Below are positions 1 through 32,000 of a stretch of DNA of 32,000 bases, in pieces. Positions within the stretch are counted from its first letter, which is position 1. Every line of letters begins with the position of its first letter. The DNA comes from Okeania sp. (GTDB lineage Bacteria > Cyanobacteriota > Cyanobacteriia > Cyanobacteriales > Microcoleaceae). Under the pieces are notes generated by a model. That model made no database searches, was not told the origin of the DNA, and saw only the letters and a program-made list of their open reading frames with translations. Position numbers and translations under genes: made by a program. The stretch covers positions 1 through 32,000 of the forward strand of contig NZ_JAYKGW010000165.1 in the NCBI RefSeq assembly GCF_035285525.1, read 5' to 3'.

Positions 1-2
1 GT

Positions 3-185
3 ATTCAAGAAAATTTGTATGCTGTTATTTTGCTGTTAATGGTGATTCCTCAAATTACTTTTCAGGATATGTATTTTCTCAGAAATCCTCTAGAAAATGA
101 TGTGAAATATCAAGCCAGCGCTCAACCTTTTTTAGTATTAGGAATGTTAATCACAGGTTTAGCTTTAGGTCATGCAGGTGTTTAG
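3..185 (+). CDS. 3' end of a gene entering from upstream; hydrophobic C-terminus of an unidentified membrane protein (partial)
   Basis: The frame is open from the window edge to TAG at 183-185 (..IQENLYAVILLLMVIPQITF..PFLVLGMLITGLALGHAGV*). A strong hairpin follows at 217-249. The family is not recognisable from 60 aa. Confidence 0.35.
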   Translation: MQENLYAVILLLMVIPQITFQDMYFLRNPLENDVKYQASAQPFLVLGMLITGLALGHAGV

Positions 186-216
186 TTTAGTTCAGTTATC
201 AGTTATCAGCCAACTT

Positions 217-249
217 AGAAACCCGGTTTCTTGAAGAAACCGGGTTTCT
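217..249 (+). terminator. Perfect 15-bp-stem hairpin AGAAACCCGGTTTCT-tga-AGAAACCGGGTTTCT; candidate terminator and member of a dispersed palindrome family
   Basis: Arms 217-231 and 235-249 are exact reverse complements, followed by a short T run. The same palindrome recurs at 13065-13097 and 14219-14251. Confidence 0.45.
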
Positions 250-286
250 TTAGGTAACTAAACCTGCTCCCAGTTCCACGGTATGG

Positions 287-344
287 GGGGCGGGTTTATT
301 TAATTTAATATTCATACCGATAAATTTCTTGATAAACCCGCCCC
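287..344. repeat. Inverted repeat GGGGCGGGTTTAT ... ATAAACCCGCCCC (13-bp arms, ~32-nt spacer)
   Basis: Arms 287-299 and 332-344 are exact reverse complements. The GC-rich arms stand out in an AT-rich spacer. Confidence 0.6.
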
Positions 345-446
345 TACATAAATTATTGGGGATTGAGAAAAGAATTTTATGCTATTGTTTGTTGGCAATA
401 AAAACACACCTTATGACTGGGATATAGTAACCCGATTTTATACTGC

Positions 447-1226
447 TCATCGATAATAAAATTCAAAATCTTTTAAAGCCATTATCCTAGTTTTATTTAA
501 ACGATAATGATAACCCATTCTCTTGCGTAACTTCTCCCCATAAGTTGCTTTTGGTTTACTACGAGAAGCATCCCAGTGCTGAGTCACTCCACTAATTTTT
601 TCCCACGCTTCACTATTAATAACCCATCCCACTTTGGCAGCAGCTAATCCCATTAAACTACCTTCTCCAGCGTGCATTCCTCTTAGTTCTGCATACTTAG
701 AAATCTTTCCCCAAGTTTCCAAAAATTCTATTTCTTTACCATTATCTCTAACTATAATAAATAAAGCTTCTCCTATCCAACTAGAATTATTAAATGAATC
801 ATTATCAATATTTAGCTTATCTGCCAACTTTTTCAATATTGGTAAACTATAAGGGCGATATCTAGAAACGTGTTCTACTAAATTTTTATGCCGTCCAGTA
901 ATTCCTGGTTTCCATTCAATATCTTCTGGCAATGATTCTAAAATTCTAGTATCAGCATCTATATATATTGCTACTGGAAATAATGATATTGCTTTCTGAC
1001 AGAGAAATCTTTTATCGTTATAACAATGTAGAATACCTTGTTGATGATATTTAAAAGCCATTACATTTTTATATATCCTAAAATCTTCAGGTTTCTCTGT
1101 ATAAATTACCAATGAAATTCCTGGAGCATTTATTTCCAAGTCTTTAGCTAATTCTTTGGCTATATCGCGATATCTTTGCCCTAGTGCTAAAGTACAAAAA
1201 CAAAATTTTTTTTGTTCCTGAGTCAT
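447..1226 (-). CDS. Uncharacterised DxD protein, putative GT-A-fold glycosyltransferase (paralogue A of 5077-5871)
   Basis: ORF 447-1250. The listed first codon is TTG, so I prefer ATG at 1226 (MTQEQKK..). It shares blocks with 5077-5871: C(F/L)CTLA(L/F)GQ.YR..AKELA, PEDF, YNDKRF and (I/V)DAD..IL. The DAD follows a hydrophobic strand, which fits a DxD nucleotide-sugar site. Confidence 0.7.
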   Translation of the reverse strand: MTQEQKKFCFCTLALGQRYRDIAKELAKDLEINAPGISLVIYTEKPEDFRIYKNVMAFKYHQQGILHCYNDKRFLCQKAISLFPVAIYIDADTRILESLPEDIEWKPGITGRHKNLVEHVSRYRPYSLPILKKLADKLNIDNDSFNNSSWIGEALFIIVRDNGKEIEFLETWGKISKYAELRGMHAGEGSLMGLAAAKVGWVINSEAWEKISGVTQHWDASRSKPKATYGEKLRKRMGYHYRLNKTRIMALKDFEFYYR

Positions 1227-1678
1227 ATTTTTACCGATAAATTTTAACAATAAAAAATACTTAAAGTTATTTGATTTGAATAAGTTGCTTCATCTATACT
1301 CTTAATACTATATCAAGGAAGATCAAATTTTTTCGTTTTTTATTGGAGCTACATCTAAAAAGATGCGTTAACAAGGAAAAGTAATTTTTGAAACCATTTT
1401 TTTTTGTAACTAGGTTTCAAGTACCTCAACCTTTACTATCAAAACACCGATATATTTCTTGATATCCTGAAGCATTAATTTTTAAACTCAATAAACGAAT
1501 CCAAAATACTAACTTCTTTTTCAGTCTTTTATTTATTTTTACAAAAATATTCGGAGAATAATTAATACTTTTTCTTTCTTTTAAAAATCGTAATTATTCC
1601 TCATTAACTTCTTGTTATTTACGCATTTTTGCCAAAGTTAGTCTATCTTTAAAAAATTAATTTTCAAATAGTTACTTT

Positions 1679-1829
1679 TTCTTTGAGCTAATCCATTATT
1701 AATTAGAGTACCTATACCTACAAAACATATTGCTTCATCATTATCAATTAGACTGGGAATTAGTTTTTCCCATAACCAAATATTGAGAGTATCACCAAAG
1801 TTCTTTTATTTGTAATAATAGAGTTTCAT
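1679..1829 (-). pseudogene. Decayed N-terminal remnant of an ExoV-type polysaccharide pyruvyl transferase
   Basis: The minus strand from ATG at 1829 reads MKLYYYK*KNFGDTLNIWLWEKLIPSLIDNDEAICFVGIGTLINNG. This aligns with the intact gene at 6624 (MKLHYFKPSKGNGNFGDNINPWLWEKLIPGFLDEDQTVAFIGIGTLIND). There is an in-frame TAA at codon 8 and further stops downstream. The rest of the gene is not recognisable. Confidence 0.65.
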
Positions 1830-1994
1830 AGGTAATTGACCTTATTAATATATATAACAATAGTTATAGCAAATATTTAAGAATCCATATTGCCAAGAGT
1901 TATAGTTAGCAATAGCTTTTTTCACAAATTTGTACTACTTAGTTCCTTAGTATTTGACTCATCATGTTCTCAAATATTGTTTCCATAAGTTGAC

Positions 1995-2924
1995 TTAATT
2001 TCGTATTTTACTTGTTATGTTTTTGACTTTATCTATAAACCTTTTTCCTAAACTTTTTTTGGTCTCAGTTTTTTGAGGATAGTAAGTAGGTTTAGCTTCC
2101 CCCAAATATCGATAATGCTCCCAAATATCCCAATAAGGGCATCCAGGTTCAATCCGAAAACCTGCCCAATGTAAATATTGTACAGGTTTACCAACTTTAG
2201 GGTCAATCAAGCGATCGCCTTCCCGTTGAAAATGAGAACTACCTGCCCAACTTCCGGAACCTTTACCTTCTGGGAGACGGACTAAGTTCAATCGCCGAGC
2301 AATATGTTTTAAGACAATATAGTTAAAAATTGGCTGATCTGTAGTTTTTTCAGAAAAGTCAAAATATTCGGTATTAGCAGCACATTCAGCAAAAGTTTCA
2401 TATAATTCATCTTCTGTAAACAGGTTTTTCTTTGATGCCCACCAACCACTATTAAATACATCTTGAAGTTGTTCTTCAGTAAATATTTTATCCTCTATAA
2501 CTTTGGATGTAAAGACATTTTTTATCCCACCTAAATATTGATAGTCGCAACACAGAAAATCATAACTTTCCAGATATTTGAGATTATCAATAATTTTTTC
2601 AAAGACAACAATATCAACATCAATATAGAGAAACTCATCGAATGGTCCGAACCAACAAGCTTGTTTTTTTTGTTTATTAGGAGTATTAAAAAAGCCTTCA
2701 CCAAAAATGTTATATAATTTCTGACAAAGATTATCTACAAATTCAAAATCTGGATAAATTTCTACTCCATATTTGCTTGTAACAATTTCTGCTACCTGGT
2801 GATAATTTTCATCAAAAGGAATCATCATAATTGGAATATCAGGATCATGTAACCTGATACTTTTCAGTAGGGCAATTGTGTTATCTAGTACCTTATCATT
2901 AGCAACAATATAAATTCCTTTCAT
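1995..2924 (-). CDS. GT8-like DxD glycosyltransferase-family protein, tandem paralogue 1 of 3 (I recall this family being named Npun_R2821/Npun_R2822-type in cyanobacteria)
   Basis: ORF 1995-2975 begins with TTG. ATG at 2924 gives MKGIYIVANDK, matching the N-termini of the two neighbours. Motifs seen: IALLKSIR..PI..IPFDEN, the DxD YIDVDIVVF, and C-terminal YLHWAGFRIEPGCPYW, which resembles the GT8 HxxGxxKPW motif. Confidence 0.75.
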   Translation of the reverse strand: MKGIYIVANDKVLDNTIALLKSIRLHDPDIPIMMIPFDENYHQVAEIVTSKYGVEIYPDFEFVDNLCQKLYNIFGEGFFNTPNKQKKQACWFGPFDEFLYIDVDIVVFEKIIDNLKYLESYDFLCCDYQYLGGIKNVFTSKVIEDKIFTEEQLQDVFNSGWWASKKNLFTEDELYETFAECAANTEYFDFSEKTTDQPIFNYIVLKHIARRLNLVRLPEGKGSGSWAGSSHFQREGDRLIDPKVGKPVQYLHWAGFRIEPGCPYWDIWEHYRYLGEAKPTYYPQKTETKKSLGKRFIDKVKNITSKIRN

Positions 2925-3138
2925 AATTTTTTCTATAAAACTACCATTAAAAATCCTTGTTATAGTAATTCCCAAGGTTATGAGGTACAGTTTTTTTCTT
3001 CTTTTTCCATTCCCTGTTCTCTAAAACCTAAAATTTTGTAAAATTTTCTACCTCACCAGTATGGGAATTACTATATGTCAATTATTCTAAATTTTCTTTT
3101 ATCTCCCTAGCTACCTTTTTTACTTTATCAATAAATCT

Positions 3139-4014
3139 TCACCCAAGACTTTTTTTCCTCTCTTTCATTTGAGGATATTCAGTTGGTTTAGATTCGCCGA
3201 TGTATCGATAATCTTCCCAGATATCCCAATAAGGACAGCCTGGTTGAATCCGAATTCCTGCCCAATGTAGATACTCTAAAGGCTGATTCAAATTCTTATC
3301 TATCAGTTTATCACCTTCTCGATGAAAATGTGATGTACCTGCCCAACTTCCTGGTGCTTTTCCTGGTCTACGAACAATATTGAAACGCTTTTTAATTAGC
3401 TTCAAAACCATATAATTAATAATTGGTTGATCGGAAGTTTTCTGAGCAAAATCAAAGTATTCTGGTTGAGTTGCACATTCAGCAAATATATCATACAAAT
3501 CCTGTTCTGAAATTAAACCTTTTTTTGATGCCCACCATCCTCCATTGAAAATATCTTTAAGTTCATCTTGACTAAAAACTTGATATATTTCTGGAGTGAA
3601 TACATTTTTAATTCCCCCTAAATGTTGATAATCAAAACATAAGAAACCATATTCATTTAGGTAATTGAGATTATGAATTATTTTATCAAAAACAACAATG
3701 TCTGTATCAATATACAAAAATTCATCAAATTCTCCAAACCAGCAGGCTTGCTTACGAAATTGATTTGGTCTGACAAAAAACTTTTTACCAAAGATTTGTT
3801 GTAGTTTATTTAATAATCTTTCAATCAATTCTAAATCTTCATAGATTTTTACTCCGTAATCTCTGGAAAAACGCTCTTCTACTATTTGAGAATTATCATC
3901 ATAGGGAATTAAAATGATTGGTGTTTCAGTATCATATTTACGGATACTATTTAAGAGGGCAATACCTTGTTCAATTACCTTGTCATTTGCAGTGATATAT
4001 ATGCCACGACTCAT
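3139..4014 (-). CDS. GT8-like DxD glycosyltransferase-family protein, tandem paralogue 2 of 3
   Basis: MSRGIYITANDK.., YIDTDIVVF, YLHWAGIRIQPGCPYWDIWEDYRY. It shares long identical runs with paralogue 1 (KQACWFG.FDEFLYID.DIVVF.KII.NL.YL, GGIKNVFT, GGWWASKK). Confidence 0.8.
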   Translation of the reverse strand: MSRGIYITANDKVIEQGIALLNSIRKYDTETPIILIPYDDNSQIVEERFSRDYGVKIYEDLELIERLLNKLQQIFGKKFFVRPNQFRKQACWFGEFDEFLYIDTDIVVFDKIIHNLNYLNEYGFLCFDYQHLGGIKNVFTPEIYQVFSQDELKDIFNGGWWASKKGLISEQDLYDIFAECATQPEYFDFAQKTSDQPIINYMVLKLIKKRFNIVRRPGKAPGSWAGTSHFHREGDKLIDKNLNQPLEYLHWAGIRIQPGCPYWDIWEDYRYIGESKPTEYPQMKERKKSLG

Positions 4015-4028
4015 AAAACTTTCCTCTC

Positions 4029-5033
4029 TTATTGCATAAATTTTAGCTTCTTGAAAATTCGCTGAAAAAGATTAGGTGTATTTTTATATGGTATTGGTTT
4101 GCCTGTAAATTTTGGTCTTTTTTCCGGTTCATGGAGATAGCGATAATGGAGGAAAATATCTCGATAAGGGAAATCTAAATTTTCTCCTGCACAAACTCTA
4201 GTAAATACTTTAGATGAGACCCCAATGTAGTGTAAATAAGTTAATCTTACACCCTTATCATAAAGTAAATTATCCCGATATTCAAAATGAGGAGAAGTTA
4301 CAGAACAACCAGTTTTTTGTTCTGGGGGTAAATGCAGAGCAAAATTATAAATTGAGGCTTGCGATCGCATCATCATATAATTAATAATTGACTGATCTGG
4401 GCCATTAAGATATAAAATTTCTGATTCTCCAGAATTTAGTTTTTCTAACAACCAATTCCGCTTTTCTTCCGGAAATAAATCTTTTTTAGAACCATACAAA
4501 CCAGCGCAAAATATTTCCGACTCAATCCTTTCTTTACTGAAAATTTCTAGTAATTTAGGTGAATTAACATTGTAAACATGGGTAGGATCTTTATATTGAA
4601 AATCATATACAACTGCATCATTTCCATCTATTTTTTCAAAGAGATAATCGAAAGAATTTAGCACCAATATATCAGCATCCAAGAAAATAAATCTTTCAAA
4701 AGGACTTTCCAAATCAAAAGAGCAAAATCTGCGGTGCATTCCCATCCGGTTCACACCAGAAACCCCTTTTTCCTGCCAACGAGCAAAAGCATTAGGATGA
4801 CTTTCCCAGATTTTTGTCGAGAAGTCTTCCCACCGACTTAATATTTCCTGATTATCTAATAATTGTACATTTTTTCTGTTTTGAATTTCTGGTATAATTT
4901 TATTTAAGCGATCATCATAAGGGATGACACAAACTGGAAAGTCTGGACCAAGATTAACTTCTATACTATTTAGTATAGCAATAAGTTGATCGTAGACAAC
5001 ATCATTAGCGAGAGTGTAAATTCCTGTGGTCAT
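4029..5033 (-). CDS. GT8-like DxD glycosyltransferase-family protein, divergent tandem paralogue 3 of 3
   Basis: MTTGIYTLANDVVYDQLIAILNSIE..PVCVIPYDD, FLDADILVL, YLHYIGV...FPYRDIFLHYRYL. GGAGGAG lies about 8 nt upstream of the ATG. Only 14 nt separate its stop (4029) from the next start (4014), so the two are probably co-transcribed. Confidence 0.75.
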   Translation of the reverse strand: MTTGIYTLANDVVYDQLIAILNSIEVNLGPDFPVCVIPYDDRLNKIIPEIQNRKNVQLLDNQEILSRWEDFSTKIWESHPNAFARWQEKGVSGVNRMGMHRRFCSFDLESPFERFIFLDADILVLNSFDYLFEKIDGNDAVVYDFQYKDPTHVYNVNSPKLLEIFSKERIESEIFCAGLYGSKKDLFPEEKRNWLLEKLNSGESEILYLNGPDQSIINYMMMRSQASIYNFALHLPPEQKTGCSVTSPHFEYRDNLLYDKGVRLTYLHYIGVSSKVFTRVCAGENLDFPYRDIFLHYRYLHEPEKRPKFTGKPIPYKNTPNLFQRIFKKLKFMQ

Positions 5034-5076
5034 TCAATTTCTCCTCCATACTGAATGAAATTCAATTTTTGTGAAT

Positions 5077-5871
5077 ATGAAAAACGAAACCATTGAAAAT
5101 CCAATTTCCTACTGTTTATGTACTTTAGCATTTGGTCAATCATATCGAATGGCTGCCAAAGAATTAGCAACTAAGGCTGCAGAATCAGGAATCAGATTAA
5201 CTGTTGCTACAGATGAGCCAGAGGATTTTAAAGACCATTATAATGTTACTGCACTGAATTTTACTAGAACCAGTATCTGGAAACCTTATAATGATAAAAG
5301 ATTTGCTGTGGCTGCAGCTTTAAAAGACAATGAATGTGTAATTTTAGTAGATGCTGATAGTAATATACTAGCAGAATTGCCAAAAAAAATTAATGTTGAG
5401 CCAGGAATGACTGCATACACAGCTTATAAATCACTTGAAGAAGACTTGATTCTGCACCATGCCCAAGAAAATTTAGAAGGGTTTCGTCAATTAGCGAAAA
5501 AACTCCATATAGATTTAGCTCAGACAAAATGGGTAGCTGAAAATTTAGTTATAATCAGGAGAGATGGTGGCAAGGAATGGCAATTTCTAGATACATGGGC
5601 TTTTGCTGACCGATATTTGGGTATTAGAAAAGTATTTCAAGGGGATCATGGTTTTATAGGAGTTTCTGCTGCTTCCGTAGGTTGGCAAGTGAAGCGCAAT
5701 GATGATTTTAATCAACTTAAGTCCATAATCAAAAATATGGGTCGCGATAGTTTAGAAAAACGGACAAAACCAACTTATCTAACAAAAACCAAAAGCAGAA
5801 TAATGTTTCATTATCTCTACTACAAAGCTTTATTCAATTCATTATTGAATTATGACAAGTATTGGTCTTGA
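5077..5871 (+). CDS. Uncharacterised DxD protein, putative GT-A-fold glycosyltransferase (paralogue B of 447-1226)
   Basis: ORF 5071-5871 begins with GTG, and an ATG follows at 5077. It carries the same motif blocks as 447-1226 (YCLCTLAFGQSYR..AKELA, PEDF, YNDKRF, VDADSNIL). It is divergent from 4029-5033 with only ~40 nt between the two starts. Confidence 0.7.
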   Translation: MKNETIENPISYCLCTLAFGQSYRMAAKELATKAAESGIRLTVATDEPEDFKDHYNVTALNFTRTSIWKPYNDKRFAVAAALKDNECVILVDADSNILAELPKKINVEPGMTAYTAYKSLEEDLILHHAQENLEGFRQLAKKLHIDLAQTKWVAENLVIIRRDGGKEWQFLDTWAFADRYLGIRKVFQGDHGFIGVSAASVGWQVKRNDDFNQLKSIIKNMGRDSLEKRTKPTYLTKTKSRIMFHYLYYKALFNSLLNYDKYWS

Positions 5872-6623
5872 AAATTTTATTTTGTTAGAATGAGGCTAAA
5901 AGTTAATTTTTACTACCCTAAAATAACTCAAATACTTCAAATTTTCCTAAAGAGACACAAGATAGTTATTGATTTGATTTGATTTTTCGGTTTTGGTGAA
6001 TCAAGCTATGATATCTAAATTGGAGTAAATAGAAAATGCGTTTGAGTTAATAGTTAGGCGCTCGTTATTGTAGCACAATCATAGCCAAAATCACCAATAC
6101 TTATTTTTTCCTTCTGATACTTTTGGTGCATCTATCTAATCTAGTTTAAGCAAGAAAGACTGATTCTAGAATCTTGAGAAGGTAAGTTATATTTAGGTAT
6201 CATTCCTAAATATAAAACACGCATCCTAGAGTTAAAATCTCTAGAGAACCTTATAGCTATCTAAAAAGTCAATATTATCAGGAAAAGGACTCGGCCACTT
6301 GAAAAGAAACTTCAATATTTTCAGTAGTCAGTTAAAGTAGGCGTTAAGATTTAGTATTATGTAACAATGTTTCAACCTCCACTCAAGTAAAATTCTTGGA
6401 TAAATTTGGAGTTAATTTGTAAATCTTAATACATTGACCCAGTGTGCAACTCTCTACGAAAATCAACGGCTTATAGAACCCATTTTGGTTCTATAGAAAT
6501 CTTTATGTTCCCACAGCAAATCAAACAATTATTGCCAGGAACATGATCGACTTTAATAATTAAGTCCTAGTGAATTTTGCAGTAATGAAGTGATAATTTA
6601 ACTTAAATTTAGTCAAAAAAATT

Positions 6624-7511
6624 ATGAAATTACATTACTTTAAACCCAGTAAAGGCAATGGTAACTTTGGAGATAATATTAATCCCTGGCTTTGGGAAAA
6701 ATTAATTCCTGGTTTTCTAGATGAGGATCAAACAGTAGCTTTCATTGGAATAGGTACATTAATTAATGATTCCCTACTACTTAGCACTTCAATGGCTAAA
6801 AAAAGAATTATTTTTAGTACAGGAGTAGGGTATGGAGAACTTTCTACGATAAACATAGATAGTTCTTACCATATTTATTGTGTAAGAGGTCCATTATCAG
6901 CCTTCAAACTAGGATTATCATTAGATTATGCAGTTACAGATGGTGCTATTTTAGTGAAAAATTTTTTTGATTATAATCTGAAAAAAAATCGCAAATATTC
7001 CTATATGCCTCATCATAATTCAGTTAATCAAAATTGGAAAATTCTTTGTCAAGAATTAAATATTAGTTATATAGATCCATCGCTACCAGTTGAAGAAATT
7101 TTCAGGGAAATTGCACAAACAGAAATATTATTAACTGAAGCAATGCACGGTGCTATTATTGCAGATACATTTAGGGTTCCTTGGATTCCTATTGTTACTC
7201 GTGATGGTATTCTACTATCCAAATGGATAGATTGGTGTTTTTCAGTGGGATTAGAGTATAGACCTAAACATTTACCCCACTTACATTATCATCAATCGTA
7301 TAAAAAAGATTTAATTACTCCCATGAGAAATGTTAAATATTTGTACCAAAATTGGAATCATAGAAAAGATATTTTGCAAAAATTTCATAAAATAATTAAG
7401 GAATCAAAACCTTGTTTAAGTAGTAATTCAAAGCTAAATGAACTAAGCGATAAATTAGAGGAAAAAATGAATCTCTTGATTAGTGACTATCGCTCTGGAA
7501 AATTTGAATAA
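6624..7511 (+). CDS. Polysaccharide pyruvyl transferase family protein (ExoV-like)
   Basis: The N-terminus MKLHYFKPSKGNGNFGDNINPWLWEKLIP and the later LLTEAMHGAIIADTFRVPWIPI are characteristic of ExoV/CsaB-type pyruvyl transferases. Confidence 0.75.
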   Translation: MKLHYFKPSKGNGNFGDNINPWLWEKLIPGFLDEDQTVAFIGIGTLINDSLLLSTSMAKKRIIFSTGVGYGELSTINIDSSYHIYCVRGPLSAFKLGLSLDYAVTDGAILVKNFFDYNLKKNRKYSYMPHHNSVNQNWKILCQELNISYIDPSLPVEEIFREIAQTEILLTEAMHGAIIADTFRVPWIPIVTRDGILLSKWIDWCFSVGLEYRPKHLPHLHYHQSYKKDLITPMRNVKYLYQNWNHRKDILQKFHKIIKESKPCLSSNSKLNELSDKLEEKMNLLISDYRSGKFE

Positions 7512-8768
7512 TATTTTTAACTATACAAACAAAGGGTAAAGGGAAAAAAACGGTTTGACATTTTTTTTCTTTAACCTTCTACTTATGGAGATAGGGAATA
7601 GGGAGTAGTTAGGAGTTAAGAGAAAGTAGGAGTTATAGAGGAGTTAGCCGGAAAAAGAGTAAGAGTGATTCTTCTATCCTAGTCAGCCAAAAATGATCAA
7701 TTTTTGATTTTTCACCGATTTCTCGGGAACCGTACCCTACCTCAGTAGCCTAAAAGTTAGGACTTTTTGATACCTAAAATTTCCAAAACCTTTACTGGCA
7801 AAACTGTTTAGATTTAATCAGCTCATAATTCAGGTTTGCTGAAAAAGTATTTTTGTCAGGGGAGAAGCTAGAATCGAGAATCCAGGAGGAATGAAAATTA
7901 TAGAATAGGTAGTCAGAATAGTCTTTAGAGTGATTTTCTCCCCTATCTCGCCCAAAATCCTAGAATGCATGATTTTTCGCGAACCGTACCGAAATTACCA
8001 CTGAAACTGGTACTTTATTAGTTGCCAAGCTTGAAATCTTTATCTTTCAATGCTTTGATATTTAATCAGCCAGCTCTAATTAGAATTGATTAGAATTGTT
8101 AAAAATTGGCTCAAATCTCAAATACCCTTCACTAAGGACTTAAGTAAAAAACTAACTGCGAAAAAATGGCCTAACAAGTCAATTGTATAGCGCTGCGGGT
8201 AGGGAACAGGCAACAGGCAAGAGGAAGAATGAATAGCCTATAATATAAGGTTTTTAGCTATTGGACACCTCCAGTAATTTGTAAATATTAAGTGCGCACA
8301 TTGCTATAGTATTCTTTTTAACAAGAGAATGTGTTAAGCAAGGATATGATGTGAAAATTTTCACTAATTGTGAAGATAAAGAGGGTATTTATGGAGTAAT
8401 TAATATATTATTAACTCTGACAAAATTAACTGGTACGATACCTTTAATACTTTAATTATTTGGAAGTTTCCTAACATATTACCCTCCTATACCAACCCTA
8501 AAAGAACCTGGTTGGACTGCCATAATATTATTATTTGTGATCCTAATATTTTGAGCTAGGTATGATAAAAATTCTACTAAAAGTTATTATCACCTTAATT
8601 TATTGCTAGACATACCTGATAATAAACTTGTAATTATAAAAAGCACTGCCGATTCCTCTATTTTAGAACTAAATAGGGTTTTGGGAAAAAGTCTTTTTGT
8701 ATTTGGTAGGGAGTGGGTAGTAGGGAGTAGGGCAAAAAAGTGGATCAAGCTGAAAATTTATTTTCTTT

Positions 8769-8803
8769 ATACCTGTATATGTAAATAAAACATATACAGG
8801 TAT
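8769..8803 (+). terminator. Orphan intrinsic-terminator-like hairpin (13-bp perfect stem plus T-rich tail) with no credible upstream gene
   Basis: ATACCTGTATATG (8769-8781), 9-nt loop, CATATACAGGTAT (8791-8803), then TTTGATTATTTT. On the minus strand the tail would be A-rich, so it is oriented for the plus strand. Confidence 0.5.
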
Positions 8804-8906
8804 TTTGATTATTTTCCGGATTTAGGAAATCTTTATTGAAAGATGAAAGAGAATAGTGAAACTTTTCAATATTCTACTGGTAGTTTTAATTAAGGATCCA
8901 TAATTA

Positions 8907-9851
8907 ATGTTATCTAAAACTTGTTCACTCTCAATCTTAGTAGCAAGAACAGACATACCTTTTATGATGCATACAATTCCTCATATCGTTAGAATGAGTA
9001 ATTTTAATTTTATTGAAAAAGTTTTGTGTATGGATACAGCACCTCTATCTGGAGATAAAGTTATGCGTCCTGGTATTGGTACTCTAAGTGAACTGAGAGA
9101 TTGCTGTGACCAACTAATAAGTGAAGGTATTGTAGATAAAGTTGTGGAGATTAAATATGACGAAACTTATCAAAAGGAAATGTACCAAAAGCATTTTGGC
9201 AGTCGGATTAAACCCACCCATAACTATAAAGGTTATCCAATCTTGGGATCAATTTTTCATTTAGAGTCTGTACCTGGAGATTATGTGTTGCATTATGACA
9301 GTGATATGCTTCTACATCAGCAACCAGATTATAGTTGGGTAGATGAAGGTATGAAGTTAATGGAGAAATATCCGGAAATAATGGCAATTAGACCATTGAC
9401 AGGACCGCCAACTGAGGATGGTAGTATATACCAAAGACATGAATACCTAAAATCAGATGCAGGGGAGTTTTATCAATTCAAATTTTTCAGCAGTAGGGTA
9501 TATTTGATTAACCGTAAACGCTTTGACAAGTTACTGCCATTGCCAATTTTATGGCGTTCTTACAAAAATAAATTTCTTAATCAACTGCCACTAAACCTAA
9601 AAACTCCCTTAAATTACTATACCAACAAAGGCAAGCTGGATTCTTGGGAGGTTATGGTATCTATGCAGTTAGAGAGAACTGACTATGTACGAGCAACTAT
9701 GAGTTCCCCCAAGGCGTGGACAATTCATCCTAAAGACCGAAGTCCAGAATATATTAGATCTTTACCAAATATTATCGAAAAAATAGAGCAAGGATGGTAT
9801 CCACCTGAGCAAGCTGGACACTATGACTTTATTTCAGAATATTGGCTTTGA
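8907..9851 (+). CDS. Hypothetical protein, possible GT-A-like transferase (DSD motif)
   Basis: 314-aa ORF with an ATG start. N-terminal SLSILVARTD..., and VLHYDSDMLLH after a hydrophobic strand resembles a DxD site. It sits inside the glycosyltransferase island. The family was not recognised with certainty. Confidence 0.55.
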   Translation: MLSKTCSLSILVARTDIPFMMHTIPHIVRMSNFNFIEKVLCMDTAPLSGDKVMRPGIGTLSELRDCCDQLISEGIVDKVVEIKYDETYQKEMYQKHFGSRIKPTHNYKGYPILGSIFHLESVPGDYVLHYDSDMLLHQQPDYSWVDEGMKLMEKYPEIMAIRPLTGPPTEDGSIYQRHEYLKSDAGEFYQFKFFSSRVYLINRKRFDKLLPLPILWRSYKNKFLNQLPLNLKTPLNYYTNKGKLDSWEVMVSMQLERTDYVRATMSSPKAWTIHPKDRSPEYIRSLPNIIEKIEQGWYPPEQAGHYDFISEYWL

Positions 9852-10039
9852 GGAAACCAGAATTAACTTAAAAATATAGTTTTTTCCCCTATCTTGATCA
9901 AGGAAGTTTATGTTATTTAACTTAAGCCAATATGGAAATTTATTTACCTTTCAAACCTCTGCAATCATAAAATTACTATTTCTACAAATATAGCATTTAT
10001 CAAGCTAACGAAGCCTGCTTATCATTTTCTTACTTATTT

Positions 10040-10086
10040 AGGACTTACAGAAGGAAACTATATATATTTTCCTGGCGTAAGTCCTG
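10040..10086. mobile_element. Minimal MITE of the CAGGACTTACGCA-TIR family
   Basis: AGGACTTACAG..(AT-rich core)..GGCGTAAGTCCTG, i.e. terminal inverted repeats with almost no interior. Confidence 0.55.
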
Positions 10087-10190
10087 CTATGGCAAAAGTT
10101 GCTTTTGCTTATACCAATTTCATAAAATATTGCTACTGGACTGTTTTAGCTAAAATAGTGGGTTTATTTTTAGTTGTGAGTTGTGGCAAG

Positions 10191-10235
10191 ACAAGGAAGA
10201 CAAGGAAGACAAGGAAGACAAGGAAGACAAGGAAG
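10191..10235. repeat. 9-nt tandem repeat ACAAGGAAG x5
   Basis: Five exact head-to-tail copies, followed by degenerate copies (AAAGGAAG, ACAAGAGAG). Confidence 0.9.
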
Positions 10236-10293
10236 AAAGGAAGACAAGAGAGAAAAATCTATTGCCACATTTAAGATGAAACAATCCAGTAGT

Positions 10294-10411
10294 GGACTGT
10301 TTCACTTAAAACTGTGCATGATTATTTGTCATGGCGCGACTCGCAGCGCCAGCGAAGCGCAAACACATTCGTTTGCGGAGCATGGCCTCAGGAAAGCAAT
10401 CTCAGGCCAAC
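10294..10411. mobile_element. Degenerate MITE copy, inverted relative to 10823-10976
   Basis: It shares TCATGGCGCGACTCGCAG and GCGGAGCATGRCCTCAGGAAAGCAATCTCA with the reverse complement of 10823-10976. Its ends are decayed. Confidence 0.45.
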
Positions 10412-10669
10412 TTCACTATTGCACCATTTTAAGAATATACTGACGTGTCAAGACTAAAATTGTGGATTAGGAACAAGCAACAAGCGAAGACCTCTCCCCC
10501 AACCCCTCTCCTGCGAGGAGAGGGGAGAAATATCCCCCAACGCTAGTAGGGAAGGGGCTTGGAGGCCGTGTTGTTTCATCCACATTTTCAAGTTTGACGC
10601 GCCACTACAGTGCTTTTATCTATAATGATGGGAATTTAGAGATTAACATTGTAACAACCTTTTTTTTCT

Positions 10670-10762
10670 AAGGACTTACGCACCAAGCGCTACATCTAGT
10701 CAGGGCAAATGGCATTTGCTCCTACGGATAGTGTATATTTTTATATTTGACGTAAGTCCTGT
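10670..10762. mobile_element. MITE, CAGGACTTACGCA-TIR family
   Basis: AAGGACTTACGCACC ... TGACGTAAGTCCTG terminal inverted repeats. Confidence 0.65.
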
Positions 10763-10822
10763 TGATTTGGTATGATAACCCATAATATCAAATCCAGTAG
10801 TATTGGTATAAAAAAACATAGA

Positions 10823-10976
10823 CAGGACTTATGTATTAGGAAGGAGTTTTGGTCATTTGAGATTGCTTTCCTGAGGTCATGCTCCGCGACATGAATGCGG
10901 AGCGAAACGCTGTCGCTTGCTATAGCAAAGCTGCGAGTCGCGCCATGACAGAAATAAGTTGTTTTGCGTAAGTTCT
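10823..10976. mobile_element. MITE, CAGGACTTACGCA-TIR family, long form with GC-rich core
   Basis: CAGGACTTATGTATTAGGAAGGAGTTTTGGTCATTTGAGATTGCTTTC ... ATGACAGAAATAAGTTGTTTTGCGTAAGTTCT. A shorter relative lies at 31891-31983. Confidence 0.7.
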
Positions 10977-11277
10977 AATCGAAACTGGGTTTATATGAAA
11001 TACCAACTATACTAATATTTATCTTCCATAAACCGGGTTTCTGATAACCCTTCTATTGCGAAAGGATTTGATATAATTTTGTACTTCACCGCTATGGCAA
11101 TTCCTATATCTGAACTGCCGATGTACAGGGGAAGTCCAGCTATATTTTGGCAAAATTTATTTATAATAATTGATTTTAATTCATTATTTGTCAATATTGA
11201 GCAAAAGCTTGAGCAAATTTTATTTACATCAATTTCATAAATATAAACAACAAAAACATAGTATTTTAGTAAAAATA

Positions 11278-12459
11278 ATGGTTGAGTCAATGAGTATTGA
11301 TAATTTAGGTAATGTCTCTAAAAAAAAGTCAATTGCTGTCTTTTATCCCTTATTTTCTGGTGGAGGTGCTGAGTCAGTTGGCTTGTGGATATTAGAAGCT
11401 TTAAAAGAAACATACGATTTAACATTATTTACTCTATTTAATGTAGATTTTGATAAACTGAATTCTATGTACGGAACTCAAATTTCTCAGGAAATGGTAA
11501 AAGTTAAAGCAATTTTTCCTAAAGTAACTGAGCGTTCTTTCAAGTTCTTATTTGCAAATAATAGAAAATTAGCAATTATGGCAATGCATCTTGTGCTACG
11601 GCATTTGAAAAGTCATAATCAGGAATATGATTTACTATTATCTGGTTACAATGCTGTAGACTTTGGCCGTATCGGAGTTCAATATGTTCATTGGATTAAT
11701 GTGATTTCTAATGAGGGGCTGTATGGTAAAATTTCTAACTCTTCCTTGGAGAATATTAAGCTTAACATATCAATGGTAAATTCTTTTTCAGTATCTAAAT
11801 TATTTAAAGATAAATTTGGTATTGATGCCAAAGTTGTATATCCTCCTGTTTTACTGGATGAGCAAAATATATCTTGGGAAGAAAAAGAAAATGCTTTTAT
11901 TTGTAGTGGAAGATTGACATCAGCTAAAGCTCCTCATAAAGTGATTCAGATATTGAAAAAAGTTCGTCAAAAAGGTTTTGATGTTAAGCTTTATATTACA
12001 GGAGGGGGAGGAGGAGTATATGGGTGGAAATATAAAAGAACATTGACAAAAATGGTTAAAGAAAATAGTGAATGGGTGAAGTTGTGTGAAAATCTACCTT
12101 ATAAAGACTACGTTAAAATTCTATTCAAGTGTAGATATGGTATTCACCACAAACCAGAACCTTTTGGTATTTCAGTAGCAGAAATGATGAAAGCAGGTGC
12201 AATACCTTTTGTCAGAAGTAAACGAAAAGGAATAGCAGGACAAGTAGAGATAGTTGGAGAAGAAAATCAAGAGTTATTTTTTGAGGATCAAGATGATGCT
12301 GTAGAAAAAATCACTAATGTTCTTCAAGATTCAGAAATACAGCAAAAACTTCAAGGAGCTTTGCTGAAGAGAAAAGATTTCTTTTCTACTGAGAAATTTA
12401 TGGCTGGTATTAGTGAGGTTGTCAAAAATTATTTTCAACAACACAGCAATCCTATTTGA
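11278..12459 (+). CDS. Glycosyltransferase family 4 (GT-B fold, Glycos_transf_1-type)
   Basis: KKSIAVFYPLFSGGGAESVG at the N-terminus and EPFGISVAEMMKAGAIPFV (the E..G....EAM..G.P motif) near the C-terminus. ORF track start 11170 adds an implausible AT-rich leader, so I prefer ATG 11278 (MVESMS..) or 11290. Confidence 0.8.
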   Translation: MVESMSIDNLGNVSKKKSIAVFYPLFSGGGAESVGLWILEALKETYDLTLFTLFNVDFDKLNSMYGTQISQEMVKVKAIFPKVTERSFKFLFANNRKLAIMAMHLVLRHLKSHNQEYDLLLSGYNAVDFGRIGVQYVHWINVISNEGLYGKISNSSLENIKLNISMVNSFSVSKLFKDKFGIDAKVVYPPVLLDEQNISWEEKENAFICSGRLTSAKAPHKVIQILKKVRQKGFDVKLYITGGGGGVYGWKYKRTLTKMVKENSEWVKLCENLPYKDYVKILFKCRYGIHHKPEPFGISVAEMMKAGAIPFVRSKRKGIAGQVEIVGEENQELFFEDQDDAVEKITNVLQDSEIQQKLQGALLKRKDFFSTEKFMAGISEVVKNYFQQHSNPI

Positions 12460-12616
12460 TAGGAATTTCGTGTTTTTTTATTTGATTTGTCACAATCAAT
12501 TTAGGATTATGATAATATAAAAATTATGTGATATTTCTAATTTATTGAAAATCTTGTATTGTAAGCAGAGCCTCAAAATATTTAGGGTTTGTTGAAAAAG
12601 TCTTTTTCAGCAAGCC

Positions 12617-13003
12617 TTAATTATCATTTGTGCTAGATTTTTGAGCAATTTCCATATAGCTTAATAGCCAATTTGCCATAGTAGCACGACGAGCTTGTGT
12701 AGGGGTAAATTCGCCTATTTTATAACCTTTGAAACCCAATTTTTGTTTTAATAATTGTTTATTTTCTGGAGGAATAGAGCGAGTCAATTTGACAGTGGGC
12801 GGACGAAATTCAATAAAATTTGGAGGTTCTGGATATTTCTCTCGCCATTCTGGTGCTACCTGGGAAATATCCCATTTATGAGAAGTATTATCATAACGAT
12901 AACCAAGATAATACCAAACTAATTGATTGACAGTATTATCATCAATTTTTTCGTCAATAATTGCTTGAATAGTTTCTGTGTTTAGTGGTGGTAGTTCAGG
13001 CAT
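12617..13003 (-). CDS. Conserved cyanobacterial hypothetical protein (recalled as DUF1823-like)
   Basis: 128-aa ORF with an ATG start and good coding character (..NQLVWYYLGYRYD..WD..V.PEWREKYPEPPNFIE..). The family name is from memory only. Confidence 0.6.
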   Translation of the reverse strand: MPELPPLNTETIQAIIDEKIDDNTVNQLVWYYLGYRYDNTSHKWDISQVAPEWREKYPEPPNFIEFRPPTVKLTRSIPPENKQLLKQKLGFKGYKIGEFTPTQARRATMANWLLSYMEIAQKSSTNDN

Positions 13004-13064
13004 AAAAGCTATTTTTTTTTACTATTAAGTTATTAAATATCATTTCTTTATTTTACCCACGCAA

Positions 13065-13097
13065 AGAAACCCGGTTTCTTCAAGAAACCGGGTTTCT
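13065..13097 (-). terminator. 15-bp-stem palindromic hairpin (GAAACCCGGTTTCT family) downstream of gap, followed by GGTTTCTGA STRR
   Basis: AGAAACCCGGTTTCT-tca-AGAAACCGGGTTTCT. It lies between the gap stop (13144) and the next gene's start (13003). Only a short U tail is present on the minus strand. Confidence 0.4.
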
Positions 13098-13143
13098 GGG
13101 TTTCTGAGTTTCTGAGTTTCTCCGTGTAAATCCTAATACTTTT

Positions 13144-14187
<1,044 letters not shown>

Positions 14188-14218
14188 CTATATAATTAAA
14201 AGTTTCTCAGGCGAACCT

Positions 14219-14251
14219 AGAAACCCGGTTTCTCGTAGAAACTGGGTTTCT
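14219..14251. repeat. Third copy of the GAAACCCGGTTTCT palindromic hairpin, upstream of gap; probably the inner part of a deleted MITE ending TGTGTAAGTTCTG at 14275
   Basis: AGAAACCCGGTTTCT-cgt-AGAAACTGGGTTTCT, with one G-U position. Compare the interior of the MITE at 25589-25690. Confidence 0.55.
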
Positions 14252-14487
14252 TTGTGTAAGTTCTGTTAATAACTTCACGTCACTACCAGAATAGAGTAGA
14301 GATATTCTATGGAACATTCCTACTCTGGTTTAACAATTGAAAACCGTTGTAAGTATTAAGACTTACCGATTAAAAATTATCACAAGAGAAATTAGTTATG
14401 AATTATTCTTTTCCATATCTTAAGAATCTGGAAGTACCTGGAGGAATATGGGAGGTGTGGGAAGGTTGGGGAGTTTGGGAAGTATCA

Positions 14488-14512
14488 CTTCTGACTTCTG
14501 ACTTCTGACTTC
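14488..14512. repeat. STRR heptamer array CTTCTGA x3+
   Basis: Direct reading: CTTCTGACTTCTGACTTCTGACTTCC. Confidence 0.85.
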
Positions 14513-14536
14513 CAAAGGAGTATAGGGAGATTTGGT

Positions 14537-14667
14537 CAGGACTTACGCAAAATAGCAAATTATACATCAGGTGTAGGGGCGTTTCATGTCGCGGAGCGCG
14601 ATACGGCCGTTTGCTTCGCATACTTCGTAACGCCCCTACTAAATATAGTGGTTCTGCGTAAGTCCTG
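14537..14667. mobile_element. MITE, CAGGACTTACGCA-TIR family
   Basis: CAGGACTTACGCAAAATAGC ... GGTTCTGCGTAAGTCCTG. The interior hairpin is GTAGGGGCGTT..AACGCCCCTAC. Confidence 0.7.
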
Positions 14668-14761
14668 TTGGTAATAGAACATTTTTTTCTACTGAGTGAA
14701 TTAAGCTGATATGATTTATTAATCTCTCAAAAATTAATTGCTTACCAAAAAATAAGGGTAG

Positions 14762-14893
14762 GTGCCTCCCCTTTTAAGGGGATGAAAAAATATTGAACAC
14801 GGTTCCCGATAAATCAGTATTTCAAGCCTCCGATTTCTAACGCCCACCGTGTTTACTCGGAGGTTCGCTCTCTACTGATAACTGATAACTGAA
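14762..14893. repeat. Mosaic intergenic repeat (family: CAGTTAT STRR - TAGAGA - TTGAAATACTGA - TTTTTTCATCCCCT.AAAAGG), reverse orientation, abutting the HAD start codon
   Basis: Its reverse complement aligns block-wise with 16786-16875 and 17319-17533. It also carries a GGTTCCCGA box and an extra CCTCCGA..TCGGAGG hairpin. Confidence 0.6.
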
Positions 14894-15604
14894 ATGACCC
14901 CAATCAAAATGACTACAATCTTATTCTGGGATATTGATGGAACATTATTAACTACTGATAGAGCAGGTATCTTTGCTCTAGAAGATGCTGCAAGAGAAAT
15001 TATTGGTAAAGAGATAGATTTATCAAACCTTAATACAGCAGGAGCAACGGATCGTTTACTAGCAGCTCAAATTTTAGAATTAGGGGGTATTACTCCTGAT
15101 GATGGAAAAATAGATCAACTATTACAAGTTTATGGTGAATATCTACCTGAAAGTCTCACTAGAAAACAAGGAGGAGTATTACCAGGAGTCAAAGAAATTC
15201 TCTCTCATTTACATCCTAACCGTAACGATGTAGTTTCTCTATTACTAACAGGAAATACCTCTGTGGGAGCAAGGGCAAAACTTACTTACTATGGTTTAGA
15301 TAGTTATTTTAATTTTACTCAGGGTGGATTTTCAGATACAGTAGCAGATAGAAAAGCGATCGCTCGTCAAGCGTTAACCAGTGCCCAAGAATTAGTAGGA
15401 GAAATTAATTTAGAAAAAGTTTATGTGATTGGAGATACACCCCATGATATAAGTTGTTGTCAGGCGATTGGTGCTAGGTCTATTGCTGTTGCTACTGGTT
15501 CGTTTAAATTAGAGGAGTTACAAGAACATAATCCTTGGTGGGCTATACCTTGTTTACCAACACCAGATGTTTTTATCGATAAAATCAGCTTAAGAAATTA
15601 TTAA
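14894..15604 (+). CDS. HAD-superfamily hydrolase (phosphatase, phosphoglycolate-phosphatase-like subfamily)
   Basis: Motif I FWDIDGTLL (DxDGT), motif II LLTGNT, and motif IV VIGDTPHDI. Confidence 0.85.
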   Translation: MTPIKMTTILFWDIDGTLLTTDRAGIFALEDAAREIIGKEIDLSNLNTAGATDRLLAAQILELGGITPDDGKIDQLLQVYGEYLPESLTRKQGGVLPGVKEILSHLHPNRNDVVSLLLTGNTSVGARAKLTYYGLDSYFNFTQGGFSDTVADRKAIARQALTSAQELVGEINLEKVYVIGDTPHDISCCQAIGARSIAVATGSFKLEELQEHNPWWAIPCLPTPDVFIDKISLRNY

Positions 15605-15679
15605 AAAGGTACCGAAAAACAAAACTTTCAAATAAAAATAAATAGAAAAATATATTGAGACCCAAAAGTTTTGAACAAT

Positions 15680-16780
15680 ATGAAACTACTAACTAAGACT
15701 CATAAATTTTCTCATGTTTTAGACAGAAAGTTAGATTTATTTGGATGTGTGCGTGTAGGTAATGGCAATGTAGCTTCATGGCATGAAAAAAAATTAAGGG
15801 ATATAGGAATTAGTACTCTAGGGATTATCGAACCAAATTTGCTTAAACAACAAGAGGCAGTCAAGAGAGGAATCAATGTATTTTCATCTTTTGTAAAAGC
15901 AGCAGAAATGCGCCCGCTATTCTGGGATATTTGTTGTCCTACTAATACTCATGTTGAAGTTATTAGGAAAATTATAGAAATTGATAATAAGGCTAATATT
16001 GTTGTAGAAAAACCTGTCTGCAATTACGAAGAGATTGAAATGTTATGTGAATTGTTGCAGGGATTTCAAGGAAAGCTTGTTGTTAATGAAAATTATATAG
16101 AATCATCAGTAACTCAGAAGATTAAAGAATTAATTATATCTCTGAAAATTACGCCCCAAAGGGTTGTCTCAGAAATGACTAAAAATAGAGTAAATGATTT
16201 TATTAATGGTCGATTTTTAGATAATAATTTTTATGCTTTTGGCTATGAAGATTCACATATAATTGCCAATGTTATGGCTCTGGGAAAAGAATATTTACCT
16301 CATAAAATTGGGAATATCTTTTATCAAGATATAGACATAAAAGTTAAGGATAAAAATTACTTTTTGCCTAAGCAAGGAATGGTAGAAAAACATTATACCG
16401 CAGTTAATGATGCAGAAGTGGTATTGTACACTTCTATGACAGGAAAAATCAAATATTTTTATCCAGGATGGTCTTCAAAATACTTTGATCGAGTTCCTGA
16501 AGAGGAAAATGTTCGGTATCGTGTATTAGCTGTAGAAGACTATAACACGGGTATAACTATAGCTGGATTTTATGAGCCAATTATTGGTCAAAATCGAGGG
16601 GAAGGAAAAGTTGTTGTTTACCAAGATGGCATTGTAGAAGAAATTATCTCCTCTATAACTGATGATACAATGGGCATATCAATGAAAAATGCTGTAGAAT
16701 ATTTTCAGGGAAAAAGAAATAATCCTTGTTCGGCAAAAACAGCTATTCAAATAGTAGAAATTATGAATTTATGGCATTAG
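15680..16780 (+). CDS. Divergent Gfo/Idh/MocA-like NAD(P)-dependent oxidoreductase (tentative)
   Basis: VGNGNVASWH at the N-terminus, TNTHVEVIRKII..NIVVEKPVC (the EKP motif) and KLVVNENY fit the Gfo/Idh/MocA N-domain layout. The C-terminal half was not recognised. ORF track start 15671 is TTG, and an ATG follows at 15680. Confidence 0.5.
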   Translation: MKLLTKTHKFSHVLDRKLDLFGCVRVGNGNVASWHEKKLRDIGISTLGIIEPNLLKQQEAVKRGINVFSSFVKAAEMRPLFWDICCPTNTHVEVIRKIIEIDNKANIVVEKPVCNYEEIEMLCELLQGFQGKLVVNENYIESSVTQKIKELIISLKITPQRVVSEMTKNRVNDFINGRFLDNNFYAFGYEDSHIIANVMALGKEYLPHKIGNIFYQDIDIKVKDKNYFLPKQGMVEKHYTAVNDAEVVLYTSMTGKIKYFYPGWSSKYFDRVPEEENVRYRVLAVEDYNTGITIAGFYEPIIGQNRGEGKVVVYQDGIVEEIISSITDDTMGISMKNAVEYFQGKRNNPCSAKTAIQIVEIMNLWH

Positions 16781-16785
16781 TCATT

Positions 16786-16875
16786 TCAGTTATCAGTTAT
16801 CGGTATCTTCCAGCTTTTGCTAGAGACTTAAAATACTGAATTTTCTTTTTTTTTCATGCCCTTGAGAGGAGAGAC
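16786..16875. repeat. Mosaic intergenic repeat, same family as 14762-14893
   Basis: TCAGTTATCAGTTATC..TAGAGACTTAAAATACTGAATTTTCTTTTTTTTTCATGCCCTTGAGAGGAGAGAC. Confidence 0.6.
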
Positions 16876-16923
16876 AAATATCCCTTGATTTCGGCAAAAA
16901 AATGAAAGTAAACATTAAAAAAA

Positions 16924-17270
16924 ATGGAGGTTTTAAATAAAATGATACTTTCTAGCGATAATATTCCCCAGGTAAGAGGACATTGTGGTACTATTAGAAA
17001 ACTTGTATCAGAAGGACCTGCTAAACTGATACATCTAATTGTAGATAAAGCAGAAAAGCATTATCACAAAAAACCACAGAATATTATTATGTACTTGATG
17101 GAAAAGGATACATATCTCTTGACGATCAAATACAACCTATTAAGAAAGGAGATGTGATTAAAATAGAACCGGGAGTAAAACATCAGGCGATTGAAGGCGA
17201 AACTCCATTAGAAATTCTTGTCATTGAAGTACCTCCTGCTACAGGTGACTGTTATATAGTAAATCAATAG
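16924..17270 (+). pseudogene. Cupin-domain (cupin_2-type) gene interrupted by a 1-nt frame change in an A6 run
   Basis: Frame 1 reads ..AEKHYHKK and is then out of frame, reaching a stop at 17157. From 17073 the -1 frame reads TTEYYYVLDGKGYISLDDQIQPIKKGDVIKIEPGVKHQAIEGETPLEILVIEVPP..* (stop 17268-17270). Joined, they give both cupin motifs (HYH...E......G and G.....P.G..H). The junction is the A run at 17068-17073. Confidence 0.75.
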
Positions 17271-17318
17271 TTCAAAATCAATGACTATTCCAACTATCTT
17301 AAAAGGCAACAGTCATTT

Positions 17319-17533
17319 TAGTTATCAGTTATAAGTGATATCAAATCCGGTAGTATCGGTAGAATTAAAGACCGTAGGGGTTGGGTTTCCAAATCCCTAC
17401 AAGCTAGGAATTTTAGCCAATACTGATGGTATAACCTTATCCTCCAAAGCAAGCAGATTTGATATAACTCTGGATCAACCTAGAGAGTTGAAATACTGAA
17501 GTTCATTTTTTTCATCCCCTGAAAAGGAAAGGC
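17319..17533. repeat. Mosaic intergenic repeat, long member of the family at 14762-14893 and 16786-16875
   Basis: TAGTTATCAGTTAT..(insert with GTAGGGGTTGGGTTTCCAAATCCCTAC hairpin)..TAGAGAGTTGAAATACTGAAGTTCATTTTTTTCATCCCCTGAAAAGGAAAGGC. Confidence 0.55.
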
Positions 17534-17604
17534 GTAAGACCTTATTTTTTGGTTAAAGTTTGACAAGTAAGAAGGAATAGAATATTTGTAAATGGATACA
17601 TCTC

Positions 17605-17729
17605 ATATAGCAAATTTTACTAAGCGTGAGGTACGCCTGCGCGAGCAAGATGCACGGTTCCCGAAAAATCGCACGGATAAAATTTAATTATTAATATTTG
17701 TACCTCACGCTTCTTGGAAAATGCTATAT
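17605..17729. repeat. Inverted-repeat-bounded element carrying a GGTTCCCGA box
   Basis: ATATAGCA..AGCGTGAGGTAC (17605-17634) pairs with GTACCTCACGCT..TGCTATAT (17700-17729). The loop contains GCACGGTTCCCGAAAAATC. Confidence 0.55.
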
Positions 17730-17862
17730 TTTATTTACCAAAATACTTTTTTCCTATTCTATTGAGTGTTAAGTATTCTCTAAAAGCGATAAACTTTTGG
17801 CTCTTATATTTTTTTGCTTACATTTTTCTGAGTAGTTATATTCTCAAACATCAACCTAGACT

Positions 17863-19386
17863 TCAACTCATGTCATACAAATATACATAGGAACCAGGTT
17901 GTTCAAAGGTATCTATTTTTATACCAATTTCATCTAAATAAGAATTTAAAAATCTTCTTTCTGCGGGAATAAGAGTATGGGAAAATAATAACCATACTCT
18001 TTTATTTCCCAGGAGTTTATTTAAGTCTTTTTTATATCTTTCCTCCTCAGCAATTGATAATTTTTTACCATCATATTGATCTAAATCATCGACTCCAATA
18101 ATATAGTCACCTTCCTGATAACCATATTTTTCTGCATAATACTGAAACTGATATATTCCCCGTTGATAAATATACAAAATATCTCCTGGTTGTTGATGTT
18201 TTTGGATATAATTCAATACGGGTTTAATTTCTGAGGAATTTAATGGTTTTTCTATTAGTTCAATGGCTTTTACTACGGGTTGTTTGAGTAATAAAATAAT
18301 CAAAAAAAGACTGATAATTTTGATTGGTCGAGATTTCGATTTTTTCAAAAGATAATTTCCACTTTCGGCGATGAGGAAAATTACGAATGGTGTGAGAAAT
18401 AAAACTAAACGACTCCGAAATGGATATTGATGTAAAAAGGATGCTAAAAAAGTCATTAATATTGGAGAAAGTAAGAGCAACAAAATTTTCTTTTTGTGTA
18501 ACCAACAAGCAATACAACCTAACAAAAAAAATACAATTGCTAATCCATCAATCCATTTGCCAAAGCCTAATGGTTTATAGAAAAATTTGCCGAAAGCATC
18601 TAACATCCAAATAATATCAAATGGGGAACTAGGAAAAGCTTTTCCCCAAGAATTTGTTAATGTTTCATTGCCTGTTAAATTTCTCAAAGATACAAAATAA
18701 AAGATGATAAAACTGAAAATCCAACCTGAATAAATAAGTAATAACTGTTTGATTTTAGTTAGGTCTTTCTGCCAATAATTAATTAATAAAGCACTACCAC
18801 CAATACTTGCCAAAATAAAGATAGAAGGATGAGAAAACCAAATAGCGATCGCTCCGACTAAAGCAGATTTAATTATCTGACTTTGGTTTAATTTTTGTTC
18901 TAGCAAAGGTAGTAATAATAGATATAAAAGGAGAGCGATCGCTACATCATTAGAATATTGTTTGACTTCTGCTGAGTAATAGACTAAATATTGTAAGTTG
19001 GCAAATAAGGTTAAACCAATTATTATAGCAGATTTAGCCATCCATTTTTTGGCTAATTCATAAAATAAAAATAATGAACCGATACCACAAATTAAGGGAA
19101 ATAGTCGCAAGGCATATTCATTATTTCCTAATATCTGAACTGCTAATTTTTCTATAATTAGAAAACCTATTGGCGCACCTTGGTCATAATCTAAAGGTTG
19201 GAATAATTCTAGATAGGAACGATTGACAATATTCAGGGCTAAAACTGCTTCATCTGCCCAGAGAGAACGATTAGATAAATATTGAATTAACCTCATGGCT
19301 ACCCCAAAAGCAATTATTAAATAAGGTAGTATTGGAGTGTCAAATAAAAATTTAAAATCTGGTAAATATAACTTTTGATTTTTCAT
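17863..19386 (-). CDS. Polytopic membrane glycosyltransferase, GT-C fold (GT39 / ArnT-PMT_2-like)
   Basis: 507 aa with roughly a dozen hydrophobic segments. It has an early loop SLWADEAVLALN (a DE-type motif of GT-C enzymes) and a soluble C-terminal domain. The layout is typical of ArnT-like dolichyl/undecaprenyl-phosphate-sugar transferases. Confidence 0.65.
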   Translation of the reverse strand: MKNQKLYLPDFKFLFDTPILPYLIIAFGVAMRLIQYLSNRSLWADEAVLALNIVNRSYLELFQPLDYDQGAPIGFLIIEKLAVQILGNNEYALRLFPLICGIGSLFLFYELAKKWMAKSAIIIGLTLFANLQYLVYYSAEVKQYSNDVAIALLLYLLLLPLLEQKLNQSQIIKSALVGAIAIWFSHPSIFILASIGGSALLINYWQKDLTKIKQLLLIYSGWIFSFIIFYFVSLRNLTGNETLTNSWGKAFPSSPFDIIWMLDAFGKFFYKPLGFGKWIDGLAIVFFLLGCIACWLHKKKILLLLLSPILMTFLASFLHQYPFRSRLVLFLTPFVIFLIAESGNYLLKKSKSRPIKIISLFLIILLLKQPVVKAIELIEKPLNSSEIKPVLNYIQKHQQPGDILYIYQRGIYQFQYYAEKYGYQEGDYIIGVDDLDQYDGKKLSIAEEERYKKDLNKLLGNKRVWLLFSHTLIPAERRFLNSYLDEIGIKIDTFEQPGSYVYLYDMS

Positions 19387-19393
19387 AAAGATC

Positions 19394-19423
19394 GGAAAGA
19401 AGAAAGAAGAAAGAAGGAAGAAG
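19394..19423. repeat. STRR heptamer array (GAAAGAA/GGAAGAA) 8 nt upstream of the GT39-like start codon
   Basis: GGAAAGAAGAAAGAAGAAAGAAGGAAGAAG. On the coding (minus) strand this is a pyrimidine-rich TTCTTTC leader. Confidence 0.8.
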
Positions 19424-19509
19424 TTGGAACAGAAGGAAAAACCTTACAGAAGGTAGATATTTTCCCAATTTTTTACACGCTCCGATACCAACGGACATGA
19501 TATTAAATC

Positions 19510-19746
19510 TAACATTAATAAGATTTTGTTGGGTTTCGTTACAACTATTTTGGTGATTTACACTCTAACATTAATAAGATTTTGTTGGGTTTCGTTACAA
19601 CTATTTTGGTGATTTACACCTTAACATTAATAAGATTTTGTTGGGTTTCTTTACAACTATTTTAGTGATTTACACCTTAACATTAATAAGATTTTGTTGG
19701 GTTTCGTTCCTCAACCCAACCTACAACTATTTTGGTGATTTACATC
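19510..19746. repeat. Tandem repeat, 56-bp unit x4 (last copy 12 nt longer)
   Basis: Units start at 19510, 19566, 19622 and 19678 (TAACATTAATAAGATTTTGTTGGGTTTCGTTACAACTATTTTGGTGATTTACAC). Copy 4 retains the full GTTGGGTT..AACCCAAC hairpin, which copies 1-3 have lost. Confidence 0.9.
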
Positions 19747-19770
19747 CTAATTCTTTCTACTCCCTACTCC

Positions 19771-20718
19771 CTAGTCCCTAGTAACTAAATACTTCCCAAA
19801 AAATGGTAAACCTGCTATTGCGGGTAATAAATAACGGGATGTACAAAGTAATCCTAAAGCTGCTCCAACTTCTTGAGGAAAATAAGGTTGATAAAACAGA
19901 ATAAACGCAGCATCACGAGTACCAACTCCAGCAAATGTTAATGGTAATAATCCTGCTAAAATTGCTAAAGAAGATAATGCTAAACTCTCTATAAATGGTG
20001 CTTTAGCATTTAACGCTAAAATAAAAAACCAGATTTGTGATAAATGCCCGAACCAGATAAATAGAGAGAGAGTAGCAAATTTTATTAATTGTAATTTATC
20101 GTGCCAAAAATACCTGTGCATTTCTATCCAAGAATTTTCTAAACTATCAATTTTCAAACTCATTTTCTTGGGGGCAATTTTTCGGGAAGTTGCAAAAAAT
20201 ATACTGGCAATTTTACGAGAAGATAATAATAATAATCCGATGATTAAACCTGATGCAACTCCAGCAGTCATCATCCAAAATAATAAGTCTTTTTCTGGAT
20301 AAACAATTAAACCAAAAACACACCAAATCAATAAAGAAATTAAGTCACAAGATTTTTCAAAGATGACTAGAGATAAAGATAAAGTTCCTTCTAAATGCCC
20401 CCTTTGTTTCATAAAATAAGCTTTGACAATATCTCCCATTTTTGAGGGCAATATCATGTTTAAAACACTGGCAGCTAATATTAATTCGTTAGCTTCTCTA
20501 AAGTTGAGATAAGATGATGATTTTCTCCCTTTTTTTGGCATTAACTGTTGTAGTCGCCAAGCTGTTAACATTGTCAAAGGAATTATCATACTGATACTGA
20601 TTATCATCCATATTGGGTTAGAGTTTTGAAATACTTTTATTAGTCCAGAAAAGTCAATTTTCCAGTAGATAGCTATGAGAATAAGTAAGCTGATAATTAG
20701 AGAAATTAGTCGTTTCAT
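19771..20718 (-). CDS. UPF0104 / lysylphosphatidylglycerol-synthase-TM-like 'flippase-like' membrane protein
   Basis: MKRLISLIISLLILIAIYWKIDF.., multiple TM segments, and LPSKMGDIVKAYFMK resembling the family P.K.GE..R motif. ORF track start 20769 is TTG, so I prefer ATG 20718. Confidence 0.65.
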   Translation of the reverse strand: MKRLISLIISLLILIAIYWKIDFSGLIKVFQNSNPIWMIISISMIIPLTMLTAWRLQQLMPKKGRKSSSYLNFREANELILAASVLNMILPSKMGDIVKAYFMKQRGHLEGTLSLSLVIFEKSCDLISLLIWCVFGLIVYPEKDLLFWMMTAGVASGLIIGLLLLSSRKIASIFFATSRKIAPKKMSLKIDSLENSWIEMHRYFWHDKLQLIKFATLSLFIWFGHLSQIWFFILALNAKAPFIESLALSSLAILAGLLPLTFAGVGTRDAAFILFYQPYFPQEVGAALGLLCTSRYLLPAIAGLPFFGKYLVTRD

Positions 20719-20807
20719 TCTAGTAGATTTATTAGACGGCTTAATTATTATAGTTGTGTCAGTCCACAACTTTGAAAAATTGAAGCTAAAAACTGAGTAA
20801 GCATTCA

Positions 20808-21193
20808 GCAGTCAGAAGTCAGCAGTCAACTATCTATTTTATTTTGAGATAAAAGCTTTATGATACGGTTCCCGATAAATCAGCAATTTTATCTGACTAA
20901 AAAATTCAACTTTCACTTTCTTTATTCGTTTAAATATCTTCCTTAAGGTTGAAGTTTTTATTGCTGAAGTGCTGACAGCTAATATCTGAATGCTTACAAA
21001 GCAGTCAGAAGTCAGCAGTCAACTATCTATTTTATTTTGAGATAAAAGCTTTATGATACGGTTCCCGATAAATCAGCAATTTTATCTGACTAAAAAATTC
21101 AACTTTTACTTTCTTTATTCGTTTAAATATCTTCCTTAAGGTTGAAGTTTTTATTGCTGAAGTGCTGACAGCTAATAGCTGAATGCTTACAAA
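20808..21193. repeat. 193-bp tandem duplication (2 near-identical units) inside a TIR-bounded element
   Basis: The unit starts at 20808 and again at 21001, with only a few mismatches. GTAAGCATTCAG (20797-20808) is inverted against CTGAATGCTTAC at 20986-20997 and 21179-21190. Each unit carries a GGTTCCCGA box. Confidence 0.9.
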
Positions 21194-21224
21194 ACTGATA
21201 ACTGATATGAGCAACCCTATTTAG

Positions 21225-22148
21225 CTATTTTAATTGTTGATTTAACCAGTTTTCCAAATCTACTACAGTTGCTAAATCAAAAATTTCATCACCTAAAATA
21301 TCTAATTTTTCCAGAGATAACTGTTCTATTTTAGCTTGGATTTCTGGAGCTATTTCTCCAAATTTTCGCCGAATTTGACGTTTAACTAATATCCCTATTC
21401 CTTCCTCTCTTCCAATTCCAATTCCAATTTCTATTCCTGCGCTTTTTGCTAGAGAAATTTCTGCTTTTCTATCTTCTATCAATATTTCCTGTTTCTGTAT
21501 TTCCTCTAATTCTTCATTATTTAAGTTCGCCCGATTTGCTATATTTAATGCTGCTTTTATTTCTGATACTTTTTCCAATGAGTTGGGTATTATTTTTAAA
21601 CTTGGTGCTGATTTCAGAAAATATATCCATTTCTCACTTAGGGTTTCTAAAGCTGATAATTCTTTCTTAAATTTAGGTAATTCCAGAAACATTAATGTTA
21701 ATTCATCTCGATAATTAAATAACTCTTTCTCTTCTTTAAATCTAAACTTAGTAATGATTTCTTCGGATTCCTCAAATAAAATAAAATCAGTAATTGTTAA
21801 ACCGATAAAAGGTTTCAACATTCTATAACCTTGACCCACATCTAATTGATTTCCATAAGCCTTAGCTAAATTATAAATTACTCGTTTTTCAAAATCTTCT
21901 ACATTCAAAACTTGCATTTCAATAATCACAGTCGAACCATTATTTAAAATTGCTTTAACATCTACATAAGTCTCCTTGAGAGTATTAGTAACTCCAGGAT
22001 TATAAGGGTTGATTATTTTCAGGGATTGAATAATATTTTGATTGTTATAAACAATAGCATTGAGAAAACTAATCAGAATATTTTGACTGTGAATAGAACC
22101 AAATATTTTTTTAAAAGCAAAGTCAGTTTTGGGGCTGATAAATTTCAT
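21225..22148 (-). CDS. Rpn-family recombination-promoting nuclease / putative transposase (PD-(D/E)XK, YhgA-like)
   Basis: The N-terminus MKFISPKTDFAFKKIFGS..N..ILISFLNAIV and VDV...N...VIIEMQ are the signature of this family, which is abundant in cyanobacteria. Confidence 0.85.
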   Translation of the reverse strand: MKFISPKTDFAFKKIFGSIHSQNILISFLNAIVYNNQNIIQSLKIINPYNPGVTNTLKETYVDVKAILNNGSTVIIEMQVLNVEDFEKRVIYNLAKAYGNQLDVGQGYRMLKPFIGLTITDFILFEESEEIITKFRFKEEKELFNYRDELTLMFLELPKFKKELSALETLSEKWIYFLKSAPSLKIIPNSLEKVSEIKAALNIANRANLNNEELEEIQKQEILIEDRKAEISLAKSAGIEIGIGIGREEGIGILVKRQIRRKFGEIAPEIQAKIEQLSLEKLDILGDEIFDLATVVDLENWLNQQLK

Positions 22149-22182
22149 TTTATATATTTTCCTGAACTGATATTATTTATAG

Positions 22183-22217
22183 CAGGGAACAGGGAACAGG
22201 GAACAGGAAACAGGAAA
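22183..22217. repeat. STRR heptamer array CAGGGAA x3 / CAGGAAA x2
   Basis: Direct reading; it begins 35 nt upstream of the Rpn start codon. Confidence 0.85.
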
Positions 22218-22290
22218 CACTTTTTCAACTGTTCCCCAGTCTAAGATTGATCATCAGTCCATGTCCTAACCGCCTTGGCGGTTGCTATAT

Positions 22291-22397
22291 CAGGACTTAC
22301 GCATGAACGCTATTGGTAGGGTGCGTTTTGCTGCGCGACATGAAAAGCGTAGCGTAACCCACCGATACTCCATATATATTGCCTTTGCGTAAGTCCT
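22291..22397. mobile_element. MITE, CAGGACTTACGCA-TIR family
   Basis: CAGGACTTACGCATGAACGC ... TGCCTTTGCGTAAGTCCT. Confidence 0.7.
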
Positions 22398-22620
22398 ATA
22401 TATGATAAACTATGCTGATGGTAATTTCGTCAAGTTACTATCCTAACAGACATAAAAACTTTGAGGGGTTTAGAAACCAAACCCCTACAAAATCCCTACA
22501 GCGCTTTTCACTCTCGATAAACCACATCGAACCAAAATCTAGTAAAGACCTTGTATGCAACATCCTTACTGTGGTTTACTTAAATGAAAACCGCTGTAAT
22601 TATTAATTATCCATTATTAA

Positions 22621-24834
22621 TTATCCATTACAACTTGAACTATCAAAATTAAACTCATACTGATATAACTTAGACTCATCACTAACGTCAAATGATTCTT
22701 TAGCTACCGCATCCAAAGCAGCATCATCCAAAATTGTCGAACCACTTTCTAATAACAACTTTGGTCCGACACTAATACTACCATCAGGATTCACCAAAAC
22801 TCCCACGATCGCCTTACCTTCCAACTTTTGCCTGCAAGCAGCATCTGGATAAATACCAGAAATAGCTCTAGGTTGAGTCAAACTTTCTTCACCCAACCCT
22901 AATTCGATCGCCCACTGCGTATAAGCATCAAAAGCACCTAAAGCTAAATTCCTTGACTGCGACTCTTCAGCAAGTGCAGCATCTGCTTCCTCTAGTTCCT
23001 TGAGTCTATCTAACATCGAACCCTCAAATTTTGCTTCCCCTTTTTTTGATGGAGATGATTCAGAAGTAGGTGTTATTTCCTCCTCTGATGTTGACGGTTG
23101 TGTTTCTTCCAAATTGTTAGCAGCTAAATTTTCTTCTGGGGTGGGAGATGCTTCAGCTTCAGAATTAGGAGTAGTTTCAGCTTTTTCTGATAATAAACTT
23201 TCCAGCTCTTTTTGGGTTTCTAATTTGGGAGACGCTTTAGCAGTAGGAACAACTGACAGTGTTTCCGGTTCAGATTTTTCGGTTTCCGTAGGAGTGATAA
23301 TAATAATCTTTCCTTGTTTGACTTCTTCCCTGATCTTGTCTAGAGTCTTGCCATCCCATAATTCTTCAAGTATGGAACTTTTGGGCGGTTCATTTTCAGT
23401 AGTTTGCTCTGGAGGTAAGGTAGTTTTTGGAGTTACGGCAACTGTCTCTGGTTCAGACTTTTCGATTTCTGGTTCAGACTTTTCAGTTTCATTTTTTGAG
23501 GGAGTGACAATAATAATTGTTTCTTGTTTTGCTTCCTCCTGTATCTCATCTAGAGTTTTGCCATCCCATAATTCTTCAAGTATGGAACTTTTGGGCGGTT
23601 CATTTTCAGTAGTTTGCTCTGGAGGTAAGATAGTTTCTGGAGTTACGGCAACTGTTTCTGGTTCAGATTTTTCGGTTTCCTTTGGTCGGGGAACGATCAC
23701 AATAATCTTTCCTTGTTTTGCTTCTTCCTGTATCTGGTTCAGAGTTTTGCCATCCCATAATTGTTCGAGTATTGACTCTTTTGGCGATTCATTTTCAGAA
23801 GTCTGCTTTGGAGATAAAGTAGTTTCTGGAGTTGCTGCTGCTACAGAAGTTTCTTCTGTGGGAATAACAGCAGTTTCTTCTGGTTGAGTATCGGTGTTAT
23901 TTTCTGTGGGAATAACAGCAATTTGATTTTCGGGTTTATCTTGATAACGTTCTGGAGGTAATTCTAAACCGTCTGAGTATGATCCAGTAAATTTTTCTGT
24001 AGATGGAACTTCTTGAGAAGTTGTCTCTGGAGTTGAACCACGAGATAAACCTGAGTCATTAACTTCATTAGTCAAGTTTTGATTTTTCCTAATTTGATAC
24101 TCATCTAATATACTTTGATTTGGAGGTTGTGGTGGTTCAATGGGATATCTATCTATAGGTGGAAAATTTGTACTAGGTACTGGAGATGGAAATATTGTGC
24201 TTCGTGGGATTGGAGATGGAAATGTTGTGGTTTGTGGTGTTGGAGATGGAAATGTTGTGTTTTGTGGTGTTGGGGATGGAAATGTTGGAACCTCTAGTGC
24301 TGGTGGTGGAAATATTGGGGTTTGTGGTGCTACTGCTCTACCTGGTATGGTATCGGAAAATTCTAGTTCTATTGAAGGCTGATTTTTCAGCAACTCAGAA
24401 GCAGTAGGACTTGGAGCTGCAGGACTTGGAGCTGCAGGACTTGGAGCTGCAGGAGATGATTCTGATAATTTGTAATCTGAGGGATCTAATGGAATGGTGG
24501 GTAAGTCTGAAGATGAGGATGAAGACAAAGGTGGTATTTCACCTGGAGTTGTTGGTGCAGTTAGGGAAATCTCAGATGGTACTGTAGAGAATTTAATTTC
24601 TTCTTCTGGTTGAGGTAAACGTTGGAGTTGTTCTGGAGTTAATTCGATAAATCCTACTGTTGGTGGTAGTTTAGCTTTCTCAGAAAATAGGGAGAGTTTT
24701 GGTAAGTTAACTCCTAGAATAGTATGGATAATTACAGAAGTAAAGAGTCCTATCCATATTGGGTGATTCAAGGAGTCTTTGAAGAAAGGTTGTTCAATTG
24801 GTTGTTCTAATTCTAGGGAAGAAAAGTTAGACAT
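22621..24834 (-). CDS. TonB-family energy-transducer-like protein with a very long repeat-rich Pro/Glu/Thr/Ser linker
   Basis: N-terminal TM with an SxxxH motif (FTSVIIHTILG). Pro-rich linker. C-terminal TonB_C-like GIYPDAA...LEGKAIVGVLVNPDGSI...SGSTILDDAALDAVAKESF. AGGAG lies 9 nt upstream of the ATG. Confidence 0.75.
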   Translation of the reverse strand: MSNFSSLELEQPIEQPFFKDSLNHPIWIGLFTSVIIHTILGVNLPKLSLFSEKAKLPPTVGFIELTPEQLQRLPQPEEEIKFSTVPSEISLTAPTTPGEIPPLSSSSSSDLPTIPLDPSDYKLSESSPAAPSPAAPSPAAPSPTASELLKNQPSIELEFSDTIPGRAVAPQTPIFPPPALEVPTFPSPTPQNTTFPSPTPQTTTFPSPIPRSTIFPSPVPSTNFPPIDRYPIEPPQPPNQSILDEYQIRKNQNLTNEVNDSGLSRGSTPETTSQEVPSTEKFTGSYSDGLELPPERYQDKPENQIAVIPTENNTDTQPEETAVIPTEETSVAAATPETTLSPKQTSENESPKESILEQLWDGKTLNQIQEEAKQGKIIVIVPRPKETEKSEPETVAVTPETILPPEQTTENEPPKSSILEELWDGKTLDEIQEEAKQETIIIVTPSKNETEKSEPEIEKSEPETVAVTPKTTLPPEQTTENEPPKSSILEELWDGKTLDKIREEVKQGKIIIITPTETEKSEPETLSVVPTAKASPKLETQKELESLLSEKAETTPNSEAEASPTPEENLAANNLEETQPSTSEEEITPTSESSPSKKGEAKFEGSMLDRLKELEEADAALAEESQSRNLALGAFDAYTQWAIELGLGEESLTQPRAISGIYPDAACRQKLEGKAIVGVLVNPDGSISVGPKLLLESGSTILDDAALDAVAKESFDVSDESKLYQYEFNFDSSSCNG
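23270..23850. repeat. Intragenic tandem repeats (189-210 nt units x3) within the TonB-like gene
   Basis: 23341-23465 and 23551-23675 differ at about 5 positions, and a third, more diverged copy starts at 23740. They encode SILEELWDGKTL..IQEEAKQ..III..P..TEKSEPETVAVTP.T.LPPEQTTENEPPKS. Additional repeats are 30-nt units at 24181-24290 and 15-nt units at 24406-24450. Confidence 0.9.
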
Positions 24835-25022
24835 CTAGGGGACTCCTATAAAAATAAAATTTTAATTTAATAATTTAATTTAATCACAAAAGAAGTAAGA
24901 AGTAAGAAGGAAGAAGGAATCACAAAACCTTAAACTTACAGCAAATTCCAAGCATAAGACGTACAGATATAGATATTAATAGTTAAATCTTACCAGTGCG
25001 ATTTTTCGGGAACCGTGCATCT

Positions 25023-25202
25023 TAATATCATGTCCGGTTAAATAGTTATAATTAAAGTTATCCTGTAGGGGTTTGGTTTCTAAATCCCTGATGCGCTAGG
25101 GTTTGGTCTCCAAACCCCTACGATAAAATGTGACAATCTAGTTAATGAAATTCTATACAAACAAAAACTTTTTTATCACGCTCTTATCCGGACATGATAT
25201 TA
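25023..25202. mobile_element. 180-bp element with perfect 15-bp terminal inverted repeats TAATATCATGTCCGG
   Basis: 25023-25037 is the reverse complement of 25188-25202. The interior has a GTAGGGGTTTGG..CCAAACCCCTAC hairpin. A solo end (CGGACATGATATTA) lies at 19492-19505. Confidence 0.65.
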
Positions 25203-25279
25203 CTCCTGTGGATGGATGTACTTCGCTCAACTGGAATCTGCTGTAAATCAGTAACTATCCAAAATTAATTACAAGTTCT

Positions 25280-25372
25280 CAGGACTTACGCACCACACCA
25301 CATATATAGTGTTTAAAACTATAACATTATAGTTTTTTAACTCTATATTATAGTACCTTTGCGTAAGTTCTG
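25280..25372. mobile_element. MITE, CAGGACTTACGCA-TIR family (AT-rich palindromic core subtype)
   Basis: CAGGACTTACGCACCACACC ... ACCTTTGCGTAAGTTCTG. Confidence 0.7.
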
Positions 25373-25588
25373 ATTCTATTAGAAATATCCGATTTTATCT
25401 ATAAATTACCAATTATTTTTTTCCTCTTCCCTCTCTCAACAGTTGCAGTTTAACAAATAATATGTTAAATCGCAACATTAAGTTGGCATTCATGGGTACT
25501 TCCTCGGAAATAGAGAATTTTCATTATTCACAACTTGTCAATCATTTACCGGAAATATGATATATATTTATACTATGAATATATCTAA

Positions 25589-25690
25589 CAGGACTTACGC
25601 AGGTAAACCCGGTTTCTGGGTTTATCGTAGATATTTATTGTTAAAAACAATGATTTACTCTAGAAACCAGGTTTCTTTGGGTAAGTTCTG
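25589..25690. mobile_element. MITE, CAGGACTTACGCA-TIR family (AAACCCGGTTTCT-core subtype), 27 nt upstream of the hydrolase-like gene
   Basis: CAGGACTTACGCAGGTAAACCCGGTTTCTGGG ... AGAAACCAGGTTTCTTTGGGTAAGTTCTG. Confidence 0.7.
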
Positions 25691-25716
25691 TCTAAAAAAT
25701 ATCTCTTTTATTCGAC

Positions 25717-26598
25717 ATGACAGAATTTTATACTTGGAAAGGATACCGCTGTGCTTATGAATTATATTCTCAAAAACAGGGTGATACTACTCACATACCT
25801 TTATTACTAATACATCCAATTGGTGTTGGTTTATCCAAATTTTTCTGGCATAGATTTTGTTCTTTATGGCAGGAGAAAAATTTCCCCAATCCTATTTACA
25901 ATCCTGATTTATTAGGGTGTGGTGAAAGTGATATGCCATCTGTGGGATATTACCCTGTGGATTGGGCGGAACAATTACAATATTTTTTAGAGACAATTGT
26001 ACAAAAACCAGTAATTGTAATTGTACAGGGTGGTTTATTTCCTGTGGCTGTATCTTTAGTAAAACTGCAACAAAAATCAAATTTAATTGATCGTTTAATT
26101 TTGTCAGGACCTCCTCAATTAGAATTAATGCAAAGAGCTAGTTCAGCTATGACAAATAAATTGAGATGGAATCTTTTTTATTCGCCAATTGGGAAAGCTT
26201 TTTATCGCTATGCACGGAGGAGAAAATTTTTAGATTCTTTCTCCAAAAAACAATTATTTGCTAATCCTAATCAAGTCGATGAAGAATGGTTAGATACTTT
26301 AGAAGAAGGAGCCAAAAATCCCCAAAGTCAATATGCAGTTTTTTCTTTTTTAGCAGGTTTTTGGAGACAGGATTTTAGTCAGGCGATCGCTGAAATAAAT
26401 CAACGGACTTTAGTATTAGTTGGAAATCAAGCATCAACTATTACTAAAACTAAAAAAACTGAAACTCCAGAAGAAAGAATGAATACTTATATAAAATATT
26501 TGCCTCAAGCAAAAGGTAAACAAATATCAGGAAAAAATGTTTTACCTTATGAGTCAACAGCAGAATTTGTTCAATCTGTTAGTGAGTTTTTACCATAG
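25717..26598 (+). CDS. Alpha/beta-hydrolase-fold protein, apparently lacking the nucleophile elbow
   Basis: The layout is typical of the fold (PLLLIHP.G.G...W, L.G.G.SD, strand-turn VIVIVQGGLFPVAV, C-terminal ..LPYESTAEFVQSVSEFL). However, no G-x-S-x-G is present and there is no His at the usual G-H-x-P position. Confidence 0.65.
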   Translation: MTEFYTWKGYRCAYELYSQKQGDTTHIPLLLIHPIGVGLSKFFWHRFCSLWQEKNFPNPIYNPDLLGCGESDMPSVGYYPVDWAEQLQYFLETIVQKPVIVIVQGGLFPVAVSLVKLQQKSNLIDRLILSGPPQLELMQRASSAMTNKLRWNLFYSPIGKAFYRYARRRKFLDSFSKKQLFANPNQVDEEWLDTLEEGAKNPQSQYAVFSFLAGFWRQDFSQAIAEINQRTLVLVGNQASTITKTKKTETPEERMNTYIKYLPQAKGKQISGKNVLPYESTAEFVQSVSEFLP

Positions 26599-26711
26599 AA
26601 ATTTCCATATTTGTGAGGTAAGTTCATTAATTAATAATTAATAATTAGGGCTTGCTGATTAAATATCAAAGTTTTTACTAGCAAAACTTTCAGCATTTAT
26701 AGATACTAAAT

Positions 26712-26814
26712 TCCCTATTTTCTATTGCCTATTGCCTATTTTCTATTGCCTATTCCCTATTGCCTATTGCCTATTGCCTATTCCCTGTTCCCTATTCCCT
26801 ATTCCCTGTTCCCT
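26712..26814. repeat. Long STRR heptamer array (CCTATTG / CCTATTC / CCTGTTC, ~15 units)
   Basis: Direct reading; it ends 38 nt upstream of the kinase start codon. Confidence 0.9.
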
Positions 26815-26852
26815 AATTATTAATTATAACGATCTTTTAGGTATAAAATCAA

Positions 26853-28172
26853 ATGACTATAGTTGAAAATAATAGTAAAAATGAAACACTAAACCCAATT
26901 ATTTTAGTTGTAGATGATAACCAAATAAATGTTAAATTGTTAGTTAGTGTTTTAAAGAAATATAACTTCGATACTTTAGTATCTTTTAGTGGTGAAGATT
27001 GTTTAAAACAAGCAAGAGAAAATAATCCAGATATTATTTTGCTTGATGTTGTGATGCCGGGAATGGATGGTTTTGAAACCTGCAAGCGTTTAAAAGAAAA
27101 TACAGAAACTAAAGATATTCCGGTAATTTTTATGACAGCTTTATCAGAGATAGAAGATAAAATTACTGGGTTTCAACTGGGAGCAGTAGATTATGTTATT
27201 AAACCAATTAAAATAGACGAAGTTTTAGCTAGAATAAAAGTACATACAAAACTGCGAGAATTAAACAAAAAATTAGAGAAAAAAAATATACTACTTGAAG
27301 AAGAAATTCAACAAAGAATAAGAGCAGAAGCAAAGCTGCAAAAAACCTTAGAACAGTTGCAAGTAGCTCAAAAGGAAATTATTGCTAAAGAAAGACTTGC
27401 TTATTTAAGTAATTTAACTTCAGGTATTGCCCATGAACTTTGTAATCCTCTTAATTTTGTTCAGAATTTTGCCCAACTTTCCTCAGAATTATTAGATGAA
27501 TTTATAGAGGAATTAAATTTAGAAACTAATAATATTGAAGCTGAAAGATTTGATGAATTTACAGAAATAATTAATGAGCTAAAACATAATGCAGATGGAA
27601 TTTATCAACATGGTAAAAGAGCTGAAAGAATTATTAAAATGATGGTAAAACACGCCAAACTTCATAATAATCAGTTACGCTCTAGTCAACTGAATCAAAT
27701 TTTACAGGAATCATTGCAAATTGCTAGTGATACTCTCTGGAAAAAACAGAATTTTTCCATCAAAATTAATACAAATTATGATCAGTCAATTGGTGAAGTT
27801 ATTGTATCACATTCTGATATAGTTCAGGCTTTTATCAATATACTTGATAATTCCTATTATGCTCTAAAGTTTAAGTCAGAAAAACAGGAGTCTAATAATC
27901 AAGATTTTATGCCAACTATATCTGTGAAAACTGCCAATTTAGGAAAAAAAGTAGAAATTAAAATTTATGATAATGGAATAGGAATTGATGCCAAAGTTAG
28001 AGATAAAATTTTTAATCCATTTCTCACAACTAAACCGCCTGGAGAGGGAATAGGTTTGGGTTTATCTCTTACTTATCAAATTATTGTTGGGCAACATCAT
28101 GGCAGTATTAAAATAGAAACTGAATTGGGAGAATATACTGAATTTATTATAGAAATTCCTGTCAGAGAATAA
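26853..28172 (+). CDS. Hybrid two-component protein: N-terminal receiver (REC), coiled coil, then HisKA-like and HATPase_c histidine kinase core
   Basis: REC: LVVDDNQ, ILLDVVMPGMDG, FMTAL, DYVIKP. H box SGIAHELCNPLNF. N box ILDNSYYAL. G1 DNGIGI. G2 GEGIGLGLS. There is no TM segment and no recognisable sensor domain. Confidence 0.85.
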   Translation: MTIVENNSKNETLNPIILVVDDNQINVKLLVSVLKKYNFDTLVSFSGEDCLKQARENNPDIILLDVVMPGMDGFETCKRLKENTETKDIPVIFMTALSEIEDKITGFQLGAVDYVIKPIKIDEVLARIKVHTKLRELNKKLEKKNILLEEEIQQRIRAEAKLQKTLEQLQVAQKEIIAKERLAYLSNLTSGIAHELCNPLNFVQNFAQLSSELLDEFIEELNLETNNIEAERFDEFTEIINELKHNADGIYQHGKRAERIIKMMVKHAKLHNNQLRSSQLNQILQESLQIASDTLWKKQNFSIKINTNYDQSIGEVIVSHSDIVQAFINILDNSYYALKFKSEKQESNNQDFMPTISVKTANLGKKVEIKIYDNGIGIDAKVRDKIFNPFLTTKPPGEGIGLGLSLTYQIIVGQHHGSIKIETELGEYTEFIIEIPVRE

Positions 28173-28683
28173 TTAATAATTATCTCTTTATTATAAGGAA
28201 TAGGATTGACTAAAAAGAGTGTTTTTATTTCTCTTGGTCGATATTTTTTGGTAAATATAATAATAGTATAAGGGAAAACTATTGTAGTCAGTTAATGAAA
28301 TTCGCTGTATAATCAGAGTAATGAGGGCTTGCTGAATCAATATAAAAGCCTTTACCAATAAAATTTTTAACATTTTTTTTGTCAAAAAAAGTGCAAAAAG
28401 TTAGGAGAAAAAGTTGAGTATTACAGAAAAATTAAGAGATAATTATTAAAACTAATTCCTTGATAATTCCCATTTTTCCTAACTCTTAACTACTCCCTAC
28501 TCCCTACCTCCACCATCAGACTGAAGAAGCGCAAATCCTAATTAATTGTCCTGTTAAAAAAACTTAAAAGTAAGAAAAAAAGATAAAGATTTAAGTTAGT
28601 AAATTAATTCATTGTAAACTTTTAAAAAAGTACAGTTCCTTGTGTTACCTGTAGAATTTGACAAAATAATTGGAGAAAAATTA

Positions 28684-31008
28684 ATGCAAACTGCCTCTAA
28701 ACCAGAAACAACAATTAACCATTTCCCATTAGAAACTATTACCCTGGATGTGAGTGGGATGAAATGTGCTGGATGTGTCAAAGCAGTCGAACGACAACTG
28801 ACTCAACAAACAGGTGTTGTTTCAGCTCGCGTCAACTTAGCAACCGAAGTCGCAACAGTTGAATGTGAAAAAAACCTGATCGATCCAAATACCCTCGCTC
28901 AAAAACTTACAAATAATGGTTTCCCAACTCAACCCCGTCTCGATACCTCGGAAATAGATGCTGCCCAAAAACAAAGCGAACGTCATCGCCAAGAAATGAA
29001 ACAACAAATTTGGCGAATAGCGATCGCTTCTTTGTTACTACTTTTCTCAGTTATCGGACATTTAGATCATTTCATCGGTGTCAAAATTTCGATCCTGGGA
29101 AATATTTGGTTTCATGCAGCATTAGCTACCACCGCGCTATTATTGCCAGGACGAGAAATTATTATTGATGGTGTCCGTAGTTTGTTACGCAACTCACCCA
29201 ATATGAATACTTTAATTGGTTTAGGTGCTGTGACTGCTTATACTGCTAGTATTGTTGCCTTGTTATTTCCAGGATTGGGGTGGGAATGTTTTTTTGACGA
29301 ACCTGTAATGATTCTTGGTTGCATTCTTTTAGGCAAAACCCTGGAGCAACAAGCAAGATATCGAGCAGCATCTACTTTACATTCATTAATTTCACTGCAA
29401 CCAGCAACCGCACATTTAGTTCCCCCACCCGACGGCAACAATAATTCTTCTGAATCTCTAGAAATCCCTGCTTCACAAGTCAAAGTAGGAGAATATTTAC
29501 AAGTGTTACCTGGAGAAAAATTTCCTGTGGATGGTAAAATATCTGATGGTAAAACCACCGTCGATGAATCTATGTTAACTGGGGAAGCAATACCTGTAGT
29601 CAGAGAAGTTGGCGCGAATGTGGTAGCAGGAACTATTAATAAGTCTAGCGCTATAGTTATGCAGGCAACTCGCACAGGTTCGGAAACTACATTAGCTCAA
29701 ATTGTCAAATTAGTCGAAACTGCCCAAACTAGAAAAGCTCCTATTCAAAATTTAGCAGATACGGTGGCAGGATATTTTACTTATGGCGTAATGACTATTG
29801 CTACTTTGACATTTTTATTCTGGTATTTTGTCGGTACTAATATTTGGTCTCAGGTTTTACAAACATCTAGTCACACAGAAATGATGATGAGTCATTTTAC
29901 TTCTCCTCTACTTTTGAGTTTGAAATTAGCGATCGCTGTTTTGGTTATTGCTTGTCCTTGTGCTTTAGGTTTGGCAACACCTACTGCTATATTGGTAGGT
30001 TCGAGTATAGGAGCGCAAAGGGGTTTATTGATTAAAGGTGGGGATATTTTAGAAAAAGTACATCAGTTAGATACTATCGTTTTCGACAAAACTGGAACTT
30101 TAACTACCGGACATCCGACTGTCACCGATATTATTGGAGATAACCCCAAATGGTTATTAGAGGTTGCTGCTACTGTGGAAAGTGGTGCGAGTCATCCTTT
30201 AGCAGAAGCAATTTTACAAAAAGCAGAGCAAGAAAATGTTACCTTATTGCCAGCAACAGATTTTTATACTGAACCTGGTTTAGGAATATCTGCGGTTGTC
30301 GATGGTAAAACAGCTTTGGTTGGAAACTGGGAATGGTTGCATCAACATCAAATTATAGTTCAGCACGAAAATATTCCTACTTTAGTAGGTAAAACCGCAG
30401 TTTATGTAGCTGTCAATGGAATGTTCTTGGGAGTTATCGGAGTTAGTGATGTTTTGCGGAATGATGCTCAAACAACAGTTAAACTTCTGCAAAATATGGG
30501 TTTAAAAGTAATATTATTAACAGGCGATCGCTCTTCTGTTGCCATAGCTATTGGCAAACAGTTAGGTTTAGCTGCTGACAATATTTTGGCAGAAGTACCA
30601 CCCGAAGGTAAAGCAGAAGCGATCGCTACTTTACAAGCAAAAGGCGAGAAAGTGGGAATGGTAGGAGATGGTATTAATGATGCTCCTGCTCTAGCTCAAG
30701 GGAATGTGGGTATTGGGATGCAAGCAGGTACAGATGTAGCGGTAGAAACTGCTGATATTGTTTTGATGCAGGATAAATTGATGGATGTGGTGGAGTCTAT
30801 TAAACTGAGTCGCACCACTTTTAACAAAATTCGTCAAAATCTATTTTGGGCGTTTGCCTATAATATTGTTGGTATTCCTGTAGCTGCGGGGGTATTGTTA
30901 CCGAGTTTAGGAATAATGCTTAGTCCGGGTGCAGCAGGTGCTTTGATGGCATTTAGTTCAGTCAGTGTAGTGATGAACTCCTTATTATTGCGTAGCACAT
31001 TTCGTTAA
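28684..31008 (+). CDS. ctaA: Copper-translocating P1B-type ATPase (CtaA-like)
   Basis: N-terminal HMA domain GMKCAGCVKAVERQL, TM CPC motif ACPCALGLATP, DKTGTLT, and GDGINDAPAL. ORF track start 28642 is GTG. ATG 28684 (MQTAS..) has GGAG 8 nt upstream. The CtaA versus PacS assignment rests on my recollection of the N-terminal motif. Confidence 0.85.
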   Translation: MQTASKPETTINHFPLETITLDVSGMKCAGCVKAVERQLTQQTGVVSARVNLATEVATVECEKNLIDPNTLAQKLTNNGFPTQPRLDTSEIDAAQKQSERHRQEMKQQIWRIAIASLLLLFSVIGHLDHFIGVKISILGNIWFHAALATTALLLPGREIIIDGVRSLLRNSPNMNTLIGLGAVTAYTASIVALLFPGLGWECFFDEPVMILGCILLGKTLEQQARYRAASTLHSLISLQPATAHLVPPPDGNNNSSESLEIPASQVKVGEYLQVLPGEKFPVDGKISDGKTTVDESMLTGEAIPVVREVGANVVAGTINKSSAIVMQATRTGSETTLAQIVKLVETAQTRKAPIQNLADTVAGYFTYGVMTIATLTFLFWYFVGTNIWSQVLQTSSHTEMMMSHFTSPLLLSLKLAIAVLVIACPCALGLATPTAILVGSSIGAQRGLLIKGGDILEKVHQLDTIVFDKTGTLTTGHPTVTDIIGDNPKWLLEVAATVESGASHPLAEAILQKAEQENVTLLPATDFYTEPGLGISAVVDGKTALVGNWEWLHQHQIIVQHENIPTLVGKTAVYVAVNGMFLGVIGVSDVLRNDAQTTVKLLQNMGLKVILLTGDRSSVAIAIGKQLGLAADNILAEVPPEGKAEAIATLQAKGEKVGMVGDGINDAPALAQGNVGIGMQAGTDVAVETADIVLMQDKLMDVVESIKLSRTTFNKIRQNLFWAFAYNIVGIPVAAGVLLPSLGIMLSPGAAGALMAFSSVSVVMNSLLLRSTFR

Positions 31009-31021
31009 GAATAGAAGAAAA

Positions 31022-31055
31022 ACAGAAGGGAGCATCTTGCTCCCACTGTTTTTTT
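31022..31055 (+). terminator. Rho-independent terminator of the ATPase gene
   Basis: ACAG-AA-GGGAGCA tct TGCTCCC-A-CTGT followed by TTTTTTT, starting 14 nt after the stop codon. Confidence 0.8.
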
Positions 31056-31401
31056 GAGGAAAATTTAGGTGGTGGACTGATAAATCTAAAATGCTGCATT
31101 AGTCGTAGGTTGGGTTGAGGTACGAAACCCAACACAATTAACGAAGTCAGAACTCAGAAGTCTGAAGACTCTATATATAGAGCCTTTCGTAAGTCCTGTG
31201 TGAAAAAGATTCAGCACTCCCCCCTCAAGAAGCATTGATTAGGGTTAGTTTTAGGAGCTAGTAGTTGATAGTGGTGTGGTGCGTTACGTTTCACTAACGC
31301 ACCCTACTAGATTAACACTAATAACTGATAACTGAAGATGCTCCCACTGTTATTTTGAGGAAAATTTTTGAGGTTTTTCGGCTCAAAACTGATAACTGAA
31401 A

Positions 31402-31498
31402 CCGGAATTACGCAAAGACTCTACATATAGATATAGTGTTGAAAAACTATTGTACAATAGTTTTAGACTCTACATTTAGTATATATGTGTAAGTTCTG
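31402..31498. mobile_element. MITE, diverged TIRs (CCGGAATTACGCA .. TGTGTAAGTTCTG), AAAACTATTGTACAATAGTTTT palindromic core
   Basis: It shares the 22-nt perfect palindrome core with 31667-31757. Confidence 0.6.
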
Positions 31499-31508
31499 TG
31501 AAATAAAC

Positions 31509-31546
31509 ACAGAAGGGAGCAAGATGCTCCCACTGTTTTTTTTGAG
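31509..31546 (+). terminator. Duplicate copy of the ATPase terminator module with the loop inverted (aga instead of tct)
   Basis: ACAGAAGGGAGCA aga TGCTCCCACTGTTTTTTTT. A 5'-truncated copy lies at 31334-31367. Confidence 0.6.
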
Positions 31547-31666
31547 CAAGAATCGACTTGAGCAGTTGTCCCTATCGACGAAGCGGAAGCAATCTCGTGA
31601 AACCTCTGAGATTCCTATCCTTCCACTCCGTTCCAGTCGCAATGACTTAGACATATTAATCAAGAT

Positions 31667-31757
31667 CAGGACTTACACGGGATGTACTATATATAGATCA
31701 AAAAAACTATTGTACAATAGTTTTGAACGCTATATGTAGCGTCTATGCGTAAGTCCT
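31667..31757. mobile_element. MITE, CAGGACTTACGCA-TIR family (palindromic-core subtype)
   Basis: CAGGACTTACACGGG ... GTCTATGCGTAAGTCCT. Confidence 0.7.
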
Positions 31758-31890
31758 AAAGATTTGACAGCGGTTTTAAAATCAATAAACCACATCGCCA
31801 TCAAAGAAATGTGCTAAATTATATGACAAGTGCTATAAATTGAATCATCTTCCATAGTAAAATATTCTCAAGGTAACATAATAAACATTA

Positions 31891-31983
31891 CAGGACTTAC
31901 GCATTGGTAAGGAGTTTGGGTCATTTGAAATTGCTTCACTCCTCGCGAGCAATGACAGAAACGCGTTGTTCTGCATAAGTCCT
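31891..31983. mobile_element. MITE, short deletion derivative of the 10823-10976 type
   Basis: CAGGACTTACGCATTGGTAAGGAGTTTGGGTCATTTGAAATTGCTTC..ATGACAGAAACGCGTTGTTCTGCATAAGTCCT. It is collinear with 10823-10976 except for the missing GC-rich core. Confidence 0.7.
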
Positions 31984-32000
31984 ATATTAGATAGTAATAT

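Follow-up and report, generated by a model that had tools for sequence, protein, structure and literature searches.

What does a block of sugar- and pyruvyl-transferase genes make when none of their usual partners lies beside it? The question is raised by positions 447-12459 of the window, that is, the whole 32-kb stretch of DNA analysed here from the marine filamentous cyanobacterium Okeania (Oscillatoriales/Microcoleaceae by taxonomy). The block contains eight intact genes, all of them for soluble transferases: B1-B3, which are paralogues within the NCBIfam 'Npun_R2821/Npun_R2822' family and weakly GT8-like, two paralogues of a family A, a singleton C, a pyruvyl transferase (P) and a GT4 enzyme (G). 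The features are as follows.

447-1250, minus strand: A1, DxD motif IDADT, 35% identical to A2
1662-1829, minus strand: pyruvyl-transferase relic upstream of A1, N-terminal 50-60 codons only (tblastn)
1995-2975, minus strand: B1, B1/B2-type transferase, DxD motif IDVDIV (NF045582, 328 bits)
3139-4014, minus strand: B2, paralogue of B1 (NF045582, 315 bits)
4029-5033, minus strand: B3, 'first gene of the pair' type, DxD motif LDADIL (NF045582, 428 bits)
5071-5871, plus strand: A2, DxD motif VDADS (AlphaFold model, pLDDT 95.6)
6624-7511, plus strand: P, polysaccharide pyruvyl transferase (PF04230, PS_pyruv_trans, 44.8 bits, cut-off 25.3)
8086-8677, plus strand: GT4-like pseudogene, first ~180 of 367 codons (tblastn with the intact gene of locus L083)
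8706-8732: 7-nt repeat, one in the island
8907-9851, plus strand: C, conserved cyanobacterial protein, DxD motif YDSDML (GT-A fold, model pLDDT 85.4)
10188-10248: 9-nt tandem repeat, AAGACAAGG x 6.9 (repeat search)
10322-10957: MITE-like element with ~80-100-nt inverted ends, in the C-G spacer
11170-12459, plus strand: G, GT4 (GT-B) glycosyltransferase (Glycos_transf_1, 53.7 bits)

No TM-like segment was found in any of the eight proteins, which are predicted to be cytoplasmic and soluble. Pfam, NCBIfam and structure models confirmed the observation of the preliminary description that every credible gene here encodes a transferase, whereas its interpretation as a whole was only partly supported. 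Six of the proteins (A1, A2, B1-B3 and C) have a GT-A or GT-A-like DxD architecture, G belongs to the GT-B class and P is a ketal-pyruvyl transferase.

Subsequently, the assignment of each family was examined. A1 and A2 gave no sequence match in Pfam, NCBIfam or the PDB, and no meaningful Pfam match was obtained for any of 43 family members, the sole match being to the unrelated TusA (E = 0.008). The family forms 273 clusters among 1.84 billion representatives. The protein C likewise matched nothing in Pfam, NCBIfam or PDB sequences, and only 1 of 22 members of its family showed a Pfam match, a weak one; thus, two enzyme families of the locus, A and C, are absent from the standard family databases. 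When the A2 model was searched with Foldseek, retaining GT-A enzymes (UGGT, ABO/BoGT6a and glycogenin) were retrieved with E of about 1e-6 to 1e-5, and the C model retrieved GT13, GT25, GT27 and GT2 enzymes with E of about 1e-7. The predicted structures show a GT-A glycosyltransferase fold for A2 and for C, and A1 would share that of A2. Accordingly, the expectation set beforehand, that the DxD proteins adopt nucleotide-sugar folds, was borne out for A and C by structure prediction and Foldseek. The annotated start of A1 in a public assembly is 1226, and the exact 259-aa product is present on a public contig.

B1, B2 and B3 all exceeded the NF045582 cut-off of 250 bits. B1 and B2 are 62% identical to each other and 27-28% identical to B3; B1 probably starts at 2924, a 309-aa product being called in locus L002. 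Pfam matches to Glyco_transf_8 and Mannosyl_trans3 were marginal: B3 matched the former at E = 2.6e-4, below its cut-off, and B1 the latter at 22.8 bits against a cut-off of 22. Among 22 family members, weak matches to Mannosyl_trans3 were seen in 12 and to GT8 in 5. The GT8 link of B is therefore a putative one, resting on Pfam matches at or below the threshold. Profile comparisons among A, B and C linked no family to another. As the preliminary description had supposed of these families, no experimental work on A, B or C was found in the literature. The predicted Rossmann-like GT-A fold and the conserved DxD are shared with CAZy GT8, GT6 and GT24 (A and B) and with GT13, GT25, GT27 and GT2 (C), but at only 8-14% identity and TM of 0.4-0.55.

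The P alignment spans model positions 87-277 of the 280 in PF04230. The start of G is either 11170 or one of the internal Met codons near 11275. Duplication and decay, both proposed earlier, were also evident: A and B have paralogues, and the relic at 1662-1829 is 57% identical to residues 1-51 of P by tblastn. It is also 53-55% identical to residues 1-60 of P-type proteins in Calothrix and Rivularia loci, where the same P-then-A order as that of the relic and A1 occurs. This decayed copy had been recognised, but it is not the only one of its kind; a second relic, the GT4-like pseudogene, had been missed. The latter matched in two frames (E = 1e-24 and 2e-22) with several in-frame stops and a frameshift, and lies directly upstream of C, as it does in relatives. 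Its intact family matches Glyco_transf_4 and Glycos_transf_1.

We then compared the locus with those of other cyanobacteria. The gene that follows B3 is of the B1/B2 type in 72 of 80 loci. The usual cluster reads gloB, GT4, a HepA/MsbA-like ABC exporter, GT4, a GT10-like gene, B, B, sometimes A, and an ABC1 kinase; among the 80 loci the GT10-like gene was a neighbour in 52, the exporter in 43, the two GT4 genes in 40 (GT4a) and 32 (GT4b) and A in 23-24. In Calothrix PCC 7507 the order is gloB, GT4, C, ABC, a G-type GT4, a pyruvyl-transferase-like gene, a B1/B2-type gene and ABC1 kinase, the pyruvyl-transferase-like gene having only a faint PS_pyruv_trans match and no tblastn match to P. Scytonema PCC 7110 has gloB, GT2, GT4, C, ABC and GT4, and Trichocoleus has Epim, B and B3, then divergently C, one gene and ABC. 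G orthologues that are 53-54% identical adjoin the exporter in four loci (L057, L060, L073 and L085). Hence the reported lack of the usual partners holds for the 32-kb window, where no Wzx/Wzy, ABC exporter, priming transferase, polymerase or ligase gene was found, but not elsewhere, where the same genes are clustered with an exporter; partner absence is local to the Okeania clade.

These comparisons also bear on the earlier view of the block as a horizontally acquired accessory island carrying a self-contained, undescribed, lineage-specific decoration system. Strain differences in gene content, the gene relics, the MITE-like insertion, a TnpB-like fragment at the same locus in L083 and the rarity of A2-type proteins (5 word-index matches) are in keeping with it. 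However, orthologues of B3, the B pair, C and G, 53-70% identical, occur in the same neighbourhood in many cyanobacterial orders, the core genes hold a conserved chromosomal position, and synteny of the flanks extends to other genera. B3 shows 60-70% identity between cyanobacteria, filamentous and unicellular alike, as do the B3-B pair and C; C has 411 homologues, and among the 120 matches listed identity was 60-87%, apart from an identical Okeania entry. The GC (0.30-0.36) and GC3 (0.19-0.29) of the island genes fall within the range of the other genes of the window. The label 'accessory-looking' was consequently dropped for the core genes, and acquisition as an island seems quite improbable. 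The preliminary description had also named synteny of a conserved block with a characterised polysaccharide locus as evidence against itself; the block is indeed widely conserved, and it is syntenic with a cluster of the polysaccharide type, but a characterised one was not found. One A2-type homologue lies alone among unrelated genes on one metagenome contig, so A is not always cluster-bound.

Taken together, it is fairly probable that we are dealing with an Okeania-lineage version of a pan-cyanobacterial cell-surface-glycan cluster, whose product is most likely a heteropolysaccharide that is exported, of the sheath, EPS or capsule-like kind; the type of pathway is extrapolated to Okeania from other genera. 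The cluster's exporter is a single polypeptide with fused TMD and NBD. In NCBIfam it matches the HepA family best (562 bits, cut-off 725), and the cluster resembles the HEP island of Anabaena sp. PCC 7120, which makes heterocyst envelope polysaccharide, in combining an exporter with glycosyltransferase genes: homologues of B, C and G, and at times of A and P, elsewhere cluster with the HepA-family-like exporter and several GT4 and GT2 genes. It differs in that the sub-cut-off score indicates a paralogue, non-heterocystous genera such as Aerosakkonema, Argonema and Leptolyngbya have the cluster too, and the window lacks an exporter. The earlier framing in terms of Nostocales, heterocyst envelope and N step-down does not apply because Okeania, of the Oscillatoriales/Microcoleaceae, is not known to form heterocysts.

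The same ABC protein, at 452 bits against MsbA_lipidA and with a match to PglK, could instead flip lipid A-core or an Und-PP-linked O-chain, as a flippase of the MsbA/Wzk/PglK type, and the locus an LPS outer-core/O-antigen locus. Its GT4 and GT8-like enzymes would then take WaaG and WaaI/J-type core roles, and the Okeania locus would vary in a serotype-like manner. A mix of GT4 and GT8-like (retaining) genes is the classical make-up of an enterobacterial waa cluster, a B homologue is labelled 'lipopolysaccharide biosynthesis glycosyltransferase' in one database, and a strain-variable, mosaic middle at a conserved position between housekeeping genes is likewise seen in O-antigen loci. In Helicobacter pylori a single-polypeptide ABC flippase (Wzk) is reported to act with fucosyltransferases in making O-antigen (PMC2841628), and the conserved version of the present cluster has a GT10-like (fucosyltransferase-type) gene and an MsbA/PglK-like protein. 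The likeness is one of gene content. Against this, the best ABC match is HepA and not MsbA, both sub-cut-off; among the neighbours conserved in the 80 loci there is no recurrent lpx or ligase gene; genes for lipid A, Kdo, heptose or a ligase are absent from the vicinity of the present locus; and B falls below the GT8 Pfam cut-off. The sulfotransferases, MBOAT protein and pyruvyl transferase of the clade favour EPS, although O-antigens can carry such groups too. We regard the LPS reading as unlikely.

Glycosylation of a protein (pilin, S-layer or oscillin-like surface protein) or of a lipid or small molecule was also considered, since GT-A enzymes that modify proteins (UGGT, glycogenin, POMGNT1, ppGalNAc-T and collagen galactosyltransferase) are among the nearest fold matches of A and C. 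The window also has, 8 kb off, a PMT_2 GT-C gene (with an LPG_synthase_TM gene, at 17.8-20.8 kb), and in Coleofasciculus a gene of this type adjoins C. However, those matches are at the level of fold, as the identities and TM values given above indicate, no acceptor-protein candidate gene recurs in the 80 loci, and the recurrent partners are a polysaccharide/lipid-type exporter and further glycosyltransferases. This reading appears very improbable.

Returning to the cell-surface polysaccharide, we examined how the locus varies within the clade. In Okeania, Dapis and related Microcoleaceae it lacks the exporter, the GT10-like gene and the cluster's two GT4 genes. Nor does the surrounding 10 kb of any locus in the Okeania clade contain a gene for an exporter, a priming transferase, a polymerase or a ligase. 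The loci L083, L003 and L007-L014 have common flanks, with DegT, ABC1 kinase, a conserved 117-aa ORF, epimerase and A1 on one side and the GT4-like gene, C and G on the other; in relatives the epimerase and DegT aminotransferase genes lie just past A1, outside the window. The middle differs. Between C and the B genes lies a swap zone, whose content depends on the strain: A2 and P here, with A2 divergent from B3 across a 37-bp spacer, and sulfotransferases (Sulfotransfer_1/3), an MBOAT acyltransferase and other glycosyltransferases in relatives, relics remaining behind. B3 is 86-89% identical in two relatives and 65-66% in other Okeania, and B1 is steady at about 90%. We read the locus as a hypervariable surface-polysaccharide decoration locus, reshuffled, strain-variable and exporter-less. 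The transferases would act in sequence at the inner membrane face on a lipid-linked oligosaccharide, attaching branch sugars and a pyruvate ketal, and export and priming would come from genes elsewhere in the genome. Judged from gene content, the mosaic may reflect diversifying selection on a surface structure, as in O-antigen and capsule loci. Most cyanobacterial sulfotransferases are encoded in gene clusters putatively for EPS, and marine Trichodesmium is rich in them (PMC8205485). The synechan (xss) cluster of Synechocystis PCC 6803, for a sulfated EPS, combines many glycosyltransferases with sulfotransferases, which the clade variants share, and is a nearly complete, plasmid-borne cluster of the Wzx/Wzy type (PMC8205485); in contrast, the present locus lacks Wzx/Wzy, PCP and OPX genes, and the window copy carries a pyruvyl transferase gene but lacks sulfotransferases.

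Finally, the spacers of the island measure 744, 752, 1395 and about 1320 bp and contain no ORF of at least 80 aa. They were correctly described as 0.7-1.4 kb of ORF-free DNA, but 'MITE/STRR-filled' overstated their content, which comprises one MITE-like element and the two short repeats, the remainder being gene relics or plain AT-rich DNA. The inverted arms of the MITE-like element are 97-100% complementary, its DNA fold has an energy of -141 kcal/mol (z = -12.6), and a partial copy was found at 31880-31984. The element sits between C and G, where Calothrix and Scytonema have the ABC exporter gene.

The region 447-12459 is a reshuffled, strain-variable version, without an exporter, of a predicted glycan cluster that is conserved in cyanobacteria. 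Eight intact open reading frames were found in it, four on the minus strand and four on the plus strand, together with gene relics and repeats as listed below.

Features of the region 447-12459, with a transposase-like gene to its right (last line)
447-1250, minus strand: A1, member of an unannotated GT-A family (TTG start; in a public contig the protein is found from an internal Met)
1662-1829, minus strand: P relic (decayed pyruvyl transferase)
1995-2975, minus strand: B1, Npun_R2821/R2822-family paralogue
3139-4014, minus strand: B2, Npun_R2821/R2822-family paralogue
4029-5033, minus strand: B3, Npun_R2821/R2822-family paralogue
5071-5871, plus strand: A2, same family as A1 (start at 5077 in the public annotation)
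6624-7511, plus strand: P, polysaccharide pyruvyl transferase
8086-8677, plus strand: GT4-like relic, first ~180 codons, with stops and a frameshift
8706-8732: short heptamer repeat
8907-9851, plus strand: C, unannotated protein with a predicted GT-A fold
10188-10248: 9-nt tandem repeat
10322-10957: MITE-like hairpin element (arms 97-100% complementary; fold z = -12.6)
11170-12459, plus strand: G, GT4 (GT-B) glycosyltransferase
21225-22148: PD-(D/E)XK transposase-like gene (PDDEXK_2 + DUF4351)

The decayed pyruvyl-transferase copy mentioned in the preliminary description was indeed present, and the GT4-like relic is a second one that had been overlooked there. The long spacers were also found, at 744, 752, 1395, and ~1320 bp, but the statement that they are filled with MITE and STRR elements held only in part: one MITE-like element and two short repeats were observed, and the rest of the spacer DNA was gene relics or plain AT-rich sequence. 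The comparison suggested there was with Nostocales genomes; by taxonomy, Okeania, the source of the window, belongs to the Oscillatoriales, family Microcoleaceae, and not to the Nostocales. The divergent B3 and A2 genes have start codons only 37 bp apart (interval 5033-5071; 43 bp if A2 starts at 5077), so that their promoters must overlap one another or the coding regions. In scans of the window, promoter-like sites (77 versus 60 +/- 8 expected) and terminator-like sites (8 versus 6.8 expected) were near the chance level, and no Rfam family was detected in the entire window. The motif ACGTAAGTCCT / AGGACTTACG was seen in both orientations in the spacer between C and G (10040-10991) and reappeared close to the window's end (31428-31757). 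A dispersed palindromic element, AGAAACCCGGTTTCT...AGAAACCGGGTTTCT, occurred at 209-257, 13057-13105, 14211-14259, and 25636-25684, two of the copies flanking the GAPDH gene. To the right of the region lie genes for DUF1823, GAPDH, a HAD hydrolase, a GFO/IDH/MocA oxidoreductase, a PMT_2 GT-C protein, and LPG_synthase_TM, followed by unrelated genes. The left flank, which runs past the window edge, we infer from the loci of relatives.

The encoded proteins were characterized by profile searches and structure prediction. Neither A1 nor A2 matched a glycosyltransferase family in Pfam or NCBIfam, and the only Pfam match among 43 members of the family was to one unrelated TusA (E = 0.008). A search of PDB sequences with the A profile gave no relatives, only kinases near E = 0.4. 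The predicted structure of A2, built on the 43 sequences, had a pLDDT of 95.6 and a pTM of 0.92, and the best 50 Foldseek matches to it in the PDB were all GT-A transferases (E from 9e-7, TM 0.4-0.58, identity 9-14%), led by the retaining enzymes UGGT (GT24), ABO and BoGT6a (GT6), and glycogenin (GT8). Furthermore, D94 and D96 were conserved in at least 90% of the 43 sequences. On the basis of the model, A1 and A2 are predicted to be GT-A fold glycosyltransferases. A word-indexed search with A2 returned 5 matches; a full profile scan of the family detected 273 clusters among 1.84 billion representatives. The named members were all cyanobacterial "hypothetical proteins" except one, a 108-aa fragment that comes from a Bacteroidota-labelled MAG. 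One A2-type homologue stood alone amid unrelated genes, indicating that A can occur outside the cluster.

C likewise had no Pfam or NCBIfam match, and a Pfam scan of its family gave a weak GT2 match in 1 of 22 members. Its predicted structure (pLDDT 85.4) matched POMGNT1 and GnT-I (GT13) with E = 1.6e-7 in Foldseek, then ColGalT1 (GT25), ppGalNAc-T (GT27), and BcsA (GT2), and the aspartates of its DxD motif, D131 and D133, were invariant. As judged from this model, C is also a predicted GT-A fold glycosyltransferase. The number of C homologues was 411, with 60-70% identity across orders. Both A2 and C were 100% identical to NCBI proteins labelled "hypothetical protein [Okeania sp.]". The preliminary description had regarded the small DxD proteins as sugar transferases; the folds predicted for A and C, together with the DxD aspartates conserved in each family, are those of nucleotide-sugar transferases and thus speak against any other kind of fold.

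All three B proteins passed the curated whole-protein cut-off of 250 bits for NCBIfam NF045582 (Npun_R2821/Npun_R2822 family), with 328.1 (B1), 315.2 (B2), and 427.5 bits (B3). None of them exceeded the gathering score of Pfam PF01501 (GT8): B3 reached 21.1 versus 24.3 bits, and B1 and B2 gave no match. The score of B1 with Mannosyl_trans3 was just above the cut-off (22.8 versus 22 bits), those of B2 and B3 being 20.5 and 19.9, and among 22 members of the family weak matches were obtained to Mannosyl_trans3 in 12 and to GT8 in 5. The DxD motif of the family was invariant (D119 and D121 of B3) and, in the PDB sequence search, aligned with the DxD of the GT8-type Skp1 galactosyltransferase in a weak match (E = 0.22). 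The paralogy noticed earlier was borne out, B1 and B2 sharing 62% identity with each other and 27-28% with B3, and A1 and A2 sharing 35%. A kinship of A, B, and C with one another found no support at the sequence level, as hhalign gave probabilities below 5% for A-B, C-B, and A-C and aligned only the DxD region.

P scored above the gathering threshold of PF04230 (PS_pyruv_trans; 44.8 versus 25.3 bits), the match covering only model positions 87-277. No solved relative of P was found in the PDB by sequence, and a match to a designed protein was taken as spurious. G exceeded the thresholds of Glycos_transf_1 (53.7 versus 26.4 bits) and Glyco_trans_1_4 (31.3 versus 27 bits) and matched nothing usable among PDB sequences. 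None of the eight proteins contained a transmembrane-like segment, and a cytoplasmic site of action, or one on the inner side of the membrane, is expected for all of them.

To place these genes in context, a genome collection was scanned with the B3 profile. This gave 80 loci from 80 species-level genomes, onto which the window proteins were mapped; the open reading frames were clustered and representatives annotated. B3 had 1828 homologues, and its orthologues (60-70% identity) spanned Nostocales, Oscillatoriales, Chroococcales (Microcystis, Aphanothece, Rippkaea), and Leptolyngbya-type lineages. The NF045582 name implies a tandem pair of diverged paralogues, and such a pair was found: the window order is B3, B2, B1, and in 72 of the 80 loci a B1/B2-type gene follows the B3-type gene on the same strand, corresponding to the Npun_R2822-R2821 pair. 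The commonest neighbourhood, in heterocystous and several non-heterocystous genera, starts with dnaB, rplI, and gloB (followed in some loci by a GT2 gene or an extra transferase with weak Nucleotid_trans/GT8 matches), continues with a first GT4 gene (GT4a), an ABC exporter, a second GT4 gene (GT4b), a GT10-like gene, B3, B1/B2, and sometimes A, and ends with a conserved 117-aa ORF and an ABC1 kinase. The GT10-like gene occurred in 52 of the 80 loci, the exporter in 43, GT4a in 40, GT4b in 32, and A in 23-24.

C, G, and P-like genes belong to this exporter neighbourhood as well. Calothrix PCC 7507 has, in sequence, gloB, GT4, C, ABC, a G-type GT4 (54% identity to G), a gene with a faint PS_pyruv_trans match that gave no tblastn match to P, a B1/B2-type gene, and the ABC1 kinase; Scytonema PCC 7110 has gloB, GT2, GT4, C, ABC, GT4. 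C is divergent from the B3-B pair in Trichocoleus, where an exporter lies two genes off. In Coleofasciculus, Lusitaniella, and one further genome, C lies directly next to B3 and is divergent from it. In three Calothrix/Rivularia-type loci, the B pair is followed by P-type genes adjoining A. The locus of Scytonema hofmannii PCC 7110 (L089) also carries, at 6655-16954, two consecutive GT4-ABC modules with a DDE transposase gene between them; C is in the first module only, and the second ABC protein has a faint HisKA-like C-terminal extension, as in L055.

For the ABC protein, an exporter with fused TMD and NBD, the top NCBIfam match was to the HepA family (562 bits, under the cut-off of 725) and the next to MsbA (452 bits). 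An exported heteropolysaccharide is favoured as the product by three observations: this HepA-type exporter, the presence of the pyruvyl transferase, and, in sister strains, the MBOAT gene and sulfotransferases. Cyanobacterial sulfotransferases lie mostly within putative EPS clusters and are abundant in marine Trichodesmium (PMC8205485). The main rival is that the locus makes an LPS core or O-antigen: an MsbA/PglK-like exporter with GT4 and GT8-like genes, at a conserved position and of variable content, is reminiscent of waa loci, O-antigen loci, and the H. pylori Wzk pathway (PMC2841628). Glycosylation of a protein or small molecule is less likely, because an acceptor gene recurred nowhere in the loci.

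In Okeania, Dapis, and related Microcoleaceae, the flank on the B1 side is kept (A1, an epimerase, the 117-aa ORF, the ABC1 kinase, and a DegT aminotransferase), as is the other flank (the GT4-like gene, C, and G). No exporter, GT10-like, GT4a, or GT4b gene was found within 10 kb in these loci. An ABC exporter gene was likewise absent from the 32-kb window and from the Okeania-clade loci, versus its 43 occurrences in other genera, and tblastn with the cluster proteins, ABC included, gave no match in the C-G spacer, where an ABC relic had been sought. No Pfam family of a Wzx/Wzy flippase or polymerase, PCP/OPX, or priming transferase was found among the 19 scanned ORFs of the window. Export and priming would be encoded elsewhere in the Okeania genome, and a lipid-linked surface glycan may be what the transferases decorate.

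From C to B3, the gene content varied by genome. In the window, this interval holds A2, P, and the GT4-like relic; relatives have sulfotransferases (Sulfotransfer_1/3), an MBOAT acyltransferase along with a partner ORF, and further GT-like genes there. The most closely related locus (L083) shares the B2-type gene, B3, and A2 at 82-89% protein identity, has sulfotransferases in place of P, and contains A1- and B1-like relics of its own. Between its GT4-like gene and C (18704-18967), a TnpB/Cas12f-like fragment (87 aa, weak TNB domain) was observed, which is further evidence of mobile-element traffic at the locus. Two diverged alleles of B3 exist in the clade, with 86-89% identity to the window in L083 and an Okeania-clade relative (L003) and 65-66% in other Okeania, while the adjacent B1 is ~90% identical in L003, other Okeania, and Dapis-type loci (L083 has no B1-type gene). 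These identities suggest allelic replacement of B3 through recombination. The exchange of pyruvyl transferase for sulfotransferases among strains suggests that surface-charge chemistry is what varies, and selection on a surface structure may underlie this variation in content.

The P relic lies upstream of A1, giving the P-then-A order of Calothrix-type loci. A recent duplication of P was rejected since P and its relic share only 57% protein and 72% DNA identity, a divergence about that between A1 and A2; two old P/A modules fit better. Horizontal acquisition was likewise rejected on composition, which gave no sign of a recent foreign origin: the island genes, with GC of 0.30-0.36 and GC3 of 0.19-0.29, are in line with the rest of the genes in the window (GC 0.29-0.40, GC3 0.16-0.27).

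A surface-glycan glycosyltransferase locus is a well-known kind of system. What is new is two predicted GT-A families outside Pfam and NCBIfam, the recognition of a conserved, uncharacterised exporter-linked cluster, and its mosaic Okeania form without an exporter. We found no paper on Npun_R2821-R2823 / Npun_R282x or on the A or C families, and the clusters listed in an Anabaena biofilm paper are other ones. Tentatively, and with more doubt than conviction, we propose that the unclassified GT-A families A (cyanobacterial, judging by its named members) and C, the Npun_R2821/R2822 pair, the GT10-like enzyme, and the HepA-paralogous ABC exporter make up an uncharacterised, cyanobacteria-wide surface-glycan pathway, of which Okeania carries a serotype-like hypervariable form with pyruvylation and sulfation swapped between strains. 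Cyanobacterial sheaths, EPS, and LPS influence how mats and blooms form, how metals are bound, and how susceptible the cells are to grazers and phages, yet a product has been assigned to few of the clusters for their biosynthesis. Isolated-looking hypothetical proteins here become a defined, testable unit, namely the gloB-ABC1-kinase cluster with its HepA-like exporter, the Npun_R2821/R2822 pair, and the two GT-A families. As orthologues occur in genetically tractable strains, the product could be found by knock-out. If surface charge does vary, this would matter for interactions with phages and grazers and for how the marine Okeania/Trichodesmium lineage scavenges metals; no new kind of system would be revealed.

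Several other elements were observed in the window. At 17863-20769 (-), the PMT_2 gene (GT-C, 8 TM-like segments) adjoins the LPG_synthase_TM gene (6 TM-like segments), with four copies of a 56-nt tandem repeat between them (19454-19708); the two resemble a periplasmic pair for the transfer of lipid-linked sugars. Coleofasciculus (L087) likewise has a PMT_2 gene close to C, and in L075 the distance between C and an LPG_synthase_TM homologue (63%) is 8 kb. Directly upstream of the PD-(D/E)XK transposase-like gene is a 193-nt tandem duplication (20784-21169, 94% identity). An STRR-like heptamer array of CCTATTG / CCCTATT units (26689-26828) precedes a response-regulator/histidine-kinase gene, and a 737-aa TonB_C-domain protein encoded at 22621-24834 contains internal DNA repeats of 193-nt units (23277-23868) and 30-nt units (24176-24355).

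Follow-up and report, generated by a model that had tools for sequence, protein, structure and literature searches.

We propose that three adjacent genes (g1, g2 and g3) in the 32,000-nt stretch of Okeania sp. DNA analyzed here (the window) encode three active, metal-dependent (DxD) glycosyltransferases of the cyanobacterial NF045582 family, with a GT-A fold of the retaining type, and that they represent the standard A/B gene pair of this family accompanied by an anciently diverged second B lineage; we assign this reading a probability of roughly 0.7. They are likely to add alpha-linked sugars, as part of a variable locus for surface glycans. Though real, the array is fairly ordinary, its family being already known but uncharacterized, and the window mainly offers a correction, in that the triplet is an ancient pair with an old extra copy and not a snapshot of ongoing duplication.

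The three-gene array and the truncation of g2

The mechanical list of open reading frames gives 1995..2975 (g1), 3139..4014 (g2) and 4029..5033 (g3), and as all three lie on the minus strand g3 is transcribed first. The features of the array are:

1995..2924, minus strand: g1, 309 aa with the ATG at 2924 as start, second B-type NF045582 member
3082..3138, minus strand: relic of the g2 tail, 18 in-frame codons (RFIDKVKKVAREIKENLE) followed by TAA, read directly from the DNA and now untranslated
3139..4014, minus strand: g2, 291 aa, B-type NF045582 member
4029..5033, minus strand: g3, 334 aa, A-type NF045582 member

The mechanical frame of g1 reaches a TTG at 2975, and the true start is almost certainly the internal ATG, since the orthologues and an independent gene caller, which gives 309 aa, begin there. 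In the ORF translations the N-termini thus read MKGIYIVAND in g1 (from that ATG), MSRGIYITAND in g2 and MTTGIYTLAND in g3, the DxD takes the forms DVD, DTD and DAD, respectively, and the C-terminal blocks are YLHWAGFRIEPGCPYWDIWEHYRYL in g1, YLHWAGIRIQPGCPYWDIWEDYRYI in g2 and YLHYIG...FPYRDIFLHYRYL in g3. The architecture described in an earlier sequence-only reading of this DNA, three same-strand genes with a (M)xxGIY(I/T)xAND start, a DxD and a common C-terminal block, is accordingly present in all three copies. Its estimate that the first two are about two-thirds identical and the third far more diverged agrees with BLASTP comparisons, in which g1 and g2 are 62% identical across 294 aa (E 2e-141), as against 27% for g2 and g3 (E 2e-26) and 28% for g1 and g3 (E 2e-30); these similarities are all far above chance. 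The 14-nt spacing that it gave for the last two genes corresponds to 4015..4028.

The family that the same reading had named, that of the tandem pair Npun_R2821/Npun_R2822, was also the right one. HMM searches match the three proteins to NF045582, the "Npun_R2821/Npun_R2822 family" with no function assigned, at 328.1 (g1), 315.2 (g2) and 427.5 bits (g3) against a curated cutoff of 250 bits, with each match beginning at position 1 or 2 of the 299-position model and ending at 298 or 299. This single model lumps together the deeply separated subtypes A, to which g3 belongs, and B, to which g1 and g2 belong; the two are only about 30% identical. A g3-type search recovered 1828 homologues, 60-88% identical across cyanobacterial orders, and a g2-type search returned 1058 sequences, the homologues of g2 being about 70% identical across cyanobacteria; orthologues of g1 are 86-91% identical in 13 loci of Okeania, Dapis, Trichodesmium and relatives. 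In the conserved columns of the B type (n=107), g1 and g2 show only 3-4 deviations, which are conservative. Literature searches with Npun_R2821, R2822, R2823 and neighboring tags, under both the Npun_ and the NpR form of the names, turned up no relevant paper, and none with biochemical or genetic data for any NF045582 member; one open paper related to the hormogonium polysaccharide makes no mention of the family genes.

Comparison of g2 with its Dapis orthologue (locus L002, 14255-15184; 86% identical) revealed that the TGA stop of g2 is a CGA in the latter, a nonsense mutation that takes off the last 19 residues. An independent assembly (L081) has the identical stop. The codons downstream of the TGA align with the C-terminal tails of both g1 and the g2 orthologue and, as they remain intact, the loss is recent. 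The lost tail is basic, and the C-terminal tails of the family are amphipathic and basic. This truncation could mean that g2 is a decaying, redundant copy heading towards a pseudogene, with g3 and g1 forming the working A/B pair, particularly as g2-type genes are fragmented in two Okeania loci (L010 and L013) and missing from several others, unlike the g1 type, which is intact in every case. However, the 291 codons left are open and retain every catalytic motif, g2 still fills the canonical slot immediately after g3, and LgtC was reportedly active in crystallography work after removal of a comparable C-terminal tail. Furthermore, dN/dS is 0.16 for g2 against its Dapis orthologue; the corresponding values against orthologues are 0.10-0.135 for g1 and 0.15-0.18 for g3, and all three genes are under purifying selection. 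We therefore regard the ongoing decay of g2 as unlikely, if worth keeping in mind.

Pairing of the A and B types and the age of the g1/g2 split

Examination of 80 cyanobacterial reference loci showed that a tandem pair, as the family name suggests, is the usual arrangement, with the A-then-B order in most of them, whereas this window has three members. Adjacent same-strand A/B pairs are separated by a median gap of 10 nt, and 55 of the 78 are spaced by 1-30 nt. Rather than a decayed copy, g3 is thus the conserved A member that normally lies upstream of a gene of the g1/g2 type. Based on this spacing and the absence of terminator-like sites, A and B are probably co-transcribed; promoter and terminator scans of this AT-rich DNA were uninformative, giving counts near those of shuffles. 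The A type itself comprises two classes, about 65% identical, each of which occurs beside a nearly constant g1-type B, and carries two insertions that the B type is without. A further 19 positions are fixed within each subtype yet differ between A and B. The two types might plausibly use different donors or acceptors.

The conserved order and the tight spacing of about 10 nt, kept across orders, suggest translational coupling, and in conjunction with the 19 subtype-distinguishing positions and the association of either A class with a near-constant B they would also suit a scenario in which A and B together form one obligate heteromeric enzyme, the extra B being an alternative subunit that changes its specificity. 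Against this, the full set of catalytic motifs is kept in both subtypes, and therefore neither resembles a dead scaffold. Moreover, the A-type gene lacks an adjacent B in loci L011, L023, L039 and L067, the two types lie 0.4-1.9 kb apart in several Okeania loci, and a gene intervenes between them in a Nostoc locus (L082). We accordingly find an obligate heteromer distinctly doubtful.

The sequence-only reading had instead interpreted the triplet as paralogues at different stages of local divergence, with one ancestral gene being duplicated in place twice, first splitting off g3 and later separating g1 from g2, and the copies neofunctionalizing towards different donors or acceptors. The adjacency of three homologous genes on the same strand, a derived F-to-W change found in both g1 and g2, and the unusual DVD form of the DxD in g1 are all in keeping with such a history. 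However, g3 belongs to a separate conserved subtype, and the A/B split is phylum-wide and older than the lineage. Likewise, orthologues 86-91% identical exist separately for g1 and for g2 in Dapis/Okeania, and in the Dapis locus L002 they follow an order different from that in the window (g3-g1-x-x-g2); synonymous sites between g1 and g2 are near saturation (dS 1.42). Nor are the two each other's closest relatives: g1 is 70% identical to its Baaleninema homologue, and g2 is 72% and 68% identical to those of Phormidium and Lusitaniella, as against 63% between g1 and g2. In the phylogeny, which was built by neighbor-joining with bootstrap only (200 replicates), g1 and g2 are exclusive sisters in 3/200 replicates, and the g1 group joins Baaleninema in 191/200; deeper in the tree the position of g2 is unstable, with the clade holding both g1 and g2 spanning 16 to 77 taxa across bootstraps. 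The F-to-W change too occurs in Baaleninema and Lusitaniella.

Gene conversion was considered as a source of the long identical runs in the g1 and g2 proteins and rejected, as no exact nucleotide match exceeds 16 nt and third positions are 25-65% identical all along the genes; these runs are attributable to purifying selection. Taken together, g1 and g2 are old, anciently diverged B lineages and not products of a recent in-situ tandem duplication. Staged local duplication, along with the neofunctionalization that was to follow it, is thus largely refuted, and we consider it improbable. Given the common F-to-W change, an old duplication inside the subclade of g1, g2, Baaleninema and Lusitaniella might nevertheless have taken place. 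We posit that the two B lineages became neighbors when a highly variable surface-glycan locus was rearranged.

Fold, active-site motifs and relation to GT8

The AF2 model of g3 (pLDDT 93.5, pTM 0.90) recovers glycogenin-1/2, LARGE1, WbbM and LgtC as its best PDB matches in Foldseek searches, in addition to UGGT and Kre2/CmsA (probability 1.0, E about 1e-7 to 4e-6, TM 0.35-0.6, identity 13-16%). Enzymes of GT15 and GT24 rank after those of GT8 among these matches, and with TM of only 0.35-0.6 and such low identity a GT15-, GT24- or GT6-like chemistry is inseparable from a GT8-like one. A GT-A fold is predicted for g1 and g2 through their homology to g3, which is the protein modeled.

An alignment of 109 sequences of both subtypes shows D119, D121, D144, Q146, Q214, N218, Y219 and H268 to be invariant. 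The first two belong to the DxD, which aligns with FMDADT of glycogenin and YIDTDI of a GT8 neighbor, and the PDQSIINY motif (with the invariant Q214, N218 and Y219) aligns with gDQgilN of glycogenin and yDQtllNY of a Pfam GT8 protein; the DQ(D)xLN active-site motif contains Q189 in LgtC and Q164 in glycogenin. Profile comparisons with hhalign support these equivalences. Against the Pfam-annotated GT8 neighbor (probability 95%, E 3e-8) they pair DxD with DxD and DQsIlNY with DQtllnY, and against glycogenin, for which a sequence checked only in part was used (probability 41%, E 2.9e-4), D213-Q214 fall opposite D163-Q164. The C-terminal HYIG/HWAG segment, in which H268 is invariant and G271 nearly so, is set by a sub-threshold alignment against LHY..KPW of Gat1. 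In GT8 enzymes the His of the HxxGxxKPW motif is the third metal ligand; the KPW part is absent here.

The likeness to CAZy GT8 (LgtC, glycogenin, the LARGE1 xylosyltransferase domain and Gat1) hence extends from the GT-A fold and the best structural matches to the lining up of the DxD, of DQxxxN and of the beta-strand at the N-terminus with the (A/T)NDxxY after it, and, in a sub-threshold alignment, of the C-terminal H-x-x-G. The basic amphipathic tail of the family also resembles the LgtC tail, which serves membrane association. A profile-versus-PDB search gave 18 weak sequence matches, all to GT8 enzymes, although searching PDB chains with the g2 and g3 sequences themselves yielded nothing meaningful, and distant relatives of the NF045582 family exceed the Pfam GT8 threshold. 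In contrast, besides the low structural identity, the missing KPW and the two A-type insertions that are not in the B type, the Pfam GT8 model PF01501 (gathering threshold 24.3 bits) is not reached by any copy: g3 scores 21.1 bits in a partial match, g1 and g2 have no match, and only 12/109 family members match at E<=0.01. The designation "GT8-like" therefore holds at the fold or superfamily level, where the model, motifs and profiles concur, but not as membership in the Pfam family. We conclude that the NF045582 family is, as far as its predicted structure indicates, a remote GT8 relative with a GT-A fold of the retaining type.

The commonest Pfam match of the family is PF11051 (Mannosyl_trans3, fungal alpha-1,3-mannosyltransferase; CAZy GT71), to which 85/109 members align at E<=0.01. 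However, only about the first 110 of 273 positions match (~65-115 are covered in the three proteins), and relative to a gathering threshold of 22 bits g1 lies just above (22.8) and g2 and g3 lie below (20.5 and 19.9, respectively). Neither the structure nor the gene context points to mannose. Finally, the idea that these proteins belong to another class, such as methyltransferases or the "methionine synthase" with which several B-type homologues are labeled in NCBI and UniRef records, has next to no credibility, given that they have no Pfam, NCBIfam or structural likeness to either, that all significant structural and profile matches are GT-A glycosyltransferases and that the neighboring genes are those of glycan synthesis. 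Of the three outcomes that the sequence-only reading had listed as refuting it, namely no predicted GT-A fold, a DxD that varies among homologues and homologues of another class, none was observed.

Flanking genes and the proposed role in surface-glycan synthesis

We then considered the genes flanking the array, which comprise:

447..1226, minus strand: cluster 9 gene, 259 aa, unannotated family, predicted retaining-type GT-A enzyme
5077..5871, plus strand: second cluster 9 gene, 43 nt from g3 and divergently oriented
6624..7511, plus strand: polysaccharide pyruvyl transferase (PF04230, 44.8 bits)
11170..12459, plus strand: GT4-type glycosyltransferase at the edge of the glycan locus (PF00534, 53.7 bits)

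The first of these has no Pfam or NCBIfam match, and its 261 cyanobacterial homologues are all named hypothetical. In Foldseek searches its AF2 model (pLDDT 94.5) matches glycogenin from GT8 as well as GTA/GTB and BoGT6a, which are GT6 enzymes, and its D90xD92 motif is invariant. The second is 35% identical to it (BLASTP E 6e-49) and groups with 26 ORFs that lie close to an A/B pair in 22 loci; its counterpart in the independent assembly is called as a 264-aa gene. Cluster 9 and the NF045582 family display no detectable sequence homology (hhalign probability 3.5%), and GT-A folds are predicted for both.

Elsewhere, genes for GT10-like and GT4 enzymes, an ABC exporter and a sulfotransferase recur near the A/B pair. 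In Nostoc-type genomes the pair closes a glycan-assembly operon, the order in Nostoc being GT2-GT4-GT8-GT4-ABC exporter-GT10-A-x-B. We infer an analogy with variable O-antigen and capsule glycosyltransferase loci, since related loci combine several cytoplasmic glycosyltransferases with a GT10-like gene and an ABC exporter of the MsbA/PglK type; the present window differs in that the exporter and the GT10-like gene are absent from it. GT10 fucosyltransferases and the Wzk ABC flippase operate in the Lewis-antigen pathway of Helicobacter pylori. Compared with plasmids by blastn, the array had no match, and neither Rfam families nor tRNAs were detected in the window.

The analyses above show the loss of the g2 tail, purifying selection on the three genes, how old the split of g1 from g2 is, the pairing of A with B, and the membership, fold and conserved motifs of the family. 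In light of these observations, we propose a scheme in which we infer the retaining chemistry, the membrane association, the sequence in which the enzymes act and what kind of glycan they build. A nucleotide sugar would be bound by the DxD-metal site together with the GIYxxANDxxY segment near the N-terminus, with the conserved DQ and His residues completing a GT8-like active site, and the basic amphipathic C-terminal helix would keep the enzyme at the cytoplasmic face of the membrane. There, A and B would differ in the alpha-linked sugars that they attach to an oligosaccharide, either lipid-linked or still growing, and this would later be exported and then modified, with pyruvylation and sulfation as examples. 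A nameless but widespread "family protein" thereby becomes the subject of a testable surface-glycan hypothesis, built on a GT8-like fold, paired subtypes and, in many genomes, location in a glycan operon alongside an ABC exporter, sulfotransferases and a GT10-like gene.

Very tentatively, the A-then-B pair could constitute a two-enzyme or heteromeric module that makes a specific alpha-linked disaccharide, with exchange of deeply divergent A alleles and gains or losses of the second B resulting in serotype-like variation, though we hold this more specific version to be unlikely. If there is such a disaccharide, it would be a motif of a never-characterized cyanobacterial surface glycan. If the variation is indeed serotype-like, the filamentous marine relatives among Okeania, Dapis and Trichodesmium would vary their glycans, perhaps under pressure from phages or grazers, and the flanking unannotated GT6/GT8-like genes would add variation comparable to that of blood groups. 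Gene content and glycosyltransferase alleles vary between close species, and the allele swapping and copy-number change observed in Okeania and Dapis suggest strain-level surface diversity in these bloom- and mat-forming marine cyanobacteria.

The array and its protein family

The array comprises three minus-strand genes from the ORF list, g3 being transcribed first:

4029..5033, minus, g3, 334 aa
3139..4014, minus, g2, 291 aa
1995..2975, minus, g1 as a mechanical ORF; 309 aa if started at the ATG at 2924

Because orthologues of g1 begin with MKGIYIV and an independent gene caller gives 309 aa in another assembly of this DNA (L081), the ATG at 2924 is almost certainly the true start. Inspection of the three proteins bears out the shared features described in the sequence-only reading, namely an N-terminal (M)xxGIY(I/T)xAND motif, a DxD (DVD, DTD and DAD) and a C-terminal YLH(W/Y)(A/I)G...PY(W/R)DI(W/F)x(H/D)YRY(L/I) block, and their similarity is far beyond chance. 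Pairwise protein comparison gives 62% identity between g1 and g2 (E 2e-141) and 27-28% between g3 and either of them (E 2e-26 with g2, 2e-30 with g1); the spacer between g3 and g2 is indeed 14 nt. That reading had also named the Npun_R2821/Npun_R2822 family, rightly, since g1, g2 and g3 score 328, 315 and 428 bits against the NCBIfam model NF045582 of that name, whose curated cutoff is 250 bits. The array is thus a three-gene instance of a catalogued, uncharacterised family, for whose namesake genes a literature search found no publication. The family is small: among 1.84 billion representative proteins it accounts for 677 clusters when the limit is E<=1e-3 and for 79 when it is E<=1e-30, with some distant relatives exceeding the Pfam GT8 threshold or carrying fused GT2, GT34-like or GH116 domains.

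At the Pfam level, PF11051 (Mannosyl_trans3) is marginal for g1, g2 and g3 (22.8, 20.5 and 19.9 bits; threshold 22), and GT8 (PF01501) reaches 21.1 bits with g3, below its threshold of 24.3; at E<=0.01 they match 85 and 12 of 109 family members, respectively. An AlphaFold2 model of g3, built from an alignment of 109 sequences, is confident (pLDDT 93.5, pTM 0.90), and its closest PDB structures are the retaining-type GT-A enzymes glycogenin-1/2, LARGE1, WbbM and LgtC, all GT8 or GT8-like, followed by UGGT (GT24) and Kre2/CmsA (GT15), with E ~1e-7 to 1e-6, probability 1.0, TM 0.35-0.6 and 13-16% identity. Residues invariant in both subtypes of the family include D119/D121 (the DxD), D144, Q146, Q214, N218, Y219 and H268. 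Searched against PDB sequences, the family profile retrieves GT8 enzymes only, weakly (E 0.1-0.6), placing its DxD opposite that of glycogenin and, in a sub-threshold second stretch, YlHyiG opposite LHY..KPW of Gat1. With hhalign it pairs with a Pfam-annotated GT8 protein of a Nostoc operon that also encodes family members (probability 95%, E 3e-8), DxD against DxD and DQsIlNY against DQtllNY, and with human glycogenin-1 (a sequence verified only in part, against the fragment shown by the PDB-sequence search; E 2.9e-4), D213-Q214 lying opposite D163-Q164. NF045582 is therefore a distinct family inside the GT8-like retaining GT-A superfamily; the proposed GT8 likeness stands for fold and motif alignment but does not extend to Pfam-level GT8. 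The findings that would have spoken against that proposal did not emerge: a GT-A fold is predicted, the DxD is conserved among homologues, and the homologues did not turn out to be methyltransferases or another class.

Two subtypes and the age of the g1/g2 split

Homologues of g3 (1828 matches, 60-88% identity, many cyanobacterial orders) and of g2 (1058 matches, ~70% identity, a similar range of cyanobacteria) frequently co-occur on contigs. In most of 80 loci surveyed in reference genomes a g3-like gene (A type) is followed by a g1/g2-like gene (B type) on the same strand, and 55 of 78 adjacent same-strand pairs of family genes are spaced by 1-30 nt (median 10 nt). A neighbour-joining (NJ) tree divides the family into these two clades; in 19 columns of the alignment each clade reaches 90% conservation or more but the two differ, in 38 a conserved residue is common to both, and two insertions in the A type are missing from the B type. 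Judged from these sequences, the subtypes are ancient and normally paired. The low identity of g3 to its neighbours was correctly noted earlier, but the pairing, the two-clade tree and the subtype-specific columns and insertions make g3 the conserved A partner and not a far more diverged copy. Several B-type homologues (among them P0122, P0134, P0135, P0145 and P0190) are named 'methionine synthase' in NCBI/UniRef; as neither sequence nor fold backs it, the name appears to be a propagated mis-annotation.

The idea that the three genes represent successive stages of local divergence is not supported, the A/B split being old and that between g1 and g2 likewise. The latter pair has a near-saturated dS of 1.42 (dN/dS 0.19), and each has its own orthologues: g1 counterparts are 86-91% identical in 13 Okeania, Dapis, Trichodesmium and related loci, and a g2 counterpart is 86% identical in Dapis BLCC M172 (L002). 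The g1 and g2 groups are each monophyletic in 200/200 NJ bootstraps; the g1 group joins a Baaleninema B gene in 191, and g1 and g2 are exclusive sisters in 3. Identities of g1 to Baaleninema (70%) and of g2 to Phormidium LEGE 05292 (72%) and Lusitaniella (68%) all lie above the 63% between g1 and g2 in this comparison. All of these share a derived F-to-W change ('GWWASK'). Gene conversion between g1 and g2 is ruled out, because their longest exact nucleotide match is only 16 nt. Ancient duplication followed by losses, or gain of a second B lineage, could each have produced the two B genes on a tree that is NJ only. The window has the order cluster9, then g3-g2-g1-cluster9 (cluster 9 being a family of unannotated proteins), and Dapis BLCC M172 has A'-g3-g1-cluster9'-cluster9-g2; most Okeania loci run g3-g1-cluster9, some with a g2 remnant after.

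Against orthologues all three genes are under purifying selection (dN/dS 0.10-0.135 for g1, 0.16 for g2 and 0.15-0.18 for g3), and of 107 highly conserved columns only 4 in g1 and 3 in g2 differ from the B-type consensus, in each case by a conservative change. Neofunctionalisation, which the three-copy array had suggested, thus leaves no sequence sign in its radical form. The g2 stop is a recent nonsense mutation by sequence comparison: the TGA at 3141..3139 (minus) is CGA (Arg) in the Dapis orthologue, and the following 18 codons (3138..3085, RFIDKVKKVAREIKENLE), ending in TAA at 3084..3082, line up with the C-terminal ends of g1 and the g2 orthologue and still encode the conserved basic tail. 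The same TGA is present in the independent Logan assembly (L081, SRR19514071). The C-terminal tails are basic and amphipathic (computed muH 0.52-0.76, net charge +2 to +5), with a terminal helix predicted by AlphaFold at low confidence. The C-terminal tail of LgtC has a role in membrane association, and by analogy these tails may act likewise. Since g2-type genes lie in pieces in two Okeania genomes (L010, 14872..15805; L013, 14094..14591), beside an intact g1-type gene, the second B copy would seem dispensable in some relatives.

Genomic surroundings and proposed role

In Nostoc sp. TCL26-01 the pair closes a run of same-strand genes in the order GT2, GT4, GT8, GT4, ABC exporter (MsbA/PglK-like with a HisKA-like extension), GT10-like, A, small GT2-like gene, B.

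Genes near the A/B pair in 80 loci
GT10-like gene, usually immediately upstream: 51/80
ABC exporter: 37/80
GT4 gene, first cluster: 34/80
GT4 gene, second cluster: 33/80
Sulfotransferase, first cluster: 20/80
Sulfotransferase, second cluster: 15/80

The conserved MsbA/PglK-like exporter (cluster 2; for example 6724..8970 of locus L082), of ~730-750 aa, lies just upstream of the GT10-like gene and the pair, and has an unusual C-terminal coiled extension weakly matching HisKA. Okeania and Dapis loci additionally contain a TPR-GT41 protein, an adenylation-carrier-thioesterase protein and an epimerase. A comparison of loci L001-L003 with L009, L010, L013, L016, L018 and L020, with the A gene near position 10001 in most, separates two A classes, 64-68% identical between and 85-98% within; both occur inside Okeania and inside Dapis beside g1-type B genes at 86-97% identity. 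Such divergent A classes next to a near-constant B gene suggest that alleles have been replaced, or have recombined, within a variable glycan locus. A scan of the window, uninformative in such AT-rich DNA, showed no minus-strand terminator-like site between g3, g2 and g1.

Our proposal is that all three are most likely glycosyltransferases of the retaining kind that depend on Mn2+ and the DxD, and that they work on the cytoplasmic side of the membrane, where the acceptor would be a lipid-linked oligosaccharide or one still growing. Each of A and B would add a different alpha-linked sugar, and the second B copy would provide an alternative or additional step. Of this picture, the family, the fold, the motifs, the pairing, how old the split is, the purifying selection and the loss of the g2 tail are shown by the analysis, whereas the stereochemistry, the membrane association, the order in which the enzymes act and the glycan they make are inferred. 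Unlikely, at about one chance in five, is a further reading in which A and B make up a conserved module, either of two enzymes or heteromeric, whose alleles and copy number vary in the manner of serotypes among marine filamentous cyanobacteria.

Flanking genes and other features

The array and its surroundings include:

447..1226, minus, cluster 9 gene flanking the array
5077..5871, plus, cluster 9 gene flanking the array
6624..7511, pyruvyl transferase (Pfam)
11170..12459, GT4 (Pfam)

The two cluster 9 proteins are 35% identical and belong to a cyanobacterial 'hypothetical protein' family of 261 homologues for which Pfam and NCBIfam have no model. Its AF2 model is confident (pLDDT 94.5) and comes closest to GT6 blood-group transferases (GTA/GTB and BoGT6a) and to glycogenin of GT8, and the DxD is invariant; on this model cluster 9 would seem to be one more retaining-type GT-A family lacking annotation. 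Between the start of g3 and that of the plus-strand cluster 9 gene, which diverge, there are only 43 nt (5034..5076), and at least one promoter must therefore lie inside coding sequence. The 314-aa product of 8907..9851 (plus), 84-87% conserved in three relatives (L002, L010 and L013), has a DxD-like 'HYDSDM' motif and no match in Pfam or NCBIfam; it may be a further unannotated glycosyltransferase.

The 1.3-kb stretch 9852..11169 is without a long ORF, has a higher GC (41% against ~32%) and gave no Rfam match; within it a 9-nt unit, AAGACAAGG, is repeated in tandem (x 6.9) at 10188..10248. Tandem repeats of 56 nt x 3.6 (19509..19708) and 193 nt x 2.0 (20807..21193) lie beside a PD-(D/E)XK (PDDEXK_2 + DUF4351) transposase-family gene (21225..22148, minus). 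The gene at 22621..24834 (minus), whose 737-aa product has a TonB C-terminal domain, contains internal repeats of ~190-210 nt and 30 nt and explains the extreme skews in GC and AT at 23-25 kb; a 295-aa plus-strand ORF overlapping it is probably spurious. The heptanucleotide tandem repeats ATTCCCT x 15 (26710..26815) and CAGGGAA x 5 (22183..22219) are reminiscent of the STRR (short tandemly repeated) sequences known from filamentous cyanobacteria.
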